A DNA stretch of 64,000 nucleotides from an archaeon. GTDB taxonomy: Archaea; Micrarchaeota; Micrarchaeia; Anstonellales; Bilamarchaeaceae. Positions 1 through 64,000 of this stretch are shown here, one piece after another (the stretch's first letter is position 1; each line of letters opens with the position of its first letter). Under the pieces are notes generated by a model. That model did no database searches and was not told the origin of the DNA. It saw only the letters and a list, made by a program, of their open reading frames with translations. The stretch lies in the NCBI GenBank assembly GCA_020053355.1, contig JAGVNI010000007.1, positions 70,838-134,837 on the forward strand, written 5' to 3'. The translations under genes were made by a program, and so were the position numbers.

Positions 1-304
1 GCCGCAAGCCCAATCCCGGCTCCAAGAAGGCATGCCTTATCGAGCGCGGTCCATCCCTCCTCGCCGTATTTGAGGGAGAGCGCAGCCACCGCCAGTATGC
101 CTATTGCGTAGCCTATCGGCGTCCATGCGGTATCCCGCGCGCCTGCCGACCAGTAGCTTGCCGCGATGATAACCCCCAAAACCGCCCAGATTATCCATGT
201 GGCCTTGTTCGGTTTCGTCTTGCGGCTAAGGGTATCGAGGATGTAAGGGACGAAGGCCAGGAAGCCGATGATTCCGGCAAGAAGGCCAAGCAATCCGGAG
301 GCTG

Positions 305-308
<4 letters not shown>
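1..308 (-). CDS. Partial hypothetical small membrane protein. The ATG sits at 308-306 and overlaps the gyrA stop (ATGA). The 3' end runs off the window.
   Basis: The reverse-complement of 1-308 reads [96 protein letters not shown]... with several hydrophobic stretches. It is absent from the ORF track because it is incomplete. Confidence 0.4.
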
Positions 309-2758
<2,450 letters not shown>

Positions 2759-2760
2759 CT

Positions 2761-4650
2761 TTATATGTCGAGGTTCTTGACCGTGGCGCCATGCTCCTCG
2801 ATGAATGCGCGCCTCGGCTCGACCAGATCGCCCATCAGGAGCGTGAACAGCTCGTCTGCCACGAGCGCATCCTCCACCGTGACCCGCTTCAGCGTCCGCG
2901 TCTCCGGGTTCATAGTGGTCTCCCAGAGCTGGTCGGCGTTCATCTCACCAAGGCCTTTGTAGCGCTGGACGTTGGCATCCCCGCCGACGGCCTTAAGCGC
3001 GTCGGCCAGCTGCGCGTCCGTGTACATGTACTGCACGCTCTTGCCTTTCTGCACCCGGAAAAGCGGGGGCTGGGCGATGTAGAGGTATCCCTTGTCTATC
3101 AGCGCCCTGAAATAACGGTAGAACAGGGTGAGGATAAGCGTCCGGATATGCGAGCCGTCCACATCGGCATCGGTCATGATGATGACCTTGTGGTATCGCA
3201 GCTTGCCCATGTTGAAGTCCTCCTTGAACCCGGCCCCAAGGGACAGGACGATGTTCCGGATTGCCTCGCTGTCGATGATTTTGTGGATTGGGGCTTTTTC
3301 CACGTTCAGGATTTTGCCCCGAAGGGGCAGTATGGCCTGGTAGCGGCGGTCCCTTGCCTGCTTGGAGCTGCCGCCTGCCGAATCGCCCTCCACGAAATAT
3401 ATCTCGCATTTCGCCGGGTCTTCTTCCGAGCAGTCCGCCAGCTTGCCCGGGAGCACGCTGCTTTCGAAGACGTTCTTCCTGCGAATCAGGTCCTTCGCCT
3501 TCTGCGCGGCTTCCCTCGCTTCCATGGAGTTGATGATTTTCAAAGAAATGATTTTCGCGATAGGCGGGTGCTCCTCGCAGTATGTCTTGAAGGCGTCATA
3601 GAACAGGCTGTCCACCGCGCCGCGGATTTCACTGTTGCCGAGTTTCGTCTTGGTCTGGCCTTCGAACTGCGGCTCGGGCACCTTCACGCTGATAATCGCT
3701 GTCAGGCCTTCTATGGCGTCATCCCCGGTAATCTTGTGCTCCTCCTTGACAAGCTTGGCCGATTTCGTATAATCGTTCACGGCCCGTGTAAGCGCGGTCC
3801 GGAATCCGACCACATGCGTCCCGCCCTCAATCGTCTTGATGTCGTTCACGAAGCTGTAGATGCTGTCGCTGTAGCCGTCGGTGTACTGGAGGGCGATTTC
3901 GACTTCCACATGGTCGGTCTTCTTGTTCAGGTAATACGGCTCGTGGAGCTTGTTTCGCGCTTCGTTGATGTGCTTGACGAACTCGACGATTCCGCCTTCG
4001 TAGCAGAACTCCTCCTTCTTCCCGACCCGCTCGTCCGAGAGGGAGATTCTCAGGCCCTTGTTGAGGAAGGCGAGCTCCATGATGCGCTCGCGGAGGTAAT
4101 CGTAATCGAATTCAATCGAGGGGAATATCTGCGAATCGGGCTTGAACGAGACAATGGTCCCCCGCACGGCCGAGTGCGCGCCCACCTTGAATGGCTCCCT
4201 CGGCTTTCCCCTGGCATATCCGATGGTGTGGCACTTGCCGTCCCGGTGAACCTCGATGTCCATCCACTCGGAGAGGCCGTTGACGACGCCCATGCCTACC
4301 CCGTGCAGGCCCCCTGAGACCTTGTATGCCTTCTTGTCGAACTTTCCTCCTGCATGGAGGGCGCTGGCAACCAGCTCCAGGCCGGATTTGCCTGAAGGGT
4401 GCATATCCACCGGGATGCCCCTTCCGTCGTCCTTGATGAGCGCGGAGCCGTCTTTCCGGAGCTCCACCTGTATGTTCTTGCAGTGGCCTGCAAGGGCTTC
4501 GTCTATGCTGTTGTCCACGATTTCGTAGACCAGATGATGAAGACCCCTTTTGGACGTGTCGCCTATGTACATGCCAGGCCTTTTCCGGACCCCGTCCAGG
4601 CCTGTCAGGACCTGTATTTCCTTCGCTGTGTAACCGCTATCCTCAGCCAT
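2761..4650 (-). CDS. gyrB: DNA gyrase subunit B
   Basis: The 629-aa product has a GHKL ATPase N-terminus ([19 protein letters not shown]) and Toprim motifs (EGDSAGGS). It ends 2 nt before the gyrA start. Confidence 0.95.
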
Positions 4651-4754
4651 ACAATTACCACTAGTTCCTTGATGTGAATTTACGTCGTAGAGAATTCAGT
4701 ATTCTTGCCAAAAATATATTGTCTGGGAGGCTTTAAATTGGTATGGTTTTTTAC

Positions 4755-4808
4755 GGCATTGCACACAAAATAATGCCTGCACATAAACTCTTTTGGCTGC
4801 ACATTAAT
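4755..4808. promoter_or_regulatory. Operator-like repeats in the gyrB/island intergenic region
   Basis: An inverted repeat GGCATT-N11-AATGCC lies at 4755-4777. It is followed by a direct repeat of G(C/G)CTGCACAT(A/T)AA at 4776-4788 and 4796-4808. Confidence 0.3.
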
Positions 4809-4865
4809 TAGGCCTTTTTTGACGATAAAGATTTCATTTTATGACCGTTCCCACCTCTCAAAGGC

Positions 4866-4873
4866 TATAAATA
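4866..4873 (+). promoter_or_regulatory. TATA box for a leaderless transcript of the 4896 gene
   Basis: TATAAATA lies 23-30 nt upstream of the ATG at 4896. This is typical archaeal promoter geometry. Confidence 0.45.
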
Positions 4874-4895
4874 TACCTTTTCAAAATATAATTAT

Positions 4896-5603
4896 ATGAC
4901 GGAACAGCTAGCGCAAGTCGATTCCCCCAAATATTGGCGAATTTTTATAACTGCCGCTTCGGAATTTGACATACAAGGCGTTAATCTTCGAGAGGGGATC
5001 TGCAAGCACCTCAAATTACCGGGTCAAGTTTCGAATATCAAAGACGGAGTTGAACTAATTATATACGGAAACAAGATACAAGCAGAAGAAGCGAAAAAAA
5101 GAGTTTATGGCATTTGCAGGGCAATTCATGGTAGTGAAGATGTCGCCGGACTTGATATAACTCTCTCCGAGCGTCTATTTGACTTCGATATTTCCTCAGT
5201 AAAAGTAAATATTCTTCGTTCTGATGACCTACGGGAAATGGTTTGGGGCTTACAAGGGGCGGGAAGGGTCTTTCAGAAACAATTAGAACAAAAAAAGAAT
5301 CAGTGCTTTATTTCAATTACTTCGATTATAGGCTATGCTGTCGATGATGGAAGCAGTATTGCTCTCCTACAAAATCACCAAATCATGCTTCGAGAGATTC
5401 TTCAAGAGACCCCGTTTGATGAAGAGTTGACTAATTGGTTATTCACTTTCTTAGAAAAAATGATTGATAGTGATCGCCCTGGGTTATTAGGACTTATCGG
5501 GGCTCTTGAAAAAGAGACCGACCAATCAATTGAATCGAAGAGTAAGGATTACCAAGAACTTTACAGAAAAATCAAATTGAGGAAGGTAAAAAAGGGAAAT
5601 TAA
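4896..5603 (+). CDS. Hypothetical protein (235 aa), candidate toxin partner of the downstream Panacea-domain gene
   Basis: A complete ORF in the AT-rich island, 58 nt upstream of the DUF4065-like gene. I recognise no family from the sequence. Confidence 0.5.
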   Translation: MTEQLAQVDSPKYWRIFITAASEFDIQGVNLREGICKHLKLPGQVSNIKDGVELIIYGNKIQAEEAKKRVYGICRAIHGSEDVAGLDITLSERLFDFDISSVKVNILRSDDLREMVWGLQGAGRVFQKQLEQKKNQCFISITSIIGYAVDDGSSIALLQNHQIMLREILQETPFDEELTNWLFTFLEKMIDSDRPGLLGLIGALEKETDQSIESKSKDYQELYRKIKLRKVKKGN

Positions 5604-5660
5604 CGCAGGGAAATACACCACCGTAACGTATATTAACTCCTTTCGCCCCATAAAACTAGT

Positions 5661-6092
5661 ATGCGAACCGAGTTGGTGCAGCTCATTGGCGACTATTATT
5701 TTTCAATGTTTGGTGAGCCAGTTAGTGTAGAATCTTTTCAAAAAAGGCTACAATTTCAAAAATTTGTCTACACATTGGCGCACTTCAACATCATCCCAGA
5801 AGCAAAACCCTTATTCAATTGGTATATCCGAGGCCCTTATTCAAGCACAATTATGGATATTGCGTATGAACTTAGGAGTTCGGATATGTCCTTTGAGTCT
5901 AAACCACTTCCATCTGAACTATCCTTTTTTAATGAAATTAAAAATGATTCTCGAAAAATAGAATTATACGCCTCGCTTTTGTTCCTGAAGGATGCAAGGT
6001 ATTCTAAATCCGAGGCCAAAAAGCTGATTTTAATAAGAAAACCAGATTATTCACTCGAAGAAATTGAAGAAATGATTTCTCATATTCGTTGA
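5661..6092 (+). CDS. Panacea (DUF4065)-like antitoxin-type protein
   Basis: The segment FQKRLQFQKFVYTLAHFNI...KPLFNWYIRGPYSS resembles the KLQKLLYYAQ...PLF..W.YGPV core of DUF4065/SocA-like proteins. Confidence 0.5.
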   Translation: MRTELVQLIGDYYFSMFGEPVSVESFQKRLQFQKFVYTLAHFNIIPEAKPLFNWYIRGPYSSTIMDIAYELRSSDMSFESKPLPSELSFFNEIKNDSRKIELYASLLFLKDARYSKSEAKKLILIRKPDYSLEEIEEMISHIR

Positions 6093-6127
6093 ATGCAATT
6101 CGAACAAGCTCGATATGATCTACATTT

Positions 6128-7243
6128 TCATAACTGAGCGGTTGTACTCGGTTTTTTCGTTATTCCGAACAACCCGCCGTCAGATGACAACAAAAAAAGA
6201 CCTTTTTCATTTTCTATCGTCTTCATTTTCACATTAGTTTTCTTATTTTTCAATGCCCCATAGTTTTCATGAACTAGTTTAGATAACACATCCTTGTCTA
6301 TCCCAAAAATGAACTCTGAGTTAGGCATTATGTTGTCAATATCCAGCATATTACTTAGTTTAGAATGCTTTCCACTGCCCACTAATCTTTTTACGAACTG
6401 ATATGTGTTTTCTCCAATAGTGATTCGGTCCATTCCTTCATTGCTAGGTCCCTCTACCCGTAACTCTCTTTTTTCTAATATCCCTGGCAATAACTCTTTC
6501 TTTTTTGGGTAAAGATCGATTAGCTTAGCTTTATACTCTGAATATAACTGATTCCCAATTCTTTCAAAACCAGCATATTTGCATAATCTGGTATAATGTT
6601 TCAATACCTGCAACTCATACCTAGATGATTCACTTTGATCACTTCCTGGGGGGTCAGCAACAACCAGACTTGATCCTAAATCAGCATTGCTGATTAAGGT
6701 TGAAATAACAAATCGAGCTGTAGTTACCGCTGGAAGTAATCTCGCATTCTTTTGTTCTACCCCGGAAGTTATCTGAGTTCTTTGGGTCTTATGATTAAAC
6801 GTTCCTTTGCATTCAAACACCATTTCCCTTCCTTCAGACGTAACTCTATAATCTGGCCTCCTTGAAGACCCCTCAACCTCGCTTATCTCTTCCCAGTTTA
6901 AGTCAAATGTTTTCTGCATAAATAATATCCCAATTCCAACTCCCACTGCTTCGGCTACCCTACGCCTATGTTCAGAACCCATTCGCCTACAGAAGAACCC
7001 CGGTTTATCCAAAAGAAAGCTTCCTAACAGAAATCTGCCGTTATAAAAGTACTCCTCCATGCTGGGTCTGCTTACTGGATAAAGATAACGCCCCGCGGTA
7101 GAAATAAGTTCGAGATAAGTAAAACGAAATTTGTTTTGATGATTGCGAAGACGATGATCAATCGGATCTGAAAATCGTTCTAATGTTAGATCTACCCCCC
7201 TTTCTTTCTTCAATAGCGCTTCAGTTTCGAAATCAAGTTCCAT
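6128..7243 (-). CDS. PD-(D/E)xK nuclease-fold protein (371 aa), candidate defence/restriction effector
   Basis: The motif RRPDYRVTSEGREMVFECKG reads as D...E.E.K. It is preceded by a hydrophobic beta strand (AVGVGIGILFM) and followed by a 220-aa C-terminal domain of unknown function. Confidence 0.55.
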   Translation of the reverse strand: MELDFETEALLKKERGVDLTLERFSDPIDHRLRNHQNKFRFTYLELISTAGRYLYPVSRPSMEEYFYNGRFLLGSFLLDKPGFFCRRMGSEHRRRVAEAVGVGIGILFMQKTFDLNWEEISEVEGSSRRPDYRVTSEGREMVFECKGTFNHKTQRTQITSGVEQKNARLLPAVTTARFVISTLISNADLGSSLVVADPPGSDQSESSRYELQVLKHYTRLCKYAGFERIGNQLYSEYKAKLIDLYPKKKELLPGILEKRELRVEGPSNEGMDRITIGENTYQFVKRLVGSGKHSKLSNMLDIDNIMPNSEFIFGIDKDVLSKLVHENYGALKNKKTNVKMKTIENEKGLFLLSSDGGLFGITKKPSTTAQL

Positions 7244-7312
7244 ATTCTTTCCTCGGTGTCGGTATATTCCAACTTAATTTTATAAATCAGTACCGACGTT
7301 AAGCCTAAAAAC

Positions 7313-7333
7313 TAGTACGTACTAAGTACGTAC
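7313..7333. promoter_or_regulatory. Palindromic operator (TAGTACGTACTA plus a second AGTACGTAC copy) abutting a start codon
   Basis: A perfect 12-bp palindrome at 7313-7324 and a repeat of AGTACGTAC at 7325-7333, directly before the ATG at 7334. Confidence 0.4.
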
Positions 7334-7492
7334 ATGGGAAAAGGGCGAATACAGGTAGAATACGACGATGTAGATAGTCGTGAAGTAAAAGGAATGACGA
7401 AACGTCGTTGCGGCTACGTCTACTTATCGCCAGCATGGATAGACCGAAAGGTGCTGGTTCTATTGTTGCCTGAAAAGGAGATGAAAAAATGA
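7334..7492 (+). CDS. Small protein (52 aa), possible AbrB/MazE-like antitoxin or regulator. Not in the ORF track.
   Basis: MGKGRIQVEYDDVDSREVKGMTKRRCGYVYLSPAWIDRKVLVLLLPEKEMKK. Its TGA stop overlaps the ATG of the next ORF (ATGA at 7489-7492). The operator palindrome lies just upstream. Confidence 0.35.
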   Translation: MGKGRIQVEYDDVDSREVKGMTKRRCGYVYLSPAWIDRKVLVLLLPEKEMKK

Positions 7493-7779
7493 CGAGATCT
7501 ACTACTGAAGAATGGGATCAGAAAAATAGCATATTACTCAAACGCATGCAGATATACGAAATAGAATATCGCGAACGAAATTGTCTCAAGAAGACTGATA
7601 ACCACTTGAAAACAGGATGCCACGAAGTAGGTGGAGTAATCTATTGTCCAGCACTAAAAAAGTCTAAAGCAAGAAAATTCAAAAAAGAGATTGAGCAGCA
7701 GATTGCGCTCGCTTCAACGCTGAGCTCAAATACTTACTCGAATACTACTAGACGAGAAAACCCTCTACCGCTTGATTGA
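7489..7779 (+). CDS. Hypothetical 96-aa protein, coupled to the small upstream gene. Possible toxin.
   Basis: ATGA translational coupling with the 52-aa ORF. It contains C-x11-CH-x7-C. Its 3' end overlaps the convergent 7748..8836 gene by 32 nt. Confidence 0.3.
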   Translation: MTRSTTEEWDQKNSILLKRMQIYEIEYRERNCLKKTDNHLKTGCHEVGGVIYCPALKKSKARKFKKEIEQQIALASTLSSNTYSNTTRRENPLPLD

Positions 7780-8836
7780 GGAGCTCATGCTGCGGACAAT
7801 ATTTACCGACGAAGGTCCCTCGTCTAAGACTTACTGCGCTTTGCTGGAGGGCAAAACGACTTGCCACGGTTTCATAGCTGTATACTGGTTGGTGGAGTTC
7901 ATGCTCGGAACAAAGCTCGTAGATCTGGCCCATCTTCCGTATGTCGATGAAAGGACTGAATCCACTCTCTGAAACAAACTCGTCAGAGGGGTAGCGATTG
8001 GTCTGTTCTTTCCTTGAAAGAAGACCGAGACTAGCCTCATCGAATAGCCGGAGCTTAGTATAGTCCATGTCTCCCCCAGGATTTTGGTATTTTCTTATCG
8101 ATGTACTCTTGATGCCGAAGAAAGATAGCAGGCTCGGATAAGATGCTGGGATCCCTTTCCTTCTATACAGTCGTTCTACACCGCTCATATGCACCCATAG
8201 GGATTTTTTTGAGAATTCACGTAGAAAGACGAACTTCTCGTAGTTTCCAGTAAGGGAACGGTGTCTGATGTCGAGGCTCACGATGCCTGCGGCAAGGGCA
8301 GCTTCGATTTTATTCTCGAATGCCTCATCGTTATCACTTGCCATATCAATCAATACTCTTGGGAGTTTATCCTTTGACCGAATGGCGTCGATACAGTTCC
8401 CGATGTCTACCTCTAGCGATTCCACCGAACTCTCTGGTGATCGCTCGGGTATTGTCACGATGTCCAGTTCGCTCATCAACTGGCCACGGACATAGTTTCC
8501 AACAAACGTGTCGTCAAGGTCTCTCCATTTCGTTCCTGCACCAGGTTGTGCGCGTTGTAGAGTATGAGAAGCAACGCGAGAAGATTGGCCAGCAAGGCGC
8601 AAGTTTAATTCTTGGGAAAACGAGTCGTCGCTTCCCTTGACATTGAGTCCGAGCCGATTGAGATCATCGTCGATTATCTCGAATAGTTCATGAGGATATT
8701 CATAAGAGGTCTTTCCGAAACAGTGACTAAGACCTTTCTTGTAGCCATACTCGGTTGGCGTCAGTGCCCGCGTAGGCAACAGAACATGATTCGTTGGGGT
8801 TTCGAGAACCCATCCACCATCAATCAACTTCGTCAT
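7748..8836 (-). CDS. Hypothetical 362-aa protein, possibly a TGT/DpdA-like TIM-barrel. Weak.
   Basis: The start is taken at MTKLIDGG, whose ATG overlaps the stop of the upstream 75-aa gene (ATGA). GGWVLETPTNHVLLPTRALTP loosely resembles the hG.veTP.FMPVGT motif of tRNA-guanine transglycosylase-family enzymes. There is a C/H cluster near the C-terminus. Confidence 0.5.
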   Translation of the reverse strand: MTKLIDGGWVLETPTNHVLLPTRALTPTEYGYKKGLSHCFGKTSYEYPHELFEIIDDDLNRLGLNVKGSDDSFSQELNLRLAGQSSRVASHTLQRAQPGAGTKWRDLDDTFVGNYVRGQLMSELDIVTIPERSPESSVESLEVDIGNCIDAIRSKDKLPRVLIDMASDNDEAFENKIEAALAAGIVSLDIRHRSLTGNYEKFVFLREFSKKSLWVHMSGVERLYRRKGIPASYPSLLSFFGIKSTSIRKYQNPGGDMDYTKLRLFDEASLGLLSRKEQTNRYPSDEFVSESGFSPFIDIRKMGQIYELCSEHELHQPVYSYETVASRFALQQSAVSLRRGTFVGKYCPQHELLNQAVEGFLV

Positions 8837-9060
8837 ATTTTGTTCCCTCCTTCTTTCTTTTTTTGTATCGAAACTAATATACATGCAGCACCTATCGCTA
8901 CGACAGTTCCACGAGTGAATCGTTGGACCTCCACATTCGATTTTTTCAGAGTTTCTAATACCTTTTCGTCCAGTGCAGACAGCCCGGAATGAAGTAATTC
9001 GGATTGGGCAGTTTCGAGGATCTTCTTCTCTTCTTCGGAGACCAATATCGTAGTTACCAT
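8833..9060 (-). CDS. Small 75-aa protein with a C-terminal hydrophobic helix (tail-anchored)
   Basis: Complete ORF. The hydrophobic segment is VVAIGAACILVSI. It lies 46 nt downstream of the RHH gene and is translationally coupled to the 362-aa gene. Confidence 0.45.
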   Translation of the reverse strand: MVTTILVSEEEKKILETAQSELLHSGLSALDEKVLETLKKSNVEVQRFTRGTVVAIGAACILVSIQKKKEGGNKI

Positions 9061-9106
9061 GAATGTCAGAAATATATTCCTATATACATTATATAAACAT
9101 ATCTGT

Positions 9107-9253
9107 TCATTTTTTATTATCAGCCAACCAGCTTTCTATGGCTGTTCCAATAGCTTTGGAAATGCTGCCCTTTTTCAGTCCAAATACGAGTGCAGCTTTC
9201 TTTCTGAGGCGATTCTCAAGTTCATCGGGTAAAACGATTTGCATTCGTCCCAT
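9107..9253 (-). CDS. Ribbon-helix-helix (CopG/antitoxin-type) DNA-binding protein, 48 aa
   Basis: MGRMQIVLPDELENRLRKKAALVFGLKKGSISKAIGTAIESWLADNKK is a classic RHH beta-strand plus two helices. The listed 110-aa ORF has an implausible hydrophobic N-terminal extension, so I take the start at the internal MGRM. Confidence 0.6.
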   Translation of the reverse strand: MGRMQIVLPDELENRLRKKAALVFGLKKGSISKAIGTAIESWLADNKK

Positions 9254-9273
9254 AAACACATAACTACATATAC

Positions 9274-9282
9274 ATTTATAAT
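9274..9282 (-). promoter_or_regulatory. TATA box for the RHH-led operon
   Basis: On the minus strand TTATAAAT lies about 22-29 nt upstream of the RHH ATG, in an AT-rich repeat-containing spacer. Confidence 0.4.
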
Positions 9283-9395
9283 CATTAATATATGAGATAT
9301 ACACATATACACATGCCGAGGCGATTGAAATAACGATGGGTTGCATTAGTTGTGGTTCCTCTGACATCAAAATGAACGGCAGGGCGCTATAAACG

Positions 9396-9779
9396 CTATT
9401 TTTTCCGTGACTCGTTCTCCCTGACCCTGTACCGGACAATCCTTTTCACCAGGCCAAACGGTATCGGTTCATCAATCGGGAACTGGACGGACCCTTTCGC
9501 CTGCTTATAAGGGGAAAGCTCATTTTTGAAGACGGCAATCGCCGACGGGGTGGGGTAAAACCCGATATGCTTCTTAAACGCTGCAAAATGCACAAGGTTG
9601 CCGTTCTGCCTGAATGTCGGTATCCCGTACCTAATCGTTTCTTCGGCATTGGGTGCGGACTCCCTGATGGCCAGCCTGAGTTTTCTTAATATACCCTGGA
9701 TTTCTGGCGGAAATGCGGCGATATACCCGTCCATGGTTTTTTGCTGTTTTTTTGGCATTTCCATACCTATTGCTCCCAT
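9396..9779 (-). CDS. DUF1801 (YdhG-like) family protein
   Basis: MPKKQQKTMDGYIAAFPPEIQGILRKLRLAIRESAPNAEETIRYGIPTF...LVHFAAFKKHIGFYP matches the DUF1801 pattern. The true start is probably at MPKK, near 9758. Confidence 0.65.
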   Translation of the reverse strand: MGAIGMEMPKKQQKTMDGYIAAFPPEIQGILRKLRLAIRESAPNAEETIRYGIPTFRQNGNLVHFAAFKKHIGFYPTPSAIAVFKNELSPYKQAKGSVQFPIDEPIPFGLVKRIVRYRVRENESRKK

Positions 9780-9831
9780 GGCGGCATACTGCGGCCGGTA
9801 TTGCGATAAAACACGGGCCCGGGCGGTTTTT

Positions 9832-12123
9832 TCACCCGGCCTCGAAAATCTTCATCTTGGCCTTCCACTGCTCGACCGCGTCCTTGAACTTGTCCTTGCT
9901 TACGAACAGGATGGAATCCAGCAGGCGGTTGCGCATGATGACTATCACCGTCTTGTCGCCGACAGCCGCGAAGCTCTGCGGCTGGTGCTGGCCGAGGTTC
10001 TTCGCCAGCGCGTGCATGTACGAGAACAATTTCATGCCGAGGGCGGTCATCACCGTGCTCCCCCCTTCGGAGAATTCCGCGAGGATGACCTTTTCCTGCT
10101 TCATGATGATGGCGCCCTTAAGGAGGCCCTTCCCGAGCATTTCCTGGACGAGCTGGTCCGGCGACACCTTCCTCTTCTTTATGACATCGCGCTCGAAACT
10201 GAGGCCTTCCACCCCGGCCTCCTTGGCATACCTGCCGAGCGCCCAGCCGCGCAGTGATGCGGGCACGGTAACCAGGGAGGTCACATAGACCTCGTTCTGC
10301 TCGTCGAGCATCTTTGTGATGCTGTCTTTCCACCTGGGCCAGTTGTCGTCGGCCAGCTTCTTCCTTCCCTTCAGGCTGGATACCGCATTCTCGACCCTTG
10401 CCAGATAATCATCGATCAAAGCCTTGCTCCTTGCGGTCATGTCCTTTGTGAGTATGTCTATCTTCTCCGATTTCACGGTCGTGAAGACGTCATATTCCTT
10501 GCTGATGTCGAAATCCTCCTTGGCGTATTCTTCCACCAGCGATTCAAGCTCCTTCATCCTGTCTTTGAGGGAGGCGGCCTTGGCGAGGAACATGTCCTTC
10601 TCCTGCCGTATCACGATGCCGTATGCCCGCTCAAGCACGGTAATCTTCGCGAAATTCTCAAGGGCGAAATACGCCATCAGGACGCCTATCAGCGTCATTC
10701 CTATCGCTATCACGCCCATGTCGTTCTTCATGAGGAAATCCAACGACTCAAGGAGGGGGGGAATGCTCGCAGGCGGCGTCGCGACGACTGTCGCCATGTA
10801 ATACCCGGCCGCCAGCATCACCACGGCGACGACCATATCAGCCTTCCAGCGCACGTCCGTCCTGCCGAACGCCTTCCGGAAGCCTGTCGTGAGGCTTGCT
10901 CCGGCGACCCTTTCGCTAATCATCGTGAATGCGAGCACGATGATGTTGTATATGAACAGGAGGACAGCCAGCGTAACGCCTACTGCAGCGCCGAAGGCCA
11001 GGAAATAGTTCTTCAGGATGCCGTTGAATGCCAGGAGGATGAAATTCGTCGGCGCGAGAGGAAGGAGGTTTATGTGCTTGACCCGGATGTCCGGCGTCCG
11101 CATCCCTGCGATGACGTTGTCCGGCGCCTCCTGGGACTGGAACTCGTAATATAACTGGTATCCCTCCTCGTTCGACTTTGCCGACGTCCAGTTGACAATG
11201 GAATATCCGCCTGACTCGGTTGCGGAGATGGACTGTATCGATGAGATGCTTTCGGTGTCGAGCACCATGTTCGACGGGACCTTGTCCGTGATGCCCATTC
11301 CCGCCACCTCGACTCCGATGTCCTGCCCGCCGCTTGTAGATACGGGCTTGACCGTAACCAGGACGTGGTAGCGGTAGCTGGCGTTCTGCACCGTGTACGT
11401 GCCGACCTTCCGGGTGGCTTCAAGCATGTACGGGATGCCGAAATCCGAGTGGGTGCACAGCCCGAACTCGTCACTCGAGTAGATGGGATTCGCGTTTATC
11501 TCCGCGATGCGGTTGATTATCAGCCTGGTCTTGCCGAGGAACTCGTCCCTCTCCGTATCAGTGCCCTCGCGGAGCGTGAGCACCATCCTGCGGGCATCAA
11601 GGAGAAGCGAGCGTATCTCGTTGTTCGCCTTCACGTATGATATCATGGACCCTGCAAGGACCTCCTCGTCCGATGCGGCGATTTTCCTGCATTTCTGCGA
11701 TGCGCTCGAACATAGCTTCGTGCATGTCGAGACATCCGAGCAGACCACGTTGCTGAGGCCGATATTGGCGCTGCATGCCGTGTCTGCCTGTATCCTGGAT
11801 TTGGAGAACTCGTCAAGGCTCTGGTCGGCTACCAGGAGGTCGACATCTGTCAAATTCGGGTTGACCGAAGTATAGACCGCAGAGGTGTCCACAGTGACAG
11901 TGACCTGCCTCTGGATTGTCATGCCGGCTTCCTTGTTGGAAACCGGCGAGAAGTCATAAATCAAATAATCCGCGCTACCGTCCCCGTCCAGGTCGGTAGG
12001 CTGGGCGCTGGTCACCTGCTCGGCCTTTCCCCCTTGGTACGGGCTTTCACCAAGGCAGCCAAAACCCATCAGGAATATTGCAAACAATAAGACTATGCAC
12101 CGGCGCATGAAGTGTGTTTCCAA
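9832..12123 (-). CDS. Large membrane protein (763 aa): signal peptide, extracellular domain, multi-TM core, cytoplasmic coiled-coil tail
   Basis: The N-terminus has a hydrophobic signal sequence (RRCIVLLFAIFLMGFGC). Several TM helices lie mid-protein and the C-terminal 250 aa are charged and helical. I recognise no family. Confidence 0.55.
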   Translation of the reverse strand: METHFMRRCIVLLFAIFLMGFGCLGESPYQGGKAEQVTSAQPTDLDGDGSADYLIYDFSPVSNKEAGMTIQRQVTVTVDTSAVYTSVNPNLTDVDLLVADQSLDEFSKSRIQADTACSANIGLSNVVCSDVSTCTKLCSSASQKCRKIAASDEEVLAGSMISYVKANNEIRSLLLDARRMVLTLREGTDTERDEFLGKTRLIINRIAEINANPIYSSDEFGLCTHSDFGIPYMLEATRKVGTYTVQNASYRYHVLVTVKPVSTSGGQDIGVEVAGMGITDKVPSNMVLDTESISSIQSISATESGGYSIVNWTSAKSNEEGYQLYYEFQSQEAPDNVIAGMRTPDIRVKHINLLPLAPTNFILLAFNGILKNYFLAFGAAVGVTLAVLLFIYNIIVLAFTMISERVAGASLTTGFRKAFGRTDVRWKADMVVAVVMLAAGYYMATVVATPPASIPPLLESLDFLMKNDMGVIAIGMTLIGVLMAYFALENFAKITVLERAYGIVIRQEKDMFLAKAASLKDRMKELESLVEEYAKEDFDISKEYDVFTTVKSEKIDILTKDMTARSKALIDDYLARVENAVSSLKGRKKLADDNWPRWKDSITKMLDEQNEVYVTSLVTVPASLRGWALGRYAKEAGVEGLSFERDVIKKRKVSPDQLVQEMLGKGLLKGAIIMKQEKVILAEFSEGGSTVMTALGMKLFSYMHALAKNLGQHQPQSFAAVGDKTVIVIMRNRLLDSILFVSKDKFKDAVEQWKAKMKIFEAG

Positions 12124-12159
12124 GGTGTTCTTTTAAAATCTTGCCGCGGACGCTAATAT

Positions 12160-13440
12160 ATGCAGAAGGTGTTAGCGCGGGTCTTGCCGGCGATAAAACC
12201 GAGCCCCGAAGAGCTTTCGGCGGAACTGGCTTTCGCTGAGCTCATGGTCGCGCACATCCGGGACAACGCCCCCAAGGGATGCGATGTGGTCCTGACCGGC
12301 TCGATGGCGAAGCGCACGTTCCTTCGCGACAAGAGGGACATCGACATCTTCGTCCTCTTTAACCGCTCGGTGCCGAGGGATTCGCTGGAATCCTTCATCA
12401 AGGACATAATGGCATCATCATTCCCTGGCCTGGGCTACCAGTTGAGCTACGCGGAGCATCCGTACTCGCGCTTCCATTTCGAAGGGAGGCGGATAGACCT
12501 GGTCCCTGCGTACAAGATAACGAAAGCAGCGGAGCGAATCAGCTCTGTGGACCGCTCGGTCCTCCACACGGGATTCGTGAATTCCCGCCTGAAAAAAAAG
12601 CAGGTGGACGACGTATTGCTCCTCAAGCAGTTCCTCCGGGGAAACGGGATTTACGGGGCGGAAATCAAGATAGAAGGATTCTCCGGGTACCTCTGTGAAC
12701 TCCTGGTAATCAGGTACGGCGGCTTCCCGGCCCTTCTGAAAGCTGCGGCCAAATGGAAGGCGGGGGCCCCAGCCGGATTATTCATCGATATCAAGAAATA
12801 CTACAAGATTGCCGAAGCCAAGGAAGCGGCGAAACGCTTCTGCAGTCCCCTAGTCGTTATAGACCCAACCGACAAGAACCGCAATGTCGCCGCGGCGGTC
12901 TCTGAAGCCAACCTTAAGCTGTTCATCTCGCTAAGCAAGGCATTCATAAAGAAACCCGCCGAGGGGCACTTCTTCAAGAAACCGGTCACATTCGATGAGC
13001 AGGCCGCAAGGGCATCGAAGGGGAAAAAGCTCTTCCTGCTTTCCATGCCCCGGCCGGACATCGTGGACGATATCCTCTGGGGCCAGTTGCACAAGATGCT
13101 CGGGCAGCTGAAATCCCATCTGAAGGAGTTCGGCCCCAAGGCAATCCTGGCAGACGATTCGCGCCATCTTGTCCGCCTCGCCATCATATTGGAACATGAC
13201 CGCCTTCCGGATAAGATGCTCGTTGCGGGCCCGCCATTGGCAATGAAGAAGCATGTCATTGAATTCAAGAAGCGGCACAAAAAGGGGAAATTCATTATCA
13301 AGAAGAAGAAGCTCTTCGCCGAGGTGAAGCGCCCGGTCGTAAAGGCCGAGGACGCGATTCATGCGTTCTTCCGCGCGTTCGCGACGACGCGTTCGCATCT
13401 CGCGTACCCGGAAGAGATGCTTGTCATTGAGCGAAAATAA
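12160..13440 (+). CDS. cca: CCA-adding tRNA nucleotidyltransferase, archaeal class I
   Basis: 426 aa. A Pol-beta-like NTase motif (GSMAKRTFLRDKRDIDIFVLF) and the overall layout match archaeal CCA enzymes. Confidence 0.85.
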   Translation: MQKVLARVLPAIKPSPEELSAELAFAELMVAHIRDNAPKGCDVVLTGSMAKRTFLRDKRDIDIFVLFNRSVPRDSLESFIKDIMASSFPGLGYQLSYAEHPYSRFHFEGRRIDLVPAYKITKAAERISSVDRSVLHTGFVNSRLKKKQVDDVLLLKQFLRGNGIYGAEIKIEGFSGYLCELLVIRYGGFPALLKAAAKWKAGAPAGLFIDIKKYYKIAEAKEAAKRFCSPLVVIDPTDKNRNVAAAVSEANLKLFISLSKAFIKKPAEGHFFKKPVTFDEQAARASKGKKLFLLSMPRPDIVDDILWGQLHKMLGQLKSHLKEFGPKAILADDSRHLVRLAIILEHDRLPDKMLVAGPPLAMKKHVIEFKKRHKKGKFIIKKKKLFAEVKRPVVKAEDAIHAFFRAFATTRSHLAYPEEMLVIERK

Positions 13441-13481
13441 TAAAGTTCCATTTATATTCATTTCTATACACATCCAGTCAC

Positions 13482-14306
13482 ATGGCTTCTGGTAACAAAC
13501 AGGTGCGCACAGGAACCGCCCTTCCGGCTTTCCAGGGCTTCGACCCGGGGAAGGCTTCGGAGCGGCTAAGCTCGTTTTGCGATAAGTTCCATATCGATCC
13601 GGAAACAATCCGGCGCATCATCGTAGAACCCGTCCTCCAAAGCGGGGAAGTAATCTCATTCATGGGCGAAGCCCCTCTCTACGCATACGCCTGCGGGACG
13701 CAGACCGATGCCATAACGCGGATGGCCGAAAAAGTGATGGTTGCCTCAGGCATCGCCCAAAATCCCGAAGCAAAGGATGCCAAGCTTGAACTCTGGCGGA
13801 TTCTCCGGGATTTCTCGGTCGGCTACGGCATCCCGGTGGAGGAGCAGCTCGGGCTGATTACAAAAAGGGGATTGCAGGACAAGTTCAATTTCCAATCCGT
13901 TCATACGCTGACCGCCATGCGCTTCATGATGGACCTAGCCGGCAGATTGGAAGGGCATCTTCCATCCTTCGGCAGGATAAAATCCGCTTACATAGACATC
14001 TGGCCCGAGAACATGGGGCCGGAAACGTTTTCCGCCGTCTTCAACATGTTCATCCAGGGGCAGGTGCCCACAACCCAGGAAGACGGCTCGGCCCTCAACG
14101 TCTTCCCGACGCATTGCCGCTCCCTGACAACCCCGCCCCTCAAACCGGATACTCCGTATATCGTATCCACAACCAACCTATCGGGCGCCTATTCCTTAGC
14201 GAGCATCCTGCCCCCGGAGGAATCGCTTGGCATAAGGCTGGACCTCCTTCTCTGGAGGAAGGCCGACACGCTCATAATAGCGGATGTCACAGGCTCATTC
14301 GCGTAG
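13482..14306 (+). CDS. Hypothetical protein (274 aa)
   Basis: Complete ORF with codon usage typical of the flanks. No recognisable family. Confidence 0.5.
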   Translation: MASGNKQVRTGTALPAFQGFDPGKASERLSSFCDKFHIDPETIRRIIVEPVLQSGEVISFMGEAPLYAYACGTQTDAITRMAEKVMVASGIAQNPEAKDAKLELWRILRDFSVGYGIPVEEQLGLITKRGLQDKFNFQSVHTLTAMRFMMDLAGRLEGHLPSFGRIKSAYIDIWPENMGPETFSAVFNMFIQGQVPTTQEDGSALNVFPTHCRSLTTPPLKPDTPYIVSTTNLSGAYSLASILPPEESLGIRLDLLLWRKADTLIIADVTGSFA

Positions 14307-14327
14307 CGTTTCTGTTATCGCCCGGTT

Positions 14328-14846
14328 TCATCCCGCAAGGTTGCTGATGCCGACAATGAAGACTATCCAGGCTCCCCAGTAAATCAGCGAAGGGAGCAGC
14401 ACAGCCACGGCCGCCTGCCAGAATCCCAGCTTGTTTATCTCACGCAGGCCCCGGAAAGCATTGCCGAAGGACACCAGTGGCGTAAGCTCGCCGACGCAAG
14501 GCACCCACGCAAGAAGAAGGGACGGCGTCGAAGCGTAGAAATACACCTGGAATGTGTCTGCCATTGGGCGTTTCCCACCGAAAAGGCCAATCAGGAAATG
14601 CGATATCACCGGGAGGAAAAACCCGATGCCAAGCGCATATGTGAATGTGCCTAGGGCCATTGCGATTAGGGAGATGAAAACGTCCCTGGTTGCGACGAAT
14701 GCAAGCGCAAAATTCGCCACGCTTCCGAAAACGAGAAGGATGATGAAATATGTGAGCGAGGAAACGAATCCTTCCTTAAGCAGCCCAACGAATTCCTTCT
14801 CCTCGGTGCTCCATATCGTTTTCTTCAGCTTCTCAAGGAATCCCAC
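14328..14846 (-). CDS. Yip1-like small integral membrane protein
   Basis: 172 aa with 4-5 predicted TM helices and a soluble N-terminus, consistent with the Yip1/DUF1282 family. Confidence 0.45.
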   Translation of the reverse strand: MGFLEKLKKTIWSTEEKEFVGLLKEGFVSSLTYFIILLVFGSVANFALAFVATRDVFISLIAMALGTFTYALGIGFFLPVISHFLIGLFGGKRPMADTFQVYFYASTPSLLLAWVPCVGELTPLVSFGNAFRGLREINKLGFWQAAVAVLLPSLIYWGAWIVFIVGISNLAG

Positions 14847-14855
14847 CGTCTCACC

Positions 14856-16103
14856 TCAGAGCATCACTCTTTCGCCAGGAAGCGGGGCAACCGACTTGAA
14901 CCCGTGCTCCTCTTCCAGCTCTTGCGCGAAATCCTCGGGCTTGTCGCCGTGGACGAGGAGGATTTTCTCAGGGTTCGCCTTCTTGATGAACCTTAGGAGG
15001 TCGGTGCGCCCGGCATGCGCTGACAAATCCAGGTATTCGACCGGCAAGTCGACCGCCAGTTCCTGCCCGTCTTTCACGATATTGCCGTTGTTCTGGAGCA
15101 TCCAGCCGTTCGTCCCTTCCACGCAGTAGCCCGTGAAGATGATTTTCGATTCTGAGTTCGCATTGAAGATATAGTTCAGGACCGGCCCGCCGTTCAGCAT
15201 GCCCGCGGTGGATATTATCACCGAAGGCTCGCGAAGGGCAGCCTTCTTGTCCGGGATGGACTGCACCAGCGTCACGCTCCGGACCGCCTTCTTGAACGAG
15301 TCCGGGTCTTTTAGGTATTTGGGGTACGCCATGTAGATGCGCGACATCTCGCGGCCCATGCCGTCGACGAAAATCGGTATCTCCCGGTCGTAGCTCCGGA
15401 GAAGCGCAATCAATTCCTGCGTCCGGCCGAGGGCGAAAGCCGGGAGCAATACGTTCCCGCCGTTTTCCAGCGTCTCATAGATGCTCTCCATGAACTTCTC
15501 TTCCGCCTGCCTCCTCGGCGGGTGGTCCCTCTTGGCATACGTGCTTTCAATCATGAGGGTGTCCACGCCTTCGGCGAACTTCGCGCCCCTGTGCATGAAC
15601 GTCTCCTCGATTTTGAAGTCGCCGGTGTAAAAGAAGCTCTTGCCCCTGTGCGTTATCTCCACCATGGCCGCGCCGCTGATGTGGCCTGCGTCATACAGCT
15701 CGATTTTCGTCTCCCCGCTGTTTATCGGATGCCTGTATAAGAGCGGGTTCCAGAATTTCTGCGCCTTCTTGAGGTGCCCCAGGCGATAGGGCAAATCGTC
15801 CCCCATGATTTTCATCGAGTCCATCCAGAGGACTTCGCAGATGTCCTTCGTGGGCGGGGTCGAGTACCATCGTATCCGGTTCTGGACGTAAAGGGCGGGG
15901 ATGCAGCCCGAATGGTCCAGGTGCGCATGCGAGAGCACCATCATGTCCGGCTTGACCGGAGTCTCGAGGGGGAACTTGGCCTGCCCGCTCTCGTCGAATA
16001 TCTTGATTCCGTAGTCGAGCATGATGTTGCGGTCAGTATGAAGCATGAACGCGCTCCGCCCGACTTCCCTTGAGGCGCCCAAACATTCGACGAATGTCTC
16101 CAT
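14856..16103 (-). CDS. beta-CASP / metallo-beta-lactamase ribonuclease (aCPSF2/RNase J-like)
   Basis: The HxHxDH motif (SHAHLDHSG) plus downstream beta-CASP motifs. 415 aa, with no KH domains. Confidence 0.8.
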   Translation of the reverse strand: METFVECLGASREVGRSAFMLHTDRNIMLDYGIKIFDESGQAKFPLETPVKPDMMVLSHAHLDHSGCIPALYVQNRIRWYSTPPTKDICEVLWMDSMKIMGDDLPYRLGHLKKAQKFWNPLLYRHPINSGETKIELYDAGHISGAAMVEITHRGKSFFYTGDFKIEETFMHRGAKFAEGVDTLMIESTYAKRDHPPRRQAEEKFMESIYETLENGGNVLLPAFALGRTQELIALLRSYDREIPIFVDGMGREMSRIYMAYPKYLKDPDSFKKAVRSVTLVQSIPDKKAALREPSVIISTAGMLNGGPVLNYIFNANSESKIIFTGYCVEGTNGWMLQNNGNIVKDGQELAVDLPVEYLDLSAHAGRTDLLRFIKKANPEKILLVHGDKPEDFAQELEEEHGFKSVAPLPGERVML

Positions 16104-16177
16104 GGTGCAGAATCGGATACAAAACTTTAATAGTTACCTCTCCCCTTCAATCTTTGCTCCCAAGCACAGATGCCGTA

Positions 16178-18003
16178 TGGAAGGCCAGGCAATATTGGAT
16201 TTCGAGTGGATACTGCTGTTTGCCGCAATCGCCGGCATAGTCGCAGTCCGCCTCAGGATGCCACCCGTAGCAGGCCTGCTGCTTGCGGGGATGGTGATGG
16301 GCCCGAACATGCTCAACCTCGTCGACCTGCCCACGATAGACATGCTTGCAGAGCTCGGCGCGGTCCTCCTCCTATTCATGATAGGCGTCGAATTCTCAAT
16401 CACCAAGCTGCTTTCATCAGGCCTTCGCGCAATAATAAGCAGCGCCATCCTCGTCTTCCTCACGTTCACGGTGATGCACGAAGTGGCAATACTCCTCGGC
16501 TACGACTATGTGACCTCCCTTTTCATAGCCGCCATGCTCTCGCTGAGCAGTACGGCAATCATGATGAAGATTCTCGAGCAGAAGCGCCTGATAGACCGCC
16601 ATGAGACCCCCGTGCTCATCACCATGCTTATAATAGAGGACCTGATCGCCGTCTTCATGCTCACGTTCTTCTCCAGCATGAAATCCGGCACCTTCAGTTC
16701 CGAAGACCTAATCGGCGCAGTCCTAGTCTCCCTCGCGGTCATGGTGTTCGCCTATCTGGTGCTCCTTCGCTTCCTGAAAAAGTTCTCAACCCTGTTCTTG
16801 CGCTACCAGGCCGAGGATACGCTCATCCTCTTCGCGTTCGCCCTTGGCGTCGGCATGAGCGTGCTCGCCTCGGTCGTCGGGCTCACCCCCTCAATCGGCG
16901 CGTTCCTAGCAGGAAGCCTGATAGCCGGCCTGCCGATTGGCCGCGATGTCGAGCATGCGATTAGGCCTTTCAGCCATGTCTTCTCGTCATTCTTCTTCCT
17001 CTCGGTCGGGATGCTCATCAACCCGGCCGTCATGATAGTGTCCGCCGACCTAACAGCAATCCTGATAGCCGCATTCATGGTGACGGTGTTCCTTGCGACC
17101 GCATTCACATTCTTCTTAATCAGCTCCAGCGGGCGTTCGTCCGTCTTTGCCGGCCTGGCGATGCTGCCCCTGGGCGAGTTCTCCCTCCTTATCGCCAAGG
17201 AAGGCGTGGGCGTCGCATCCGCCGACCTGGTCGGTATAGCATCAATCGGCGTGCTGATCACTTCCCTGGCATGTTCCATCTCCTTGAACCGCAGCGAGCG
17301 CATGTACGCATGGCTCAAAGACAAACTGCCCGTCTGGTTCCTGGACAGCCTGAGGGACGCTTCCGGGTATTTCAGGAACGTCTTGTGCGCTTTCGAGCCG
17401 GGCGGGTACTTCCACCGTATTTTTATCGCCGAGCTGAAAAAGAGCTACTCCGACATCTTCTACATCGTGGGCGCGCTCATCTTCTATTATGCGGCGAAAC
17501 CGTACCTGCAATTCGAGATGGCCCTGTTCGGCTACAGCATCATGGCCTACTCGGCTCTTCTGATGCTGATGGCCGCCCTTTTCCTTGTTTCACTCACCCG
17601 CCTGTTGCTTTCAGCCAAGCGCATGTTCGACGCCCTCGCCACAATTTTCTCGAGGTCCACACCCCAGGCCAGCCGGGCGTCGATTGTCCGGAACATCCTG
17701 ATCGCCGGCACCCTTTTCATGCTGTTCGCCAACTCCTACCTGTTCATCGACATCCTGAAACTGCCCAAGGAATTCAACTGGGCGTCATTGCTCTTCGGCG
17801 TCCTGTCCGTCTTCTTCCTCTGGAGCGCCATCCGCGCATCATCGTTGTGGCTGTTCCTGCGCGAGCACAGGCCGCTCGACATCCTCAAAAGCCAGATTGT
17901 GGCCTCGAAAGACGATTTCATCATAGTAGGTGGTGACGGCGGCCCCAAGGAAAAGAAGAAGACGAAGACAGGCGGCAGGAAGAAGGTCATCTTCCTCAGA
18001 TAA
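16178..18003 (+). CDS. Monovalent cation:proton antiporter (CPA2/Na+/H+ exchanger family)
   Basis: The likely start is MEGQAILDFEWILLFAAIAG. The protein is polytopic (12 or more TM helices) with characteristic GxxxG-rich helices. The listed ORF starts upstream at 16045 with a non-membrane extension. Confidence 0.75.
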
Positions 18004-18057
18004 GCTCCGGACTGTGCTTGATAGCCGGGAAAAGCGGCAGAAGGGGACTGCACGCAA

Positions 18058-18544
18058 TATGGCCGGCATCGCTAAGTTTAAATTACGCGTATCCAGATAT
18101 CATATGTATATGCCGACGCTCGACCCAGTCGCGAAAAGCCTTCTTAACGGCGTAGCCCTGATACTGATTCTATACGTCGTTGCAGTGCCGTTTTTCATAT
18201 ACATCGAAGGCTTGACGATGATTGAATCCATTTACTTCGTCACGGTGTCGATAACAAGTGCCGGTTACGGGGACATAGTGCCTAAGACGGATGCGGGACG
18301 CATGTTCACGGTCGTCCTCCTGCTCTCCGGGGTTTCGATATTCTTCTATCATGTGACGCACATCGGCCAGTTCAAGGAGAGGATGATTGACCCGCACATC
18401 CAGCGCAGGCTCCAAATCCTCCGCAACCTGACCTCCCTCCAGGGCGGGGAAATGGAATCGGCCCAGCTCAAGAAAATCAAGGAGAAGATGTATCTGGACA
18501 AGGACAAGGGCGATGACCGGAACCAAGGGTTCGGTAGGCTATGA
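18058..18544 (+). CDS. Two-TM K+ channel (KcsA-like pore, filter TSAGYGD)
   Basis: The likely start is MAGIAKF. It has TM1, a pore helix, a selectivity filter (SITSAGYGD) and TM2. Its stop overlaps the next gene's ATG (ATGA). Confidence 0.7.
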
Positions 18545-19239
18545 ACGCCCCGGACCTCTATGGGGAGAAGTTCGCCAGGAATCCTATCACGAAGGCCCAG
18601 CAGGCCCGGGTGCAAAAGTCGGTATTCGCGATAATCGGCCTCGGAGGGACGGGCGGCTTCATACTCGAGAACCTGCTCCGGATGGGGGCCGAGAAGCTCG
18701 TTGTTTTCGACCACGACCGCTTCGAGCTCTCCAACTTCAACCGCCAGTCGCTCGCGACCGAGGAATTCCTGGACATGCCGAAAGTCCACGCGGCAATCGC
18801 GCGCGCAAAAACCATCAATAACGGCATCGACATCCGCACGCATGAGGAGTTCGGCGAAGAGTCGGGCCCGGCTATCAAAGGCGCCGACATCGTCCTGGAC
18901 GGGACGGACAACGTGAAATCGAAGCTCATCCTTTCCCGGATGGCCCGCTCAATGGAAATTCCGTATGTCTTCTGCTCAGCCCAGGATTCGCGGGGCATAG
19001 TCAGCGTCTTCACATCGTATCGGTTCGAGAAAGCATTCCACCTCCCGAAAGAGGAGGAAGCCCTCGAGCGCTACCAGATGTGCCAGAGCATCATCTGCCC
19101 AGCCGCTTCGCTCGCAGGGACGCTCGCAGCATCGCAGGCCGTTAATGTCCTTCTGAAAAAGCCCTTCGCCAAGGCCCCGCAGGCGATTTTCTTCGACCTC
19201 TTCAAAAAGGACGTGTTCTGGAAGGGGCGGCTCGGATGA
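18541..19239 (+). CDS. ThiF/MoeB/HesA-family E1-like protein (possibly TcdA-like)
   Basis: A Rossmann motif (AIIGLGGTGG) and the ThiF fold signature. It is short (232 aa) and lacks a CxxC zinc motif. Confidence 0.8.
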   Translation: MNAPDLYGEKFARNPITKAQQARVQKSVFAIIGLGGTGGFILENLLRMGAEKLVVFDHDRFELSNFNRQSLATEEFLDMPKVHAAIARAKTINNGIDIRTHEEFGEESGPAIKGADIVLDGTDNVKSKLILSRMARSMEIPYVFCSAQDSRGIVSVFTSYRFEKAFHLPKEEEALERYQMCQSIICPAASLAGTLAASQAVNVLLKKPFAKAPQAIFFDLFKKDVFWKGRLG

Positions 19240-19526
19240 ACGATTTCTTCGTGATTGCCCCGTGCGCTACCGCAAACGGTGTGGAGATTAAGCTTAACGG
19301 CAAGACTATTGACATGGCCAAAGCCGGGGCCGCGTTTACCAAGCTGGGCGATGTTGTGGGCAGCAGCCCGGTCGTCCTCCTTGCGAAAATCGGCGGCTAT
19401 TCCGTCAGCGTCTACGGGAGCGGAAGGATGATGGTGAAGGGAAAGCGCAAGCCGTCGGACAAGGCGGCAAATGCGCTTGCCAAGAAAATAGTCTCAGCTC
19501 TCGAAAAGGAAGGTGCGCTCATATGA
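19236..19526 (+). CDS. Small hypothetical protein (96 aa), coupled on both sides
   Basis: ATGA overlaps with both the upstream E1-like gene and the downstream PHP gene. No C-terminal GG. Confidence 0.5.
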   Translation: MNDFFVIAPCATANGVEIKLNGKTIDMAKAGAAFTKLGDVVGSSPVVLLAKIGGYSVSVYGSGRMMVKGKRKPSDKAANALAKKIVSALEKEGALI

Positions 19527-20188
19527 GAATCGATTTCCACGTCCACACGAATGCATCCATCGACTCCCTAATCGAGCCGAACGCCCTTGCAAGGAAATCC
19601 CTCGAAACCGGCATCATCCCGGCAATAGCGGACCACAACAATATCGGTTCGCATGCGAAGATGCGCGCCCTCAAGGCACCGTTCATACCGGCCGAGGAGA
19701 TTTCCACAGACAAGGGCGACCTGATAGGCCTATTCATCAGCGAGCTGATTCCCAAGAAGACGCCCATCCTTGAGGCAATCGACATAATCCACGCCCAGGG
19801 CGGCCTTGCCTACCTCCCGCACATGTTCGACTACGGGCGCTCGAAAGGCCGTGCGAGCGAGGGCGAATCGTCGAAAGCCGACATCATAGAAATCTTCAAC
19901 GCACGCTGCATGCGCAAGGAATACAACGAGAATGCGGCGGCGTTCGCGAAAGCGCACAAGCTTCCCGGCGCGGCAGGGAGCGACAGCCACTTCTTCTTCG
20001 AATTCGGCCGGACATACACCGACCTTCCGGATTTCGGCCCCGGCGACTTGGACAACCCGAAGACGCTCCTAAAATCCCTTCATACCCAAAACCCGAAACT
20101 CGTTACCCATACGGCCCCATTCTTTGTCCGGGGCACGACCTCAATCATCGCCATGACCAGGAAGCTTTCGCGCGCGCTCCGCAAATGA
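19523..20188 (+). CDS. PHP-domain metal-dependent phosphoesterase
   Basis: MRIDFHVHTNASIDS...AIADHNN...GSDSHF are the PHP His/Asp motifs. Confidence 0.8.
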   Translation: MRIDFHVHTNASIDSLIEPNALARKSLETGIIPAIADHNNIGSHAKMRALKAPFIPAEEISTDKGDLIGLFISELIPKKTPILEAIDIIHAQGGLAYLPHMFDYGRSKGRASEGESSKADIIEIFNARCMRKEYNENAAAFAKAHKLPGAAGSDSHFFFEFGRTYTDLPDFGPGDLDNPKTLLKSLHTQNPKLVTHTAPFFVRGTTSIIAMTRKLSRALRK

Positions 20189-20251
20189 CTGGCGCCATCC
20201 CTAAGGGAAAGGGCGAAATCTATTTAATGATAAGACAAGCATCCATCATCG

Positions 20252-21352
20252 ATGGCTGAATCTTTCGTCGGCATTGAAGTTGCCGTCATCGTTGTCACCG
20301 CGTCCATCGTCCTTGCCGGCATACTGGTCGGCCTCGGCCGGGCATTCGGCTTCAAGCGAATCGAGATGTTCGGGCTTGAGGAGCTGATACAGTCCATAAT
20401 CAACGCGGCAATCATAGGCTCCTTCGCCGCGGTAATCGAGCTTGTCGGCGTGATAAGCTCCTCGGTTGTCAGCGAGACGTGCTCCAAAGGCAACGTCATC
20501 ATGCAGCTTTCCTGCACCCTCGGCAACCTCAACGACGCCCTCTTCTCGCTCATGCAGGGGATGATTCAGCTCCTGAATATCGTCGGCTATTACCAGGACC
20601 TCGCCTTGGATTTCGGCGCGTTCTCGGTCTCCCCGTTTTCGAACCTCGCTTCCGTTTCCGGCGCACTTTCCCAGCAGCTCCTCAACATCAATACGTTGAT
20701 GATGCTGGTCGAATTGAACACCCAGATAGCGGCATTCATCGGGCAGAACGCCCTCGCCCTGCTGTTCCCTGTCGGGCTCGTCCTGCGCACGTTCTTCGCC
20801 ACAAGGAAAGTAGGGGGGTTCATGATAGCCCTCGCAATCGGCCTCTACGTCTTCTACCCGACTTTCATCCTCATCTTCCCGGACCCGGCGCCGGACATCA
20901 TGAACTCCACGATTCTGGTTGAGAACTTCACGAACAACAGCTTCTATGCGGCCGCCCCGGTGATAGACCTTAATGGCAACTACGCGATAGCAGGCAAACT
21001 CGACCTCCTAAGCGGTAGGTGCAACCCGGCCGACTACAACCTCTCGACCTGGATAGTTTTGGAAAACGGTACCAACGTCACCCACTCCACCAACGTCTCG
21101 AACACCACCACAATGTGCGACGACTACCTCATTTCGCAGAACTGGACCTCGAATGTCACAGCCAACCACACCATCGACATGAGCGGCGAATTGACGATGA
21201 TTCTCCAGTCTGACAGCAGCTCGCTCGCAAAATCCGCCCTGTATTCCGTCATCGCGCCCATCTTCTCGCTCGCAGTGACGTTCGTCTTCGTCCGGGAGCT
21301 TGCGAACATCCTGGGTAGCGAAATCGGCTTCAAGACAATCGCGAGCATATGA
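20252..21352 (+). CDS. Polytopic membrane protein with a densely N-glycosylated extracellular domain
   Basis: 366 aa with several TM helices. There are about 14 N-x-S/T sequons within roughly 120 aa, including NSTILVENFTNNS...NLSTWIVLENGTNVTHSTNVSNTTT...NWTSNVTANHT. Confidence 0.6.
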   Translation: MAESFVGIEVAVIVVTASIVLAGILVGLGRAFGFKRIEMFGLEELIQSIINAAIIGSFAAVIELVGVISSSVVSETCSKGNVIMQLSCTLGNLNDALFSLMQGMIQLLNIVGYYQDLALDFGAFSVSPFSNLASVSGALSQQLLNINTLMMLVELNTQIAAFIGQNALALLFPVGLVLRTFFATRKVGGFMIALAIGLYVFYPTFILIFPDPAPDIMNSTILVENFTNNSFYAAAPVIDLNGNYAIAGKLDLLSGRCNPADYNLSTWIVLENGTNVTHSTNVSNTTTMCDDYLISQNWTSNVTANHTIDMSGELTMILQSDSSSLAKSALYSVIAPIFSLAVTFVFVRELANILGSEIGFKTIASI

Positions 21353-21356
21353 TGGC

Positions 21357-21545
21357 ATGGCGATGCTTTCCCACAATCCCAACATCCTCTTTGCGACCGT
21401 CGCAGTCGTAGTCGCGTGGATTGTCATCTTCCAGCCGCTATCGAGGGCGTTTCCCGACCTGGGCCTCCTCTTCATCGGCCTCTGGCTCCTCTTCACCCTC
21501 GCCGCCTTTCTCTTCTTCCTGATGAGGATCTGGGGCCGCAAGTAA
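21357..21545 (+). CDS. Small 2-TM membrane protein (about 62 aa)
   Basis: MAMLSHNPNILFATVAVVVAWIVIF...LGLLFIGLWLLFTLAAFLFFLM. The start is chosen after the stop of the upstream gene. The listed ORF at 21300 overlaps the previous gene. Confidence 0.4.
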   Translation: MAMLSHNPNILFATVAVVVAWIVIFQPLSRAFPDLGLLFIGLWLLFTLAAFLFFLMRIWGRK

Positions 21546-21586
21546 TTGGATTCAGATTTTTAAACCATGCAATCGAAGGGATTTAC

Positions 21587-22369
21587 ATGTTCATGAACCG
21601 CGCCGTGACGGGCATCTCGCTTCTGGGCGGGCTTGTCGCAATCGTAATCTCCCTCCTTACAGGAAATCCGATAATGCCAATCGTCGCGGCTGTCTTCTTC
21701 TCCATGACGATGCTCCTCTGGAAATACGGGTATCTTATAATACCGTTTTTCACGAAAGCGACCAACATAATCGAGGTCCACGGCGGATACGAAGTCCCCC
21801 CGACCCGCGACTACATCATAAAGAAGGACGAGAACGGCTATTACGCGAGCAAGTTCCTCGAAATCCGCTTCTACGAGAGCTCGATGGACAAGAACACGGA
21901 AGAGAAGAAGACGATGTTCGATTCCTTCGAAAAGGCAATCAGCTCCCTCAAATACATCGTCAAGATATCGCTGATGATTAGCACCCTCGATTTGTCCAAG
22001 CACATAGATGAAATCAAGACCAAGCGCGGCAGCGTCGAAGCCAAGAAGGCGAAAGAGTCGAAAATCGCCGCGGACGAGAGCATGCGCATGGACAGGGAGC
22101 TTGCATACTGGAACCGCCTCCTGGACCGCATCACGCAGGGCGAGAGGCCGGTCGAAATCATCGCCTTCGCCACCACGACCGCATTCGGCCTCACAAGGGA
22201 CGAGGCCCTAAGCAGGGTGAGCAGGCAGGCCAAGGAACTGAAGACGATTCTTTCAAGCTCGCTTGGCTGCGATATCCGCGACCTCACTGATTTGGAGATG
22301 CTCCGCTGCTTCGAGTGGGACTTCTTCTTCCCGACCACGCAGGAGGAAATCAAGGACGCGTTGTTCTGA
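21587..22369 (+). CDS. Membrane-anchored protein (2 N-terminal TM helices plus a soluble domain)
   Basis: The start is taken at MFMNRAVTGISLLGG, in frame with the listed 21416 ORF, whose 5' part overlaps the small membrane gene. Confidence 0.5.
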   Translation: MFMNRAVTGISLLGGLVAIVISLLTGNPIMPIVAAVFFSMTMLLWKYGYLIIPFFTKATNIIEVHGGYEVPPTRDYIIKKDENGYYASKFLEIRFYESSMDKNTEEKKTMFDSFEKAISSLKYIVKISLMISTLDLSKHIDEIKTKRGSVEAKKAKESKIAADESMRMDRELAYWNRLLDRITQGERPVEIIAFATTTAFGLTRDEALSRVSRQAKELKTILSSSLGCDIRDLTDLEMLRCFEWDFFFPTTQEEIKDALF

Positions 22370-22451
22370 TTTCTCCGGAACCAAGTTTTATCCCGAACCC
22401 AAAACCCGAAACCGGGAACCGGAAACCCCAATCGCCAGACCGCCGTTCCTC

Positions 22452-22464
22452 CAGCCATTATATT
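22452..22464 (+). promoter_or_regulatory. TATA-like element upstream of the ATPase gene
   Basis: TTATATTTATATA lies about 50 nt upstream of the ATG at 22511. Confidence 0.3.
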
Positions 22465-22510
22465 TATATACCGCCCCGGCGATAGTTCTTACGTCTGAGG
22501 TAAGGCAACG

Positions 22511-24109
22511 ATGAAATCATCCTATATGCTCTCCAAGGAGGTCGCACGCAAGATGATTCTTGTGCATCCCCCGGAGCCGAGGAAAGAGCTTCTGCTTTCG
22601 CTCCCGACACAGGGCGTATATATCGGAAAGACGCGCTTTCTTAGGACGCCCGTCTTCTGGAACCCCGCAAAACTCATCAACCCGCACCTTGCGATAATCG
22701 GCATAACCGGCTCGGGCAAATCCTACACCGTGAAGACGTTCCTCACCCGCGCATCCATGATTTGGAACACGAACGCGGTCATATTGGACTGGGTGGGCGA
22801 ATACAACGAATGGGTGAGGCAGGCAGGCGGCCGCGTCATTAACCTGGCCAAGGAGCGCCTGAACATCCTCGACCTCGTCGGCCTCCCGAAAAGGAGCAGG
22901 ATAAAGCAGATTATCTCCGCCCTCGACATCCTACTCGACCTTAAAAGCTACCCGAACGAGCGCGACGACATAGAAGAGGCGCTCGAATTCGTCTATTACA
23001 AGGCGAATAGCGCAAAACCATCGCTCAAGGAGCAGGCCAAGGCGATGCGGGACGAGCAGAAGAAGATGCATAAGTTCAAGCTCAATAAAGAGGACGTCAA
23101 GGAGGCGCTCGGCGAACTGTGCGAAGGCGGAAGGTGCGAGAAGCCGACGCTTGCGCATGTCGTCCATATACTCGAACGCAATGGCAAGAAGAAGGCGGCG
23201 CGCCTAGTCAAGCGCTTCACGGCCGAAGGTTCGGATTTCTTCGCAGGCTCCTCGACGCTGAACATCAAGGACATAACGTCCAGCGGCCTGGTCGGCATCG
23301 ACCTGCACGACCTTCCGAGCGAGGAGATGCGCTCCCTTGCCGGCCTCACAATCCTGCAGTATATCAAGGAGCTGATGCGCGCCGAGGGCATGCAGAAGGA
23401 CAACAAGCATGTGCGCCTTTTCGTCGTGCTGGATGAGGCGTGGAAAATCGCCCAGGATGAGCGCTCGGACGTCATAACAATCGTCCGCGAAGGGCGCAAG
23501 TACAATTTTTCCTTGGTCATCGCCACGCAGAACCCCTCGGACATGCATAAGACGATTTTCAGCAACATCGGGACGGTGTTCGTCCTGCGCCTTATCCTAA
23601 AGGAGTATCGCGACTATGTCCGGAACTCAATCGGATATTCCGATTTCATCGACGGGGAGATATCCAAGTTCGGCGTGGGCGACGCCGCAGTCAACATGAT
23701 ATTCGCGGAAAGGCAGTCCCGCGTCATGACGTTCCTCATGGACAAGATTGACGGGGAAGAGCCATTGCTCATATACAAGATTCGGGGTGGAGAGATGATT
23801 GTCGAAATAGAGCGGGAGCAGTTCGTGCGGATGCTTTACGAGATAGGCCTCAACGAAAGCCAGCTCGGCCTGATTAAAAGCGAGTTCGAGCGCGGGGACG
23901 GCCTCCTCGACGGGGAACAGCTGGTTGCCGTTTTGGAGAAATTCGGCTACTCGAAGCCGTCCATAATCTCGTTCCTGCGCCAGTTGGGCATAGATGAGAA
24001 GAACCTCATCAAGGTCTTCTCGCTTGTCCGCATGCGCAAAGCCACAAAAGGCGTCGTGAACGTGGTCCTCGAGGACGGGGCGAACCCGCCATCCCTCAAG
24101 GGAATCTAA
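22511..24109 (+). CDS. VirB4/HerA/FtsK-superfamily ATPase (DUF87-type)
   Basis: Walker A (GITGSGKSYT), Walker B (LFVVLDEAW) and REGRKYNFSLVIATQNPSD, which is typical of DUF87, TraG-like and VirB4-like ATPases. Confidence 0.75.
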   Translation: MKSSYMLSKEVARKMILVHPPEPRKELLLSLPTQGVYIGKTRFLRTPVFWNPAKLINPHLAIIGITGSGKSYTVKTFLTRASMIWNTNAVILDWVGEYNEWVRQAGGRVINLAKERLNILDLVGLPKRSRIKQIISALDILLDLKSYPNERDDIEEALEFVYYKANSAKPSLKEQAKAMRDEQKKMHKFKLNKEDVKEALGELCEGGRCEKPTLAHVVHILERNGKKKAARLVKRFTAEGSDFFAGSSTLNIKDITSSGLVGIDLHDLPSEEMRSLAGLTILQYIKELMRAEGMQKDNKHVRLFVVLDEAWKIAQDERSDVITIVREGRKYNFSLVIATQNPSDMHKTIFSNIGTVFVLRLILKEYRDYVRNSIGYSDFIDGEISKFGVGDAAVNMIFAERQSRVMTFLMDKIDGEEPLLIYKIRGGEMIVEIEREQFVRMLYEIGLNESQLGLIKSEFERGDGLLDGEQLVAVLEKFGYSKPSIISFLRQLGIDEKNLIKVFSLVRMRKATKGVVNVVLEDGANPPSLKGI

Positions 24110-24126
24110 GCGGAGGTGGCACATAA

Positions 24127-24831
24127 ATGGCCGAAGAGAAAATCACGGTATCCGGAAAACAGAAGAAGCCGCTTAAAAGCCTGGCCACGCTGCTGAGCGG
24201 GCTCGGCTTCACAAGGATAACCTATGCCAAGAACGTGCTCTCTGTCGAGAAAATCAAGGGCACCGACCTCCAGGGCAAGCCGTACCTTGAATACCGCGTG
24301 GAATTCAAGGACGACACCATCGACTTCCTCTACAGCTTCTCAGCCAAAAGGAGCCGCATCGCCCGCCTTCTCGACCTTATGCCGACATTCCTGAACATAC
24401 TCCAGGTGGCCGAGGACTACTACGATGTCCGGCCGACCGGCATCTTCATGCACATCAACGCGCTTCTTTCCGAGACGTCCAAGATAATCGACCGCGACGC
24501 ACTCGAGTTTTCGACGCAGCTCTCCGAGCTCCAGGCGCGCTATACGGACATGAACGCCAAATACGACGACCTTGTCCGCTCGGGCGAGGCGAACACGCGG
24601 CTCCTCCTGGAGTGCGAAAGGAAGCGGGATGAGGTCCAGAAGAAACTGACCACGCTAAGCGGCATGGGGGACGACCTCCTGAAAGAGACCCTGTACAGCT
24701 GGATTAAGCTCCACGGCGGGACAATCGACGTCCGCGAATTCTCCAAGGCGCACACGGTCGCGGTCACAAGGGCCGAAGACGGCCTCAACATGCTGATACG
24801 CGAAGGCTACATCCGGAGGCGCTTCGAATGA
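24127..24831 (+). CDS. Hypothetical soluble protein with a probable C-terminal winged helix
   Basis: 234 aa, lying 18 nt after the ATPase gene. Its stop overlaps the next ATG. Confidence 0.5.
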   Translation: MAEEKITVSGKQKKPLKSLATLLSGLGFTRITYAKNVLSVEKIKGTDLQGKPYLEYRVEFKDDTIDFLYSFSAKRSRIARLLDLMPTFLNILQVAEDYYDVRPTGIFMHINALLSETSKIIDRDALEFSTQLSELQARYTDMNAKYDDLVRSGEANTRLLLECERKRDEVQKKLTTLSGMGDDLLKETLYSWIKLHGGTIDVREFSKAHTVAVTRAEDGLNMLIREGYIRRRFE

Positions 24832-25106
24832 GCCGGAAGAGGAAAAAGAAAGCGGGCGCATCCGCAGCAAGCCAATCACGTTCGAACGAAGCTGGAAACC
24901 GGAAACAGGAAACCGCGAACCCTGCGCAGGAAGCGGAAGGCGCGGGGCAGGAAGCCCCCATCACCCAGTACATCTTCACCTTCGAGCTGATCCGCCACTA
25001 TCCGACGGTGCGCTCGTTCATCGTGAAGCAGCCGCTCAAGCGCTCGTTCAAGGATACGGTGTCCGAGCTGTTCGGGGGCAACAAGAAAGGGGTTTACCGG
25101 ATATAA
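24828..25106 (+). CDS. Small basic protein (92 aa)
   Basis: ATGA overlap with the upstream gene. The N-terminus is Lys/Arg-rich. Confidence 0.4.
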   Translation: MSRKRKKKAGASAASQSRSNEAGNRKQETANPAQEAEGAGQEAPITQYIFTFELIRHYPTVRSFIVKQPLKRSFKDTVSELFGGNKKGVYRI

Positions 25107-25154
25107 CCGGCGCAATCCATTCAACTGCCATCACTCCAACCAGAGGGTTTTGAC

Positions 25155-25277
25155 ATGAAATCCGAAGGCATTCCCAAGATGGGGATATCGCGAACTGCGG
25201 TTCGCGAGCATGCTCATGGTCGATTCGTCGACCATGACATACAAAACCCCACTTGGCAAGACATGAGAGGGTTTTGA
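25155..25277 (+). CDS. 40-aa uORF upstream of purD
   Basis: It starts within an exact 18-nt copy (25143-25160) of the purD initiation context GAGGGTTTTGACATGAAA (25267-25284). It stops 1 nt before the purD ATG. Confidence 0.3.
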   Translation: MKSEGIPKMGISRTAVREHAHGRFVDHDIQNPTWQDMRGF

Positions 25278-25278
25278 C

Positions 25279-26583
25279 ATGAAAGTTCTTATCGTAGGCA
25301 ACGGGGCCAGGGAGCATGCGATAGCCGAGAAACTGGCTCAGGACTGCGAATTGTACGCCGTAATGTCCAAGAAGAACCCGGCAATCGCCCAGCTATCGAA
25401 AGAATACTGGATAAGCGACATCGAGAACGCCGAAGCGGTCGGCAAGGCGATTGCGGGCCGGGAGTTCGATTTGGGATTCGCCAGCCCGGACGCCACGCTG
25501 GCCGCGGGTGTCAGCGACATCCTGGCCAAATGCGGGATGCTTGTCGCATCCCCCTCAAAGGAAGCCGCGCGCATCGAGTGGGACAAGTCGTTCATGCGGA
25601 GCCTGCTTGAGCGGCATAAAATCCGCGGCTCGCCGAAACACGAGGTTGTCACAACCGTCGGGGACGCACGGAGGGTCGTCAAGGACCTGGGCATGGTCGC
25701 AATCAAGCCCCTTGGTCTGACCGGAGGCAAGGGCGTAAAAATCAGCGGCGACCACTTCAGCGAGATAGATGAGGGGATGGAGTACGCGAAATCGCTCATA
25801 GACAAGGACGGCAGCGTCCTTATCGAAGAGAAGCTCGTGGGGGAGGAATTCACGTTCCAGTGCTTTTCGGACGGCTCCCGGATTGCGACGATGCCGCCTG
25901 TGCAGGACCACAAGCGGGCATTTGAGAATGATTTGGGCCCGAACACCGGGGGGATGGGCTCGTATTCCTCAGGGGCCCGCCTGCCGTTCACCAAAGAGCA
26001 GGATATGGACGAGGCCAAGAAAATCCTCCAGGGCGTCATACATGCCATGAAAAAAGACGGCAACCCCTTCCGGGGCGTCCTGTACGGGCAGTTCATGGTC
26101 ACCGCGCACGGCGTGAAAATAATCGAGTTCAACGCCCGCTTCGGCGACCCGGAGGCCATGAACGTCATCTCGCTCCTCGAAGACTCGCTCACCAATGTCT
26201 TCCTCTCGATTGCCGAGGGGCAGCTGTCGAACCCGTCTTTCTCGGATGATTGCACCGTCGTCAAGTACATGGTGCCGCAAGGGTATCCGGACAAGCCGCT
26301 TAAGGATGCCGCCGTATCGATTGACGCTTCAGGCATCGAATCATCTGGCGCGAAGGTGTACTATGCGTCCGTTTACGAGGAGAAGGGGAAAATCCTGACT
26401 ACCGGCTCCCGGGCTTTCGGCGTGCTCGGGCGGGCGGGGAACCTGCAGGATGCCGAGCGGATTGCCGAGAAAGGCTGCTCATGCATAAGCGGGCCCGTAT
26501 GGCACCGGCCGGACATCGGGACGATGGGGCTAATCAGCAGGAAAGTGGAGCGCATGCGTTCCATCCGGGGCGAATCATCATGA
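25279..26583 (+). CDS. purD: Phosphoribosylamine--glycine ligase
   Basis: MKVLIVGNGAREHAIA... is the GARS N-terminal domain, followed by ATP-grasp and C-terminal domains. 434 aa. Confidence 0.9.
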   Translation: MKVLIVGNGAREHAIAEKLAQDCELYAVMSKKNPAIAQLSKEYWISDIENAEAVGKAIAGREFDLGFASPDATLAAGVSDILAKCGMLVASPSKEAARIEWDKSFMRSLLERHKIRGSPKHEVVTTVGDARRVVKDLGMVAIKPLGLTGGKGVKISGDHFSEIDEGMEYAKSLIDKDGSVLIEEKLVGEEFTFQCFSDGSRIATMPPVQDHKRAFENDLGPNTGGMGSYSSGARLPFTKEQDMDEAKKILQGVIHAMKKDGNPFRGVLYGQFMVTAHGVKIIEFNARFGDPEAMNVISLLEDSLTNVFLSIAEGQLSNPSFSDDCTVVKYMVPQGYPDKPLKDAAVSIDASGIESSGAKVYYASVYEEKGKILTTGSRAFGVLGRAGNLQDAERIAEKGCSCISGPVWHRPDIGTMGLISRKVERMRSIRGESS

Positions 26584-27815
26584 AAACCGGGATGCGCCTC
26601 GCGCTGGTCCTGCTGGCGCTCCTTTCCGCTTCATATGCCTCCAGTTTCGGGTTCTCCAGGATAACGCTTCACCGGACATGGGAGATAACGAGCGATGCGC
26701 CATTCGAATTCACCGGGGCGCTGGCTGTCAATGACAGCAACCAGAGGGTCGTATCGGTGACCACGGAGCCCGAAATGGAGCGCTTCGTTGACGACAACGG
26801 GACAATAATGCTCCGCTACATCGGCAACGGCACGATTACCCTGAAGGCCGATGCGACCGTCGACATCGATTACGACCCGCAGCTTTCGGGGGATCCTTCA
26901 GTGCCAGGCCAACCCCTTGAATCCACAGACCTCACCCAGGCAGATGAGGATATCATGCACCAGGCCCGGGAGCTTTCGCACGATGAATCCGCGCTCTCAA
27001 CCATCCGCGACATGGTCAACTGGGTGCATGGCAATGTGACTTACGACATCGGCTACTGGGGCAAGTCGAAATCCGCCATCGACGTGTTCCGGGAAAGGCG
27101 CGGCGTATGCGTGGAATACACCCACCTCCTCATATCGCTCGCCCGCAGCCTCGGCTTCCAGACGCGCTATGTGAGCGGCTATGTCTATTCGAACACATGG
27201 CAGCCCCATGCGTGGGCGGAGATTTACCTTCCGGGCCATGGCTGGCTCCCTGCGGATGCGACATTCGGTCAGGCCGGCGTCCTCGACAGCACCCATCTGG
27301 CAATCCGCAAAAGCGACGACCAGTCCGCATCCTACGACCTCCTCCTCTCGCAGGATGAGGACGTGGACATCCAGGCCCGGGACAGCCTTGAAGTGGGCTT
27401 CGAATCCGAGGACCCAAAAGGCGTCTCCATCGGCCTCCATATGGATGAGCAGACTTATGTGGCCGAAGTCGCGATAGCGAACAGCAGGCCTGATTATGTC
27501 CTCGGCTCGTTCTCGCTTGCGCTTCCGGACAATTTCGGGGGGGAGAAGACATCCGTGCTGCTGCTGCGGCCGAACGAGACGCTGCGGCTGTACCAGGGGC
27601 TGAACCACTCATTGTTCGCGGAGGGCTTTTACTACACCGTGCCAGTCTATGCCTCATTCAACGATGCGCAGGACGACGATACATTGACAGTCGACCGCTT
27701 CTCCCCGCCGGAAGACGACGGGAGCGGGACCGCGGCCGGCCAAAGCGGCTGCGCATCATCGCTTATCCTGCTTTGCGCCATATCCTTGGCCGCGTTTGCC
27801 GCTTGGAAGCTTTGA
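26580..27815 (+). CDS. Secreted, membrane-anchored transglutaminase-like cysteine protease-fold protein
   Basis: The start overlaps the purD stop (ATGA). It has a signal peptide and a C/H/D core (RGVCVEYTHL...HAWAEIY...DATF), with a C-terminal TM anchor. Confidence 0.65.
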   Translation: MKTGMRLALVLLALLSASYASSFGFSRITLHRTWEITSDAPFEFTGALAVNDSNQRVVSVTTEPEMERFVDDNGTIMLRYIGNGTITLKADATVDIDYDPQLSGDPSVPGQPLESTDLTQADEDIMHQARELSHDESALSTIRDMVNWVHGNVTYDIGYWGKSKSAIDVFRERRGVCVEYTHLLISLARSLGFQTRYVSGYVYSNTWQPHAWAEIYLPGHGWLPADATFGQAGVLDSTHLAIRKSDDQSASYDLLLSQDEDVDIQARDSLEVGFESEDPKGVSIGLHMDEQTYVAEVAIANSRPDYVLGSFSLALPDNFGGEKTSVLLLRPNETLRLYQGLNHSLFAEGFYYTVPVYASFNDAQDDDTLTVDRFSPPEDDGSGTAAGQSGCASSLILLCAISLAAFAAWKL

Positions 27816-27875
27816 CCCGGAAGATGGGCGGGCAATCCGCTGATTAAAAAAACACTTCCACGCATTCAAGAAGCC

Positions 27876-28949
27876 ATGGCGTTAGTCCATGTTGTCGGCG
27901 GAGGTCCTGCAGGCTCGATAGCCGCAATAAGCGCTCTTCGCAGCGGGCACGAAGCCGTGCTTTCCGAGGAGCATCCTGAGGCCGGCCTGCCGCGCAACTG
28001 CTCCGGCCTTTTCTCCAAAGACGGCCTGGCGACGCTGTCCCCCTTCATCGATTACCGCAAGCATGTCGTCAACCCGATCCGGGGCGCGCGCATCAATTTC
28101 GCAGGCACGGATTTTATCGTGCGGCGCAAGGCCCCCGTGGCATTCGTCTGCGACCGGGCGGGGATGGACAAAGAGCTGGCAGCAAAAGCCGAAGCCGAAG
28201 GGGCAAAAATCCGTTATGGCGAGCGCGTGCGCGCAACGTTCCACAGCAAAAATATCATCGGCGCGGACGGGCCGCTCTCGTCGGTGGCGCGGCATTTCGG
28301 TTTCCCGCCAATGACCCGCCACGCAGCCACGCTCCAGGCGCAAATCAAGTACAAGGCGGAAGACCCGCACATGATAGAGATGTTCCTCTCGGGCGAGCGC
28401 TTCCCCGGGTTTTTCGGGTGGGTAATCCCGCACGACGAGACGACCGCGGAATTCGGGGTGGGCGTCGAGTTGCCAAACCGGCCAGCCGCAGCCTGGAATC
28501 ATCTGCTGAGGATGAAAAGGATAACCGTTCCGCCAAATCCGAAGGGTTTTGTAATCCCCCTCAAACCGCGTTCCCGCACATCCATGCGAAAGTCGGGATT
28601 CAACGTACTCCTCGCCGGCGACGCCGCTGGACAGGTGAAATCCACGACGGGCGGGGGAGTCATCTTCGGCGGCAATTGCGCCGCCCTCGCCGGAAGGCAC
28701 GCACAATCCCCTGCCCGCTATGAATTCGAATGGCGGACGAGGTTCGGTCCTGACCTGGTCATGCATCGCGCCATACACCGCTTCATTTCATCCCGTTCCG
28801 ACGCCGCCCTCTCTTCCTTCGGGAGAAGGATTAAGAAACTGAATATCGATTCCTATCTGTCTGATCATGGCCATATGGACAGGCCTACGAAAATGCTGCG
28901 CCCGCAGCTTCTTGCGCACATGCTGAAAAACATCGCTGGCATTGCGTGA
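27876..28949 (+). CDS. Geranylgeranyl reductase family FAD-dependent oxidoreductase
   Basis: A dinucleotide-binding motif (VVGGGPAGS) and the overall GGR-like organisation. It sits next to GGGP synthase. Confidence 0.8.
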   Translation: MALVHVVGGGPAGSIAAISALRSGHEAVLSEEHPEAGLPRNCSGLFSKDGLATLSPFIDYRKHVVNPIRGARINFAGTDFIVRRKAPVAFVCDRAGMDKELAAKAEAEGAKIRYGERVRATFHSKNIIGADGPLSSVARHFGFPPMTRHAATLQAQIKYKAEDPHMIEMFLSGERFPGFFGWVIPHDETTAEFGVGVELPNRPAAAWNHLLRMKRITVPPNPKGFVIPLKPRSRTSMRKSGFNVLLAGDAAGQVKSTTGGGVIFGGNCAALAGRHAQSPARYEFEWRTRFGPDLVMHRAIHRFISSRSDAALSSFGRRIKKLNIDSYLSDHGHMDRPTKMLRPQLLAHMLKNIAGIA

Positions 28950-28973
28950 CGGTTTTTTATCGGAGGGATTTAT

Positions 28974-29747
28974 ATGGAAGGCAAGGTTGAACGCTACATC
29001 CATGAGGAACTATCAGCCCGGAAAGGCCTCCTCTTCGCTTTAATCGACCCGCTGGATTATAAGTCGGCGGCTGATGCCATCAAGACCGCCCGGAACGCGG
29101 ATGAGGGCGGGGCGGACATCATCCTGATAGGGGGCAGCACCGGCGTCCAGGGCGAGGTGCTGGATTCTGTCGCCAAGGAAATCAAGCAGGCGGTGTCGAA
29201 GCCCGTGGTCCTGTTCCCCGGCAACATCGGCACGCTCACGAAATACGCCGATGCGGTTTATTTCATGTCCATGCTCAATTCGCGCAACACCTATTGGATA
29301 AGCGAGGCGCAGGTCCTCGCGGCCCCGACTGTGCGGCACTACGGCATCGAGCCGCTTCCGGTCGCTTATGTCGTCGTAGAGCCAGGCGGCACGGTGGGCT
29401 GGGTGGGCGATGCGAAGAGAATCCCGCGTGACAAACCCAAGATTGCCGCAGCATTCGGCATGGCTGCCGAGTGCATGGGCTTCCGCTTCTTCATCACGGA
29501 TGTAGGAAGCAACCCAACGGACGGCCATATCCCCCTCGAGATGGTGAGCGCGGTGCGCTCGGCCATATCCATCCCCTACATCGCAGCAGGAGGGATACGG
29601 ACGCCTGAGCAGGCGAAAAACGTCATCAAGGCCGGGGCCGACATAATCCAGGTCGGGACCGCGTTCGAGAAGGAGAACTCCATCCAGAAAATCAAGGATA
29701 TGGTGAAAGCGGTCCGGGAAGGGGCAAAACTAAGGTCCAAACCATAG
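28974..29747 (+). CDS. Geranylgeranylglyceryl phosphate synthase (PcrB family)
   Basis: A TIM-barrel with IILIGGS and AAGGIRTPEQA motifs. 257 aa. Confidence 0.85.
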   Translation: MEGKVERYIHEELSARKGLLFALIDPLDYKSAADAIKTARNADEGGADIILIGGSTGVQGEVLDSVAKEIKQAVSKPVVLFPGNIGTLTKYADAVYFMSMLNSRNTYWISEAQVLAAPTVRHYGIEPLPVAYVVVEPGGTVGWVGDAKRIPRDKPKIAAAFGMAAECMGFRFFITDVGSNPTDGHIPLEMVSAVRSAISIPYIAAGGIRTPEQAKNVIKAGADIIQVGTAFEKENSIQKIKDMVKAVREGAKLRSKP

Positions 29748-29775
29748 TTGTTTCTCCGGCGCAACGGGCAAGATT

Positions 29776-30360
29776 ATGGAATCCCTCTTTGAAAGATACG
29801 GCCGGCATGCCGGGCTGGTTTCCCCGCTCGTCTTCCTCGTCTTTACGCTAGCCGCTATTTCCAATTTCCTCGGATACGACCCTTCAACGCATTACATCAG
29901 CGACCTCGGAGTCAATCCCCATTCGGCAATCCTCTTCAACGTCGGGGTACTGCTTTCCGGAATCACCGGCATCGCATTTTCCCTCCACCTCTGGAAGCGC
30001 ATGCCTGCAGGGGCGGCGAAATCCGGGGCTTTCCTTATGGGCGCGGCCCTCATGCCCTTCACGCTCCTCTCGGTTTTCACCGAGGCAGCCTTCGCCGTCC
30101 ATTTCATCCTTGCCATCATGTTCTTCTCCCTGGCGCTTGCCTCATTAATACTGGTGGGGGCCGGCCTGAGGTTCGAAGATGGGCGCATCGGGGGGTTCTC
30201 TCTTCTGATGGGCGCTTTAATCATGCCTTTGCCGTTTTCGGGATTCCACCCATTGGCGGAGCATGTCGCCGTCGCCGCGATACTCGCGTGGTCGTTGATC
30301 ATGTGGGCATATCTTGGCCGCCAGAACGAGTATATGCGCTACGAATGGATTTGGATGTGA
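29776..30360 (+). CDS. Hypothetical integral membrane protein
   Basis: 194 aa with 5-6 hydrophobic helices. Confidence 0.5.
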   Translation: MESLFERYGRHAGLVSPLVFLVFTLAAISNFLGYDPSTHYISDLGVNPHSAILFNVGVLLSGITGIAFSLHLWKRMPAGAAKSGAFLMGAALMPFTLLSVFTEAAFAVHFILAIMFFSLALASLILVGAGLRFEDGRIGGFSLLMGALIMPLPFSGFHPLAEHVAVAAILAWSLIMWAYLGRQNEYMRYEWIWM

Positions 30361-30388
30361 GGGCCAGAGCGCCATTTCCCCGCCAGAT

Positions 30389-31270
30389 TCAATCCGGCTC
30401 TATATGGATGCTGACTTCCTTGACTCTGGGCACATCCCGGAGGATTCTCGTCTCGATGTCATGCGATATCTGGTGGCCCCGGACGACGCTGGTGGAATGC
30501 GGCAGGTGGATGTGCAAATCGACCAGAATCCTGCTTCCGGCAATGCGCGCCCGGACCTTGTGGTAGCGGGTAATTCGTTTCGAGCCCTGCTCGTCCGCCA
30601 AGACCCCCTCGATTGCCCGCATAGTCGCCTTGTCCGGGCTGAAATCCATGAAAACGAAGAATGAGTGCTGGAGAAGCTCCAGCGAGATGTAAAGCATCAC
30701 CGCGCCTACGACTGCTGCGCCAAGGGGGTCGCCAATGGGGTAGCCGAGCCGGACGAGGATGAGGCCGAGGAGGACGGAAGCTGAGCTGATGACATCGGTC
30801 GTGAAATGGGCAGAGTCGGCTTCCAGGGCTGAGCTTCCCTCCTTCTTAGCGATGTCGCCAAGATACCTGGAGGTGAAAAGCGTCACAGGTATGGATATAA
30901 TCATGAGGATGATGCCTGCCTCGGAGAATTCCACGCCTCCGGGGGAGGAGAACTTCTGGTAAGCCTCGAATATGACCACAAAAGCTGTGCCGGTGATGAG
31001 GAGCGCCTGGAGCAGCGAGGAGAGGTTCTCGAATTTCTCATGGCCGAAATGGTGCGTGTGGTCTTCGGGCTCCTCGGCCTTTTTTATCCCCAGATACGCC
31101 AGCACAGATGCGAGGAGGTCGAAGAACGAATGCGCCGATTCAGCGTAAAGGCCGATGCTCCCGGTTATGGATGCCACGAAAATCTTGGAGATTAGCAGCC
31201 CCACGTTCACTGCTATGGAAAGCGACGCGGCACCGAGCTTTTTCGCCATGCGGTTTTCATGGAGAGTCAA
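30389..31270 (-). CDS. Cation diffusion facilitator (CDF) family metal efflux transporter
   Basis: HSFFDLLAS...HTHHFGHEKFE are the CDF signature motifs, followed by a C-terminal cytoplasmic domain. Confidence 0.85.
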   Translation of the reverse strand: MTLHENRMAKKLGAASLSIAVNVGLLISKIFVASITGSIGLYAESAHSFFDLLASVLAYLGIKKAEEPEDHTHHFGHEKFENLSSLLQALLITGTAFVVIFEAYQKFSSPGGVEFSEAGIILMIISIPVTLFTSRYLGDIAKKEGSSALEADSAHFTTDVISSASVLLGLILVRLGYPIGDPLGAAVVGAVMLYISLELLQHSFFVFMDFSPDKATMRAIEGVLADEQGSKRITRYHKVRARIAGSRILVDLHIHLPHSTSVVRGHQISHDIETRILRDVPRVKEVSIHIEPD

Positions 31271-31984
31271 ACATTTATAGCTTTCCTGATTAAGGGGTTA
31301 GGTGATAGATTGAACATATCCTTCATTGAATTCCTGGCCAAGCACGGGGCTATGAAATTCGGCGAGTTCACCCTGAAAAGCGGGCGGATTTCACCCTATT
31401 TCATCGATATGGGCGCCCTGACAAGCGGCGAGACCATATCTGATTTGGGCCGCTACTACGCATCGAAAATCCACGAGGCCTACGGGGACAGATTCGACGT
31501 GATTTTCGGCCCGGCTTACAAGGCGATACCGATAGCAATCAGCACCGCGATTGAGCTCAAATACCTCCACCGGATGGACAAGAAATGGCTATTCGACCGC
31601 AAGGAGATGAAGCTCCACGGGGCGGATGCCAATAGCGTCTTCGTCGGCAGCCAGAACGTCGACCACGGCGAGCGCGTCATCATCGTTGACGACGTCCTCA
31701 CGACAGGCGGCACGAAGGTCGAGGCTATCGAGAAGCTGGAAAAGACTTTGAAAGCCGAGGTCGTAGGCATAGTGATAGCCGTGGATAGGCAGGAAATCGG
31801 CAAGCGCAGGAGCGCGATTGCGGAATTCAGCGAGGAGACCGGCGTGCCGGTGCATCCGATTATCGACATCCACATGTCGTTCAACCACCTGAGGAACAAG
31901 CCGGTCGACGGCAAGGTCTACGTGAACGACAAGATATTCGGGGATTACCAGGCGTATATGGCGAAATACGGGGCGAAGTTCTGA
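31259..31984 (+). CDS. pyrE: Orotate phosphoribosyltransferase
   Basis: FGEFTLKSGRISPYFID and the PRPP-binding VIIVDDVLTTGGT. The listed start overlaps the divergent CDF start by 12 nt, so the true start may be a downstream TTG near 31306. Confidence 0.8.
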   Translation: MESQTFIAFLIKGLGDRLNISFIEFLAKHGAMKFGEFTLKSGRISPYFIDMGALTSGETISDLGRYYASKIHEAYGDRFDVIFGPAYKAIPIAISTAIELKYLHRMDKKWLFDRKEMKLHGADANSVFVGSQNVDHGERVIIVDDVLTTGGTKVEAIEKLEKTLKAEVVGIVIAVDRQEIGKRRSAIAEFSEETGVPVHPIIDIHMSFNHLRNKPVDGKVYVNDKIFGDYQAYMAKYGAKF

Positions 31985-31989
31985 ACTCC

Positions 31990-33192
31990 CTATCTCAGCA
32001 GCTTTATGCCCCTGCCCGCCTGGCTTGAAGTGGCGGTGCCAGCGTTTTTCCTTATGAACTCGGCCCCCTTCTGGTCGATTCCGGTGCCAGCCTCGAGCTT
32101 CCTCCTTACGACCTCCTGAACGCACGGAAGCCCCTTCGCTTCGGTGAAAAGCTGGATAAGCCCGGGTTCGCTCTGCTCGATGGCCGCAAGCTTGAAGCCC
32201 GCCGCGCTTCTCACCGGCATATATGAATACTCGTCATTCATGATAATCCTCAAACCGTCCGCATCCTTTTCCAGCTGTACGAAAGCCATGCCTGCAGGAA
32301 TGCGGGCGTTTTTCAGCGCGTCCCTGCCCCCGTAAGCTGCCGAATTCGACCTTGAGAATTCAATCAGCGCCTCTTTCTCGGCGGCGGTTGCGGTATCCGC
32401 CATCCTCTTTCCCGCGGCCAGCCTGACCGACAGGTGCTGGTACTCGTCCTCTGCAATCCCCATCAGTTCGTAAGGATTTGTCTCGAGAGCGACCCGTTTC
32501 ATCCCGGCGTCAATCCTTGTCTGCGTGAACATGTCCGCATGGCCGCCGATAAAATGCTGTGATGACCTTGATATCCCGTCCAGCAGGTCCTTATCCTCCA
32601 TAGTCGCGTTCCTGACTAACTTGGCCCTTGCTGATACTCTCACCGAAGGATGCTGGTAATCGTCAGTCCCGATGCTGAAAAGGTTGACGGCCTCGGATTC
32701 CATTTCGACGAGTTTCATCCCGGCAGCCACCCTTACGTCATTCAAGGGGCTCTTCGGCGCCCGGCCGACATAGAATTCGGTTGAGCGCGCAATCTGCATC
32801 AGAACCTCCCTGTCATTTTCGCTCTGGACCAGCCGCATTCCGAAGTCCCTTTTCAAATTCTCTGGCTGGTTGGATGTAAAGAGGGATTCGAGAGTCCGGA
32901 GGGTGTCAATCCTCCTCTGCTTTTTCGCGCTCACCGGTCGGCTCGGGTCGGATGCACGATATGCAGCCGTTGGCCGTGCACGCTTTTCCTCATCGGCAAG
33001 CTGCTGGTCGTATGCCGCTCTTTCGTCAGGGTCGGAAAGCACGCGGAACGCTTCGGATATGGCGACGAACCTCGCTTGGGCGCCGGGCGATTTGTCCCTG
33101 TCGGGATGCGTCTCAAGAGCCTTGTGCCGGTAGGCTTTCTTCACCTGTTCAGTCGTGGCAGCCCGGGGTATGCCTAATCGAGTGTAATAATC
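31990..33192 (-). CDS. DnaJ (J-domain) protein with C-terminal HEAT-like repeats
   Basis: DYYTRLGIPRAATTEQVKKAYRHKALETHPDR is an in-frame J domain. The only canonical start is an internal GTG at 33144. An ATG at 33194 is in the +1 frame. Confidence 0.6.
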   Translation of the reverse strand, partial: DYYTRLGIPRAATTEQVKKAYRHKALETHPDRDKSPGAQARFVAISEAFRVLSDPDERAAYDQQLADEEKRARPTAAYRASDPSRPVSAKKQRRIDTLRTLESLFTSNQPENLKRDFGMRLVQSENDREVLMQIARSTEFYVGRAPKSPLNDVRVAAGMKLVEMESEAVNLFSIGTDDYQHPSVRVSARAKLVRNATMEDKDLLDGISRSSQHFIGGHADMFTQTRIDAGMKRVALETNPYELMGIAEDEYQHLSVRLAAGKRMADTATAAEKEALIEFSRSNSAAYGGRDALKNARIPAGMAFVQLEKDADGLRIIMNDEYSYMPVRSAAGFKLAAIEQSEPGLIQLFTEAKGLPCVQEVVRRKLEAGTGIDQKGAEFIRKNAGTATSSQAGRGIKLLR

Positions 33193-33272
33193 ATCTGGCA
33201 GAAAATCACCTAATACCTAATCCTACATATAAACAAACATTTTATAACATATGCAAAATTAGGCTGCCAAAG

Positions 33273-34403
33273 CTATTTCCCCGCAATCTTCACCGCATCC
33301 ATGCAGGAATCCAGATACTCGTCGTCTATTCCGGTCACTTCGAGCCTCGTGCATTTCGCGCTCATGCCAAGGATGCCGGAGATGCTCGGGTTCGTCCTTC
33401 CGCTGTCTCCTGAAATGAGTTCCTTGATGTACGTTCCCGCCTCTGCCTTGATGATTAGCGTGGCATGCCTTGCATCCTGCCCTTCCCTGCGGATGAATTC
33501 CAGGTGCTTGATTTTCCGGTGGCGCACCAAATCAGCCCTCCGATGGGCCACGCGCGTGGGCGTCTGCTGGAGGAGCATCACGCCTTCAAGGGAGCGGATT
33601 TTCGCGGCTTCGCCCTCCCCGACATCCCCCCCGAATTCGACCTGCGCCTCATATGTCTTGTCGAAATGCGACTCAGTAACGACTTCCACGAATGAGCGGG
33701 GCACGAATCGCAGGTCCACCACTTCCACCTCGCCGCTCGCTGCGATGTCGCTGGCAAGAGTGCCGAGGTCGAACGCCCTCCTCTCCGGTGCGCTCACTTC
33801 CAGGACGAACGGCCTTCCGGCGCTGTTGGTGGCGTCGACATCCTCCCTCCCCGAAGCATGCATCACGTAATTTTTCGCCCCGGACGTTTTTTCCACCGGC
33901 TCGCCTATCCTCTCCTCGACGGATTCGTAGAATTTCCCCTTCCCTTCGCATCCTGGGCAGCCTTTTCCGTCGCATTTGGAGCATTTCCACCTGCTCTGCG
34001 AAAGGCCGGCCGCGCGTTTCTTGTACCTGCCGAATATGAACACGTCGCATTTCTGCAAATCAACGGCTCCCTTGGAAAAATCGAAAACAAGCCTGCATTC
34101 CCCCTCCGGCTGGTATTCGGCCCCGCCCGCTTTCCGGAGCGCTGAGGAAATCCTCCTATTCAGCAGGTTCTTTATGCTCTCGCCCTGCCTAAGGTGCGAG
34201 TCCCAGGCCTTCTCTTCCCTGGCCAGCCATTCCTTGTCAATCACCGTGGAGATGGAGAAGCTTTTCGCGCCATCGGCGGCAAGCATTGCAATGCCCGTCT
34301 CAATCATCCCGTCGCATTTGAGGGCTCCGCCCTCGCAAATCGCGCACTCGCCCTCCCCGAAGCGGGAACCGTTGGCCAGGTTGCAGATTTTACAGAGTAG
34401 CAT
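33273..34403 (-). CDS. pus10: tRNA pseudouridine synthase Pus10
   Basis: An N-terminal Cys-rich zinc ribbon, a THUMP-like middle and the catalytic region (HASGREDVD). This is the archaeal Psi54/55 synthase family. Confidence 0.75.
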   Translation of the reverse strand: MLLCKICNLANGSRFGEGECAICEGGALKCDGMIETGIAMLAADGAKSFSISTVIDKEWLAREEKAWDSHLRQGESIKNLLNRRISSALRKAGGAEYQPEGECRLVFDFSKGAVDLQKCDVFIFGRYKKRAAGLSQSRWKCSKCDGKGCPGCEGKGKFYESVEERIGEPVEKTSGAKNYVMHASGREDVDATNSAGRPFVLEVSAPERRAFDLGTLASDIAASGEVEVVDLRFVPRSFVEVVTESHFDKTYEAQVEFGGDVGEGEAAKIRSLEGVMLLQQTPTRVAHRRADLVRHRKIKHLEFIRREGQDARHATLIIKAEAGTYIKELISGDSGRTNPSISGILGMSAKCTRLEVTGIDDEYLDSCMDAVKIAGK

Positions 34404-34467
34404 GGTTATCCTTCAGGCTGGGGTTCTTGCGATGCCTTCCCGGCGATTCGCCCTCGACAATAGGGCT

Positions 34468-34812
34468 CTAGAAGAGCTCCCTGTGCGGTTCGGATGGAAG
34501 GGAGTTCTTTATCCTGTAACCTTCGATAATCAGCGCGGCCCTCTTTATCTTAGAGTCGAGGCCGGTCGATTCCTTCTCGCCTAGGACCTTTTCGACATAA
34601 AGGCCGAAATCAGCCAGGGTGTTGGTGCCGTTTTGCGACATCAATTTAAGCACTTCGACGACGACGCGCTTGCCCTTCTCGTCGCTGCCCCATATGCTGA
34701 GTGCGAGCGCCACCTGGTTGATGAAATGCGCCTTGTCGGATTCCGACATGCTTTTCCAGATGACGACTATCTTTTCCTTGCTCTCGTCGTTCAGAAAATC
34801 CAGTGAAACCAT
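34468..34812 (-). CDS. Hypothetical protein (114 aa)
   Basis: Complete ORF with no family recognised. Confidence 0.4.
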   Translation of the reverse strand: MVSLDFLNDESKEKIVVIWKSMSESDKAHFINQVALALSIWGSDEKGKRVVVEVLKLMSQNGTNTLADFGLYVEKVLGEKESTGLDSKIKRAALIIEGYRIKNSLPSEPHRELF

Positions 34813-34816
34813 ACAA

Positions 34817-35203
34817 TCATCCCGAAACCCAATCCCTGAAGTTCATTCTCCTGCCCGCTGATGCCAGTTCCAGCCTTTCCCCCAGGTCTACAGCGGATTC
34901 TATCGCGCGCTGGGTCATGACCGGGCTGATTGCCGCCCTCTGCGCTTCCGTCTCCTCGGCCCTCCTGACCACCATGTTCAGCTGCCTGCTGGGGGTCACC
35001 TCGCGCATGTTCTCCTCTCTTTGCCTGGGCGGGGCCTGCTGCCTATCCTCCCTTCTTTGGGTGGCGGCCCGCCGGCCCTCTTCATAGAACTCGGATACGA
35101 CTTCCGGTGTGAAGCCCTTCCGTGACCTCGCTGCTTCGTCGAGAATGTGGCTGATGAGCTGTGTGATATCCTCCTTCTTCTTCATCCCCTGTGAACCGGC
35201 CAT
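34817..35203 (-). CDS. Hypothetical charged protein (128 aa)
   Basis: Rich in Arg and Glu. Confidence 0.4.
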   Translation of the reverse strand: MAGSQGMKKKEDITQLISHILDEAARSRKGFTPEVVSEFYEEGRRAATQRREDRQQAPPRQREENMREVTPSRQLNMVVRRAEETEAQRAAISPVMTQRAIESAVDLGERLELASAGRRMNFRDWVSG

Positions 35204-35228
35204 GCTTATCTATCCGCAAGAGATTTTT

Positions 35229-36140
35229 TTAATGTTTCAGGAAGCGCCGCGAAAGCTCGGATGATGCCGCCAATACCAGGAAGAACGCGCCAACCGTCGC
35301 AGCGACCGAGACAGCCACGCCTTCACCGTAGAACGACCACCTTCCCAAAGCCGCTTTCATGAGCGCCTCGTGCAAAAGGAATATCTCCAGGCTATGGGCG
35401 CCTATGGCGGCAAGCGCAGGCCCCAGCAGGCGGAAATCCAGGACGGAAAGCACCGCGAAAATCGCAAATGGCGCAATCATCAGGGGGTTCGGGAGCAGCG
35501 AAATGATCGCGGAAGCATATGCCGGCATCTTCTGCCCCCTGGCAATGCCGATTCCGAAACAGAATTCGGCGAGGAAGAACAGCGGCGAGAACGACGTGTA
35601 CACCGCAGGCCCGGCAGAGATGCGGAAAATCGCGGTGATGATGAATGCCGCCGTCACAACCCACCTGCTCCACCGAACCAGCCGGTTGAGGTATGGGAAA
35701 GCGACATAGAACGCCATAAGCGGTATGATGAACCAGGCCGGGCTTATGATGGCGTATTCGGTATCGGGAAAGAGGAAGTCTATGAAGAGGAAATGCGTCA
35801 CTACGGCAAATGGGCCCGCATGCGTCACCTGCGTCGGGAACAATGCATAAACCGCAACAAGCGCCGGGTAATACACCGCCGCAATCCTAATCCACCTCCG
35901 TTTCAGCCAGTCGAAGGAGAACGAAACGGTGTCCTGGTATCTCGAGGCGAGGCTGTAGCCGCTCAGGATGAAAAAAAGCGATGCGCCGAAAAACCCGATT
36001 GGGCGCAGGTCTGCACTAGGCGCCAATTCGTAAAGGACGTGGAACGCCACGACAAGGGCTGCCGCGAGCGCCCGTCCGGCGTCAATCCATGCCACCCTTG
36101 TCTCTTGCGCCATCGTCCTGGCTCCGGGCCCCCCCGCCAC
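35229..36140 (-). CDS. Acyltransferase family 3 membrane protein
   Basis: WIDAGRALAAALVVAFHV is the acyltransferase_3 N-terminal motif, and the protein is polytopic. Confidence 0.6.
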   Translation of the reverse strand: MAGGPGARTMAQETRVAWIDAGRALAAALVVAFHVLYELAPSADLRPIGFFGASLFFILSGYSLASRYQDTVSFSFDWLKRRWIRIAAVYYPALVAVYALFPTQVTHAGPFAVVTHFLFIDFLFPDTEYAIISPAWFIIPLMAFYVAFPYLNRLVRWSRWVVTAAFIITAIFRISAGPAVYTSFSPLFFLAEFCFGIGIARGQKMPAYASAIISLLPNPLMIAPFAIFAVLSVLDFRLLGPALAAIGAHSLEIFLLHEALMKAALGRWSFYGEGVAVSVAATVGAFFLVLAASSELSRRFLKH

Positions 36141-38579
36141 TTAAAAGAAATGTTCGAGGCTTTTCTGCTTTCCCCCGAACTTCATGCTGTATTCGTCGTA
36201 TCCCAGTTCCTTCATGATTTTCATCACAGCCGGGAGCACCTGGTTGTTGATGTAATAGTCCGGGTCATAGTCCTTCGCGAGTTCCAGGGGCATCGCTTTT
36301 TCAGATATGCTCTTTCCCGCCTTGCCCACGACGTATGAGATTACCGTCCCCTTCTCCGCAACCAATCCGGCGGCAATCATCTTCTTTGCGGCGAACAGCT
36401 CCGGGCTGACGATTTCGTATTTCGTCGGGTCCTTGTTCAGTTGCGTGCTGATTGCGAGCTTCTCCAGGGGCACCTTCCCTGACTGCAGGTCGGCGACAAT
36501 CTCGCGGATTATCCGGACCGCCTTCTCCTTGCTTCCCTCTTTGAGAATCGCCTCGAGGACTTTCCGCTGGGTGTCCTTCGCGACAGACGACCAGTCGCGC
36601 CTAACAAGCTCGAACCCGCGGATTTTTATCCTGCCGTCCTCGCCAAGGAGCGCGTACTTCTTCTTCGCGCCCCGCTCGCCGGCGCCTTTCTTGCTGACAA
36701 ACACGCCCCGGGGGTAGAACCCCTCGAGTTCCAATTCCATCTTCTCAGGCAGGGCCTTGTTCACCTCATTCATGAAATCAAGGACGTCCTGCTTGTTCTT
36801 GTACAGGAGGAATACGCTGTCCGTATCCGAATAAAGCACCGAGAATCCCTTCCCCTCTGCGGTGGCAATCGTCTCCATGATGTGCTTCCTGCCCCACGCC
36901 GTCACGCTTTCAGCGCACGGCCGCGAATACCAGCGTGATCGCGCATAGCCCATGTAGCCGTAGAAGCTGTTCGCGAGAATCTTGAGAGCGTGCGAACGGG
37001 CCTCCATCCGGACATACGCATCGCCGGATTTGTCAAGCACCTTCAGCTGTTTTTTCAGCTCCATTCTCTTGTCTATCAGGTAGTTGAGCACGAACGGGAT
37101 TAGGCCCATCCCGCTTTTGGTGAACGCGGCGCCGGTTGGCGAAACGAAATGCCCGGCAGCCTCCGGCTTTCCGGATGCTCCGGTATCCTGCCCCGGGCCT
37201 CCTCCGCCTGCGCGCCCGCCATCTTCCGCCAGTGTGCCCGGGTCGATGTTGTACGACACGATTATCGAGGGGTACAGGCCGCGGAAGTCCAGCACCGCGA
37301 CATTCTCGTAAATCCCCGGCTCGGGGAGTTTCACGTACGCTCCCTGTATCGGCGCATTCACGCGCTCCATTATCGCGTCGCCTCCCGGCCTTGACGGTAT
37401 TATCTCCCCCCGCTCCGTCGCATGGAACATCAGCAAATTCTCCACCAGCTGGCCGCTGGTCGAAAGCGTCGTGTCGAAGAGGGGCATCTTCGCGACCCCG
37501 GAAAGCTCGGCTTCCAGGGGGAGGAACCGGGACGCGAGGGCCGATGTCAGCTCGGCGTCCACGAGGGAGTATTCGCACAGCTTGCCGATGTCATCGCTGT
37601 CCCACATCTGCCAGATTTCCTCCTTCTTAATCTTGACCTTCTTCTGCTTGAGGACGTCTTCGGCGACCGCATCGAGCGTGAATTTCTGCGTTTTTATTAT
37701 TCCGATGAATCCGAAGAACTTGACGGCCGGATAAAGGTCGAAATGCACCCGCCCGCCTATCCTTACGCCGTTTATCAGGCCCTTCTTGACCTCCTTCATC
37801 TGCCCCCCGAACCGGCCGAGGTAGAGGCGTATCCCGAGCGCGTTCGACCGGGCGGCCAGATATGGAAGGTCGAAATTAGCTGAGTTGTAGCCTACAAGGA
37901 CGTCCGGGTCCTCCTCCGCCACAATCTCGCAGAACCGCTCGAGCATCCTTTCCTCGCTCTTCATCGTTTCGACGAAACCCTGGCCCTCCGCGGCTTTCTT
38001 GTACGTGATGACGCCCTTCTTCTTCCCCGAGTAGCTTATCATCACCACCGGGTCTTTCTCCTCCCTCGGCGCGCCCTGGGGGTTGTAAGTCTCGATATCG
38101 AAACTCATGACAGAGAGCTTCGGGTCTTCCTGCTGCACGCCGATAATGCGCTTAATCACCCTTTTTTCACGCTCGTACCGGATTACGGAAAGCGGCGTGA
38201 GGCCCATGTCAAAAATAAACCTGCGGGAGAACGGAATGTTATACTCGTAGCAGGGGAAGGGGATGGCGGCCTTGACTGCCGGCACATGGGAAGGCTCGCG
38301 GCAGAACAGTTTCAGCATCTTTTTCGTTTCCTGCCCTACTTTCCTCTCCGCCACTTCCACGCGGATGGGCATGACGATTTCGCCGCTCTTCTTGACGCCG
38401 CGGGCCTGCAGGAGGTCGTCCTTGCGCTCGATTGGCGCTTCCACGTAGAAATACGGGTCGTACTGGTAGAACCTTTTGACAGTCTTCTTTCCCTTGAGGA
38501 TGAGCGTCACGTACGTCTTGCCGCCCCTTACCATGTAGCCGGCATCTATGAAGAAAGCGCGCTTCCTAGAAATAGCCAT
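36141..38579 (-). CDS. polB: Family B DNA polymerase
   Basis: The exonuclease motifs and the polymerase motif LYSDTDSVFL (YxDTDS). 812 aa. Confidence 0.9.
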   Translation of the reverse strand: MAISRKRAFFIDAGYMVRGGKTYVTLILKGKKTVKRFYQYDPYFYVEAPIERKDDLLQARGVKKSGEIVMPIRVEVAERKVGQETKKMLKLFCREPSHVPAVKAAIPFPCYEYNIPFSRRFIFDMGLTPLSVIRYEREKRVIKRIIGVQQEDPKLSVMSFDIETYNPQGAPREEKDPVVMISYSGKKKGVITYKKAAEGQGFVETMKSEERMLERFCEIVAEEDPDVLVGYNSANFDLPYLAARSNALGIRLYLGRFGGQMKEVKKGLINGVRIGGRVHFDLYPAVKFFGFIGIIKTQKFTLDAVAEDVLKQKKVKIKKEEIWQMWDSDDIGKLCEYSLVDAELTSALASRFLPLEAELSGVAKMPLFDTTLSTSGQLVENLLMFHATERGEIIPSRPGGDAIMERVNAPIQGAYVKLPEPGIYENVAVLDFRGLYPSIIVSYNIDPGTLAEDGGRAGGGGPGQDTGASGKPEAAGHFVSPTGAAFTKSGMGLIPFVLNYLIDKRMELKKQLKVLDKSGDAYVRMEARSHALKILANSFYGYMGYARSRWYSRPCAESVTAWGRKHIMETIATAEGKGFSVLYSDTDSVFLLYKNKQDVLDFMNEVNKALPEKMELELEGFYPRGVFVSKKGAGERGAKKKYALLGEDGRIKIRGFELVRRDWSSVAKDTQRKVLEAILKEGSKEKAVRIIREIVADLQSGKVPLEKLAISTQLNKDPTKYEIVSPELFAAKKMIAAGLVAEKGTVISYVVGKAGKSISEKAMPLELAKDYDPDYYINNQVLPAVMKIMKELGYDEYSMKFGGKQKSLEHFF

Positions 38580-38696
38580 GCAGCATATTCCGCATGAACA
38601 CTAATAAAAGATGGCGCTACCGCTAATGAAAATAAACCAAAAAAACGGGAAAATAATATTTTTAACAAATAAAAATGAGAAAAATATCGGAGAAGG

Positions 38697-39428
38697 TCAC
38701 CTGCGCAAGGCGGATTCCTTCTCTGTCAACTCGTGCATGACATCCTCGTGGATGAACCGCCTGCCGCCGATTTTGACGTGCGGAATCCTTCCACGGTCCA
38801 GGCGCCTCTCGAAGGCGTTCCTCTTGATGCGGATGCCTGTCTTGTGCAGCTCCTTGATGGCCTGGCTGACCGAGAAATAATTGGTGCTGATGTGCGTGAG
38901 CGATTCAATCGCGTCCCTTGGCACGAGCCTCCTCGTCCCGAACTTCACGCTCGGAATCGAGCCCTTCTCAATCCTGCCGATAAAGGCCCTGAAGTTGATT
39001 TTAGCGTTGGATTTCCGGTACTCCTCGAAGGCCTCCTTCACCGTGTAGAACTCGCTCTTGGTGCTGGTGATGTCGTCCAGGACGGACTTCGGTATGTACC
39101 TCTTCCTGCCGACCTTCACGAACGGGATAGTGCCTCTCTCTATCCTGCCGCCGAAAGCCCTGAAGGATATGAACACGTTGTTGTTCTTGAGGTAGTCGTA
39201 TGCCGAGCGCACCGAGAACAATTCATGCTTCCCCTCTAATTCGTCCTCGCTCGCCTTCTGGCGGTACAGGTTCTGCGCCACCTTGAAGACGCTGGCTACG
39301 GAGGATGAAAGCCCGCGCTCAGTCCGGTCGCGCTCGCGCTTTATCTCATCCAAGTCGATGGAGCGGAATCTGTCCACAAAGTCATCACTGATTTCGGTCT
39401 CGATTATTATCTTCTTCCCACGAGGCAT
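38697..39428 (-). CDS. Protein with three tandem excisionase/MerR-type HTH (HTH_17-like) domains
   Basis: Three units of about 50 aa with the same pattern (F/Y)(S/T)V..A......N.....AF.GRIE.G.IP.VK.G.RR.I. One example is YTVKEAFEEYRKSNAKINFRAFIGRIEKGSIPSVKFGTRRLV. Confidence 0.6.
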   Translation of the reverse strand: MPRGKKIIIETEISDDFVDRFRSIDLDEIKRERDRTERGLSSSVASVFKVAQNLYRQKASEDELEGKHELFSVRSAYDYLKNNNVFISFRAFGGRIERGTIPFVKVGRKRYIPKSVLDDITSTKSEFYTVKEAFEEYRKSNAKINFRAFIGRIEKGSIPSVKFGTRRLVPRDAIESLTHISTNYFSVSQAIKELHKTGIRIKRNAFERRLDRGRIPHVKIGGRRFIHEDVMHELTEKESALRR

Positions 39429-39552
39429 GGTTAACCACCTTTTCGTATCATTTCTTTCTCTTGTCCTTCAACTTATCCTTCTGTTATTATGTTAGTTTAT
39501 GACTATCAATGTTTATACTTATAAAACACACAATTTTTAAAGATACTGTTTG

Positions 39553-40839
39553 CTAGGCCCCTGCAGGTGGTTTTGATTTCATACGAAACACCAAATAAAG
39601 GCCCAAAACCAATACAATTACCCCTCCAAGTATGTAGATAAGTGGTATTCCCTGTTCCTGGGACGGCGGAGGCTGTGGATTCGTCTCGTTTCCGGTGTTA
39701 TTTACGGGGGGCGCAACGGCATATGTCGAAAATTTCCCCTCCTTCTCAGCCCGGTTGCCGGCCTTGTCCTTGACTTCCGCCCTGAACTTGACAATGCTAT
39801 CCGGGGGAAGCTTCGGGAAGTCGGCGGTGAACTTGTTCCTGCCGGTCGTATATACCACCGCGTTGCTCCACGGAGTCGTGGCATCAGAAGGCTCGAGCTT
39901 GTAATACATCTTCATGCTCGAGATGTCGAGCCCGTCCGCGAACTCGTTCGGGTCCCATACCTCTATTTGGAGCTGGTACCTGTCATTCATCGTCTGCGGG
40001 GTTATGTTGCCGAAAAGCGGGGCGTTGATGTCGTAAATGAGTTCCACAATCGGAAGCGTGGCGGGCGATATCGTCCCCTCGGTGATAATCCCGCGGTAGT
40101 TCACGGTGTACGGGACGGAGTCGCCGAACGTCTTTTCGTTCTCGAAGTGGCCATCCTGCATCTCGAACGTCTTGTTGAATATCGTCAATGTCGCCGGGAG
40201 CGGCGTGCCCGTATCGTCGCTGACATCCACGGTTATCCTATAATGGGGGAAGAGCACCTCGAATTCGGTGTCGTTGCTGATATTGATGCTGCCGGCCTGG
40301 CTTGCATCCACGTAGCTTGCGAAATACGGGTATACTCCCTCCTTTATCTCCTTGAAGTACATGCCGGAGCCATCCGTCACGCCGCTGTAATTGCCGACAT
40401 TCACAGTCGCATTCGGAAGCGCGGCCCGGAACTGGTCCCGGACGAAGAATTTGAGCGAGAAGACGTCACTCATGATTACGTCCACGGTCGGGCCATGCTT
40501 GCCGGCTTCAATCGTGACCGACTTGTCCGCGCCGCCGGCGGTGGCGTTGATTTCGATTTTGCAGTCAATCTCCCTCACATTCGTTCCCCCGTTGTAGATG
40601 TCGTAAAGGATCTGGCCGGACGCGTCGGTCTGTTTGGGGGGCGTTATGAAGTATTTGTCGCCGAAGCTCTGGCCCCGGTCGTATTTGACGATGACCGTGG
40701 CGTTGCTTACCGGCTTCAGGTTGCCGTCAAGGACGTTCACGGTGAACATGTCGTGGTATCCGGTGCAGTTCGTCTCCGCAAAAACGAGCGGAATCACTTG
40801 GATGGCCAGGATGAAAATGGCGACGTAGCGGAGGTTCAT
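39553..40839 (-). CDS. Cell-surface protein: signal peptide, beta-rich ectodomain, C-terminal TM anchor
   Basis: The N-terminus is MNLRYVAIFILAIQVIPLVFA. It has many NxS/T sequons. The C-terminus has a Pro/Gln-rich linker followed by PLIYILGGVIVLVLGLYLVF. Confidence 0.6.
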   Translation of the reverse strand: MNLRYVAIFILAIQVIPLVFAETNCTGYHDMFTVNVLDGNLKPVSNATVIVKYDRGQSFGDKYFITPPKQTDASGQILYDIYNGGTNVREIDCKIEINATAGGADKSVTIEAGKHGPTVDVIMSDVFSLKFFVRDQFRAALPNATVNVGNYSGVTDGSGMYFKEIKEGVYPYFASYVDASQAGSINISNDTEFEVLFPHYRITVDVSDDTGTPLPATLTIFNKTFEMQDGHFENEKTFGDSVPYTVNYRGIITEGTISPATLPIVELIYDINAPLFGNITPQTMNDRYQLQIEVWDPNEFADGLDISSMKMYYKLEPSDATTPWSNAVVYTTGRNKFTADFPKLPPDSIVKFRAEVKDKAGNRAEKEGKFSTYAVAPPVNNTGNETNPQPPPSQEQGIPLIYILGGVIVLVLGLYLVFRMKSKPPAGA

Positions 40840-40952
40840 GAGAGGAATTGGGCACCAAGCTTAAAAATGATATCCCAATGCCTGGCGGGAGGGAACGGGT
40901 GAAAAAGACGGAAAAGGAGGCCGGGAAAAAGGAAAAATGGAATATGCCGGGT

Positions 40953-41639
40953 TCAGAAGCGGAGAACGTACGCCTTTTCCACGTTCACGTATTTGGAGAT
41001 GTCGACTGCCCCATCTACCGCGTTCATCACGTTCGTGAAGACGATGTGGCTGGCCGATATTCCGAGGGCGAACGCCCCCCTCTCCACCGCGACGACCGGT
41101 ATAAGCGCGAGCCAGAGGGCGGGAGCTGTCGGTATGGTGTAGAGGAAGAGGACGCTTCCAACCGCATGCGCAGTGAAAGTCGAACCCAGGCTCCGGAGGA
41201 CGAGTTTGTCCGGAAGGAACTTCACCGCAATCGGTACCAGCCAATAGAGGGCGTAATACCACGCCTGCTGGCCGATGGGGTTTGCCCAGAACGCGAGCAT
41301 GGCTGCTGCCGGCACGATTATGCCGAGCTTGTCGCTTACGCCGCGCGCCCCGTTTTTCCAGAAGTAATACGCCGCGAACATCATCGGCGTCATCTTCGCC
41401 AAGTCGATTATCGCGACCGGCGAGCCCGCAACCGCGGCATTAGCCAGCTTTGCAAGTCCAACCGCCGCCACGCCGGCAACGCCGATGAAGGCGCCTGCCA
41501 CCGGGCCGAAGAACTCGAAGAGCGTGAAGCTCTTGCCGGTCACGCCGACCAGGGCGAAGACCGGCACCTGCAGCGCAATATACGCAAGCGCAGCGAAAAG
41601 GATGAGAAAAACGATTCCGCGAACAGCATTCTTGTCCAT
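40953..41639 (-). CDS. Small polytopic membrane protein, possibly an ECF-transporter S component
   Basis: 228 aa with about 6 TM helices. It lies directly upstream of and codirectional with folC. Confidence 0.4.
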   Translation of the reverse strand: MDKNAVRGIVFLILFAALAYIALQVPVFALVGVTGKSFTLFEFFGPVAGAFIGVAGVAAVGLAKLANAAVAGSPVAIIDLAKMTPMMFAAYYFWKNGARGVSDKLGIIVPAAAMLAFWANPIGQQAWYYALYWLVPIAVKFLPDKLVLRSLGSTFTAHAVGSVLFLYTIPTAPALWLALIPVVAVERGAFALGISASHIVFTNVMNAVDGAVDISKYVNVEKAYVLRF

Positions 41640-41718
41640 TTTTACCCCTCCAGCACTGGGACTGAGCTCGTCCTAAACCAGAAAGTGGGCGGTTCTGTTT
41701 TTATTATTTCCCTTTAGG

Positions 41719-42963
41719 CTAAATCGGCCTTCGCGCGGCCGCCATCGCATCGCCGAGCATGTACATGCTCCCGCATATGAGGACCATGCCCTTCTTCCCG
41801 GCCTTCCTTTTCGCCATCTGGACGCTTTTCGCGATATCCGGCACGGCCTCGGCTTCGGTATGCTTCATGGCTTCGGCTGCAATCTCTCCTGCGGATTCCG
41901 CCCGCGGATTATCCATCTGGTTTATCACCATCGAGTCGCAAAGAGGCGCGAGCATCGCAAGCATGGAGCGCCAGTCCTTGTCTTTGAGTGCGGAAAAAAC
42001 GCATACCAGCCTTTCCCTCGGGAACAAATCAAGGCTGCCGGCAAGCGTACGGATTCCATCCGGGTTGTGCGCCCCGTCCGCCACAATGAGGGGCTCGCGT
42101 CCGATGATTTGCAGCCTCCCCGGGTGCCTCGTTTTCGCGAGGCCGCCGCGTATCGCCGCTTCATCCGCGCCAAGCTCCTCGGCAACAGCGATGGCAAGTG
42201 CGGCGTTCTGAGCCTGGTGCCTTCCTGCAAGGGAAATGGAAAGCGACTGGTACCGCCCTTTACCGTAGTAATCGAAAACCGTTGAATCCATCCTGGCCTC
42301 CTTGATGGCAATCCCGATTCCGCCCGAACCCAGGCCAATCAGGGGCGCGCCGACTTCAGCGGCCCTTTTCCGGACAACTTCCAGCGCCTCGCCAACGCAT
42401 CCGGTCACGGCCGCCCCTTTCGGATTCTTGATGATGAAGGACTTGTCGGCAGCTATGTCCCGGATGCTTTTCCCGAGGTATTCCGTATGCTCGAGCGCGA
42501 CATTCGTCACCACCGCAGCGCGCTCCAATGCGATATTCGTCGCGTCATACTGCCCGCCCATCCCGATTTCCATGACCGCGTACCTGCATCCTTTATCCGC
42601 GAAATAGCGGTAAGCGATGGCCGTCAATGCCTCGAAAAGCGTCATCTTGTAGCCTTCGTCATGGAGTTTGAGCATCAAGTCCTCATAGGGCGCGAACTCG
42701 GCATCGGTTATCTCCGCCCCGTCCACCTTGAACCGCTCATTGTACCGCTCGATGTGCGGGGAGAAATACGCGCCTGTCCTGTGCCCGGCCGCGGTGAGCA
42801 TGCTGGAAAGCGCAGCCGTCACGCTTCCCTTGCCGTTGGTCCCGGTGACGAGGATGACCTCCATGCAGTCCTGCGGACGTCCCAGCGCTTCGCATATCTT
42901 CTGCGTGCGCGCAAGGCCGGGCATGATTCCGAATTTTGAAAGTTTCTCTTCCAGCCTTTTCAT
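41719..42963 (-). CDS. folC: Folylpolyglutamate synthase/dihydrofolate synthase (Mur ligase family)
   Basis: The P-loop VTGTNGKGS and Mur-ligase central and C-terminal domains. The start is taken at MKRLEEKL. Confidence 0.8.
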   Translation of the reverse strand: MKRLEEKLSKFGIMPGLARTQKICEALGRPQDCMEVILVTGTNGKGSVTAALSSMLTAAGHRTGAYFSPHIERYNERFKVDGAEITDAEFAPYEDLMLKLHDEGYKMTLFEALTAIAYRYFADKGCRYAVMEIGMGGQYDATNIALERAAVVTNVALEHTEYLGKSIRDIAADKSFIIKNPKGAAVTGCVGEALEVVRKRAAEVGAPLIGLGSGGIGIAIKEARMDSTVFDYYGKGRYQSLSISLAGRHQAQNAALAIAVAEELGADEAAIRGGLAKTRHPGRLQIIGREPLIVADGAHNPDGIRTLAGSLDLFPRERLVCVFSALKDKDWRSMLAMLAPLCDSMVINQMDNPRAESAGEIAAEAMKHTEAEAVPDIAKSVQMAKRKAGKKGMVLICGSMYMLGDAMAAARRPI

Positions 42964-42998
42964 GCTTCGCCCCCTGACATTTCCGGTCGTAAAATTAA

Positions 42999-44183
42999 TC
43001 AAAGCGTCGTCTGCCTGCTTGAGAGCATTTCCCGCATGAGGACGCCCTGCTCCATGAACCGCGAGAGCGGCAGGCGCAGCCTTGTGGACACATAGTTCAG
43101 CGAATCCCTGAAAGAGAGGAATTCCCTATGCGGCTGCAAAAGGGCGTTGCGGACATTCTCCCTGACGTTGAAAACGCCGAGCGGCACGTATCCCTCATAA
43201 GCCTCGCGCAGGACGATGGCCCCGGCCTGTTTCCCCATCCTCTTCATGGCTTCCAGTACTGCGAACTTGCAGCTGTAATAGCATCCGCCGACGGATGAAT
43301 ATCCGCTTTTCGGCCGCAGGGACTCATGGTCCGCGAAAATCATCTCCTCCTTCCCCATGATATGTATGAACGCCTCAATCCATTCGTACTGCCACGGCGT
43401 GGGGGTGAGTATGACCGAATAGTAATTGTTGAGGCTGGCAAACTCATATACGTGGAACGAGTCGATGACGTCCAGATGCCTTACCTCATCGTAAAGGTGG
43501 TCGGCGAGCGCGCTGTCCACCGCGGTGATGGACCATCTCGTAGGGACGAGCTTGCGGTTCTTGCGAAGGCCCATCGTCCCTGTGGAAAATGCCTTCTGTA
43601 TCTGGGAGAAGAGGACGCCTTCATGGAAGGCATCCGCAACAGCGTCTGCCGCCAACAGGTCCGTATCGTAAAATGATTTCTCGAGGTTTCGCTCCCACCG
43701 GACATTCCCGATGTCGAAGCGCTCGATGGAGCCGCTCGGCCCGAAAGGCTGGTGGTCCTCGTTGAACGTGAACCCGCGCGGCTTGTGGCGGAACTGCGCC
43801 TCGCTGTCAACGCTGTCCCTGGCAAGGGAAATCTCCTGGAGCTTGCCGACAAGCCGGTTGTCCAGCTCCTTTATGCCGACCCGGTGTTTTCCCCGGACCA
43901 AATCCAGCCTGAAGCGGATGATATCCTCCTGGCTTTTTTTGCCGGGAATCCAGGTCTCCGGTGTGTCAAGGATGGCCGTGTCGCCTTCGTAAGGCGCAAT
44001 CATCGGCCCGACATCCACCCTGGGGTATCCGTAATTGCCGATGAAAACCGATGGCGGCGAGCTGCCGTCAAGCCTTTCCCCGACCTCGACCGTTCGCCAC
44101 TGCTGGACGTTCGTCGTGATTTTCTTGAGGTAGGCGCCCTTTCCCATGCCCATAATCGTTCCCACTCGCCCTGGCTGTCTCAT
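42999..44183 (-). CDS. NreA-like (COG1602) archaeal DNA repair-associated protein
   Basis: [18 protein letters not shown] resembles the conserved Nre motif. It lacks an N-terminal zinc ribbon. Confidence 0.45.
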
Positions 44184-44262
44184 CTCCAGCTATTCTAACC
44201 CGTTCCTGGTATAAAAACAAGAGTGGGGCTCATTTCCGCCCCCCATAATATTTCCGCCCAAA

Positions 44263-46551
44263 TCACTCAAGCGGATAAATCGCGACGCCCTGCCTGCTCA
44301 CCGCAATCGAGCCTTCATACGGCTCATTGAGGACCAGGTAGACTTCCTTCTCCTTGCCCCGCATGAGCGCCACATGCGGCTTCAATGCCACATAGCCCGT
44401 GTTCTTCGCGTCCACAAAATAGAGGTACCTCGTCTTTCCCTCCGGGAACATGTCGAGAAGCGGCTTGCGCTGCTCAGGGTCCGGCGGAAGCACTATCATG
44501 GGCTTCGTCCTTGCCTCTTTCCGCTCTGCCGCCTTCTGCCTGATGTCTGAGAGAGCGTCCCTGATTTTGCCCTGCCTCGGATGCACCCTCACCGCTTCAT
44601 TCTCGAGCGATGATGCCTGCGCTTCAGGGTGCTGGTATTTGAGGCTCACATAGAAATTCCCATCAAGCGATATCAGCGGAGAGATTCCGGTCAATTCAAT
44701 CTCCCGGCATGATACGACTGTCAGGAAATTCAGCGTATCGCTGTCCATCAAGGACATCTTTTCAGCGAGCGGGTAAAGCCATCTCTTCTCCCCGGATTTC
44801 CCATACAGCCTCTTTATCGCGGCCCGTTCGCTCTCACGGGGGGTAATCACCGCACCGGTCTCAAGGAGCGGCGGGCCTTTCGGGCCGTGGAAGGCGGCCT
44901 CGAAGCCGTAATCTGAATCCATCATCTCGTGCCCCGTTTCGCTTCCGGGCCATATGCCCAGCCATTCTCCCTTGCGCGAAGCGATGCGCACGTTCGGGTA
45001 CATGAACGTGATTTCCTGCCACTCGGCGACAGTCCCGATTTCCATCACGAAATATTCCTTCTTCCCGAGCGTCATCCTCGGGATGCGGCCTCCGTTGAGG
45101 CTCTGCATAATCGAGCTTTCAAGTTCAGTTTGCCCCTTGTCCTCGGGAACCGGGTGTATGAACACCGGCTTGCCTTCCGGAAGGAGCGCGGAATACTTGA
45201 AAAGCTCCTCTTCGGTCAGGAACCTCGTCTTCGTGCTGATTGACCATTCGCCGGTCTGGGGCTGGCTGAGGTCAATCCCTCCGCTCACTTCCCCAAGGAA
45301 CTCGTAATCGGTCGAACTCTCTGGCCAGATGTGCAGCAGGCAGCCGGTCCTCGCGACCCTTTTCGCACCGGCAAACGGCGCATCGACGACATAATACTCG
45401 CGGCCATTGAACTCCCGCCTCGTCTCTTTCGCGAACTGCGCGAGAATCCCTATATCCCCTTTCTCCAAGCTGTCCCGCCTGGGCACCGGAAGCACCCATT
45501 TGGTCTCCTTTTCCGGGAAGTCCTTCTCGCAGGCTTCCTGCTCCCTGCCGCTCAGCCTGTATTCAGCATGCTTGTCTTCCCACGGGAGGCCGAACACCAA
45601 TTCAATCGATATGCTCGTCTCTTCCGGCTCGATGATTTCCGGGTCTAGGAAAACGAAAGGTACTGATTGCGGAGCTGCGGTTCCAGGCCCTGCCTGCGCG
45701 GGCGACTCTTCGCCTTCTGGCTGGCCGTATGTGGAAAGCAGGGATTCTCCGGCTTCCGCCGCGTCTCCCTGTCCGGACCCCTGGAGGCCTTCTTCGACAA
45801 GTTTCCGAAGATTCCGCTCAAGGCTTTCCCCTTCCCTTGCCTCATCCTCTTTGGCAGCCGCCTCATCGGCGATGCGTTCCTCTTCCACTTCCTGGACTCT
45901 CTGAAGGGACAATTCCACGCTGCTCTCCTGCGGCCTTGGCTGTACCGGTGCCACCTTGGGGGCAAGTGCTGACAATCTAGCCGCCTCTGCGGCTTCCTTC
46001 TGCTTTGCCGCCGCATCCTCTGCGACGCGTTGCTGCTCGATTTCAAGGAGCTCGGCAAGCGACCTGCTCACGCTGGATTCGCGGTCCCTCTCCTCAGGTT
46101 CGGCAGCTGGTGCCGGCGTCTTCTTGCCGGTGGCTGCCGCAATCAGTTCAGGCAATGAGAATGCCACGCTTTCCGGAGACGGCCTTGGAGGCTCGCTTTG
46201 CGCTTCCTGCGGCGCAGCCGGTGCGGATTTCGGCGGCAATGATGCCGGCCTCTCCCTTTTCGGCGGTGGCGCCATCATGGGCGGCCTCGGTACGCCGCTT
46301 GCCGGCAGCCCCGGCCTCGTGTCTTCGAATATCTCCACGCCTTCGTCGCCAAGGTCAAGCTCGACTGTTGCCTCGCGCCTCCTCGCCGAGGGCGGGGGCG
46401 GCGGCGCCCGTGATGGCTTCCTCTCTGTAAGCAGTATCGGTTCTTCCTCGGCTTTGCGGGCCTTCCTGAAATAAGGGTGCGGCCCGTCGATTATCGGCAG
46501 CCCCATCCTTCCGCTGACGGTCCCACCCAGTCTTTTCTGCCAGTTCATCAA
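44263..46551 (-). CDS. Large hypothetical protein with a Pro/Ala/Glu-rich low-complexity N-terminal half
   Basis: 762 aa. Roughly residues 40-300 are PAPE-rich and repetitive. The C-terminal 450 aa are globular. Confidence 0.55.
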   Translation of the reverse strand: MMNWQKRLGGTVSGRMGLPIIDGPHPYFRKARKAEEEPILLTERKPSRAPPPPPSARRREATVELDLGDEGVEIFEDTRPGLPASGVPRPPMMAPPPKRERPASLPPKSAPAAPQEAQSEPPRPSPESVAFSLPELIAAATGKKTPAPAAEPEERDRESSVSRSLAELLEIEQQRVAEDAAAKQKEAAEAARLSALAPKVAPVQPRPQESSVELSLQRVQEVEEERIADEAAAKEDEAREGESLERNLRKLVEEGLQGSGQGDAAEAGESLLSTYGQPEGEESPAQAGPGTAAPQSVPFVFLDPEIIEPEETSISIELVFGLPWEDKHAEYRLSGREQEACEKDFPEKETKWVLPVPRRDSLEKGDIGILAQFAKETRREFNGREYYVVDAPFAGAKRVARTGCLLHIWPESSTDYEFLGEVSGGIDLSQPQTGEWSISTKTRFLTEEELFKYSALLPEGKPVFIHPVPEDKGQTELESSIMQSLNGGRIPRMTLGKKEYFVMEIGTVAEWQEITFMYPNVRIASRKGEWLGIWPGSETGHEMMDSDYGFEAAFHGPKGPPLLETGAVITPRESERAAIKRLYGKSGEKRWLYPLAEKMSLMDSDTLNFLTVVSCREIELTGISPLISLDGNFYVSLKYQHPEAQASSLENEAVRVHPRQGKIRDALSDIRQKAAERKEARTKPMIVLPPDPEQRKPLLDMFPEGKTRYLYFVDAKNTGYVALKPHVALMRGKEKEVYLVLNEPYEGSIAVSRQGVAIYPLE

Positions 46552-46705
46552 CTGATATGTATCTCGGAAACACTTTATAAATGTTTATTTTTATGGTCAA
46601 ATGTAATTTTCCATACCCCCCCTGCAAGGCCGACATGCCGCGCGCACATGGCTTGCGATATGATTTAATTACTTTATGCCCATCAGATTGCTCACTACTT
46701 TGACT

Positions 46706-46776
46706 GCGACCGTAGTCTATCGGTATGATTCGAGGTTGCCAATCTCGCGGGCCGGGTTCAATTCCCGGCGGTCGCA
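46706..46776 (+). tRNA. tRNA-Gly (anticodon GCC)
   Basis: The acceptor stem is GCGACCG/CGGTCGC with discriminator A. The D-loop has GG. The anticodon stem is CGAGG/TCTCG with loop TTGCCAA. The T arm is CCGGG-TTCAATT-CCCGG. A T-run follows. Confidence 0.6.
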
Positions 46777-46778
46777 AA

Positions 46779-46785
46779 TTTTTTT
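46779..46785 (+). terminator. Oligo-T terminator after the tRNA
   Basis: TTTTTTT immediately 3' of the tRNA. Confidence 0.4.
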
Positions 46786-46818
46786 AATAAAAATTTGGGT
46801 CCCCCGGGAATTGATGAG

Positions 46819-46836
46819 CAATTCCCGGCGGTCGCA
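46819..46836 (+). repeat. Direct repeat of the tRNA-Gly 3' end (CAATTCCCGGCGGTCGCA), copy 2
   Basis: An exact 18-nt match to 46759-46776. Confidence 0.6.
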
Positions 46837-46934
46837 TTCCCATTACTTTTGTCTTCAGCTTCTCACCGGGCAAAAGTAAAGGGATTGGTCAAAAGCCCTG
46901 AGGTTTACTCCGGCCGGAATTGTGTGGTTCCCTT

Positions 46935-46952
46935 CAATTCCCGACGGTCGCA
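46935..46952 (+). repeat. Direct repeat of the tRNA-Gly 3' end, copy 3 (1 mismatch)
   Basis: CAATTCCCGACGGTCGCA, followed by a T-run. The T-stem is disrupted, so it is not a functional tRNA half. Confidence 0.55.
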
Positions 46953-47123
46953 TTTTTTCCGCAGAAAAAATGGGACACGGGAAGCGCCGCTTCCCTCTGT
47001 CGCATTTTTGTTCACTTGCCTCGCGCATAGCGCTCGGCGTGAACACGGTTTATTACCTAGACGGCTTATTAGATCCGCTCTTCTAATCGAGGCTTATTCC
47101 TAATTCTCTTGGCTATCGTGCAC

Positions 47124-47735
47124 TCAGTAATTGCCGATGACCTGCCTCAGCGCATCGACGGCTTCTGCCACGGTCTGGAATATCCCGATTGGCTTTTGCG
47201 AGCGGTCGCTCACTGAAATCGGGAGCTCGCGGCGGACCTTCTCCTCCTCATCCGGCTCGATGACGATTCCTCTATCGAGCGAGCTGGGCCTGATTGTAAA
47301 CACGCCATTTGTCAAGAAGTTTCCAATCCGGAGCTTCGTGAACCTGGCCTCCCCGCCTATATCGAGTGTGAGCATTCCTGAAAGCGACCTGCTTGTGTTC
47401 CTGAGCTTGACCGCGGCGATGCACCCTTCCACCACGTTCCTTGGGGACACCACATCACCCATGCCGGAAAGCACGAACACGCCGTTGGCGAACATGAAAT
47501 CAGCGACGATGTCAATCCTCCGCAGTTCAGGATTGGCCTTGAAGATGTTGGCGTTGCCTTCCTCCCAGTTATCGCGGTCCTTGCCATACCTGCCATACCT
47601 ATGGTCGTAATAGTCCGTGAGCCCCTTCTCTTCAAGAAGGCCCCTCGTCCGGAAGACGCGCCTGAACTCGCGCTTCGATTCGGCCCTTGCCGTCTCCTCC
47701 GGTCCGCGAAGCAGAATCCTGTCGATTAGTGCCAT
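47124..47735 (-). CDS. Hypothetical protein (203 aa)
   Basis: Complete ORF with native composition. No family recognised. Confidence 0.5.
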   Translation of the reverse strand: MALIDRILLRGPEETARAESKREFRRVFRTRGLLEEKGLTDYYDHRYGRYGKDRDNWEEGNANIFKANPELRRIDIVADFMFANGVFVLSGMGDVVSPRNVVEGCIAAVKLRNTSRSLSGMLTLDIGGEARFTKLRIGNFLTNGVFTIRPSSLDRGIVIEPDEEEKVRRELPISVSDRSQKPIGIFQTVAEAVDALRQVIGNY

Positions 47736-47863
47736 ACAATCAATTAAGATATTGTGTCAATCTATATAAAAAACTGCTTAATCTGCCAGCCCCAGGAAAC
47801 CAATTCGTCATCCGCCGTTTGCCCGGCCGATAGCTTTTAAACACATGTCCCCACAGTGGATTC

Positions 47864-48661
47864 ATGTCCGAACTGGCAGAGGAGATGCTAAAGAACCTGG
47901 AAGTCTGGGAAGTCAAGAATCTTCTTTCGCACGAGCAGGTCATCTCCCAAAACCTGAAAAGGCTCAAGGAGGCCATGCTGAACATCGGCCATCTGGTAGA
48001 CCCTCTGATTGTGGACAAGAACACCGGCGTAGTGCTGGATGGCAACCACCGCCTCAAAGTCCTTGAAATCATAGAATGCCCGCATGCGACCGTGCAGGCG
48101 CTCGATTATTCCAGCGATGAAATCGGCCTGGGGACGTGGTATCCGACCGTGTCATTGACATCCGACGAAATATTCCACCTGGACTCCCTCAAGCACGAGA
48201 AAGTCGATTATGAGGCGGGAAAGGCGGCCGTCGACAGCCTCAAGGCGCCGTTCATGCTGATGGGGAAAGACAAGGAGTACCACCTGATAAACCCCGGCTC
48301 GTACAAGCTCATGGAGATGGTGGAAGAGCAGAACTACGTATTCTCGCTCCTTGAGAAAGGCACGGTCGATTACATCCCGGACGAGGAGGTGGACAAGTCC
48401 CTCTCGCTCAAGAAATCGGTCTTCTACCGGCGCGCATATAAAAAAGAGGAAGTCGTGAAAGCCGCCCAGGCCCACACCCCGTTCCCGCCGAAATCGACAA
48501 GGCACAAGATTCCCGGGCGCATAATCCGGCTGAACATGAAGCTCGGATGGCTGCACCGCTCGCGCGACGAGGCTTCCACAGAACTCACGCGCATGCTCAC
48601 AAGCCGCGTCTATGGCGGGAACGTCCGGAAATACTACGAGCCCGTCATCGTGATATACTGA
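47864..48661 (+). CDS. ParB/sulfiredoxin-like nuclease-domain protein
   Basis: LIVDKNTGVVLDGNHRLKVL matches the ParB N-terminal domain motif (DGxHR). Confidence 0.5.
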   Translation: MSELAEEMLKNLEVWEVKNLLSHEQVISQNLKRLKEAMLNIGHLVDPLIVDKNTGVVLDGNHRLKVLEIIECPHATVQALDYSSDEIGLGTWYPTVSLTSDEIFHLDSLKHEKVDYEAGKAAVDSLKAPFMLMGKDKEYHLINPGSYKLMEMVEEQNYVFSLLEKGTVDYIPDEEVDKSLSLKKSVFYRRAYKKEEVVKAAQAHTPFPPKSTRHKIPGRIIRLNMKLGWLHRSRDEASTELTRMLTSRVYGGNVRKYYEPVIVIY

Positions 48662-48673
48662 TTAATAAAAAAA

Positions 48674-48979
48674 TCAGATGTTGAACGGGTCGTAGATGAT
48701 GTTGCCCAGGGCGGCATCCCTCCTAGGGGGCGGCGCCCGGATTAAGGCATTGTCTATTACCTGCCTGTCGAATCCCACTATTATCCTCCCGTTTATCTGG
48801 AGGACCGGAACAGCCCCCTGGCCGGACTTCGCAATCATCTCCTCCGCCCTTTGCCTGTCCTTGGAGACGTCGTAGTCGGTGAACTTCACTCCCTTGCCGC
48901 CAAGGTACGATTTCGCCATCGTGCAGTATGGGCAGTTCGGCGTCGAATATACTATGACCTCGGGATCCTTCTTTTTCAT
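48674..48979 (-). CDS. Glutaredoxin/NrdH-like thioredoxin-fold protein
   Basis: The start is taken at MKKKDPEVIVYSTPNCPYC, with the CPYC active site. The listed ORF has a spurious N-terminal extension. Confidence 0.7.
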   Translation of the reverse strand: MKKKDPEVIVYSTPNCPYCTMAKSYLGGKGVKFTDYDVSKDRQRAEEMIAKSGQGAVPVLQINGRIIVGFDRQVIDNALIRAPPPRRDAALGNIIYDPFNI

Positions 48980-49106
48980 CGCCTCGGTTTTCTTCTTCCT
49001 TATCTCATCGATTCCGGGTTCGCTGGCAACCATCAATATCACCTGTGCAAACATTTTGCACAAACGTTTTATAAAAAGAACCAAGTAATGCCTTAATGGA
49101 AAAAAA

Positions 49107-49472
49107 TTGCACAGATGGTTTTTTATGGGAATTGACATGACGTGCATCGACCTTTCGGCCGCGGACCTCCTCCGCTGCTCGTTCGGCCTCTCGAAACGCG
49201 AGGTGGCGGTGCTCCTGCGGATGCTGGATATGAAGGGCTGGATGCCGGTATCGGGAATAGCCGCAGAGTCGCGCCGGGACCGCTCGGTGGTGCAGCGCGC
49301 CCTTTTTTCCCTGATTCAAAAAGGCATCGTGGAGCGCAGCCAGCGCAACCGGGCCGGGGGCGGGTACGAATACCTCTACCGCGCCCGGGACAAGTCCGCC
49401 CTGAAAAGGGCGATATTGGATAAGAGCAGGGTGTTCTGCCGGATGGTGGCGGGGCAGGTCCGGCAATGGTAA
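49107..49472 (+). CDS. Winged-helix transcriptional regulator (TrmB/MarR-like)
   Basis: The wHTH segment is LSKREVAVLLRMLDMKGWMPVSGIAAESRRDRSVVQRALFSLIQKGIVER. Confidence 0.55.
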   Translation: MHRWFFMGIDMTCIDLSAADLLRCSFGLSKREVAVLLRMLDMKGWMPVSGIAAESRRDRSVVQRALFSLIQKGIVERSQRNRAGGGYEYLYRARDKSALKRAILDKSRVFCRMVAGQVRQW

Positions 49473-49531
49473 GTATTTTATTTTTCAGGTTTGATAATCA
49501 GCCAGTAGCCCAAGTATAAGCAATCAGTCTA

Positions 49532-50617
49532 ATGGTGAACGTTATGGGAATTCTCTTAGCCCCGGGCCCGGTTCCGGTTTTGAAGGAAATATCAGAAGCG
49601 CAGTGCAAGGAGATGATAACGCACCGGAGCGGGGATTTCACGAAGCTCTACGGCGACATCGTCACGCGCCTGAAAGCATATTTCGGTGCCGAGGAGGCGT
49701 ACGTCATCACCGGTTCGGGCGCGCTCGGCCTCGAGACGCTCATCCTCAATCTCTGCGAGAAAAACGACCGCGTCCTCTGCCTGCCGAACGGCGAATTCGG
49801 CGACCACCAGGCGACCACCGTCAAGGTGTATGCCGATGCGACTGTCGAGCGCCTTGAGGACGGGAAAGGCTGGAACCTCGAGCGCGCGAAGCCGCATATC
49901 GATGCGAGCAGGGCCAAAGTGCTTGCGATGGTGTACAACGAGACATCGATGGGTGTCCGGAACGACATAAAAGAGATTTGCCATTACGCGAAATCCAAAG
50001 GCATGCTCACGATAATAGACGGCATCTCGGCATGGCCGGGCACCGAGTTCAACATGGAGGAATATTCCGTGGATGCCTTCGTGACCGGAAGCCAGAAGGG
50101 CATCGCAGCCCCGCCAGGAATGGCGCTCGTCGGGCTTTCAAAAGAGGCCGTCGGCATCTTCACGAAGCGCACGTTCATCCCGAGCTATTATTGCGACCTC
50201 CGCAGGCACAAGAAGCGCTACGAGCAGGACCAGCAGACGCCGAACACGCCTGCGGTCACCCTGTTCTGGGCCCTGCAGAAGGCTTTCGACGTGATGGACG
50301 GCAAAGGCGGCCTTCCGGCAGCGGTCAAGCGCCACAAGGAGGCATCCCTGCATGTGCAGGCGCGCCTGAAGACGATGGGGTTCCCGCTTACGGCCGAGGC
50401 CGGGTTCGAGTCGAATACCGTGACCGGTTTCGTCTGCAAGGATGCCGAGGGGGCCAAGGGCATAAAGGCGAAACTGGCATCAGACTACCAGATAAAGATT
50501 GTCGGCGCGCGCGGCAAGTTCAAGGACAACGGCCTCAGAATCGCGCACATGGGCAACTTCGAGATGAAGGACCTGGACGCCTGCCTGGACGGGATAGAGA
50601 AGATTATCCGGGGCTGA
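49532..50617 (+). CDS. Class V aminotransferase (SPT/AGT or PSAT-like), PLP-dependent
   Basis: The TGSQK lysine motif and the overall class V layout. Confidence 0.8.
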   Translation: MVNVMGILLAPGPVPVLKEISEAQCKEMITHRSGDFTKLYGDIVTRLKAYFGAEEAYVITGSGALGLETLILNLCEKNDRVLCLPNGEFGDHQATTVKVYADATVERLEDGKGWNLERAKPHIDASRAKVLAMVYNETSMGVRNDIKEICHYAKSKGMLTIIDGISAWPGTEFNMEEYSVDAFVTGSQKGIAAPPGMALVGLSKEAVGIFTKRTFIPSYYCDLRRHKKRYEQDQQTPNTPAVTLFWALQKAFDVMDGKGGLPAAVKRHKEASLHVQARLKTMGFPLTAEAGFESNTVTGFVCKDAEGAKGIKAKLASDYQIKIVGARGKFKDNGLRIAHMGNFEMKDLDACLDGIEKIIRG

Positions 50618-50704
50618 GCAACGTTTTTCGCCCCCGGGGGCAATCCCGCCGTCGTGCGGGAAAATCATTAAATAGGTTGGCTGAAAAAGGATTGACGGAT
50701 TGCC

Positions 50705-51925
50705 ATGGACTCGGTCACGGCTAATATCAACAAGCTAGTCTCCCTCACGTTCGACGAGAGGCCGGATATCCGCAAGCAGGCGGCAAAGTCACTCGGCGAG
50801 ATAAACGACCCCGGGGCGGTGTTCGCTCTCGTGCAGCTCAGCTTCGACAAGGACGCATCGGTCCGCGAAATCGCGCAGAAGTACCTGGACAAGAAGAAGC
50901 AGACCGAGCCGGAACTGATGTCGTTTGCTACAATCTTCTCCAGTCCTGAGAAGAAAGATGAGACGGAAGAGGCTTCGGCGGACGCCAAGGAGAAGATGCT
51001 CCGCCCGATAACCCAGATATTCGAGAAGCGCCTCGGGAAGGAAAGGGCTGAACTGGCAAAGACGAAGATGATGCCGACCATAGATAAAATTTACCTCAAG
51101 GCGCATGAGCAGCACGGCATCAAGACGAAGAGGTATGAGGAGAGCGGCCGCAAGGTCATGCAGGAATTCCTCACCAACTACCTGGAAGTGATGTCTGATT
51201 TGGACCGCATAGGGGACGGCCCGAACCTGCCTTTCGTGCCTGCGGCCCCGCCGGAAAAAGAGCCCGAGCCAATCATCCCGCAGCCAGTGCAACCCGGGCA
51301 AGCACACAATGTTGCGCGTGCTTCAACCCCGGAACCCCTGCTGGCGAACGAGCTCGAGGAAGTGGGAAGGAGCGAGGAGCCCCCGGACAAGCTGTCTTCA
51401 CAGGCAGCGTCATTGGAAGTGCAGGAAATCGAGGAATTCAAGGAGCACGAGGAAATCGAGCACCTTCCCGACACGTTCTTCAAAAAAGCATACGAGACGA
51501 TGATGCTCTCCGAAGGAGACGAGGACATCATGAAGCAGGAAATGAACCGCATGATAGAGGATGCCAGGCGCGAAATCGGCCTCGCATTCCGCATGGCCAA
51601 GAAACGCTTCAAGGAGATGAACATCACCAACATCACCAAAATCAAGGACGGCATGCGCAACATAAATACCGAGCTTCTTACAGCAAAAACCGTAGAGAAC
51701 ATGGAATACCAGAAAACCAAGAAGGCGAAGGCGACCGCCACCCGCGTCCTCGTGAACGACGAGACCGGCAACGAGGGCATCATCTACCTTTTCGACAACC
51801 GGGGCGCCCTCCTGCAGCCCGGGATGCGCATCAAGATTGTCGGCGGCCTGGCGAAGACATTCGAGTTCTCCGGTGAGACCGGCCTCACGCTGGGGAAGAA
51901 AGGGAACGTTTATATCGTTTTGTGA
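50705..51925 (+). CDS. HEAT/PBS-lyase repeat protein with an acidic linker and a C-terminal beta domain
   Basis: The N-terminus is PDIRKQAAKSLGEINDPGAVFALVQL..DASVREIA. 406 aa. Confidence 0.5.
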   Translation: MDSVTANINKLVSLTFDERPDIRKQAAKSLGEINDPGAVFALVQLSFDKDASVREIAQKYLDKKKQTEPELMSFATIFSSPEKKDETEEASADAKEKMLRPITQIFEKRLGKERAELAKTKMMPTIDKIYLKAHEQHGIKTKRYEESGRKVMQEFLTNYLEVMSDLDRIGDGPNLPFVPAAPPEKEPEPIIPQPVQPGQAHNVARASTPEPLLANELEEVGRSEEPPDKLSSQAASLEVQEIEEFKEHEEIEHLPDTFFKKAYETMMLSEGDEDIMKQEMNRMIEDARREIGLAFRMAKKRFKEMNITNITKIKDGMRNINTELLTAKTVENMEYQKTKKAKATATRVLVNDETGNEGIIYLFDNRGALLQPGMRIKIVGGLAKTFEFSGETGLTLGKKGNVYIVL

Positions 51926-51961
51926 CCGTTATTATGTCCGCAAATTCTTTGGTGGAACTCA

Positions 51962-52144
51962 ATGGAACTCACTAAATACGAAATCGCAAGGTTAATCGGT
52001 GCACGGGCCCTCCAGCTTTCGATGGGCGCGCCGCCTCTCATAAAAACGGAGGATGCCCACATCTCTTTTATACAGATAGCGGAAATCGAGCTGGAAAAAG
52101 GGATAATCCCCCTCTCGGTAGTGCACAACGGCACCGCAATCTAA
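51962..52144 (+). CDS. rpoK: DNA-directed RNA polymerase subunit K (Rpo6/RPB6 homologue)
   Basis: MELTKYEIARLIGARALQLSMGAPP is the RpoK signature. Confidence 0.8.
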   Translation: MELTKYEIARLIGARALQLSMGAPPLIKTEDAHISFIQIAEIELEKGIIPLSVVHNGTAI

Positions 52145-52749
52145 TCTTCGGCCAGGACGACCTCGTAGCCTTCGCCAAGCACCCGCAGAAGCACCCTTTT
52201 TTCGTCATCGACCCAGTCGTATTCCACGGCCCCGGTTTCGGACTTTATCTCCACGATATAGCTCTGGCGCCCGCTGTAGTTCTCCATCCGAATCACCCGG
52301 TAGTAGTTGTCCGTGATATATTCGGACGAGCCGTTGAAGGCGAGGTACATCGTATTGTTCCATGTCCATCCTTCTTTCAGCGCCAGCATCCACGGCTTGA
52401 AAAGAAGGATGTTGGGGTTGCTGAAGCTCACATTAGAGCCGTTCTCGTCCACGCCCCACCGGTCCAGGCAGACATCCGTGCCGTTCCGCTCCTCCGCGAC
52501 CCTGATTCTCGTGCAGCCCATCCCATCGAGGATGAGGAATGTCATATTGGCGGTCGTGTTGTTCATTATGTACGCGTACCGGTAAACCTCCCCGGGCTGG
52601 AGCGAGAACTCCTTGTTCTTCTGGAGCGGCGCCTCGCTGTAGGCTATTTTCGGGTTCTCGAAGAAGGACTTGAACATGGCGTTCCCGATTAGCACCATCA
52701 TGACCAGGGTTGCGACGGTCGCAACCGTCACGATGTCGAATTTGAGCAT
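52141..52749 (-). CDS. Membrane-anchored extracytoplasmic protein with many NxS/T sequons
   Basis: The N-terminal TM is IVTVATVATLVMMVLIG. Sequons include NTTANMT, NGT, NGSNVS, NNT, NGS and NYS. Confidence 0.5.
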   Translation of the reverse strand: MLKFDIVTVATVATLVMMVLIGNAMFKSFFENPKIAYSEAPLQKNKEFSLQPGEVYRYAYIMNNTTANMTFLILDGMGCTRIRVAEERNGTDVCLDRWGVDENGSNVSFSNPNILLFKPWMLALKEGWTWNNTMYLAFNGSSEYITDNYYRVIRMENYSGRQSYIVEIKSETGAVEYDWVDDEKRVLLRVLGEGYEVVLAED

Positions 52750-53265
52750 CTACTGCTGCCTCGCAATGTCGCCGTACTTCGCGTATGGCCTTCCTGTATC
52801 GCTTTTGAGGAGCTCGAAGACGACCTGGGACACCCTCATGCCGGCATGCAGTTTAATCGGGAATGGGGCGAGGTTGACTATTTCGAGCACTTGGCGGTTG
52901 TCGCTGCCCGGCTGCACGAGGGCGCTTGTCAGGTGGATGATGACGCCCATCCTCGCGTACCTGCTCCTGCCCTCCAGTTTCCCCATGACGTTTTTCGGGA
53001 GGGTGAGCTTCTCAAGCGTCTTGCCGAGGCACAATTCCCCCGGCTTCAATGTTATCTCCGCGGCCTTCTTCATCTCGTAGGCTTCCTCGAACCCGGTCTC
53101 CCGGAGGTCCACGATTTTCCGCGAATACTCGTCCTTGAAGAAAAACCACTCGTTGCCGAGGGTCAGGTCCACGCTCGCAGGCCCTATCTGGTCATCCTTA
53201 AGCGGCGTTATCTTCAGCGTCCCTTCTTTCAGCATTTTTTTTATGTCGTTGTCTGACAAAATCAT
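52750..53265 (-). CDS. dcd: dCTP deaminase (dUTPase superfamily)
   Basis: MILSDNDIKKMLKEG...GPASVDLTLG...GRSRYARMG. Confidence 0.85.
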   Translation of the reverse strand: MILSDNDIKKMLKEGTLKITPLKDDQIGPASVDLTLGNEWFFFKDEYSRKIVDLRETGFEEAYEMKKAAEITLKPGELCLGKTLEKLTLPKNVMGKLEGRSRYARMGVIIHLTSALVQPGSDNRQVLEIVNLAPFPIKLHAGMRVSQVVFELLKSDTGRPYAKYGDIARQQ

Positions 53266-53325
53266 AAGCGCACCAATCAGTTATCCGCCGCACACTTAAA
53301 ATATGTTTTCAGACGAGATTCCCTA

Positions 53326-54291
53326 ATGAGGGAGCGGATTGCGGCATTGGCGCGCGAGATTCGGGAGGGCTACGAAAGCCTGGGCCGCAAGGCCAAATCG
53401 GCCCGTGATGCCGACCCCTCGCTTGTGCTGGCTGTTCGCCGCGCCCCGGTCACGCTTTCCGCCTGCGCAGTGGATGGCGGCCTCCTTGCCGAGCGGATGC
53501 ACGGTGCGGATATCGTAGTGGCACGGGCTGTAGCTGCCCACTTCGTCTATGAAGGGTCAGCCCTCAAATCGTTCTCCTATACCCCATCGAAAAGCCCGCA
53601 GCCGGAAATCGAAATAAGGAACTCGCTCGAAGAGCACGAAGCGCTGATTTTCCGCTCGCTCATCCGCCTCAGGCACGAACTTTCCTGCGCACTCGTTGCG
53701 CTTCATTCCCGCAAACCGAATCTCCTCCTGCTCGACGGCTCGCTCCTCCCCCTTCCAGGGGACCGCCCCCAGGAAAGCAGCGAATTGCGTCCCCTCTACG
53801 ATGAGGTGGTTTCGCTTTACGGAAAACTGTACAAGGATTGCGCGGAAAACAATTGCATGCTCTGCGGCGTGGTGAAGGATTCGCGCTCGCGCAAACTGTC
53901 CCGTGAACTTGGCGCCTCCTGCTCGGACACCCTCCTTTGCGGATACCTCCTCGATGAGAATGAACGGACGCGGGAGATGGGATATTTCGAAGGCAAGGCC
54001 CCGAACGCGGACGTTGCGGCATTGGGCGCCCGCATACGGGTATTCTATCTCCGGCCCTCAAAAAACGACCTTCCTCTCCGCATAGAACTGCTCGATTCCG
54101 GCATCGACGAAGCGGCATCTGTCATCTGCAGCCTCTCGGCCATCAGCGAGAATTTCGCATATCCGGCGGTTCTGATAGAGGCGGATTTGTGCGCGGCGCT
54201 CGACCCGGCGGACCTTGAATCAATCGAGGCGTCGCTCGCGAATCTTTCCGGCCTGAAACCCCTTAGGAGGAATTCCCGGCCTTTCCGCTAG
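53326..54291 (+). CDS. NurA-like 5'-3' nuclease
   Basis: Two NurA-type acidic motifs, CAVDGGL and LLLLDGSLLP. Confidence 0.5.
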   Translation: MRERIAALAREIREGYESLGRKAKSARDADPSLVLAVRRAPVTLSACAVDGGLLAERMHGADIVVARAVAAHFVYEGSALKSFSYTPSKSPQPEIEIRNSLEEHEALIFRSLIRLRHELSCALVALHSRKPNLLLLDGSLLPLPGDRPQESSELRPLYDEVVSLYGKLYKDCAENNCMLCGVVKDSRSRKLSRELGASCSDTLLCGYLLDENERTREMGYFEGKAPNADVAALGARIRVFYLRPSKNDLPLRIELLDSGIDEAASVICSLSAISENFAYPAVLIEADLCAALDPADLESIEASLANLSGLKPLRRNSRPFR

Positions 54292-54296
54292 GCCAA

Positions 54297-55451
54297 TCAT
54301 TCCAAACCAATCCGGCCAAGCCGCGAAAGCAAACCGGAAATCTCAACCCTGCGGCCCTCGTAATAATTCCATTTCCCGTCATTGAACTGGTAAAGGTCGC
54401 TGTCGGTGATGATGAAAGCGAGGGCGTCATCCTGGAAGTCGCAGCTTGCATCGCCCCCCTCGCAGACGGAGAACTCGTTCCCAACCTTTCCCATGTAATG
54501 CCCGTCCTGCGGCTCGAACAATGCCGAGCCGGCCAGATTGGAGTTCGTGATGTCATCGGGCGTCTCTATCGTCCTGTTCGTGAGCATGATTACGCAGTGG
54601 CCGATTCTCATCTCCCCGCCCGTGTCATAGAAGTAGCAGACGGCATACGGGTTGCTGTCGCGGGTGTTCCCGACCCCAATCCCCCGCGTATCCGTAAAAT
54701 ACCAATACCTTCCGGAAGACGTGTCCTCATAAACGGTATAGTCGCCCGCCCCGCCCGTCCACGCCTCGATTTCGAGGTCCTCCTGCTTCATCCTATTCAG
54801 GAGCGCCTTGAAGAAGAGGGAATAATCCTCGCAGTCGCCCCCTTTCCTCGCGATGATTTCGTCGATTGAATACAGCCGGTCGCCTGTGGGGTCGTCCTTG
54901 TATGAGAAGCCCAATTCGTTCTCCATAAGGTATGTGACGCATGCGAGTTTCAGGACACCGTCATTTTCGCAGCTCTTTTCCACCTTGTTCATGAACCTGT
55001 CCGCCTTCAGCGTCGAAGGCAATGCGGAATTGTTCCGGAACCATTGTATGGACTCGTTAATCTGCCCGTCGATTGCAACCGCTTCTTCCCTGATGCGGGC
55101 GATGTCCTCGGTCGCTTCGCTCAGGGTGTTTTTCGTTTCTTCGAGTTCGGCCTCGCTTTCATTAAGCTGCTCGCTCAGGCCTTCGACCTCAATCGTCCTG
55201 TTCCCGAGTGCGAGGGTCAGGTTCTCAATCTCGTCCTGCTGCCGCTCGGCATCCCTGTTTTTTGCCCGGAGCTCGGCTTCAGTCATGCTTAGTTCGTTTT
55301 GGGCCGAACTGAGATTTGCTTCCACTCCGGCCAACTCAGTCTTGAGGTTCCTATTCTCGGCGGAACTCTGGAGGAAGAGGGCCAGGAATACGGCGGTGGT
55401 GATGGCGAATATTGCAATCAGTGCCACCAATACAATATCCCTTGCTTTCAC
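54297..55451 (-). CDS. Membrane-anchored coiled-coil protein with a transglutaminase-like core
   Basis: An N-terminal TM, about 120 aa of coiled coil, then a GGDCEDYSLFF Cys motif and a downstream IGHCVIM/D. Confidence 0.6.
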   Translation of the reverse strand: MKARDIVLVALIAIFAITTAVFLALFLQSSAENRNLKTELAGVEANLSSAQNELSMTEAELRAKNRDAERQQDEIENLTLALGNRTIEVEGLSEQLNESEAELEETKNTLSEATEDIARIREEAVAIDGQINESIQWFRNNSALPSTLKADRFMNKVEKSCENDGVLKLACVTYLMENELGFSYKDDPTGDRLYSIDEIIARKGGDCEDYSLFFKALLNRMKQEDLEIEAWTGGAGDYTVYEDTSSGRYWYFTDTRGIGVGNTRDSNPYAVCYFYDTGGEMRIGHCVIMLTNRTIETPDDITNSNLAGSALFEPQDGHYMGKVGNEFSVCEGGDASCDFQDDALAFIITDSDLYQFNDGKWNYYEGRRVEISGLLSRLGRIGLE

Positions 55452-55817
55452 AACCAGCCTCCTTTCCCTAGGCTTTTAATCCTTCTAATGCATAATTACT
55501 CCAGAGTGAGGGGCAGGCAGCCTACGTTTTTTCTTCTGAAAAAATGAGGAAGTTCCGCCCTCCGCGAGAGATACTGCCCTTTAAGGGGGCGGACACGGAA
55601 CAGAAACGATACCCAAAGTCCGCAAGGGCAAGGGATGCAACGCATCCTGAACTGCGCAAGCAGTTCGGGAGCTTTGGAACGAAGTTCCATTGATCGTGTC
55701 TTATCTCGATGACGGAGCAAGGCGCTTTGCGCCGCTCTCCTTAATCCGAAAGGATTTTGGGGCCTTTTGGCCGCGTAAGCGGACAAATTGCAGTCAAATG
55801 CTGCCGAAATACAGAAG

Positions 55818-55850
55818 GCGGACTATGCCCCTCACTTGAACTTTTTCTCC
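55818..55850 (+). repeat. 33-nt direct repeat, copy 1 (GCGGACTATGCCCCTCACTTGAACTTTTTCTCC)
   Basis: It repeats at 55968-56000 with 2 differences. It is part of a diverged tandem duplication of about 150-190 nt. Confidence 0.6.
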
Positions 55851-55967
55851 TTATCAACCCCTGTCAAAACTTCACTAAACATCCTGTCCGGTTTGACTCC
55901 GGCCTTTGTGAAACCTCAGGTGGGGGTCTGAAAGGGGACGCGCAAGTCAAACCGGAGAGCCCCTTTC

Positions 55968-56000
55968 GCGGACTATGCCCCTCACTTGAACTTTTCCTCC
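55968..56000 (+). repeat. 33-nt direct repeat, copy 2
   Basis: See copy 1. There are further shared blocks: AAAACTTCACTAAAC at 55866/56026, and CTGTCCG(G/A)TTTGACTCCGG at 55884/56072. Confidence 0.6.
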
Positions 56001-56093
56001 GGTCTGACACCGGATAAAACTTCACTAAACTTCAGCCGGTCTGACTCCGTACAGACGATTTTATCAATCGCCTGTCCGATTTGACTCCGGCTT

Positions 56094-56384
56094 TTGTGCA
56101 ATCTGGTGGCTCTCATGAAATCGATAACGGATTTGAAGGACTCGGACATCATCGAGATAAACGGCGAGAAATACCGGGTCCTTGCAAGCGGACCACCCAA
56201 TTCCCTATGGTACCATGAGGGCCGGAAGGATGTGGAATATGGGGTCGATTTGGTGAAGCTCGGGTCTGATGCGATAACCCCTACGCATCAACTGGGGTAT
56301 TTCTCAAAAAAGCCGGACGAATTCCGGGTTTATCGGCTAGGGAAAGAAGCGGTCCCTGAAAGCGTCGAGGCCGTCAAGTTTTGA
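56094..56384 (+). CDS. Small hypothetical protein (96 aa; the start may be MKSITDL at 56116)
   Basis: Complete ORF downstream of the repeat region. Confidence 0.4.
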   Translation: MCNLVALMKSITDLKDSDIIEINGEKYRVLASGPPNSLWYHEGRKDVEYGVDLVKLGSDAITPTHQLGYFSKKPDEFRVYRLGKEAVPESVEAVKF

Positions 56385-56400
56385 TCGTGCATCATGACGA

Positions 56401-58254
56401 ATGACGATGCGGGCCCCAAAACATATTAATAACCCCGCGACGTATTCCGATTTGATGTTCGAGATTCTTTTTTTGATAGGGCTTATAGCGCTGATCGGCT
56501 TCGCGGCCAGATGGGTTTTCGAGCGGACACGGGTGCCGGAAATCCTCATCCTCCTCGCCATCGGGTTCGCGCTCGGCCCGATGGGGCCGTTCTCCAGCTT
56601 CTCCGCATTCGACATCAACCTGCAGAGCTTCCGCGGCATAGCGCCCATAATAGGCGCGGTCGCAATAGTATCATTCGTTTTCGAAGCCGGCTTGCAGCTC
56701 AAGGTGGGGCGCATCCTCAAAAGCCTGTCCTTCTCCACAATGTTCGCGATTACCAGCCTCGTGCTCTGCATAGGCGTCCTCGCTGCCCTGCTGCATTTCG
56801 GATTCGGCTGGAACATCACCGCATCCCTCCTTCTCGCGACGATATTCGGGGGTCCCTCTTCCTTCGCAATCTATTCGATGCTCCCCCTCGTCCGCACGAG
56901 CAACCATTCGAGGGGCATCCTGTACCTGGAGGGCACGCTGTCGGCAATCCTGATAAGCGTCATAGCAATCACAATCCTGCGATACCCCGGCGTCGAGGCC
57001 GGGACGATGCCTCTCCTGCAGCTGGTCATCTCGTCGTTTTCAATCTCGTTCATACTGGGGCTCGCCGCCGGCCTTGCAATCCTCTGGCTGCTCTTCAGGT
57101 TCAGGATAAGGAAATTCGGCTACCTCCTCACTTTCTCCGCCCTGCTCATGCTGTTCTTCCTGGATTTCGAGCTGCTTGGGGGAATCGGGGTGATATCCAT
57201 CGCGCTAATCGGGCTGGTCATCGGGAACTCGGGCGACGTGTTCAAGTTGCTGGGCATCACCGGGCGTTTCGAGATGGACGAAGCGGCCAAGGGATTCCGT
57301 GACGAGATAAGCCTTTTCATCACCACGTTCTTCTTCGTCTACCTCGGCATGATGGCGAGGCCTGAGTTGCTGGCCGACCCCAGCTACATTCTCCTCGCGG
57401 TGACGATGATAGTCGCAATCCTTTTCTGCCGGTGCATCATACTGCTCATCGCGAACATGCTGAAGATATCCCAGCACAACGAAGACCTCCTGCTGGCGGT
57501 CATGATTCCCCGCGACATCCTGAGCGCGACCCTCGCCACATTCGTGCTGCTTTACCCCGGGCCCGCGAGCTTCAACATCGAAGTCGTGATAATCCCAATC
57601 GTCCTATCGTCCCTGGTCAGCGTGGCTGGGGCAGGGTATTACGAACGCCTGTTCCAGCATTCGTTCCTCTTCAAGCGCGAGCTGGATTTGAGCGACGGGC
57701 GAAAAATCGTCCTGCGCACAATCACGAGGGACGATTTCCCGAAGCTCCGGCAGTTCCTCAACGACCTGGTGAAAGAAAGCGCCCTGATAGCCTTCGACCG
57801 CTACGTCAACCCGATAGAGGAAAGCGAAATGGGCCGGGAGAGCCTGGACAAAATCAACCGCGGCGACATGTTGATGTGGGTCGGCGATTTCAATGGGCGC
57901 ATCATCGCGCGGGCGGTCGCGCAGAGGATGGAGAAGCGCGAGCGGGACAACGTTTGCCTGAGCCTTTATGTGGCCAGGGACTTCCGGGGGGTGCATCTCG
58001 GCACGACCCTGCTGCGCATGCTGATTGAGGAATCCCAGCGGGTCTTCAAGCCGCACAGCATCTACCTCTCCGTCTATTCGAACAACGAGGCCGCGGTGCA
58101 CCTGTACGAGAAGGAGAGCTTCCGCAAGGTCGGCGTGCTTCCGGAATGGGGCAAGTACGAAGACACATACCTGGACGAAATTTACATGGTATACGACCCG
58201 AAAGGGGCGCCGGCCGGGGGGCCGAAGCGGAAAAAGAAAAAGGGCGCTTCATGA
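56401..58254 (+). CDS. Na+/H+ exchanger-family antiporter fused to a C-terminal GNAT acetyltransferase domain
   Basis: A polytopic domain of about 420 aa, then an uninterrupted reading frame into a GNAT fold (VAQRMEKRERDNVCLSLYVARDFRGVHLGTTLLRMLIEE...AAVHLYEKESFRKVG). Confidence 0.75.
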   Translation: MTMRAPKHINNPATYSDLMFEILFLIGLIALIGFAARWVFERTRVPEILILLAIGFALGPMGPFSSFSAFDINLQSFRGIAPIIGAVAIVSFVFEAGLQLKVGRILKSLSFSTMFAITSLVLCIGVLAALLHFGFGWNITASLLLATIFGGPSSFAIYSMLPLVRTSNHSRGILYLEGTLSAILISVIAITILRYPGVEAGTMPLLQLVISSFSISFILGLAAGLAILWLLFRFRIRKFGYLLTFSALLMLFFLDFELLGGIGVISIALIGLVIGNSGDVFKLLGITGRFEMDEAAKGFRDEISLFITTFFFVYLGMMARPELLADPSYILLAVTMIVAILFCRCIILLIANMLKISQHNEDLLLAVMIPRDILSATLATFVLLYPGPASFNIEVVIIPIVLSSLVSVAGAGYYERLFQHSFLFKRELDLSDGRKIVLRTITRDDFPKLRQFLNDLVKESALIAFDRYVNPIEESEMGRESLDKINRGDMLMWVGDFNGRIIARAVAQRMEKRERDNVCLSLYVARDFRGVHLGTTLLRMLIEESQRVFKPHSIYLSVYSNNEAAVHLYEKESFRKVGVLPEWGKYEDTYLDEIYMVYDPKGAPAGGPKRKKKKGAS

Positions 58255-58277
58255 AAGGGCGCCATGCCCTTGCGCGC

Positions 58278-58685
58278 CTAACCGTTCCTTGACGCTGATA
58301 ATCCGCCTATGGCACCAAGGACGAAACCGGTTGCAATCCAGAATACGCTTCCATGCGCCGCCCCGACCACCATACTTCCGGCCGCCTCGGCTATCGACGG
58401 GGCATAATCGGTCGGAAGGCTTGTGATGATAATCCAGCGGGCGGCGCTCCCCGCGGTTGCGCAAACGAGCCCGAGCAGCGCGCCGATGATGCCACTTGTT
58501 GCCGCGCCATGCCCGGTTTTCCCGGCCAGATAATATCCTGCAATGAGGATGAACAGGCCCTCCAGCACGAATGCGGCAATTCCGAGAATCCCGATTTGCG
58601 CCGAAACCAGCTCCCCGGATGCCGCCAGGGCGACCATGAGGGCGGCAGGTATTGCCGAGCTCCGGATTATCCCCGCCGCGTCCAT
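58278..58685 (-). CDS. Small Gly/Ala-rich membrane protein (135 aa)
   Basis: It starts 1 nt after the srp54 stop. It has about 4 hydrophobic helices. Confidence 0.45.
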   Translation of the reverse strand: MDAAGIIRSSAIPAALMVALAASGELVSAQIGILGIAAFVLEGLFILIAGYYLAGKTGHGAATSGIIGALLGLVCATAGSAARWIIITSLPTDYAPSIAEAAGSMVVGAAHGSVFWIATGFVLGAIGGLSASRNG

Positions 58686-60035
58686 CTAGACGACCTTCAT
58701 GTCTCCCATCCCTGGGATGCCGCCCTTCATCATCTTCTCCATCTTCTTGCGGAAGCCGCGGTTCCTCTTGAACATGGTCATCATCTTCTCCATCTTCTCG
58801 AACTGCGAGAGGAACTCGCGCACCTCCTTTTCCGTGCATCCGCTTCCTTTTGCGATGCGGGCGAGGCGTGCCGGATTGCTTTTCAGGAGCGAGGCGTCCT
58901 TCTTCTCGGCCTTGCTCATGGAGTTGATCATGGACTCGAACTTCTTCAATTTCTCCTCGCTCTGCTGCACCATCTCTTTCGGAACATCCGCTGCCCCAAG
59001 CATGGAGAATATGTTTCCAAGGGGCCCGAGCTTCTTCGCGGCTTTAAGCTGCTCATAGAACGTCTCAATGGTCAGCTCCTCCCCCTCCAGTTTCGACATG
59101 TCCGTGTCTTTCTGGATTTCCTTGATTTTCTCCATCAAAGCCCCGATGTCCGGGACGCCAAGGAGCCGGCCCACGAACTTTTCCGAGTTGTACGTCTCGA
59201 AATCCGCGGGCTTTTCGCCAATCCCCACAAACGAGATTTTTGAACTGGATGCCGCGACGGAGCTGAGCGCGCCTCCACCCTTTCCGGAGCCGTCCATCTT
59301 CGAGACAATCACCCCAGACAGCGGCACTGCGCTGTTGAACTCCGTCGCCTGCTTTCCGGCAATCTGCCCGATGTCCGCGCTGACGACCAGGTAGCATTCA
59401 TCAGGTTTAAGAATTCCGGCTATGCCGCGCAGCTCCTCGACAAGGTGGCCGTCGAACGCGTTCCTGCCGGCCGAATCTATGATTAGTATGTCTTCTTTGG
59501 ACCTCTTCACCGCATCTGCCGCGATGATGGACGGGTCCTTCTCGCCTTTAATGGTATAGAACGCGGCCCCCACCTGCTTTGACAGCTGCTCGAGCTGCTC
59601 CTGCGCCGCCGGCCTGTCCGTGTCGGCTCCTACGAGGGCGACAGAAAGCCCCCTCGTCTTGTAATAATGGGCGATTTTCGCGCATGTCGTGGTCTTTCCG
59701 CTGCCATAAAGGCCGCACATCAGTATCCGGTGCCTATCAAGGCGCGGGGTGTAGCTCGCGCCCATCAGCGAGACAAGCTCCTCGTAGACGATTTTCGTCA
59801 CATGCTCCTTGAGGCTGAGGGCTTCGAGCTTGTCGGTCTTGAGGGCCCGCTCCTCAATCCTTTTGGAAAGCGCCAGGACCAATTTGACATTGACATCAGA
59901 GGAAATCAGCACGCGCTGGAGGTCCTTGATGAGCGCCTTGACGTCGTCCGCGTCCACATACGGCTTGCCTGTCAATTTGGCTAACGCTTCCCTGAGTTTT
60001 TTCCCTAGGTCCATAGCGCATCCCCAATTGCCCAA
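58686..60035 (-). CDS. srp54: Signal recognition particle protein SRP54
   Basis: An N domain, a G domain (MCGLYGSGKTTT, DTAGR) and an M domain with a Met-rich C-terminus. Confidence 0.95.
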   Translation of the reverse strand: MGNWGCAMDLGKKLREALAKLTGKPYVDADDVKALIKDLQRVLISSDVNVKLVLALSKRIEERALKTDKLEALSLKEHVTKIVYEELVSLMGASYTPRLDRHRILMCGLYGSGKTTTCAKIAHYYKTRGLSVALVGADTDRPAAQEQLEQLSKQVGAAFYTIKGEKDPSIIAADAVKRSKEDILIIDSAGRNAFDGHLVEELRGIAGILKPDECYLVVSADIGQIAGKQATEFNSAVPLSGVIVSKMDGSGKGGGALSSVAASSSKISFVGIGEKPADFETYNSEKFVGRLLGVPDIGALMEKIKEIQKDTDMSKLEGEELTIETFYEQLKAAKKLGPLGNIFSMLGAADVPKEMVQQSEEKLKKFESMINSMSKAEKKDASLLKSNPARLARIAKGSGCTEKEVREFLSQFEKMEKMMTMFKRNRGFRKKMEKMMKGGIPGMGDMKVV

Positions 60036-60081
60036 AACATTTTTTAGCAGCTAGGTATTTACTCTATTCCATATCCGGGGA

Positions 60082-60585
60082 TTGTTCATGGCGAATGCGA
60101 ATGGAGGCGCGGAGCATCAGGCGGCGTTCCGGCTAGCTGCGGCGGCGCTCGGCCTTGCCCTCACGCTCACCTCGATTGCCTATAACCGGACTTCGCTTGC
60201 TGTTTTCGTGAATGACGCGCTGATGTTTCCCATATACCTTGTCATGACAGTCATCCTGGCGCCCTTCCTGCTCATCAGCCGTGCCCTCCCATTCCTTCCT
60301 CCGTCGTTTGCTGTGGCGCTGGGCATGCTCGGGATCTTTTTCGGAATCCATTGCCTCTCGAGGTATCTCCCAATCTGGCAGTACCTTGTCAAGGCCCTCG
60401 AAATATTCCTGGAAATCATACTTAGCGGCTTTCTGGCCTTCTGTGCGATATTGGTCCTGTTCCCCCTCGCTATTTGGGCCGGGCAGGATTTCGACATGAC
60501 GATAATGTTCGCGGGCTTGCTTTTCCTCTCTTCCGCAAGTAGCATCCCCGGACGAATCATATCGTTCCTGCATTCCCTCGCTTAG
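60082..60585 (+). CDS. Hypothetical membrane protein (167 aa)
   Basis: Four hydrophobic helices. Confidence 0.45.
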   Translation: MFMANANGGAEHQAAFRLAAAALGLALTLTSIAYNRTSLAVFVNDALMFPIYLVMTVILAPFLLISRALPFLPPSFAVALGMLGIFFGIHCLSRYLPIWQYLVKALEIFLEIILSGFLAFCAILVLFPLAIWAGQDFDMTIMFAGLLFLSSASSIPGRIISFLHSLA

Positions 60586-60595
60586 GCGCGGATTC

Positions 60596-61489
60596 TCAAG
60601 GCGTGATGTCCTTGGTGCGGCTGAGGGCGTAAAGGAGGGCAATCGCGATGATTGCGCGCGCTACCTCTGCAATTAAGGAAATGACTGGCCAGGGCACGGC
60701 CAGGGTGTTGTGGATCGTGAATGCCACGGTGGCCGCAAGGTAAACGCCCGCGAACAGGCCCGCTGCTTCCGTATCCAGCTTTCTTCCCAGGGCGTGATAG
60801 AGAATCACGAAGGCGAATATGAAATCGCGTATGAGCGCCACAACCATCGAGCCGTCGAATTCCCAGGCCTGGACGTTGCCCAGCTGATAATCCAGTGCGA
60901 AAATCACGGCTTGGTCGAGAAGGAATAATATTATCGCAAAAGCAAATGCGTTTCCTATCGCATTCTTTATCCGCACGGGCTTGAACTCCAGGACGAGGAG
61001 GAGCCAGAAGTAACCCATTGCCGCGCCGGCTCCCATACTTAGAAGCTCGCCGGCGAAGAGGGGGAGGCCGAACAGCGGGAACATCTCCAGAACCTGGCTC
61101 CCATCCCCATAACCTCCGGAGAATGCCATCGTTTCGACAGCCTGGGCTGCGAACAAAAACGCGAATATGATGATGCATACCGAGGCGGAAATGATGAACG
61201 AAGCGGCCGAGACCGAGCGGCAGAACGCCACATCGCGTTTCATCTTCGCGATGCCTCCGGCTTCAAGAATCAGGTACGAGATTACCGGCCCGCTCACAAC
61301 TGAGAGGATGGTGGTCACATACACGCTGGCCCAGACGATGTTTTCCGGGGCCAAGCCGCCTGTTGCCGCAAACGCGACTGCCAGCGAAAGGAGCATGATG
61401 CCGGTTGCCAGTATGATGAAGAGGACCGCCACTAGGATGATATGCTCCAGCCGGACATCCACTTCCCTCTTGGCAATTGTGAATTTCAT
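60596..61489 (-). CDS. Hypothetical polytopic membrane protein (297 aa)
   Basis: 7-8 predicted TM helices. No family recognised. Confidence 0.5.
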   Translation of the reverse strand: MKFTIAKREVDVRLEHIILVAVLFIILATGIMLLSLAVAFAATGGLAPENIVWASVYVTTILSVVSGPVISYLILEAGGIAKMKRDVAFCRSVSAASFIISASVCIIIFAFLFAAQAVETMAFSGGYGDGSQVLEMFPLFGLPLFAGELLSMGAGAAMGYFWLLLVLEFKPVRIKNAIGNAFAFAIILFLLDQAVIFALDYQLGNVQAWEFDGSMVVALIRDFIFAFVILYHALGRKLDTEAAGLFAGVYLAATVAFTIHNTLAVPWPVISLIAEVARAIIAIALLYALSRTKDITP

Positions 61490-61541
61490 CAGCGGAAAAT
61501 ATGCACGATAGGCGATAAAAAGGTATCCCGGGCGTTTCCCC

Positions 61542-62048
61542 CTACCAGCTCGTTATCGTGCCGTACTTCACATCCGCCTTCTCGAGCACGATGTCCGCGA
61601 ACCTGCGCTCTATCGGTATCACCGAATCGCGCATCCGGAGGAGGTGTATCAGCTGGAGGTCCTTATCCGGGACCGTTCCCCTTGCGGCCATGCCGCTCAG
61701 GCATTCATGCGCGTATGCGAGCGAGCACTTGACCAGCGGTTCGGGAATCTCTCGTGAAAGCGCGTCCCGGAGGACCGGCAGGACCTCATCCAGCCCCACC
61801 CTCGCGGCGACTAGTGCGGCCGCGCACCTCGCTTCGACGGAGTCCATGTCCTGTTCGCGGTACCCGTCCCCGCGTATCAGGGCCGTAATCCTCATCATCT
61901 CGCCCGGGCGGAGCGGTCGCCTGTCTATTTCCCCGATTACTGCGTACCCGAGGAATCCCGGCGCCCTTTTTCTCGAGAAATCGAAAAACTCATCCAATGA
62001 AACCGGCCTCCCGTCCGCCGGCTTTGCCTTTTGGTGAACATTTGACAT
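61542..62048 (-). CDS. Hypothetical protein (168 aa)
   Basis: Complete ORF. No family recognised. Confidence 0.45.
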   Translation of the reverse strand: MSNVHQKAKPADGRPVSLDEFFDFSRKRAPGFLGYAVIGEIDRRPLRPGEMMRITALIRGDGYREQDMDSVEARCAAALVAARVGLDEVLPVLRDALSREIPEPLVKCSLAYAHECLSGMAARGTVPDKDLQLIHLLRMRDSVIPIERRFADIVLEKADVKYGTITSW

Positions 62049-62079
62049 AAACTAACATTAATTATAAGTAAATAAAAAC

Positions 62080-63405
62080 CTACCAGTAGAGCCATGCCAG
62101 GAGCGCCAGCAGCAGGATGCCCGCCACCGTGACGATGAGGCCGGATTTCACCATGTCCCACACGCTGATGTAGCCGGTCGAATACGAAATCGCGGACGGC
62201 GGCGTTCCTACGGGGAAGATGAAATCGAGCGAAGTGCCTATGCCTGCAAGCACGCCGAGCTGTTTCAACCCGAAGCCGAGGGCTTTTGCCAGCGGGATGA
62301 CGATGGGGACAATCAGCGCGGCTGTGGCGGTGTTCGACGCGCTGAGAGTCAGGATGACCGTGAATGCGAGCACGGATACGTACAGGAGCAGCGTCGCCTG
62401 GCCGGTGACGAATCCCACCAGCAGGCCGCCCAGGTATAATCCCAGCCCTGAGGACTCAATAGCCGCGCCGAGGCTGAGGCCGCCTCCGAACATCAACAGC
62501 GATGCCCAATCTATCTTGGACATGTCGCTTGTTTCGAGCAGGCCCAGCGCGTACAGGATGACGACCGCGCAGATGGCGATTGTAGCATCGGCAACGTTAT
62601 GCACCGAAACGCTCACCCAGGCGGCAATCGTCAGCAGGGATACTGCGAGCACCAGTTTCTGCTCCAACGAATACGGTTCGGGCTCATCATCCAGCCCGAC
62701 CTTTTTCACTTCCGGCGGGAACACCCGGAGCAGTATCGCCCAGGTTATCGGCAGGAAGATGACCACGAAAGGCATCGCGAGGTAGCTCCACTCGAAGAAC
62801 GACACCTGCACGCCCTCGGCCGCCAGGTCGGCGACAGTGATTCCGTTCGGCGGCGTCCCGACTATGGTGCCAATGCCTCCGATTGTGGAAGCGAAGGAAA
62901 TCGCAAGCACGAGCGCCTTGGCATAATTCGATTTTCGCTTCTCCATCTTCCCTTTCTTTATTACGTATAGCGTTATCGGGAGCATTATGGCGGTCGCGGC
63001 CGTGTTGGCCATCCAGAGCGAAAGGAACGCGGTCACGCACATCAGCCCGAGGAGGAAGAGCTTCGGGTCATGCCCGAAGCGGGAGAGGAACCTCCTCGCT
63101 ATCTGCTGGTCGAGGCCGTGCTTCTCCAGCGCCCGCGCTATCACGAAGCCGCCGAAAAAGAGCACTATTGTCGGGGCGAAATATGGCGAAAAGGCGTCCT
63201 TGGGCGGCGTCCCTGCAAAAATCAGGAGCACAGTCGCTAGGAGCGCGGTCGCATGGAGCGGGATTGCCTCGGTGAACCACATCACGCCGGTGAAAACTGA
63301 TATTGCCAGGACTGCCTGCGCCTTCGCGTCGATGCCCAGCGGAATTACGAGCATCAGGAGGGCAAGGATGACTGAGAGAGCGATTGCCCAAAGACGTGCT
63401 GCCAT
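62080..63405 (-). CDS. DASS/ArsB-NhaD superfamily anion:Na+ symporter-like transporter
   Basis: The start is taken at MAARLWAIALSVIL. An AT-rich TTTTTTAAA element lies about 45 nt upstream. The listed ORF's first 170 aa look non-coding. Confidence 0.6.
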   Translation of the reverse strand: MAARLWAIALSVILALLMLVIPLGIDAKAQAVLAISVFTGVMWFTEAIPLHATALLATVLLIFAGTPPKDAFSPYFAPTIVLFFGGFVIARALEKHGLDQQIARRFLSRFGHDPKLFLLGLMCVTAFLSLWMANTAATAIMLPITLYVIKKGKMEKRKSNYAKALVLAISFASTIGGIGTIVGTPPNGITVADLAAEGVQVSFFEWSYLAMPFVVIFLPITWAILLRVFPPEVKKVGLDDEPEPYSLEQKLVLAVSLLTIAAWVSVSVHNVADATIAICAVVILYALGLLETSDMSKIDWASLLMFGGGLSLGAAIESSGLGLYLGGLLVGFVTGQATLLLYVSVLAFTVILTLSASNTATAALIVPIVIPLAKALGFGLKQLGVLAGIGTSLDFIFPVGTPPSAISYSTGYISVWDMVKSGLIVTVAGILLLALLAWLYW

Positions 63406-63555
63406 GCCACTAAATCCCGGAAAAACAATAAAACTAGTGCCCCTCGCTAGTTTTTTAAACATTTTTACGGATATGACTTGAATACAATACGAATTATATC
63501 GGATCAAATGATCAATGTCAAAACTAGGATTCGAACTATTTAGAGGTGAAACAGT

Positions 63556-64000
63556 ATGACGAAACAGGTAAACGGAGATCAGGTCTATGTGCTTCCGGAA
63601 GGGTCCCAGAGGGTTCTGGGAAGGGACGCGATGAGAATCAACATCGCAATCGGCTATGCAGTGGCCAACATCGTCAAGACGACTCTCGGCCCCAAAGGCA
63701 TGGACAAGATGCTTGTCTCGGATTTGGGCGACATCGTGATAACCAATGACGGCGCCACAATCCTCGAGGAGATGAACGTCGACCACCCGGCCGCGAAGCT
63801 GATGGTCGAAATCGCGAAGACGCAGGACAAGGAGGTCGGCGACGGCACCACGACCTCGGTCGTGATTGCAGGCAACCTCCTCTACCGGGCCGGAGAACTT
63901 CTGAATCAGGGCATCCACCCGACTGTGATAATCAAGGGCTACGAGCTCGCCTCGAAAAAGGCCGAGGATGCGCTTGCCAAGCTCGCCGATCCGGTGAAGC
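63556..64000 (+). CDS. Thermosome (group II chaperonin) subunit. The N-terminal part of the gene continues beyond the window.
   Basis: [11 protein letters not shown]...ITNDGATIL...[14 protein letters not shown] is the chaperonin ATP-binding signature. A GAGGTGA Shine-Dalgarno sequence lies 8 nt upstream. Confidence 0.9.

Follow-up and report, generated by a model that had tools for sequence, protein, structure and literature searches.

What do a potassium channel, an E1-like adenylyltransferase, a 96-residue protein, and a PHP-type phosphoesterase do together? The question is raised by a stretch of 64,000 nucleotides from a Micrarchaeota (DPANN) archaeon (referred to below as the window), in which ORF calling and direct reading of the letters gave four ORFs in a row on the + strand, joined by three ATGA overlaps. 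The relevant features, together with the gene that precedes them, are the following.

16045..18003, + strand: CPA2 cation/proton antiporter, directly upstream of the channel gene (Na_H_Exchanger, 1.4e-43)
18059..18544, + strand: two-TM K+ channel, 161 aa, from the in-frame ATG at 18059 (Ion_trans_2, 3.8e-17)
18541..18544, + strand: ATGA overlap of channel stop and ThiF start, read directly
18541..19239, + strand: minimal ThiF/MoeB-type E1-like adenylyltransferase, 232 aa (ThiF PF00899, 3.6e-39)
19236..19239, + strand: ATGA overlap of ThiF stop and TBP-domain gene start, read directly
19236..19526, + strand: free-standing protein of one TBP domain, 96 aa, carrying an invariant Cys10 and a hairpin motif
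19523..19526, + strand: ATGA overlap of TBP-domain gene stop and PHP start, read directly
19523..20188, + strand: compact metal-dependent phosphoesterase of the PHP superfamily, 221 aa, resembling TrpH/RNase AM (PHP_C, 6.1e-09)

An earlier, sequence-only reading of this DNA had reported the chain of four genes with its three ATGA junctions and the CPA2 antiporter just before the channel, and both observations were borne out by the letters. The channel start, which had been placed at 18058, was off by one base; the mechanically called ORF opens at a GTG at 17930, and ATGs at 18104 and 18110 are further candidate starts. Because 4-base overlaps are frequent in this genome, making up 6 of the 39 same-strand junctions of the window, three of them in series are only mildly unusual. 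Within the operon, an Rfam scan revealed neither a riboswitch nor any other RNA element, and a promoter and terminator scan revealed neither a sigma-70 nor a terminator signal.

Conservation was assessed in about 120 related loci, with junctions counted from the nonredundant ones. The operon was recovered from 45 Micrarchaeota loci at GTDB species level, the ThiF identity falling to as little as 38%, and from dozens of metagenome contigs; throughout a whole class, it occupies a fixed position. The junction between ThiF and the TBP-domain gene is the strictest of the three, being ATGA in 60 of 71 related junctions. An ATGA also joins the TBP-domain gene to the PHP gene in 58 of 89 cases and the channel gene to ThiF in 25 of 69, the latter junction showing seven TTGA and eight one-base overlaps in addition. 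The overlaps are conserved across species down to the lowest ThiF identity, and the genes form a real, tightly coupled unit found in 45 species-level loci, so their adjacency is not incidental. A survey of ThiF neighborhoods across archaea, suggested by the sequence-only reading, gave a divided answer: the genes are syntenic in Micrarchaeota, but no synteny was seen in the loci outside this phylum (L058–L091). The operon is conserved and Micrarchaeota-specific.

This restriction, the overlap frequency in the window, and the conservation nearby of two further genes (an unrelated beta-CASP gene on the opposite strand and the CCA-adding enzyme) are what would be expected if compact, syntenic Micrarchaeota genomes with frequent 4-nt overlaps had inherited this gene order in the absence of any shared function. 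We consider such a scenario improbable. Against it stand the persistence of the overlaps at low ThiF identity, the survival of the TBP-domain gene and PHP pair in at least three upstream contexts (ThiF, a K+ channel, CorA or a LigT-like gene), and a bacterial gene fusion, described later, that independently confirms the link between E1 and TBP domain.

The deepest conserved unit is not centered on the E1. The TBP-domain gene adjoins the PHP gene in 58 of 64 PHP-anchored loci, whereas ThiF is present in only about half of the related loci, and about 24 PHP-anchored loci have the pair without ThiF (arrangements K.T.P, CorA.T.P, and o.T.P). Since ThiF is facultative, the invariant core consists of the TBP-domain gene and PHP, and a reading that puts the E1 at the center is weakened.

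Where it occurs, the ThiF protein has the Rossmann-type adenylation domain of PF00899, and its ATP/Mg2+ motifs are invariant in 15 diverse orthologs: G33–G39 (GxGxxG), N67-R68-Q69, K81, and D120/D123 (DxxDN). Judged by these motifs, it appears to be a complete and active MoeB-type E1. It ends in an invariant -LG with no fused C-terminal domain, and there is no structural zinc site, as neither the 232-aa protein nor its orthologs contain a CxxC. Its scores fall below the equivalog cutoffs for both ThiF (TIGR02356, 111.6 bits versus 275.25) and MoeB (TIGR02355, 73.3 bits versus 376.55). The sequence-only reading had allowed that the protein might cluster firmly with TcdA, the tRNA ct6A dehydratase; this identity is ruled out by scores and structure, the protein being MoeB-like. 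Antiphage E1/E2 systems (CBASS Cap2, Bil/Bub) were also rejected, since they gave only generic E1-domain matches of at most 46 bits, with no E2 and no JAB, and since the core-genome position of the operon is fixed rather than island-like. A gene for a sulfur carrier or ubiquitin-like (Ubl) protein, sought as a small ORF ending in GG, was found neither in the 64-kb window nor in the flanks of any related locus. Thiamin and Moco synthesis are generally missing in DPANN archaea.

The 96-aa protein itself gave no Pfam or NCBIfam matches, and its assignment came from structure and from its family. The protein folds as S1-H1-S2-S3-S4-S5-H2, and its similarity to TBP is significant in both structure and profile; the family profile matches TBP with an E value of 6.7e-10, and 39 of 80 family members match Pfam TBP. 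Weak matches to DUF3378, the N-domain family of RNase HIII, were obtained for 38 of the 80 members (best 1.9e-4), and 14 aligned with positions 263–335 of the 338-position MoeB/ThiF model PRK12475. Relatives retrieved by deep searching (n = 83) are 50 to 147 aa long, with the exception of one spurious match. Instead of the two tandem repeats that form the DNA saddle of TBP, there is a single repeat, and the protein is thus a free-standing, Cys-bearing single TBP domain. Its motifs are the invariant Cys10, in a “PC” motif, and an S-x-Y-x-S-G-R/K-x-x-x-K hairpin; the only side chains that are universally invariant across the ThiF-linked, ThiF-less, and CorA-linked groups are the Cys, G63, and K68. 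The gene for one distant family member overlaps that of a ThiI-type PP-loop ATPase (L012), another adenylating thiolation enzyme.

Known single-domain relatives help to place the protein. It shares fold and detectable homology with TBP and with the “monopartite” TBP-domain proteins of Thermococcales (Brindefalk et al. 2013), which also consist of one domain of about 95 aa. Compared with TBP, it has an extra N-terminal strand and the invariant Cys, and it is operonic with enzymes. The N-terminal domain of RNase HIII is likewise a single TBP-like domain serving a hydrolase; however, that domain is fused to RNase H, whereas the micrarchaeal one is separate and lies beside a PHP gene, and the similarity is weak.

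A beta-grasp fold, for which a check had been proposed, was not found, the TBP fold being present instead. The reported absence of a C-terminal GG was correct, the protein ending in ...EKEGALI, and identity as a beta-grasp Ubl, ThiS, or MoaD is ruled out on both counts. Makarova and Koonin (PMC2948915) have proposed a role as Ubl analogs for small TBP-like proteins that accompany E1 enzymes or are fused to them, and the translational coupling of the 96-aa gene to an E1 would suit a non-beta-grasp, ubiquitin-like modifier activated by that enzyme. We regard this as very improbable. In addition to lacking the GG, the tail (...LEKxGA[IL][IL]) reads as the helix cap and hydrophobic stretch that end a TBP repeat; the C-termini in the family either read GA[IL]x or are absent, with the tail missing or variable in distant members. 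Moreover, the corresponding domain in Bacillales is located C-terminal to an E1 whose real substrate context is ThiS or MoaD, and the 96-aa family persists without an adjacent E1 in many loci.

The Bacillales proteins just mentioned are five ThiF/MoeB enzymes of 332 to 352 aa, the C-termini of which match the family profile with 18 to 27 bits. Their genes lie in thiO-thiS-thiG-thiF or moaA-moeB-moaC contexts, and the proteins contain both CxxC zinc motifs. All five carry an LCGR[DN][TS]VQ motif, the Cys of which aligns with the invariant Cys10. Judged from these alignments, the additional domain at the C-terminus of bona fide ThiF and MoeB from Bacillales is a homolog of the 96-aa protein, Cys included. 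The “tiny unknown partner” of the earlier reading is thereby identified and tied to an unstudied domain of Bacillus enzymes. ThiF pairs encoded on Bacillus plasmids (L094), which were also considered, are plain 282- to 288-aa proteins without a TBP-like domain.

[quoted passage not shown] 2013 (PMC3597702) noted the TBP-like domain in a “ThiF-MoeZ-MoeB group”; the architecture is described in both studies, yet uncharacterized. Our literature search located no function for the C-terminal domain of Bacillales ThiF/MoeB, no link between PHP and TBP-like proteins, and no study of ThiF in Micrarchaeota. Hence, the claim that the locus is not a described arrangement was only half true: the combination of E1 and TBP-like domain was already known, in ordinary Bacillales ThiF/MoeB, but the pairing with PHP and the recurrent channel are undescribed.

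Since the same Cys-bearing domain is fused to Bacillales ThiF/MoeB, we infer that ThiF and the 96-aa protein represent an in-trans form of the E1–TBP-like architecture. The two types share a MoeB/ThiF adenylation domain accompanied by a TBP-like domain, a conserved Cys that directly precedes strand S1, and, in the Bacillales (PRK12475) type, a ...F/Y-x-x-G-R-x-x-x-H/K-G hairpin comparable to that described above. In the micrarchaeal operon, however, E1 and TBP domain are not on one polypeptide but in separate frames with an ATGA overlap, both in the window and at most related junctions. The micrarchaeal E1 lacks the two CxxC motifs and the invariant crossover-loop Cys, there are no thiS/thiG or moa genes near the locus, and PHP and channel are co-encoded. 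The small protein is only remotely similar to the fused domain (about 20–27 bits). As it is no closer to the ThiF-fused domain than to TBP (about 25 bits each), “split gene” can be used as an architectural analogy only, rather than as a claim of fission.

The best explanation, to which we would assign somewhat less than even probability, is that the Cys-bearing TBP domain acts as a thiol or persulfide relay for the E1, with PHP as its obligate partner. The core of TBP-domain gene and PHP is normally preceded by a cation channel, and in the clade of the window ThiF is inserted between the channel and the TBP-domain gene. According to this scheme, ThiF and the 96-aa protein would form a two-subunit version of the E1–TBP-domain enzyme. 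ThiF would adenylate a carboxyl group, most probably the C-terminal one of a sulfur carrier or Ubl protein whose gene lies elsewhere, and the Cys of the TBP domain, as a thiol or persulfide, would then resolve the acyl-adenylate. By analogy, it would take the place of the rhodanese domain in MoeZ/MOCS3/Uba4, which combine an E1 domain with a C-terminal rhodanese, whereas the micrarchaeal module has a TBP fold. If the Cys is indeed a sulfur or acyl relay, this would explain how thiocarboxylates are formed where ThiI or MoeB lacks a rhodanese domain. More speculatively, the partnership of PHP with the TBP-domain protein might be obligate even without ThiF, and PHP might hydrolyze a phosphoester of the same cycle, perhaps a nucleotide by-product such as AMP, pAp, or a 5'-phosphorylated dinucleotide; alternatively, it could remove a phospho or AMP adduct from the small protein. 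The co-translated channel could be a stoichiometric partner or a supplier of the cation. In favor of the relay stand the homology, Cys included, to the fused Bacillales domain, the intact E1 motifs of ThiF, the strictly kept junction with the TBP-domain gene, the invariance of the Cys across groups, the overlap with a ThiI-type gene in L012, and, for PHP, the full set of metal ligands and its adjacency to the TBP-domain gene. Several observations speak against it: the TBP and PHP pair persists without ThiF, so that the small protein has a role independent of this E1; a persulfide-relay role leaves PHP and the channel unexplained; and neither the window nor the flanks of any related locus contain a Ubl or sulfur-carrier gene, in archaea that generally lack thiamin and Moco synthesis.

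A broader reading, which we find doubtful, is that the Cys-bearing single TBP domain is an unrecognized catalytic or relay module, a counterpart of rhodanese, that works with adenylate-forming enzymes and, in Micrarchaeota, with PHP and a channel as well. The same doubt applies to its second half, namely that a Micrarchaeota system wired to PHP and a cation channel has no described equivalent. The settings of the module would then be fused (Bacillales ThiF/MoeB), in trans (here), and beside a ThiI-like PP-loop enzyme. If true, an enzymatic role would be added to the TBP fold, single-domain forms of which have been discussed as possible TBP ancestors.

Turning to the phosphoesterase, PHP_C was matched with 35.7 bits (cutoff 21.3), and PF02811 with only 18 bits (cutoff 26.4); an N-terminal PHP match was weak (0.0038). 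The NCBIfam CehA/McbA domain gave 2.6e-12, far below cutoff, and neither equivalog was reached for RNase RNM (7.8e-09, 35.2 bits versus 375) or nucleoside bisphosphate phosphatase (24.3 bits versus 400). The closest PDB entry is RNase AM (7ug9, 1.3e-05), and the PDB search gave no sequence match to EndoQ-type PHP endonucleases. The full metal-ligand set is invariant (H6, H8, D14, D37, H38, E58, E59, D66, H100, D154, and H156), and from this set the enzyme is predicted to be catalytically complete. The idea that the Cys of the small protein serves as a missing metal ligand is unsupported, as all nine ligand positions can be supplied by PHP itself. The protein shares the PHP fold, PHP_C, and the full ligand set with TrpH/YciV (RNase AM) and Cv1693-type enzymes; it is about 70 residues shorter than TrpH-type enzymes and, by score, no equivalog of RNase AM or pAp phosphatases.

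These properties bear on the possibility of a two-subunit PHP nuclease or phosphatase for RNA or DNA ends or nanoRNA, in which the TBP-domain protein would bind the substrate, as the TBP-like N-domain does in RNase HIII; ThiF, where present, would be a TcdA-like nucleic acid–modifying adenylyltransferase or a later, loosely related insertion. No unit is conserved more deeply than the pair, PHP has a 5'-3' exoribonuclease as its nearest solved relative, and a trans-acting binding subunit is plausible because of the missing 70 residues. The DUF3378 matches point in the same direction, as do the basic ThiF-linked small proteins (median pI 9.2) and a series of upstream and flanking genes: a LigT-like 2H phosphoesterase (L149), FEN-1, a tRNA deacylase, the CCA-adding enzyme, and the beta-CASP RNase. 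However, these RNA/DNA genes are variable or on the opposite strand, the small proteins of the ThiF-less groups are not consistently basic (median pI 7.8 and 8.4), ThiF is MoeB-like rather than TcdA-like, and a pure binding role leaves the invariant Cys unexplained. Overall, we judge a nucleic acid module of this kind, including the role it gives to ThiF, to be unlikely. Should the operon merely encode a nucleotide-scavenging hydrolase and an ordinary E1, it would be of local interest only.

The channel is a clear PF07885 member (62.4 bits versus 22.5), with a pore helix and a GYGD filter between two TM helices; the region reads ...SITSAGYGDIVP..., with the selectivity filter ...TSAGYGD.... 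In its Ion_trans_2 pore domain and GYGD filter, it is like the KcsA-like two-TM prokaryotic K+ channels, from which it differs in lacking a gating domain and in being translationally coupled to soluble enzymes. The C-terminal tail is charged. In most related loci, the gene immediately before ThiF, or before the TBP-domain gene, encodes an orthologous K+ channel, and a cation channel (this K+ channel or, in another lineage, CorA) occupies the directly upstream position in 46 of 52 judged loci.

The recurring channel keeps alive the earlier suggestion that the locus may concern ion homeostasis. In such a module, the TBP-domain protein and PHP, with or without ThiF, would serve the channel from the cytosol, as a regulatory or accessory unit, possibly hydrolyzing a channel-gating nucleotide signal or using the Cys as a redox-sensitive switch. 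It would fit this picture that two unrelated families share one slot, with stop and start codons often overlapping or abutting, that the channel itself lacks an RCK or any other ligand-binding domain, and that CPA2 and Na/Ca exchangers are frequent further neighbors. Nevertheless, we consider a channel-regulating role rather improbable. The two-channel coincidence was noticed post hoc, and the channel is absent from several loci that keep ThiF, the TBP-domain gene, and PHP (L041/L009, L047, and L053). Furthermore, the C-terminus of the channel is not conserved among relatives, neither the TBP-domain nor the PHP fold occurs in any known channel regulator, and the whole block, including the opposite-strand beta-CASP gene, is syntenic in this lineage, so that the linkage may partly be inherited order.

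Both the obligate pairing with PHP and the recurrence of a K+ or Mg2+ channel could point to a housekeeping function specific to DPANN archaea. The CPA2 antiporter, the linkage of which to the channel had been thought odd, is a facultative upstream neighbor seen in some related loci only and lies outside the conserved core.

The four genes, delimited by listing ORFs and by reading the bases directly, follow one another on the forward strand.

Genes of the unit (family matches from Pfam/NCBIfam)
ATG 18059 to stop 18544, +: K+ channel; Ion_trans_2 match
18541–19239, +: ThiF-family gene; ThiF match
19236–19526, +: 96-codon gene; no family match for its product in Pfam or NCBIfam searches
19523–20188, +: PHP gene; PHP_C/PHP match

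The sequence-only reading had placed this unit at 18058–20188. Its four genes and three ATGA overlaps are present (18541–18544, 19236–19239, and 19523–19526, all read directly), but a start at 18058 is one base off frame. Four-base overlaps occur at 6 of the 39 same-strand junctions in the window and, because they are frequent in this genome, the ATGA chain alone is weak evidence. The stronger argument for coupling is overlap conservation in relatives: ATGA is found at 60 of 71 ThiF/small-protein, 58 of 89 small-protein/PHP, and 25 of 69 channel/ThiF junctions of related loci. ThiF neighborhoods were compared by a local profile scan of nine contigs found via the small protein or ThiF and of 45 species-level Micrarchaeota genomes (GTDB). 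The order channel–ThiF–small protein–PHP occurs in almost all ThiF-anchored Micrarchaeota loci, with ThiF identity down to 38%, and the operon is tightly coupled and conserved. Synteny, without which the adjacency could have been incidental, holds in almost all of these Micrarchaeota loci but not in bacterial ThiF loci L058–L091, where the same scan found none of the partner genes.

The CPA2 antiporter said to precede the channel does lie directly upstream (Pfam/NCBIfam); it and the downstream genes vary among ThiF-anchored loci. Its mechanically called ORF (16045–18003, +, 652 aa) overlaps a divergent beta-CASP gene (14856–16103, −) by 59 nt, and translation probably begins further downstream, since orthologues have 598 to 616 aa. 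About 240 C-terminal residues past the exchanger domain match no family.

The 96-aa protein, first taken for a tiny partner of no known family that might have a beta-grasp fold, is a free-standing single TBP domain. Close relatives from a word-indexed search numbered just 19, every one of them from a Micrarchaeota MAG; when 1.8 billion cluster representatives were scanned in full with an HMM, the number rose to 83, of 50 to 147 aa except for one spurious match. The 80-member profile matches Methanocaldococcus TBP with an E-value of 6.7e-10, and 39 and 38 of the 80 members match Pfam TBP and DUF3378 (the RNase HIII N-domain family), respectively. A ubiquitin-like identity was ruled out in favor of this homology. 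The C-terminus (...LEKEGALI) would be the helix-cap-plus-hydrophobic element closing a TBP repeat, judging from alignment to TBP and from known TBP sequences. Every one of the 80 aligned members has Cys10, which sits in a “PC” motif immediately ahead of strand S1; the further members that were inspected all keep it, as do the three operon types. Universal positions are otherwise limited to G63 and K68, in the S4–S5 hairpin.

Fourteen of the 80 members also match positions 263–335 of PRK12475 (“MoeB/ThiF family adenylyltransferase,” 338 positions), outside the ThiF domain proper; the window's ThiF matches positions 7–223. (Some members match positions 505–583 of PRK13795, a 635-aa archaeal hypothetical family.) We retrieved five fused enzymes from Bacillales replicons.

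ThiF/MoeB enzymes with a fused C-terminal TBP-like domain (L095:2492–3514, L176:766–1779, L177:760–1779, L178:742–1740, L179:721–1779)
Cytobacillus thiF: within thiO-thiS-thiG-thiF-thiD-thiE
B. mycoides and B. velezensis moeB: adjoin moaA/moaC or mobA/glp
Listeria homologue: adjoins moaB/moaA
Paenibacillus thiF: after thiG

These enzymes, genuine ThiF and MoeB of thiamin or Moco operons, have 332 to 352 aa, and all five C-termini match the small-protein profile (18–27 bits) and carry the strictly conserved motif LCGR[DN][TS]VQ[IF]R, whose Cys aligns with Cys10. Given the shared domain, the aligned Cys, and the published architecture, the window's ThiF and 96-aa protein are an in-trans form of a known, uncharacterized E1–TBP-like arrangement. 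Gene fission is not claimed, because the small protein is about equally distant from the fused domain and from TBP. The component superfamilies are known, and E1 plus TBP-like architecture is on record for MoeB homologues with no function assigned (2013, PMC3597702), so the sequence-only statement that the arrangement was undescribed holds only in part. What appears to be new is the stand-alone, Cys-invariant TBP-domain subfamily as operonic partner of an E1, the conserved Cys common to this family and Bacillales ThiF/MoeB, the near-obligate TBP-domain–PHP pair, and the recurrent cation channel beside that pair; the literature searched held no paper on any of the four. Nor did it yield a function for the Bacillales domain or its LCGR Cys.

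By profile, the window's ThiF is closest to ThiF/MoeB (111.6 and 90.7 bits, both under equivalog cut-offs), and firm clustering with TcdA is contradicted by a score of 37 bits. A PDB sequence search matched E. coli ThiF at 3e-15; PADLOC gave generic E1 similarity only. The ATP/Mg motifs are invariant among orthologues, the two CxxC zinc motifs are absent from the window's protein, and the crossover-loop Cys is not invariant. The protein is an active-looking MoeB-type adenylyltransferase. All orthologues of the 18541–19239 product end in an invariant ...W-x-x-x-L-G, and the fused Cytobacillus ThiF, Paenibacillus ThiF, and B. mycoides MoeB in ...Y[LI]G; these endings may stem from function or from a constraint that the ATGA overlap places on the coding sequence.

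A PHP-anchored metagenome scan, unbiased as to ThiF, gave loci of the following arrangements.

Arrangements at PHP-anchored loci
Channel–ThiF–TBP–PHP: 23 loci
Channel–TBP–PHP without ThiF: 15 loci
CorA–TBP–PHP: 7 loci
TBP–PHP, upstream not visible: 10 loci
TBP–PHP, other upstream gene: 3 loci
PHP without adjacent TBP-domain gene: 6 loci

The TBP-domain and PHP genes form an invariant pair, being adjacent in 58 of 64 loci, and ThiF is present in roughly half. As an alternative to the E1 partnership proposed below, the small protein may primarily be the substrate-binding subunit of a PHP nuclease. The PHP protein keeps the complete ligand set (H6, H8, D14, D37–H38, E58/59, D66, H100, D154, and H156) and is an active-looking hydrolase; it falls far under every NCBIfam equivalog cut-off. 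Among solved structures it is nearest to RNase AM (1.3e-05), a 5'-3' exoribonuclease longer by about 70 aa. In 46 of 52 judged loci the unit follows a cation channel, which belongs to one or the other of two unrelated families; as a further alternative, the unit may serve the channel. L011, L092, and L093 are independent instances of the CorA arrangement. In a rough, only indicative neighbor-joining PHP tree, the CorA clade and one K+-channel clade without ThiF branch at the base, and operons with ThiF group in a large clade that also holds scattered members lacking it.

CorA (Mg2+/Co2+ channel) loci (L011:2285–4038, L092:2622–4383, L093:4167–5925; also L164, L167, L169, L170, L172, and L175) belong to a second Micrarchaeota lineage and lack ThiF; their genes abut or overlap, and close to its C-terminus the small protein conserves a second Cys (...RGC[FL]xE), where the window's group has invariant Ala94. 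In one metagenome locus (L158:2929–4630), the only such case seen, K+ channel, ThiF, and PHP occur with no TBP-domain gene between, ThiF abutting PHP. Elsewhere, a 177-aa HxTL-motif, LigT/2H phosphoesterase-like protein directly precedes the pair (L149:3185–4648), and a 1040-aa HerA/DUF87 ATPase is encoded upstream of a distant small-protein member on a Diapherotrites contig (L010:1874–5285). Distant member P0218 shares 11 nt with the end of the gene for a 211-aa ThiI-type PP-loop ATPase (L012:4376–5285), another adenylating enzyme paired with the Cys-bearing TBP domain.

We propose that ThiF and the small protein would act as one enzyme, in which the small-protein Cys either accepts a persulfide or makes the attack on the acyl-adenylate, completing thiocarboxylate or thioester formation. 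The proposal draws on the Cys being the sole conserved reactive side chain, on the fused TBP-like domain sitting where MoeZ/MOCS3/Uba4 hold a rhodanese domain, and on Bacillales ThiI, which is not known to carry a rhodanese domain. The PHP protein may serve to clear a nucleotide product or an adduct. The TBP domain, its equivalence in trans to the fused domain, and the conserved operon are well established; the E1-partner/Cys-relay reading as a whole is tentative, and we rate it somewhat below an even chance. It accounts neither for PHP as the small protein's most constant partner nor for the channel. No small ORF ending in GG, a candidate sulfur carrier, was found in the window or any locus flank. 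A class-V aminotransferase-fold protein (49532–50617, +; Aminotran_5, 5.8e-22), of the cysteine desulfurase fold, could be the sulfur donor if sulfur is relayed.

A downstream block (20252–25106, +), kept in several relatives and with most proteins lacking a family match, encodes a 366-aa membrane protein with abundant N-x-S/T sequons, a 317/260-aa protein, a 532-aa HerA/VirB4-like ATPase (DUF87, AAA_10), and 234-aa and 92-aa proteins whose genes share an ATGA. The block may be a module for secretion or of a pilus-like type. Ordinary archaeal genes confirm the host type.

33273–34403, −: Pus10 (tRNA pseudouridine synthase)
42999–44183, −: Nre
46705–46777, +: tRNA-Gly(GCC), the sole Rfam or ARAGORN match in the window
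53326–54291, +: NurA nuclease

An unusual transporter–enzyme fusion at 56401–58254 (+) joins a second CPA2-type Na+/H+ exchanger domain to a C-terminal GNAT domain (Acetyltransf_1, 4.3e-11).

Follow-up and report, generated by a model that had tools for sequence, protein, structure and literature searches.

What does a cluster of six co-directional genes, built around a VirB4/HerA-like ATPase, do on the chromosome of a micrarchaeon, and is it related, as the first-pass annotation supposed, to the type IV-like DNA-import machineries Ced and Ted? The window analyzed here is a stretch of 64,000 nt of a Micrarchaeota (DPANN) chromosome (GCA_020053355.1, contig JAGVNI010000007.1, positions 70,838-134,837, forward strand), the host being a tiny, probably symbiotic archaeon. 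All six ORFs that had been called (g1-g6) are present and co-directional between positions 20252 and 25106 (Table 1), and the GC and GC3 of the cluster match those of the host, in agreement with the native composition noted earlier. The present analysis indicates that the locus is probably a chromosomally fixed, vertically inherited, minimal apparatus derived from type IV secretion and similar to Ced and Ted. Its conserved module consists of five genes (g1, g3, g4, g5, and g6), with g2 standing outside it.

Table 1. Features of the locus, in window coordinates.
Feature	Position	Strand	Description
TATA-like box TATTTAAT	20221..20228	+	24-31 nt upstream of the g1 ATG; read from sequence, putative function
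g1	20252..21352	+	366-aa polytopic membrane protein, predicted 5 TM, putative glycoprotein; candidate for the VirB6/CedA-like channel position
g1, residues 13-58	20288..20425	+	N-terminal TM hairpin, VirB2-pilin-like (hhalign)
g1, residues 209-328	20876..21235	+	predicted extracellular loop; 11 N-x-S/T sequons, conserved Cys257/Cys289
g2	21357..21545	+	orphan ORF (62 aa, 2 TM) within a 234-nt spacer particular to this lineage
TATA-like box ATTTTTAAA	21556..21564	+	23-31 nt upstream of the g3 ATG; read from sequence, putative function
g3	21587..22369	+	260 aa; 2-TM hairpin (VirB3-like position) and cytoplasmic VirB4/CedB-type N-terminal domain
g4 promoter/RBS block	22463..22501	+	TTTATATA at 22463-22470, GAGGT at 22497-22501
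g4	22511..24109	+	532-aa VirB4/CedB/HerA-superfamily motor ATPase without the N-terminal domain; family-specific C-terminal helical domain
g5	24127..24831	+	234 aa, cytoplasmic; N-terminal domain, coiled coil, C-terminal winged helix (about 180-232)
g6	24828..25106	+	92-aa basic protein; ATGA overlap with g5, translationally coupled

The assignment of g4 to the DUF87/VirB4-type ATPases is borne out by Pfam (DUF87 4e-18, AAA_10 2e-16) and by the top-scoring NCBIfam models, namely CedB (97 bits) and VirB4-like CD1110 (76 bits), followed by CedD (69 bits) and VirB4_plasma (65 bits), with HerA at 55 bits or less. The protein matches the VirB4-like models in their C-terminal half, the ATPase, and contains the Walker A motif GITGSGKS (residues 64-71), the Walker B motif VVLDEAWK (305-312), and a conserved REGRKY-type arginine segment (326-331). 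It scores far under every curated cut-off; the CedB equivalog NF041017, with a cut-off of 700 bits, is missed both by g4 and by g3 and g4 joined in silico, the joining raising the CedB score from 97 to 106 bits and that of CD1110 from 76 to 87 bits. The HerA models of PADLOC reach 91 bits, near the CedB score, and mad8 is matched as well. Since the PADLOC HerA score is nearly as high, the motor domain alone leaves the choice between the VirB4/CedB and HerA clades undecided. The TATA box ascribed to g4 itself was found, and its promoter block is kept in the window and in three related loci (L005, L007, and L008) despite differing upstream sequence.

The g3 protein speaks for VirB4/CedB. The true start of g3 is the ATG at 21587, all homologues being about 260 aa long, and the former description of the protein as bitopic had to be abandoned because of its N-terminal 2-TM hairpin. 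When aligned with the first 310 aa of fused CedB-like homologues, the g3 family matches over its full length (hhalign probability 99.5%, E 3e-23), and each of the four fused homologues scanned spans the CedB model from position ~60-100 to 587 of 590 (E 1e-26 to 7e-42). In one locus (L004), the genes adjoining the fused homologue carry the Pfam family CedA1. A distant g3 homologue, that of L134, matches the N-terminus of the CedB model (positions 5-186, E 2.4e-9). The structure models of g1 and g3 are of moderate confidence (pLDDT 65-69); TrwK/VirB4 was picked for g3 in two fold searches, and the best eight Foldseek matches of its model are all R388 TrwK (VirB4) chains (probability 0.94-1.00). 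By homology, g3 and g4 constitute one VirB4/CedB-type ATPase made as two polypeptides, a membrane-anchored N-terminal domain and a P-loop motor, in which the g3 hairpin sits where VirB3 does in VirB3-VirB4 fusions. The outcome that would have spoken against a transporter, namely an ATPase of a HerA/NurA-associated or FtsK clade with unrelated neighbors, was not observed, the N-terminal domain in g3 being of the VirB4/CedB type and the neighbors being conserved.

The conservation of the neighborhood extends far beyond close relatives. In a set of 134 loci, g4 is preceded by g3 in 105 of 108 and followed by g5 in 97 of 105, so that each of the two accompanies it in more than 90% of cases; g1 lies no more than 7 kb away in 44 of 82. 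The order pilin-g1-g3-g4-g5 recurs in the genome of a divergent member of the Micrarchaeota (L041) and in L049, L133, and L134, whose ATPases are only 26-34% identical. The small neighbors in related loci are VirB2-type pilins with a signal peptide (18/24 match Pfam T4SS_pilin and 14/24 match TrbC, best 1e-6), for which TrwL is the top PDB sequence match, a weak one (E 0.098). Pilin loci comprised L041 and 14 others at first count, L133 and L134 being added later. A search of the 64-kb window with the filters disabled and E as high as 50 still detected no VirB2-type pilin, and a pilus is doubtful in this lineage because no pilin gene is within reach. The interpretation of the locus as a Ced/type IV-like transporter draws its support from the CedB and VirB4 scores, the N-terminal domain in g3, the synteny, and the pilins of the distant loci.

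The five hydrophobic segments of g1 are predicted to place its N-terminus outside and its C-terminus inside. Its family aligns with the pilin family (hhalign probability 73%, E 3e-5), and homologues found with the g1 family HMM in distant loci adjoin VirB2-type pilins and the split ATPase. A pilin-like N-terminal hairpin has been published for CedA/CedA1 and for VirB6/VirB2 (PMC9905601). The proposed comparison with CedA/CedA1 holds for topology, position, and hairpin, while the direct match is not strong; together, these features weakly suggest that g1 occupies the place of VirB6/CedA. The first-pass annotation was also right that the outer loop is dense in sequons, although they number 11 instead of about 14. 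All lie within residues 218-305, giving a density of 9.2 per 100 aa in the loop compared to 0.42 per 100 aa in the proteins of the window, and the same loop carries 5-14 sequons (median 9.5) in the homologues.

It could be argued that the cluster is what remains of a conjugative plasmid or ICE after its integration, or that it is a HerA repair or anti-phage module that merely happens to lie beside membrane genes. Archaeal VirB4-like genes are often plasmid-borne (PMC12857230), and, in addition to the PADLOC matches to HerA and mad8 mentioned above, g4 matches a terminase PHROG and another PHROG without assigned function. However, in addition to the native composition, the same housekeeping flanks are found in 43 genomes, no integrase or tRNA lies near the cluster (the only tRNA position in the window is 46705), and relatives of the module from plasmid, phage, viral, and IMG/VR sources are none closer than about 26% identity, the identity of g4 to plasmid VirB4/TraC being 23-26%. 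The persistence of g3 and g5 beside g4 also argues against this explanation, as does the absence of defense partners: g1, g3, g5, and g6 match nothing in PADLOC, and nothing NurA-, Mre11-, Rad50-, SIR2-, or DUF4297-like among them in Pfam or NCBIfam, the neighbors that are conserved being membrane proteins and pilins. The ORFs of the cluster are all accounted for by families other than relaxase. We consider an origin of this kind very improbable. The module is inherited like a housekeeping function and independently of plasmids: the identity among relatives is 58-96% for g4 and 57-94% for g3, compared to 50-83% for PurD, and g4 orthologues contain inteins in the P-loop.

The two downstream genes are, as described at first, small and coupled, with a winged helix at the C-terminus of g5. 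The latter gene is preceded by a GGAGGTG Shine-Dalgarno sequence. The EAP30 family of Pfam is matched by 14 of the 29 members of the g5 family (best 3.6e-8, 33.9 bits, above the cut-off of 26.8), the family profile matches the winged helix of CdvB (2xvc, E 2e-4), and the coiled coil matches ZapB and DivIC. These similarities raise the possibility of a cell-cycle machine, in which a membrane-tethered FtsK/HerA-like DNA pump with an ESCRT-II/CdvB-like winged helix would serve division or segregation; the P-loop inteins, the housekeeping neighbors, and a conservation at least equal to that of housekeeping enzymes would fit such a role. Yet the g5 of the window itself has no Pfam match at E <=0.01 and falls under every Pfam threshold, the coiled-coil matches are generic, the N-terminal domain of the ATPase is of the VirB4/CedB type and is not an FtsK domain or a HerA HAS-barrel, and the module is found together with pilins of the VirB2 type and with a polytopic partner that is itself pilin-like. 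A function in the cell cycle is accordingly judged improbable. As to g6, it is related to the cytoplasmic N-terminus of a ~860-aa two-TM ectoprotein of other lineages (hhalign 82%, E 1e-5), which is found downstream of g5 in 34 of 77 loci.

For the transporter that we favor, the following arrangement can be proposed. A g4 hexamer would be tethered by g3 beneath the polytopic g1, whose loop would be heavily N-glycosylated, disulfide-bonded, and exposed at the cell surface. By hydrolyzing ATP, g4 would power the passage of macromolecules through g1, or assembly at g1, and g5, as a coiled-coil dimer with a winged helix, could act together with g6 as a cytoplasmic adaptor to the substrate or to a partner. 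Judged by analogy with Ced and the Patescibacteria type IV secretion system (T4SS), the most likely use would be that cells in contact take up or exchange DNA or other material.

In the canonical T4SS, VirB4 powers the biogenesis of the pilus, and the apparatus might accordingly be a machine for filament or surface assembly or protein secretion that extracts pilins, or exports and anchors glycosylated host-attachment proteins, and transports no nucleic acid. Such a machine would be in line with the up to four pilin paralogues of related loci, the large ectoprotein after g5, the beta-helix surface proteins whose genes separate g3 from g4 in some Micrarchaeota, and g1 being itself a predicted surface glycoprotein. 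It would also agree with the lack of a coupling ATPase: a phmmer search with g4 and the second ATPase of L133 found no further FtsK/HerA-type, VirD4-, or CedD-like ATPase in the 64-kb window, in accordance with the missing VirD4 noted from the start. However, the adjoining pilin and the large ectoprotein have both been lost from the lineage of the window, g6 being all that remains of the ectoprotein, and g1, g3, g4, and g5 are nevertheless strongly constrained. The g5 winged helix could bind DNA, and the closest characterized systems, those of the Ced type, import DNA (PMC9905601, PMC11868833). We therefore regard a purely secretory or assembly function as rather unlikely.

Ced of the Sulfolobales (CedA, CedA1, CedA2, CedB, and CedD/CedE) is, like the present locus, a chromosomal, non-mobile, minimal T4SS derivative without relaxase, in which a VirB4-like ATPase (CedB being the best curated model for g4) is combined with a polytopic partner having a pilin-like hairpin. 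In contrast to Ced, which belongs to crenarchaeal hosts, the DPANN locus has its ATPase split between g3 and g4, with 97-106 bits against the CedB cut-off of 700, has neither a CedA1-type pilin nor a CedD paralogue in the window, loads the outer loop of g1 with sequons, and has g5 and g6 as additional conserved partners. Sequence conservation is extreme at the locus, whereas the components of Ced have no recognizable similarity in sequence to those of Ted (PMC9905601). Ted of the Thermoproteales (TedA, TedB, and TedC), compared here by description, resembles the related loci, where TedC-like VirB2-type pilins with signal peptides lie beside a VirB6-like protein and a VirB4-like ATPase; TedB is, however, a single-chain VirB4, and Ted loci associate with HerA, ParA, and Rad50 (PMC9905601), none of which is found at the locus. 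The VirB3-VirB4 proteins (TrwM-TrwK of R388; MPF-FATA of monoderms and archaeal plasmids) share with g3 the hairpin followed by a VirB4 N-terminal domain of the TrwK fold, but the split at the locus falls between this domain and the motor and not between VirB3 and VirB4. Unlike these conjugative systems, the locus lacks VirD4, has no VirB8 or VirB1 identified, and is not on a mobile element. Another DPANN lineage, the Nanohaloarchaeota, has VirB4/TraG-like ATPases by giant SPEARE-type surface proteins, with a proposed role in host interaction (PMC10266531); as described, the ATPase domain is there fused to or beside a giant Ig-repeat adhesin, and a split N-terminal domain, g1, and g5 are not part of that description.

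The T4SS of Patescibacteria (CPR), reportedly essential for epibiotic growth (PMC12102498, PMC12857230), is likewise chromosomal, relaxase-less, derived from monoderm conjugation machinery, and conserved widely across a lineage of ultra-small cells that depend on a host, with clusters of VirB2-like pilins. It differs in being bacterial, with a single-chain VirB4, with VirB1-, VirB8-, and VirD4-like parts, and without g5 or g6 homologues, and the likeness is one of lifestyle and logic, with a common ancestry at the level of the T4SS superfamily. It is conceivable, if somewhat doubtful, that this system has its archaeal counterpart in the locus, in Micrarchaeota and the many small-genome archaea having the g3-g4-g5 module, that is, a domesticated conjugation machine serving as an essential core conduit for the uptake of host DNA or nucleotides or for exchange at the cell contact. 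If so, the same machinery was recruited convergently in both great radiations of ultra-small symbionts. As part of this tentative proposal, the combination of a split VirB4 motor with an ESCRT-II-like winged-helix adaptor might be a distinctive trait, absent from described T4SS.

Finally, the 2-TM miniprotein g2 turned out to be an orphan and not a member of the conserved module. Of 36 related loci, about 30 have g1 and g3 separated by 9-107 nt, g2 is missing from nearly all the related loci, and its product has no similarity to the pilins or to a small ORF of L017. As proposed, it is nevertheless a real, coding-like ORF, with GC1/2/3 values of 0.54/0.37/0.84 from the ATG at 21357, like those of genuine genes.

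All six of the co-directional genes (g1 to g6, in order, 20252-25106) noted in the first-pass annotation are real ORFs, and it is the third of them, g3, that provides the decisive evidence for the VirB4/CedB identity of the ATPase. Its start is the ATG at 21587 and not the GTG of a longer ORF; a ATTTTTAAA box lies 23-31 nt upstream of this ATG, and the g3 homologues (120 matches listed) have lengths of 248-274 aa, nearly all of them exactly 260. Instead of the bitopic protein proposed at first, the structural model, which is of moderate confidence, has an N-terminal two-helix membrane hairpin followed by a cytoplasmic domain of ~200 aa.

The g4 product contains a DUF87/AAA_10 domain with the Walker A and Walker B motifs at residues 64-71 and 305-312, respectively. 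Among the NCBIfam models, CedB scores highest (97 bits), followed by the VirB4-like CD1110 (76), CedD (69), VirB4_plasma (65), and HerA (at most 55), all of these scores being far below the model cut-offs and the alignments covering the C-terminal motor half of the models alone (e.g., positions 392-672 of 752 in CD1110). The motor domain alone leaves the clade unsettled, because the HerA models of PADLOC reach up to 91 bits with g4.

An exhaustive representative search returned 2468 relatives of g4, 113 of them below 1e-30, and the relatives include proteins of 690-910 aa in which two TM helices and a ~230-aa domain stand ahead of the motor in one chain. In all four fused proteins scanned, the CedB match begins at model position ~60-100 and extends to 587 of 590 (E 1e-26 to 7e-42), and in the single long contig available (L004, one of the related loci) a fused protein is preceded by two Pfam CedA1 (PF27251) genes (L004 6659-7811). 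The g3 family profile, set against seven aligned fused sequences over their first 310 residues, is matched along the full g3 length (probability 99.5%, E 3e-23), the value for the single fused sequence P0425 being just E 0.12. The top eight Foldseek hits of the moderate-confidence g3 model are all TrwK chains (probability 0.94-1.00). A distant g3 homologue at locus L134 matches positions 5-186 of the CedB model directly (E 2.4e-9), and an in silico g3-g4 fusion scores higher than g4 alone with both CedB (106 versus 97 bits) and CD1110 (87 versus 76 bits). On the basis of the fused-protein, TrwK, and CedB matches, we assign g3 as the membrane anchor and VirB4-type N-terminal domain and g4 as the motor. 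The comparisons identify the predicted ATPase as a split VirB4/CedB with a membrane-anchored N-terminal half, and the original DUF87/VirB4-type assignment is borne out by the g4 domain, the top-ranking NCBIfam model, and the N-terminal domain found in g3. The g3 hairpin takes the place of VirB3 in VirB3-VirB4 fusions.

Several further observations concern the ATPases. A PDB sequence search with the C-terminal domain of g4 gave no match. The C-terminal extension of the fused CedB-like proteins P0398, P0406, and P0425 has, by eye, the look of a wHTH plus a PD-(D/E)xK-type nuclease; a relationship of g5 to this extension was considered and is not claimed, since the comparison gave E 0.2. Locus L133 encodes a second VirB4/CedD-like P-loop protein of 754 aa (L133 11158-13422). 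Inteins interrupt Walker A in the g4 orthologues of L034 and P0369 and Walker B in P0371; that of the orthologue at L034 4846-7890 comprises 517 aa, begins directly after GITGSGKS, and ends VHN|S, and the P0369 intein occupies the same site. Inteins in Walker motifs are typical of slowly evolving essential ATPases.

The conservation of the module was followed in 134 loci (L001-L134), which come from 43 GTDB genomes, 80 metagenome contigs, and several look-ups. The metagenome scan used a 10-sequence ATPase alignment in place of one with 31 distant members, whose diversity was too great. Synteny proves to be extensive in related archaea: of the 108 loci with sufficient flank, 105 have g3 upstream of the ATPase; g5 follows it in 97/105, and g1 lies within 7 kb in 44/82, while a VirB2-type pilin gene is found within the same distance in 13/82. 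The genes abut or overlap in the tightest arrangements (L038, L041). The order pilin-g1-g3-g4-g5 is retained in L041, the most divergent Micrarchaeota genome sampled, and also in L133 and L134, two loci with ATPases sharing only 26-27% identity with g4, on contigs that also encode archaeal ribosomal or lipid genes; in L049 (ATPase 34% identical) pilin-g1-g3-g4 is retained with no detectable g5. Both g4 (58-96% identical) and g3 (57-94%) equal or exceed PurD of the same loci (50-83%) in conservation. A polytopic surface glycoprotein and a coiled-coil/winged-helix protein are encoded, and co-inherited, with the split ATPase. The L133 ATPase (JGI contig Ga0307374_10000001, 587 kb) is labelled "Candidatus Acidoferrales bacterium" in NCBI. 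On the same contig are genes for archaeal-type ribosomal proteins (S4e and others), RNase P p29, and an archaeal CCA-adding enzyme, and mistaken binning or labelling is the probable source of the NCBI name.

In the g1 glycoprotein, 11 N-x-S/T sequons are found, all within residues 218-305 of the TM4-TM5 loop, which gives a density of 9.2 per 100 aa versus 0.42 per 100 aa in the proteins of the window. The sequon-dense loop described at first therefore exists, with a count of 11 and not about 14; in 37 g1 homologues the same loop has 5-14 sequons (median 9.5). Two cysteine pairs are conserved, C77/C88 and C257/C289. By the positive-inside rule, the charges of g1 are compatible with an outside N-terminus and an inside C-terminus, a topology that would place both cysteine-containing regions and the sequons outside. 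Three more predicted membrane or secreted proteins of the window are rich in sequons (1.8-4.5 per 100 aa against 0.42 overall) and are probably other N-glycosylated surface proteins.

The polytopic neighbours in distant loci were found by the g1 family HMM (E 5e-14 to 9e-55). The small neighbour proteins in related loci are VirB2-type pilins, 18/24 matching Pfam T4SS_pilin and 14/24 TrbC/VirB2 (best 1e-6); their best PDB sequence match is the R388 pilin TrwL, weakly (E 0.098), and their match to the 84-aa CedA1-Pfam protein of L004 is also weak (E 0.14). The window has no VirB2-type pilin gene. The N-terminal hairpin of g1 aligns with the pilin family (probability 73%, E 3e-5), a likeness also described between CedA and CedA1 and between VirB6 and VirB2 (PMC9905601). 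The g1 profile matches the CedA1-Pfam-positive proteins of L004 and L132 weakly (E 0.007-0.02). The g1 protein therefore appears to hold the VirB6/CedA position and is at most a candidate member of that family. Neither the g1 nor the g3 profile had a match in PDB sequence searches.

Downstream of the motor, g5 consists of an N-terminal domain, a coiled coil, and a C-terminal winged helix, and is preceded by a GGAGGTG Shine-Dalgarno sequence. The g6 gene overlaps it by ATGA, in agreement with the initial description of two coupled small proteins, one having a winged helix. Of the 29 g5 family members, 14 match Pfam EAP30 (ESCRT-II Vps22/36), the best above the gathering score, and the family profile matches the CdvB winged helix 2xvc (E 2e-4); the g5 of the window itself is below every Pfam threshold. 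Outside the clade of the window, a two-TM ectoprotein of ~650-910 aa comes after g5 in 34/77 loci; the g6 protein matches its cytoplasmic N-terminus (probability 82%, E 1e-5) and is the sole piece of it kept in the lineage of the window. At many non-Micrarchaeota loci, g4 and g5 are separated by a gene for a 2-TM protein (120-180 aa) that is absent from the window.

The 2-TM miniprotein g2 of the first-pass annotation looks coding from ATG 21357 (GC3 0.84) and yet does not qualify as a system component. It sits in a 234-nt g1-g3 spacer that is absent from most relatives, g1 and g3 being 9-107 nt apart or overlapping in about 30/36 Micrarchaeota loci. We treat g2 as a lineage-specific orphan, because it has no match to the pilin HMM and no similarity to the sole other small ORF in that position (L017; score 27 versus a shuffle mean of 29). 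In L013, a TnpB-like gene lies between g1 and g3.

We have also considered that the module might be a remnant of a mobile element or of a HerA defence system. Many genomes share the flanks of the module (ThiF, PHP, purD, and others), and the surroundings are housekeeping genes. The native composition inferred earlier is confirmed by a GC content of 0.53-0.58 across the cluster, matching the flanks, and by the codon-position pattern of the genome in all cluster genes (GC3 0.75-0.84). The window is chromosomal DNA of a Micrarchaeota (DPANN) archaeon, and nearly all of the closest database relatives of the g4 ATPase (66-95% identity) bear the labels Candidatus Micrarchaeota, Bilamarchaeum, or "ainarchaeum". 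In a plasmid search no relative exceeded 26% identity and g1 had no match; a search of IMG/VR found nothing, and a phage search gave a single remote match. Since the only tRNA in Rfam and tRNA scans of the window is tRNA-Gly at 46705, 21 kb from the cluster, there is no integration-site signal nearby. With respect to defence and repair, g1, g3, g5, and g6 match nothing in PADLOC and PHROGs, and NurA, Mre11, and Rad50 are not present. The window has no second FtsK/HerA ATPase, consistent with the reported absence of a VirD4 coupling protein. On these results, the module is very probably neither a mobile element nor a defence or repair system.

Positions of g1 and of genes surrounding the module (window coordinates unless a locus is named)
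Feature	Position	Strand	Remark
g1	20252-21352		366 aa; five hydrophobic segments
gyrB/gyrA	305-4650		housekeeping neighbour
purD	25279-26583		housekeeping neighbour; adjoins module
Geranylgeranyl reductase-like gene			housekeeping neighbour
GGGP synthase (PcrB)	28974		housekeeping neighbour
Probable DNA polymerase and SRP54 genes	farther along window		assigned by eye
purB-like (adenylosuccinate-lyase-like) gene	L129 4191-5501		adjoins module
purH, pyrF, phosphoribosyltransferase, AMP phosphorylase, ribose-1,5-bisphosphate isomerase-like	L134 1-4894 and 10293-12779		adjoin module
Sequon-rich predicted membrane/secreted protein	52141-52749	(-)	
Sequon-rich predicted membrane/secreted protein	39553-40839	(-)	
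Sequon-rich predicted membrane/secreted protein	54297-55451	(-)	

The module is probably a domesticated T4SS of Ced/Ted-like type, from outside the lineages of those systems, Ced and Ted being known, to our knowledge, from Crenarchaeota only, and it is distinguished from these by the split motor, new conserved partners, and core-gene behaviour. One ATPase relative is auto-annotated as "DNA import protein CedB". In the full-text literature, which is incompletely covered, we found no description of a comparable CedB, VirB4, T4SS, or Ced system in DPANN archaea or Micrarchaeota, and a 2025 review of T4SS nomenclature does not mention a DPANN system. DPANN archaea have tiny genomes and little biosynthesis and are often attached to other archaea, and the question at stake is how they get DNA precursors and other material from their hosts.

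In the mechanism that we propose, g3 would dock a g4 hexamer below g1, ATP hydrolysis would drive a substrate through g1 or extract pilin-like subunits, and g5 and g6 would act as cytoplasmic adaptors. Ced imports DNA (PMC9905601, PMC11868833), and in the Patescibacteria, the analogous bacterial radiation, epibiotic growth reportedly requires a chromosomal T4SS (PMC12857230). On the model of these two systems, the module would most likely serve to take up or exchange DNA or other macromolecules where cells touch. Two less probable alternatives are a machine that assembles a pilus or surface proteins, with no DNA transport, and a DNA pump linked to division or segregation, the latter suggested by the ESCRT-II-like winged helix. 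As a candidate for an archaeal system of this kind, the locus is concrete and strongly conserved; its defined parts, namely a glycoprotein in the channel position, a VirB4 motor in two pieces, and a partner with a winged helix, are open to localisation at host contact sites, complex modelling, and in-vitro assay. The break in VirB4 falls precisely where the N-terminal domain meets the motor, a natural experiment on the workings of that domain.

Nucleotide-metabolism genes adjoin the module in three separate lineages, which may be a coincidence or a functional hint. Directly upstream of g1 lie three genes conserved together (18541-20188), for a ThiF-like E1 enzyme, a 96-aa protein, and a phosphoesterase with a PHP domain; the trio is kept in most close relatives (L001, L005-L008, L011, L015, L019, and others) and gone from more divergent Micrarchaeota retaining g1-g5. 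On the other side of the cluster, an exact 19-nt direct repeat, AGAGGGTTTTGACATGAAA, occurs at 25142-25160 and 25266-25284 (copies 124 nt apart); the first copy begins a 40-aa ORF and the second includes the ribosome-binding site and start codon (ATG 25279) of purD, so that the repeat looks like a duplicated purD 5' end around a short insert. Beside gyrB/gyrA, a low-GC island at about 4900-9400 (0.38-0.47 versus 0.55-0.59 elsewhere) with several ORFs of 96-378 aa is probably foreign DNA and possibly carries defence or mobile genes.

The TATA box ascribed to g4 is indeed present, as TTTATATA at 22463-22470, followed by GAGGT at 22497-22501. This promoter block (~55 nt) is conserved in the window, L005, L007, and L008 despite 0.1-0.7 kb of unrelated upstream sequence. 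The g3-g4 spacer (22370-22510 in the window) ranges from -1 nt to 5.1 kb in Micrarchaeota relatives (examined in L001, L006, L007, L009, L013, L016-L018, L021, L029, and L047), and among the products encoded in the inserts are surface proteins of the beta-helix/NosD type (1200-1259 aa), other proteins with 2-3 TM segments (795-946 aa), and a hydrolase. The L007 insert is flanked by a duplicated g3 3' end, and the promoter block is intact downstream of every insert examined. Upstream of the block in the window lies an A/C-rich heptamer array (CCCGAAA) of about 5.4 copies (22392-22428).

Follow-up and report, generated by a model that had tools for sequence, protein, structure and literature searches.

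tRNA genes are classic landing sites of mobile DNA, and the known cases are large elements that bring their own integrase. In Escherichia coli, the tyrT trailer (Rfam RF00391) contains 178-bp repeats, each with the last 19 nt of tRNA-Tyr, and is the source of rtT RNA. To our knowledge, almost no mobile elements have been described in Micrarchaeota, which have tiny genomes. Among integrases with a T-loop crossover, att identity usually reaches from this loop as far as the tRNA's discriminator base (bioRxiv 10.1101/2020.11.02.365908). Integron cassette arrays (attI, attC, IntI), including integrase-less CALINs, have been reported in Archaea (PMC9668308), and rtT RNA is mentioned in bioRxiv 10.1101/2024.07.17.603846. 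A literature search on DPANN palindromic repeats or tRNA-linked minihelices returned nothing specific.

We analyzed a window of 64,000 nt (the whole stretch of DNA under study) from a Micrarchaeota (DPANN) archaeon, in which a tRNA-Gly gene is followed by an array of hairpins repeating its 3' end. With tRNA sites of tyrosine integrases (T-loop integration, tandem att-flanked accretion) this array shares direct repeats from T loop to 3' end, an intact tRNA, serial copies, empty and filled sites in relatives and variable genes beside the tRNA. It differs in that no integrase was found within approximately 8 kb, the units are 52–116 nt long or single genes, the distal copies are hairpin arms with a conserved inverted partner, the minimal shared core is GTCGCA and the intervening DNA is conserved across species.

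The features in common with integrons are an ordered array at a fixed anchor, units each closed by one imperfect hairpin with conserved foot and mismatches and a variable, paired top, some single-gene units, fast turnover and possibly a recombinase in trans. Here, however, a tRNA 3' end serves as the anchor, the majority of units are geneless, the foot is TGGGAC/GTCGCA instead of the RYYYAAC/GTTRRRY of attC, ORFs of a related locus (L101) and a 203-aa ORF of the window lie opposite to the tRNA strand, and there is no IntI among the genes examined. With 33–41 nt the hairpins are also shorter than attC. The tyrT trailer likewise repeats the tRNA 3' end behind its own gene in the same orientation, and its closest parallel among our loci is a tRNA-Arg gene (L048). 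Our window, in contrast, is archaeal, contains no tandem repeat (none within 46000–48000) and no match to RtT (RF00391, E up to 10), and has inverted copies and units that are unrelated except for the hairpin.

Bacterial REP, BIME and REPIN sequences are also extragenic imperfect palindromes in alternating orientation with short conserved linkers, a conserved end, a variable stem and other elements inserting in the hairpin loops. REPs are dispersed in hundreds of copies, whereas 17 of 19 hairpins of the array type (A':A or H2, see below) in 824 kb of relatives are located on the tRNA strand at most 600 nt behind tRNA-Gly and match that tRNA. We know of no RAYT-type gene for the array. Casposons share the T-loop region in the target, a duplication at the tRNA end and possible tandem insertion, but the array shows none of their characteristics, i.e. 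a 15-bp duplication with only 5 bp overlap with the tRNA, terminal inverted repeats, and Cas1 together with PolB (PMC5137440).

The tRNA-Gly gene and copies of its 3' end

ARAGORN located a single tRNA in the window, tRNA-Gly(GCC), at positions 46705–46777 of the + strand. The Rfam tRNA model RF00005 places it at 46706–46776 with 55.9 bits, and this was the only Rfam match in the region. The gene is complete, has no intron and does not encode CCA. Its final 18 nt, CAATTCCCGGCGGTCGCA (copy A1, 46759–46776), recur exactly at 46819–46836 and with one mismatch (G to A at 46944) at 46935–46952. A first-pass annotation of the window had reported this recurrence, and our search recovered the same positions. 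At up to three mismatches we found four matches versus 0.14 expected, a number reached in none of 100 shuffled sequences. The extra copies of the tRNA 3' end are thus real.

The repeated block runs from the T loop through the discriminator base A73 (18–20 nt, three copies). Successive forward copies are separated by 42 and 98 nt. Copy 1 is followed by AA and a T7 run (46779–46785), copy 3 by a T6 run (46953–46958). Identity of copy 3 reaches 20 nt (TTCAATT...), and over a 42-nt stretch around them copies 1 and 3 agree to 76%. Copy 3 has no partner for a T-stem. The spacings, the oligo-T runs and the missing T-stem all agree with the first-pass annotation, as does the conclusion that the extra copies are not clean split halves, given that the tRNA-Gly is complete. 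A split, permuted or non-canonical-intron tRNA was also rejected because the sequences leading into the extra copies fold back on themselves as hairpins, with no bulge-helix-bulge seen by eye. No other piece of tRNA-Gly occurs elsewhere in the 64 kb, and this gene is the only one in the window with the 18-mer and its hairpins behind it. The array region is strongly structured (z = -6.5).

Anatomy of the array

Three further elements had not been noticed before: inverted copies of the block at 46796–46813 and 46910–46922, and a degenerate fourth unit at 46972–47004. Every forward copy forms the 3' arm of a hairpin. The window contains three non-coding units of 60, 116 and 52 nt, all described here on the + strand.

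The 60-nt module M1 (46777–46836) starts with H1a (46777–46795), a short AT-rich palindrome (AAATTTTT/TTAAT/AAAAATTT) that includes the T7 run. H1a is the center of an imperfect palindrome of 26+5+26 nt (46758–46814), in which the tRNA 3' end is mirrored by its inverted copy (inverted repeat I1, with 88% complementarity). Many relatives have an equivalent AT-rich hairpin of different sequence behind the tRNA. The inverted 18-mer copy A'1 (46796–46813, TGGGTCCCCCGGGAATTG, inverted repeat I4) has three mismatches to A (C.C, T.T and G.G). It pairs with the exact forward copy A2 (46819–46836) across the loop ATGAG (46814–46818). The 18 nt of A'1 are the same in L040, L043, L014 and L059, and in at least five genomes overall, although H1 and the loops next to A'1 are not; L014 and L080 also have variants in which changes are compensated. 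The 42-nt segment between the first two forward copies consists of an AT-rich hairpin and an inverted copy of the tRNA end.

M2 (46837–46909, inverted repeat I3) begins with TTCC right after ...GTCGCA. It forms a 17-bp hairpin (arms 46835–46851 and 46871–46887), followed by GGTCAAAAGC. Its layout matches that of the M4 modules, the homologues of tRNA-Gly introns (see below); the homology of its own sequence is weak. A'2 (46910–46922, inverted repeats I8–I10) is a partial inverted copy, CCGGCCGGAATTG, that can pair with A2 or A3. In L059 its counterpart is a complete TGGGTCCCCCGGGAATTG, relative to which the window version has a 13-nt deletion. A3 (46933–46952, repeats D1 and D2), the decayed 3' arm of an A':A hairpin, is the 20-nt forward copy including the TT of the T loop and the G to A change at 46944. 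Together, M2 and A3 make up the 116-nt module (46837–46952).

H1b (46953–46971, inverted repeat I6) is another AT-rich palindrome (TTTTTTC/CGCA/GAAAAAA) and contains the T6 run. It is followed by the 33-nt mini-hairpin H2 (46972–47004, GGGACACGGGAAGCGCCGCTTCCCTCTGTCGCA, repeats D7 and I12) with the foot GGGAC/GTCGC, a G.G mismatch and a 7-bp upper stem. H2 ends in CTGTCGCA, a degenerate fourth copy of the tRNA end, with GTCGCA at its 3' end and T5 behind it. H1b with its hairpin is located directly behind the tRNA in L014 and behind copy 2 in L040. After the last GTCGCA and T5, a terminal hairpin (47010–47044, GTTCAC...GTGAAC) follows, with similar ones in L025, L032 and L054.

Comparison with related genomes

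All comparison sequences are metagenome contigs or MAGs; loci L066–L121 came from a second metagenome scan with a tRNA 22-mer as query. A metagenome scan by the A':A hairpin pattern gave no matches. The same hairpin design is present behind tRNA-Gly in many Micrarchaeota relatives. In the near-identical strain L059, the tRNA and roughly 150 nt upstream of it match the window at 100%. What L059 lacks is precisely the 60-nt M1, the breakpoints falling right at the repeat, whereas M2 is retained. L059 also has an intact A':A hairpin where that of the window is decayed, and its distal modules are different.

The order of the modules varies: M1-M2-M3 in the window, M1-M3-M5 in L040 and M3-M1-... 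in L014. M2 is the first module in L036 and L079, and M5 occurs alone in L063 and L094. The 98-nt segment with M2 recurs near-identically in L059 and also in L036, L079 and L080, directly behind the tRNA in L036 and L079 and behind a gene-bearing insert in L080. In the first-pass annotation the 42- and 98-nt segments were regarded as possible remnants of decayed elements; both turned out to be modules conserved among relatives.

The relatives show empty and filled states of the site (L059, L063); the window inserts are the 42 and 98 nt of conserved hairpin modules. In some related loci the repeats bracket gene-carrying pieces of 0.3–1.3 kb. L080 has a 1.27-kb insert with a 349-aa orphan ORF, L101 an insert of approximately 640 nt with an ORF on the strand opposite to the tRNA, and L085 an insert of approximately 330 nt with a small ORF between 19-nt repeats spanning the tRNA end. 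In L061 a DUF6498 gene lies between ...CTGTCGCA and ...TTCGTCGCA. These inserts are single genes without a recombinase, and no large integrated element was seen among the related loci.

Copies of a tRNA's own 3' end are also found behind tRNA-Val, tRNA-Gly(TCC) and tRNA-Arg, and each copy fits its own tRNA. Among 89 tRNAs, 14 have a copy of at least 10 nt within 400 nt downstream, compared with two upstream, both of which are tandem tRNA genes. At 38 loci taken together, the 300 nt downstream contained GTCGCA 32 times on the + strand and 4 times on the - strand. Behind the tRNA-Arg gene of L048 lie 2.5 tandem copies of a perfectly repeated 85-nt unit, which has the last 9 nt of tRNA-Arg at its end.

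The hairpin family

We aligned 16 homologues of H2. The foot GGGAC/GTCGC, G.G mismatch included, is the same in all 16 of them. The upper helix is variable yet 99% paired, and all seven of its pairs have changed on both sides (covariation). Nearly all of these pairs are Watson-Crick, with G.U in only 2 of 112 cells. In 20 trailers, the + strand folded more stably in 11, i.e. without strand bias. The scarcity of G.U pairs and the lack of strand bias point to DNA rather than RNA as the level at which the structure matters. In L062 and L064 the apical loop of H2 holds an inserted double-hairpin element, which also occurs in an unrelated spacer of the window (25186–25240).

Neighboring genes and search for a recombinase

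A 203-aa ORF (47124–47735, - strand) lies between the array and a conserved gene for a 265-aa ParB/SerK-like protein (47864–48661, + strand), which forms the stable right-hand border of the variable region. Where full-length genes were comparable among the loci, the latter is 57–94% identical; its NCBIfam SerK match is weak. The 203-aa ORF is a variable occupant. It is present in the window, L040, L054, L057, L047, L008, L052, L059 and L062–L064, absent in L043, L014, L025 and others, and L036 and L061 have a DUF6498 gene instead. Only 23 homologues were found, and there was no match in Pfam, NCBIfam, PADLOC or PHROG. It was dismissed as a recombinase: the structural model had a pLDDT of 88, yet no PDB fold matched at E = 0.001. 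The ORF is a possible gene cassette, possibly a single-gene unit after the three non-coding ones.

The divergent upstream gene (44263–46551) encodes a 762-aa protein with a low-complexity N-terminal half and is missing from some array-bearing genomes. This protein was likewise rejected as a recombinase or IntI, as it had no sequence match in Pfam, NCBIfam, PADLOC, PHROG or PDB. No integrase families were detected among the ORFs at 42999–50617, and neither an integrase nor a fragment of one was found within approximately 8 kb of tRNA-Gly. In close relatives the neighbors are housekeeping or unassigned genes. A window-wide Pfam scan contained no integrase and no Cas1 among the first 25 of its 68 families; another part of the window has a gene for a family-B DNA polymerase.

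Among 113 related loci there was no copy of the tRNA 3' end more than approximately 1.3 kb away from the tRNA. The sole distant matches had three mismatches each and are probably adjacent tRNA-Gly(TCC) genes. No large element was found, and a scan of viral contigs gave no attP or free element; one viral-contig match to the 18-mer, inside a 2073-aa phage ORF without a tRNA, was rejected as chance.

Proposed mechanism and alternative explanations

Based on the hairpin anatomy, the conserved foot, the compensatory stem changes, the repeat-bounded gain and loss of units, their variable order and the gene-bearing units, we tentatively favor the following mechanism, which we consider the best single explanation although not a probable one in absolute terms. 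The 3' end of tRNA-Gly(GCC) would be the anchor of a small, fast-changing DNA-level cassette array, into which cassettes insert by site-specific recombination. Each unit ends in a hairpin, which would regenerate ...GGTCGCA. The 3' arm of this closing hairpin repeats the tRNA 3' end, from GTCGCA alone to the full block of 18–21 nt, and the 5' arm is an imperfect inverted copy. Insertion of a unit at the ...GGTCGCA junction would recreate the tRNA end or the site and push older units outward, which would account for the serial copies. Unit movement may involve recombination on the hairpins (integron attC-like, Xer-like or HUH-type) by an enzyme presumably encoded elsewhere in the genome, and we infer the direction of the events (insertion versus deletion). 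The array looks like a cassette-type insertion site and not like the decayed scar of one large element.

A rather unlikely competitor dispenses with dedicated recombination. Hairpin replication errors would have shaped the locus, template switching giving A-A'-A duplications and slippage between short direct repeats duplicating or deleting units, together with small palindromic mobile elements nesting in loops. A forward-inverted-forward order around a palindrome is the product of fold-back template switching (quasi-palindrome mutagenesis), and just this order surrounds the AT-rich palindrome H1a. The almost purely Watson-Crick hairpins without strand bias fit as well, as does the separate double-hairpin element in the H2 loops and in the window spacer. 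The absence of M1 from L059 amounts to a simple deletion from repeat to repeat. Since replication slippage suffices to remove a unit flanked by 18-nt direct repeats, the repeat-bounded strain differences are no proof of site-specific recombination. Template switching would, however, erase the three mismatches of A', which are kept in five genomes despite diverged neighbors, and the same can be held against it for the invariant G.G-bearing foot. Moreover, local copying cannot give unique gene-bearing inserts bracketed by repeats, and the module order varies by species.

Several further points speak against cassettes. No recombinase gene was identified beside the array or within approximately 8 kb, the searches described above gave no free element or attP, and the comparison sequences all derive from metagenomes. 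Units of 52–60 nt are very small for circular recombination substrates, and slippage alone could yield the perfect tandem repeats behind tRNA-Arg in L048, which count in favor of replication errors.

It is quite unlikely that the array acts at the RNA level, as tRNA-like minihelices (each an acceptor-like stem with a discriminator A) carried on a transcript that reads through from tRNA-Gly. The hairpins would then be terminators or processing marks for RNase P and tRNase Z that release the intervening pieces, as in the tyrT trailer with its rtT RNA, which provides a precedent. All units have the tRNA orientation and end in GUCGCA, often followed by a U run, and the strong covariation and the strongly structured region also speak for this reading. 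In addition, M4-type trailer modules match the 5' part of tRNA-Gly introns and these are certainly transcribed elsewhere. Archaeal RNA polymerase, however, terminates at oligo-T, and a T7 run is located directly behind the tRNA. G.U pairs are nearly absent, the + strand is not preferred in folding energy, and the second pair of the acceptor-like stem is the conserved G.G mismatch instead of the C2-G71 of tRNA-Gly. Near-identical strains differ by whole units, which is unusual for a functional RNA, and neither RtT nor any Rfam family other than tRNA matched. On the same grounds (the T7 run, the G.U content and the lack of strand bias) we do not favor the tRNA-derived small RNAs that had been suggested as an alternative.

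The first-pass annotation preferred a scar of integrase-mediated insertion and excision. In the strict form, with the copies as attL/attR scars of integrase-bearing proviruses or plasmids that entered at the T loop and of which decay has left 42 and 98 nt, this is very improbable. Part of the idea holds: the block does extend from T loop to 3' end, empty and filled states exist, gene content beside the tRNA is variable and relatives have gene-bearing inserts between the repeats. The intervening segments are, however, conserved structured modules with the same borders in several species, and the inserts of relatives are single genes without a recombinase. The integrase, the large element, the distant tRNA-end copy and the viral attP expected for such a history were not found in the searches described above.

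Further candidates were rejected: a C/D-box sRNA (UGAUGA 46811–46816, CUGA 46898) because its loop is unconserved in L040, L043 and L057 and the spacing is too long, a retroviral-type primer-binding site for A' because there is no complementarity to a CCA-bearing 3' end, and a casposon footprint because the units have no terminal inverted repeats and the duplication lies inside the tRNA. A replication origin (inverted boxes, AT-rich center) seems unlikely, with an AT stretch of just 19 bp and without an adjoining orc/cdc6 gene.

Implications and relation to tRNA introns

Returning to the cassette mechanism, the tRNA 3' end appears to act as the seed for an array of tiny units that end in hairpins; some of these are non-coding, others consist of a single gene. 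If these units move by recombination on their hairpins, this would be a new route of gene capture and a new use of tRNA-like DNA structure. A broader version of the proposal, which we regard as rather doubtful, is that Micrarchaeota, and probably other DPANN archaea, have tRNA-anchored cassettes with short DNA hairpin sites that imitate the acceptor and T arm of the anchor tRNA, are attC-like but unrelated to integrons and are served by an enzyme encoded elsewhere. The same hairpin elements would also land in the anticodon loop and survive there as the tRNA-Gly 37/38 intron, and the origin of tRNA introns in archaea could then be seen directly. In practical terms, the region is a hypervariable strain marker and a pitfall when tRNAs and small RNAs of DPANN genomes are annotated.

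The M4-type trailer modules share homology with the 5' part of tRNA-Gly introns (L043 and L048 agree at 29 of 30 nt), so that in other genomes this sequence is certainly transcribed. This links tRNA trailers to tRNA introns through one module family present in both and bears on the origin of archaeal tRNA introns.

Structure of the tRNA-Gly array

The only tRNA gene in the window is a tRNA-Gly(GCC) at positions 46706–46776 on the + strand (ARAGORN; Rfam tRNA, 55.9 bits). Its last 18 nt (A1, CAATTCCCGGCGGTCGCA) recur as an exact forward copy at 46819–46836 (A2) and with one mismatch (G to A at 46944) at 46935–46952 (A3). Both copies had been reported in the first-pass annotation, at spacings of 42 and 98 nt and with T runs behind copies 1 and 3, and all of this was confirmed: the 18-mer has four matches at up to three mismatches where 0.14 are expected, and four were reached in 0 of 100 shuffles. 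The fourth match, an inverted copy with three mismatches (A′, 46796–46813), is absent from that annotation, as is a partial inverted copy at 46910–46922 that can pair with A2 or A3. The rest of the 64 kb contains no other fragment of tRNA-Gly.

The tRNA end, an AT-rich palindrome (H1, 46777–46795) and A′ form an imperfect palindrome of 26+5+26 nt; A′ also pairs with A2 across a 5-nt loop. Downstream of A3 come another AT-rich palindrome and, next, a hairpin of 33 nt (GGGACACGGGAAGCGCCGCTTCCCTCTGTCGCA, 46972–47004) with a 3′ end of GTCGCA and T5, a degenerate fourth unit. Given the inverted copies and this extra unit, the array (about 46757–47009) has the layout A1 – H1 – A′ – A2 – M2 – A′(partial) – A3 – H1 – (A′:A degenerate), where M2 is a module at 46837–46909. 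Folded as RNA, the region is far more stable than shuffled sequences (z = -6.5), and hairpins of such size are scarce elsewhere in the window.

Conservation in related archaea

Scanning one genome per species with the last 22 nt of tRNA-Gly yielded 57 loci, nearly all from Micrarchaeota or Iainarchaeota (DPANN), and a metagenome scan added 56; the comparison sequences (L-numbers) are metagenome contigs throughout. Arrays of this kind characterize the lineage. In the window the flanking genes are archaeal (Nre), and the adjoining proteins are 76–85% identical to their counterparts in L057, L040 and L043. The succession of tRNA, AT-rich hairpin, inverted copy and forward copy is present in these three loci as well as in L014, L067, L080 and L059. 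The window, L040, L043, L014 and L059 share the same 18 nt of A′ down to the three mismatches, while the loops (ATGAG, TTGTT, GGATT, CGGAA, GTG) and the AT-rich hairpin vary. In L014 and L080 both hairpin arms are altered in concert (GGGAAACA/TGTTTCCC, GGAAATC/GATTTCC).

A short form of the hairpin (GGGAC...GTCGCA) stands behind tRNA-Gly in at least 17 loci, 16 of which were aligned. Four pairs and a G·G mismatch in its foot are invariant; the seven pairs of the upper stem, 99% paired, are all altered on both sides. The covariation score was matched by none of 500 shuffles, and the pairing was lost when partners were slid. In 824 kb, 17 of 19 hairpins of this type lie within 600 nt behind tRNA-Gly and on its strand. 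Across 38 loci, the first 300 nt after the tRNA contain GTCGCA 32 times on the + strand versus 4 times on the − strand.

Turnover of modules

The 265-aa gene that borders the variable region on the right led, through a copy with 98% identity, to contig L059. Over the tRNA and the roughly 150 nt upstream of it, this contig is identical to the window. Missing from it are exactly the 60 nt that separate copy 1 from copy 2; M2 is nearly unaltered. An inverted and a forward copy are complete in L059, and their counterpart in the window carries a 13-nt deletion and the G to A change. The distal modules differ between the two. In L014 the window's third unit comes first and its first unit second, and L063 and L094 have a single module (M5) and no extra copies.

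In L062 and L064 the short hairpin has a 58-nt double-hairpin element inserted in its apical loop, a site that is empty in the window. This element has the look of a small, palindromic mobile element. The window carries one at 25186–25240 (TCGCGAAC-tgcg-GTTCGCGA, GCATGC, TCATGGTCGA-ttcg-TCGACCATGA), in a spacer unrelated to tRNA, and with compensatory changes it is also found in the tRNA-Gly flanks of L054, L048, L047 and L034.

Genes at the variable locus

A 203-aa ORF (47124–47735, − strand) separates the tRNA trailer from the conserved 265-aa gene. It occurs in the window and about ten relatives, on the strand opposite to the tRNA, and its position is vacant in other relatives. In L080, a 1.27-kb piece bearing a 349-aa orphan ORF is bracketed by GATTTCCGGCGGTCACA and GATTTCCGGCGGTCGCA, with an inverted partial copy before the second copy and an M2-like module after it. 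L101 contains about 640 nt with an ORF, then TTCCCGGCGGTCGCA; in L085 a small ORF sits in about 330 nt flanked by 19-nt repeats (10 nt of tRNA plus adjoining 3′ flank); and in L061 and L036 a DUF6498 gene is bracketed by ...CTGTCGCA and ...TTCGTCGCA. This presence, absence and replacement of genes at one position defines the stretch from the tRNA-Gly 3′ end to the 265-aa gene as a variable locus.

The L080 ORF (4831–5880), situated between two tRNA-Gly 3′-end copies, has no Pfam match and no homologue in the other fetched loci. The 203-aa ORF gave no match in four family libraries (NCBIfam, PADLOC and PHROGs among them). Its family comprises 23 homologues found, the few with a source name all labelled Micrarchaeota. 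Modelled with confidence by AlphaFold (pLDDT 88, pTM 0.86), the protein matched no PDB fold at E = 0.001. A 762-aa ORF (44263–46551, − strand) diverges from the tRNA. Its N-terminal third is rich in Pro, Ala and Glu, its C-terminal part contains repeated ...IWP.S... segments, and family and PDB sequence searches returned no match. It has homologues on the upstream side of tRNA-Gly in L057, L040, L043, L052, L008, L047 and L063.

No integrase family was detected in the ORFs of 42999–50617, nor any integrase among the first 25 of 68 families listed in a scan of 50 window ORFs. Two neighbours of unknown function had no match in NCBIfam, PADLOC or PHROGs, and a viral contig scan gave a chance match only. 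In close relatives the neighbouring genes are housekeeping or of unknown function.

Possible origin of the array

The duplicated tRNA 3′ end had been interpreted as a scar of integrase-mediated insertion and excision. The repeat has the same extent as in tRNA integration sites of the T-loop class (bioRxiv 10.1101/2020.11.02.365908). Together with the empty and filled states and the gene-bearing inserts between repeats, which on sequence comparison would support insertion at this site, this makes the idea right in kind, although it leaves the inverted copies unexplained. Judged from sequence, the locus may be a recombination-based cassette array whose units are proposed to move, a reading we tentatively favour. 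The hairpins combine a foot that never varies with conserved mismatches and an upper part that is free to change yet stays paired, a design resembling that of integron attC sites (PMC9668308); unlike those, they lack the defining GTTRRRY box and IntI. A casposon footprint was rejected, as its features do not fit (PMC5137440).

Replication errors combined with nested palindromic elements are a somewhat unlikely origin; loss of a unit between direct repeats is possible without a recombinase.

A role in RNA processing or termination is less probable still, and for the hairpins DNA-level structure is favoured over read-through RNA. Folding energies of 20 trailers favour the tRNA strand in 11, i.e. 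without strand preference, and only 2 of 112 cells in the variable upper helix are G·U. Archaeal transcription is terminated by oligo-T, and a T7 run directly follows tRNA-Gly. Moreover, the acceptor-like stem has the conserved G·G mismatch as its second pair, and Rfam recognized nothing beyond the tRNA itself.

That the 42- and 98-nt segments are literally decayed integrated elements, as first suggested, is very improbable, because they are instead conserved hairpin modules and the inverted copies would go unaccounted for.

Related repeats and introns

In the first set of loci, 14 of 89 tRNAs have a copy of their own 3′ end (at least 10 nt) within 400 nt downstream; upstream copies were found for two of the 89, both tandem tRNA genes. 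In L018, 20 nt of tRNA-Val (T loop to A73) recur without mismatch 74 nt downstream, with a hairpin in front of the copy. The tRNA-Val(TAC) trailers of L018 and L022 share a homologous spacer of about 75 nt and a hairpin before the 20-nt copy. Each copy matches its own tRNA although the two tRNAs differ, which implies either concerted change or independent duplication. For tRNA-Gly(TCC) of L042 and L015 the duplicated block takes in several flank bases. Behind the tRNA-Arg(TCG) gene of L048 (4173–4388) stand 2.5 perfect 85-nt tandem repeats, each with the 3′-terminal 9 nt of the tRNA at its end. These repeats are of the tyrT type and arose by recent tandem duplication; for this tandem form the E. 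coli tyrT trailer is the closest parallel.

Many relatives carry a 37/38 intron in tRNA-Gly(GCC). These introns, 23–190 nt long and some with nested hairpins, are found in many Micrarchaeota and Iainarchaeota (including L048, L054, L017, L047, L052, L031, L008 and L061). Their 5′ part (TTCC-GCCTTTTAGGAAAAGGC-GGCCCAAAAC) is homologous to trailer modules of L043, L057, L052 and L082 that start with TCC or TTCC directly after GTCGCA; the L043 module matches the L048 intron at 29 of 30 nt. The order of parts in M2 (TTCC, hairpin, CAAAAG) is the same, with weak sequence similarity. L006 and L101 seem to have a D-loop intron in tRNA-Gly(GCC).

A 640-nt non-coding region of the window (55480–56120), without Rfam matches, harbours a direct repeat of two units, each about 150 nt long (55818–55883/55968–56033 and 55883–55916/56071–56104). 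Part of the unit is similar to the trailer module M5 of L054, L040, L014 and L019. Short GGAAACC-type repeats (GGAAACCGGAAACAGGAAACC) at 24886–24916 are similar to GGTTTCC repeats that L057, L043 and L017 carry in their tRNA-Gly trailers.

Follow-up and report, generated by a model that had tools for sequence, protein, structure and literature searches.

An unannotated RNase P RNA gene followed by a tandem array of its 3' end and trailer in a Micrarchaeota archaeon

Tandem repeats lying downstream of rnpB in E. coli were described in the early 1980s. Within the K-12 genome (NC_000913.3) this array amounts to 3.5 copies of a 113 bp unit, overlaps the last 23 nt of rnpB and places a terminator hairpin in each unit; a second array, behind tyrV (tyrT/tyrV), is formed of 3.1 copies of a 178 bp unit and overlaps the last 19 nt of that tRNA gene. 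The literature searched yielded nothing usable on the E. coli rnpB repeats or on rnpB as an integration site. At tRNA genes, the T-loop is the classical position of integrase att sites.

We examined a locus within a 64 kb stretch of DNA (hereafter, the window) from a Micrarchaeota archaeon, a member of the DPANN, where the ribonucleoprotein form of RNase P is expected (PMC6380272). Positions 55000-56600 were read and a repeat finder was run; a scan for sigma-70 promoters and intrinsic terminators was also run, and is uninformative since the host is archaeal. The region is for the most part an unannotated RNase P RNA gene, followed by a tandem array of the 3' end of that gene together with its trailer; the repeats are real, and they are neither a novel RNA nor a complex operator. 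A sequence-only reading had taken the region for a 640-bp intergenic spacer, of which about 330 nt is RNA gene, lying upstream of an antiporter-GNAT gene; the next gene downstream is instead a small ORF (56115-56384), with the antiporter-GNAT ATG at 56455. That reading had also proposed a non-coding RNA or a complex regulatory region. The former proposal was right in that a complete archaeal RNase P RNA occupies 55506-55835, although the repeats themselves are no RNA gene; the latter gives way, for the repeats, to tandem copies of the 3' end of the RNase P RNA gene and of that gene's conserved trailer.

The RNase P RNA gene and its neighbours

The genes at the locus and their promoter-like boxes are as follows.

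55471..55482, + strand: TATA/BRE-like putative promoter box GGCTTTTAATCC, centred ~29 nt upstream of the RNase P RNA start
55506..55835, + strand: archaeal RNase P RNA gene (RF00373, model positions 1-288 of 288, 68.2 bits, E 1e-18)
56115..56384, + strand: small gene of 89 aa with no Pfam match, between the trailer and the antiporter promoter; lineage-specific
56423..56433, + strand: TATA-like box ATATTAATAAC close before the antiporter-GNAT ATG (56455); conserved in all orthologous loci

A default Rfam scan of the whole window, at the gathering threshold, reported tRNA-Gly alone. The RNase P RNA was missed because its 68 bits fall below the curated RF00373 cut-off of 84 bits, and it was seen at an E-value threshold only; an Rfam search had been proposed by the sequence-only reading, and the match fell on the part which that reading had treated as accessory hairpins. 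The low score is explained by the alignment, which shows a 109-nt insertion in place of 14 model positions, a lengthened helix (55640-55693), and one hairpin for the two of the model. All the universally conserved stretches, CR-I to CR-V, are present in the alignment to the consensus (GAGGAAGUUCC, ACAGAAACGA, GAUGCAACG, AGUCAAAUGC and ACAGAAGGCGGACUAU), and these were invariant across 7 RNase P RNA orthologues. The terminal helix P1 is a perfect 11-nt inverted repeat, pairing 55505-55515 with 55826-55836. The consensus fold of the 7 orthologues contained 71 pairs, P1 and P4 among them, with compensatory changes at 9 of the 71, and the long-range P4 pairing of UCCGCC with GGCGGA was recovered by alifold. 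Two hairpins that had been read as upstream accessory structures do exist, namely GGAACGAAGTTCC (55676-55688) and TCCGCCC...GGGCGGA (55554-55560/55587-55593), but both are helices internal to the RNase P RNA.

Orthologous loci were gathered by scanning a genome collection with the antiporter-GNAT protein, which led to Candidatus Micrarchaeota MAGs. The locus sample consisted of L001, L002, L003 and L011, the metagenome contig L012, and L013, L015 and L016; in each of these, RNase P RNA lies upstream of the antiporter-GNAT gene. Five orthologous loci were scored against RF00373, and two of them exceeded the cut-off (L002 with 88.4 bits, L011 with 88.1 bits), whereas the window, L001 and L003 were below it. 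The RNA of L002 is 89% identical to that of the window over 269 nt, and the optional RNase P RNA helices are distributed as a mosaic among such close relatives. Sequence comparison thus identifies 55506-55835 as a full-length archaeal RNase P RNA, an ordinary housekeeping gene left unannotated: it resembles RF00373 in its match to the full model, its conserved stretches, a P1 formed from both ends and the P4 pairing, and departs from the consensus in its score (68 versus 84 bits), its extra lineage-specific helices, and one hairpin in place of two. Default pipelines leave a gap of ~650 bp at this place in these DPANN archaea, with the look of a mysterious structured spacer, because the RNase P RNA falls below the curated Rfam threshold in 3 of the 5 loci scored.

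The TATA/BRE-like box at 55471-55482 lies inside a block, GGCTTTTAATC.TT.TAA.GCA.AAT, that five orthologous loci share without variation, and its position and conservation suggest that it is the promoter of the RNase P RNA gene. On the other side of the array, the small gene at 56115-56384 is carried on an insert of ~290 nt specific to the window and L013. A homologue, 85% identical, occupies the same position in L013-L016, and the gene is absent from L001, L002, L003, L011 and L012. The codon differences (22 synonymous against 13 non-synonymous; third positions account for 24 of 36 changes) are those of a gene that, as judged by sequence, evolves under purifying selection. Beyond it, 56401-58254 encodes Na_H_Exchanger and GNAT domains (Pfam). 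The repeats were considered as a promoter or leader of the antiporter and set aside, the antiporter having its own conserved TATA box beside its ATG; they were likewise considered as protein coding and set aside, the overlapping ORFs being without a Pfam match and one of them overlapping the RNase P RNA gene.

The tandem units and their distribution among relatives

The array downstream of, and overlapping with, the RNase P RNA gene contains the following features, in which E denotes the trailer element and SL1 its predicted hairpin.

55818..55967, + strand: repeat unit 1, made of the genuine 3'-terminal 18 nt of RNase P RNA (55818-55835), then E1, the first trailer copy (55836-55916), then spacer S1 (55917-55967)
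55837..55874, + strand: predicted hairpin SL1, copy 1, TGAACTTTT, 20-nt loop, AAAACTTCA; 9-bp stem with one C.C mismatch
55884..55902, + strand: second half of E, copy 1, CTGTCCGGTTTGACTCCGG; conserved in L003, L011, L012 and L002
55945..55959, + strand: inverted partial motif copy AGTCAAACCGGAGAG in spacer S1; a 15-nt arm, 93% complementary to 55884-55898
55968..56114, + strand: repeat unit 2, opening with a pseudo 3' end of the RNA (55968-55985), followed by trailer element E2
55987..56024, + strand: predicted hairpin SL1, copy 2, enclosing a 6-bp hairpin UCCGGU-CUGAC-ACCGGA; present in the MFE fold
56031..56110, + strand: nested tandem duplication of ~40 nt in unit 2, with one motif copy CCG(G/A)T(T/C)TGACTCCG per half (56036-56049 and 56076-56089)

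The duplication is head to tail with a period of 150 nt, of which 18 nt are RNase P RNA and 132 nt follow it. At the head of each unit stands GCGGACTATGCCCCTCAC, the 18 nt that end the RNA and supply the 3' strand of helices P4 and P1. A diverged tandem duplication had been recognized by the first reading, and this is borne out by a 66-nt pair (55818-55883/55968-56033) at 82% identity; the 33-nt blocks that it had named, GCGGACTATGCCCCTCACTTGAACTTTT(T/C)CTCC, were found at 55818-55850 and 55968-56000, and its CTGTCCG(G/A)TTTGACTCCGG repeat at 55884-55902 and 56072-56090, this repeat extending to a 34-nt pair of 88% identity (55883-55916/56071-56104). The repeat finder also returned a shorter direct pair (55994-56012/56031-56049). 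The sequence AAAACTTCACTAAAC, which is the 3' arm of SL1 copy 1, occurs twice against 0.01 occurrences expected by chance; the copy at 55866 had been placed correctly, while the second, given as 56026, lies at 56016, a slip of ~10 nt. Overall, units 1 and 2 of the window are 80-88% alike.

A short motif of the CCGGTYTGACWCCG type, CCG(G/A)T(T/C)TGAC(T/A)CCG, is present in four copies (55888, 55999, 56036 and 56076), one more than the three that had been counted, and has none elsewhere in the 64 kb; with 2 mismatches allowed four are found, a number not beyond chance, as 9 of 100 shuffles reach four. The nested duplication that contributes two of these copies has the same form in L013, L015 and L016. 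An inverted copy, GTCAAACCGG, exists as had been noted, but its true position is 55946-55955 and not 55937, again a slip of ~10 nt. The arms are 93% complementary; the pairing is not conserved in L003, which is the sole other genome with the spacer, so the inverted copy at 55945-55959 is probably incidental. Pairing of the motif with this inverted copy, or with the RNase P RNA stretch AGUCAAAU, was considered and rejected, being unconserved in L003 and in the other E sequence types. The spacer is itself poorly conserved (72% identity, window versus L003).

The number of units differs among the relatives. L001, L002, L011 and L012 have a single unit. L003, an independent MAG, has two, 97% identical to each other, and their junction (..GAGCCCCTT.C|GCGGACTATG) is identical to that of the window, so the duplication is no assembly artefact. 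In L013, the RNase P RNA is joined straight to the counterpart of the window's unit 2, precisely the 150 nt of unit 1 being absent; unit 2 of the window and that of L013 are 95.9% identical, where the flanking genes are 83-89% identical. E1, for its part, shares 88.9% identity with the trailer of L012, which has just one. Comparing the hairpin part alone, unit 1 matches L012 at 94% and unit 2 matches L013 at 100%, whereas units 1 and 2 match each other at 75%. Each unit is therefore nearer to the allele of a different relative than to its partner, which argues against a simple recent duplication in place. The window's two units do not fit an origin in a single recent slip; they fit an old array, unstable in copy number, with differential loss, homogenisation or recombination between lineages. 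The junction may have arisen at a microhomology between GGCGGA in the RNA and GGCGA in the ancestral spacer.

The trailer element and its hairpin behind two stable-RNA genes

Element E is a conserved trailer of ~80 nt found immediately 3' of RNase P RNA in every relative aligned. It is made of a T-rich run, the SL1 hairpin (9 bp, 20-nt loop) and the block AAACATCCTGTCCGGTYTGACTCCG, laid out as TTGAA..TTT, a 20-nt loop, AAA..TTCA, then YYAAAC(A/T)TC and CTGTCCGGTYTGACTCCG. Downstream of it, in these loci, come a weakly conserved spacer and after that the TATA box of the antiporter. The T-run is short (T3-T4) in one E sequence type (L001, L002, L003). A search of the window with the pattern TGAANNTTT-N16-24-AAANNTTCA gave 2 matches versus 0 expected.

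Covariation across homologous regions, a check that had been suggested along with the Rfam search, revealed compensatory changes not only in the RNase P RNA helices but also in SL1. Among 10 distinct copies of SL1, 96.7% of cells were paired, with double changes at 3 of the 9 pairs and a loop that is invariably 20 nt; neither 500 shuffles nor any slid register attained the observed covariation score. The covarying arm pairs were TGAAAATTT/AAATTTTCA, TGAACTTTT/AAAAGTTCA, TGAAACTTT/AAAGTTTCA and TCAAACTTT/AAAGTTTGA. The MFE fold of unit 2 (55986-56104) was -31.8 kcal/mol (z = -3.8); the fold of unit 1 was no better than those of shuffles (z = 0.14), and SL1 copy 1 was missing from its MFE fold.

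Copies of E detected by profile lie only directly 3' of RNase P RNA and, unexpectedly, directly 3' of tRNA-Gly. E directly follows tRNA-Gly(GCC) in L012 and also follows tRNA-Gly in L028, L029 and L031; in L031 a unit made of the last 19 nt of tRNA-Gly plus E is itself tandemly duplicated, with a period of 96. The tRNA-Gly of the window is accompanied by two additional copies of its own 3' end (46821-46837 and 46935-46953), so that three copies lie within 250 nt, and the duplicated part of the tRNA begins in the T-loop (TCAATTCCCGGCGGTCGCA). Elsewhere in the window there was no copy of E, nor was there one in a further 67 kb from the surroundings of gyrA in three relatives, DNA that contained no tRNA genes. 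E was examined behind just two kinds of stable-RNA gene, RNase P RNA and tRNA-Gly, which is too few for calling it a general module.

Origin of the array and comparison with known systems

We favour, with good though not complete confidence, the explanation that the locus is an RNase P RNA gene with its own TATA-type promoter and a short tandem array, in which E is a 3'-end module of stable-RNA genes amplified by recombination. The position and orientation of E, the covariation of its hairpin and the analogy with E. coli suggest a module for 3'-end formation, or a trailer module, of stable-RNA genes. It may be a terminator, a hairpin with a protective role, or a signal for processing. Against such a role stand the short T-run of one E sequence type and the C.C mismatch of SL1 copy 1 with its absence from the MFE fold; hairpins, moreover, are not known to be required for termination in archaea. 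The array would have been made by unequal recombination or slippage between short homologies, as behind E. coli rnpB and tyrT, and the additional unit would be at most a back-up terminator or an insulator, or possibly promoter context for the small gene at 56115. A covarying trailer hairpin common to two different stable-RNA genes is a concrete candidate for an archaeal 3'-end signal. Current views are not overturned by this, and the shared hairpin may be regarded as a modestly interesting side result.

How much unit 2 matters can be argued both ways. It might be a neutral, decaying leftover of duplication, with only the gene-attached unit being of consequence, since the window units are just 80-88% alike, one unit suffices in most relatives, and the spacer is weakly conserved (72%, window versus L003). 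Yet unit 2 retains 95.9% identity with that of L013, above the neighbouring protein-coding DNA (83-89%), the L003 units have been kept 97% identical, and SL1 is intact in both window units, and we hold a neutral leftover to be rather unlikely. The same conservation could be turned to another purpose if the repeats were a cis-regulatory region for downstream genes, either through CCGGTYTGACWCCG operator sites for a transcription factor or by supplying the small ORF or the antiporter with promoters or a leader. Unit 2 (96% conserved with L013) stands there also immediately before the small ORF, four motif copies and one inverted partial copy are gathered within 200 nt with none elsewhere in the window, and TATA-like strings occur in unit 2 (GATTTTATCAATC, 56058-56070) and in L002 (CCTTTATAAAACC). 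A regulatory role of unit 2 for the downstream small gene is possible. For the array as a whole, however, cis-regulation is distinctly unlikely: the antiporter has its own conserved TATA box ~25 nt before the ATG in every relative, relatives without the small ORF retain E, always joined to the 3' end of an RNA gene, and the same element lies behind tRNA-Gly in a different gene context, while the motif copy number follows the duplication history (one copy in four relatives) and the motif count with 2 mismatches is within chance (9 of 100 shuffles reach four). An independent small RNA encoded by the repeats, such as a C/D-box, H/ACA or other structured sRNA, is highly improbable. Unit 2 does fold well (z = -3.8) and SL1 covaries, and there are CUGA and, in some relatives, UGAUGA strings, these being on opposite strands; but unit 1 folds no better than shuffles (z = 0.14), no promoter separates E from the end of the RNase P RNA, and no Rfam family matched the repeats beyond chance, the sole match at E <= 10 being a chance-level miRNA (E 9.4, 56033-56093). 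Among the particular classes tried, C/D-box and H/ACA sRNAs were rejected, as the C-box-like string that relatives carry on the minus strand (GTTTGATGA) has changed to GTTTAGTGA in the window and has no partner D box.

Integration by site-specific recombination bears on both the RNase P RNA and the tRNA-Gly loci. A mobile element whose attP contained the 3' end of RNase P RNA or tRNA-Gly plus E might have integrated and then been nearly all deleted, leaving a scar in which E is the recombination site or an arm of the element. This is conceivable because the duplicated tRNA part starts in the T-loop, a classical boundary for att sites, and it would suit the homologous E elements adjoining two unrelated RNA genes, the presence or absence of the 150-nt unit with precise boundaries, and the lineage-specific gene directly after E2. 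However, only 18-51 nt lie between the repeats (the 51-nt spacer in the window), with neither integrase nor foreign DNA, relatives keep the same order of genes at both loci, the unit homology continues 85-100 nt past the RNA gene instead of ending at a core, and the E. coli rnpB and tyrT arrays have the same architecture without known integrases. Viral contigs searched with three patterns gave zero matches to the spacer or to the 3' end of either RNase P RNA or tRNA-Gly; a degenerate hairpin pattern gave 11 viral matches, all in low-GC contigs (24-38%), and 0 of the 11 matched the E profile. With homology running far past the gene, and with no element, integrase or viral attP found, we regard a scar of integration as very unlikely. 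Unlikely, in our estimation, is the proposal that E is a lineage-specific Micrarchaeota module, recombination-prone or mobile, that joins the 3' ends of different stable-RNA genes and is copied with their last ~18-19 nt. In one variant, miniature elements mobilised by an integrase would use E as their att site, which would make an integration target of the RNase P RNA gene in archaea; in the other, E would be a dedicated archaeal stable-RNA 3'-end signal whose hairpin also drives template switching. Were either variant true, the boundary of 18-23 nt, which E. coli rnpB and tyrT have as well, would suggest an unexplained mechanism common to both domains.

The locus is a small, clean archaeal case of an old and unexplained bacterial pattern, in which a stable-RNA gene has tandem units that start ~20 nt short of its end. 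The att sites that integrases use at tRNA and tmRNA 3' ends resemble it in having direct repeats of a stable-RNA 3' part and, at the tRNA, a start in the T-loop; they differ from it in that here neither element nor integrase stands between the repeats, homology reaches far past the gene end, and no attP-bearing virus was found. The likeness to the E. coli tyrT/tyrV array, whose unit begins with the last 19 nt of the tRNA, is seen in the tRNA-Gly plus E unit of L031 and in the triple tRNA-Gly 3' end of the window; the E. coli trailer is annotated with a small RNA, rttR, and a tiny protein, tpr, for which no counterpart was shown in the window. The E. coli rnpB array shares with the window a head-to-tail order, a unit start within the 3' strand of P4/P1 (23 nt there, 18 nt here), and a trailer hairpin in each unit (here the predicted SL1). 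The two arrays are not homologous in sequence. The E. coli hairpin is a GC-rich Rho-independent terminator with a U-run in a bacterial host, whereas SL1 of the window is AU-rich, with a 9-bp stem, a 20-nt loop and a 5' arm that holds the T-run; the 3.5 units of E. coli are near-identical, and the 2 units of the window are diverged. The architecture is that of a known kind of gene followed by a known kind of 3' repeat array, of the E. coli rnpB/tyrT type.

Detection and helix content of the RNase P RNA gene

Of five orthologous loci scored for the archaeal RNase P RNA gene, three fell below the Rfam curated threshold, namely those of the window and of the relatives L001 and L003; under default annotation, the gene would go missing from these Micrarchaeota. 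The two sub-threshold genes in relatives were placed as follows:

L001 5609-5829, RNase P RNA, bounds of the Rfam model
L003 5347-5675, RNase P RNA

The 5' end in L001 was misplaced by the Rfam model, and lies at about 5529 by alignment.

The optional helices of the RNA formed a mosaic among close relatives (window 55506-55835 compared with L001, L002, L003, L011, L012 and L013). A long insert in the P3 region was shared by L001 and L003; a helix extension of about 50 nt (window 55640-55693) by the window and L002; and an insert of about 55 nt, 3' of the GGCGCTTTGCGCC hairpin, by the window, L013 and L003. Such a pattern suggests inter-lineage recombination or repeated loss.

Genes flanking the RNase P RNA, and related sequences

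Two protein genes flank the locus:

Window 54297-55451, minus strand, divergent gene upstream of RNase P RNA, 384-aa protein
Window 56115-56384, 89-aa gene without a Pfam match, preceded by the RNase P RNA trailer and followed by the antiporter promoter

The 384-aa protein had Pfam matches of coiled-coil type only, and its gene varied among relatives, with megablast-level alignment to L003 only; pairwise alignment with L013 gave 89%. The 89-aa gene was restricted to the window and the L013-L016 lineage and is under purifying selection.

Contig L009 (CAVTHI010000002.1) matched the window region in both orientations over 775-11094. The matches form an inverted duplication centred at about 5.8 kb, with a spurious plant-miRNA Rfam match at the turn, and the contig has the appearance of an assembly chimera of the fold-back type. 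Several Micrarchaeota GyrA homologues of 950-1330 aa contained Pfam domains of inteins or homing endonucleases (the long homologues are P0067, P0073, P0089, P0109, P0118, P0123 and P0138); the window GyrA (305-2749, minus strand) had none of these domains.

The trailer element and tRNA-Gly

Homologues of E, the conserved trailer element that follows RNase P RNA in the window, lay directly 3' of tRNA-Gly in four relatives:

L012 181-257
L028 2668-2790, minus strand
L029 2753-2806, minus strand
L031 2588-3013, minus strand, array

In L031 the unit comprising the tRNA-Gly 3' end plus E was tandemly duplicated. The flank of the window's own tRNA-Gly was without E, and was arranged as follows:

Window 46705-46777, tRNA-Gly(GCC) gene
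Window 46820-46837, extra tRNA-Gly 3'-end copy from the T-loop onward, CAATTCCCGGCGGTCGCA
Window 46935-46953, extra tRNA-Gly 3'-end copy from the T-loop onward, TCAATTCCCGACGGTCGCA

Both extra copies were downstream of the gene, within 46705-46960. Variant forms of this array were seen in relatives, and L030 carried two complete tRNA-Gly genes. Separating the copies in the window array were T-runs and an AT palindrome, together with long hairpins that terminate in ..GTCGCA and are similar to tRNA acceptor/T-arm minihelices.
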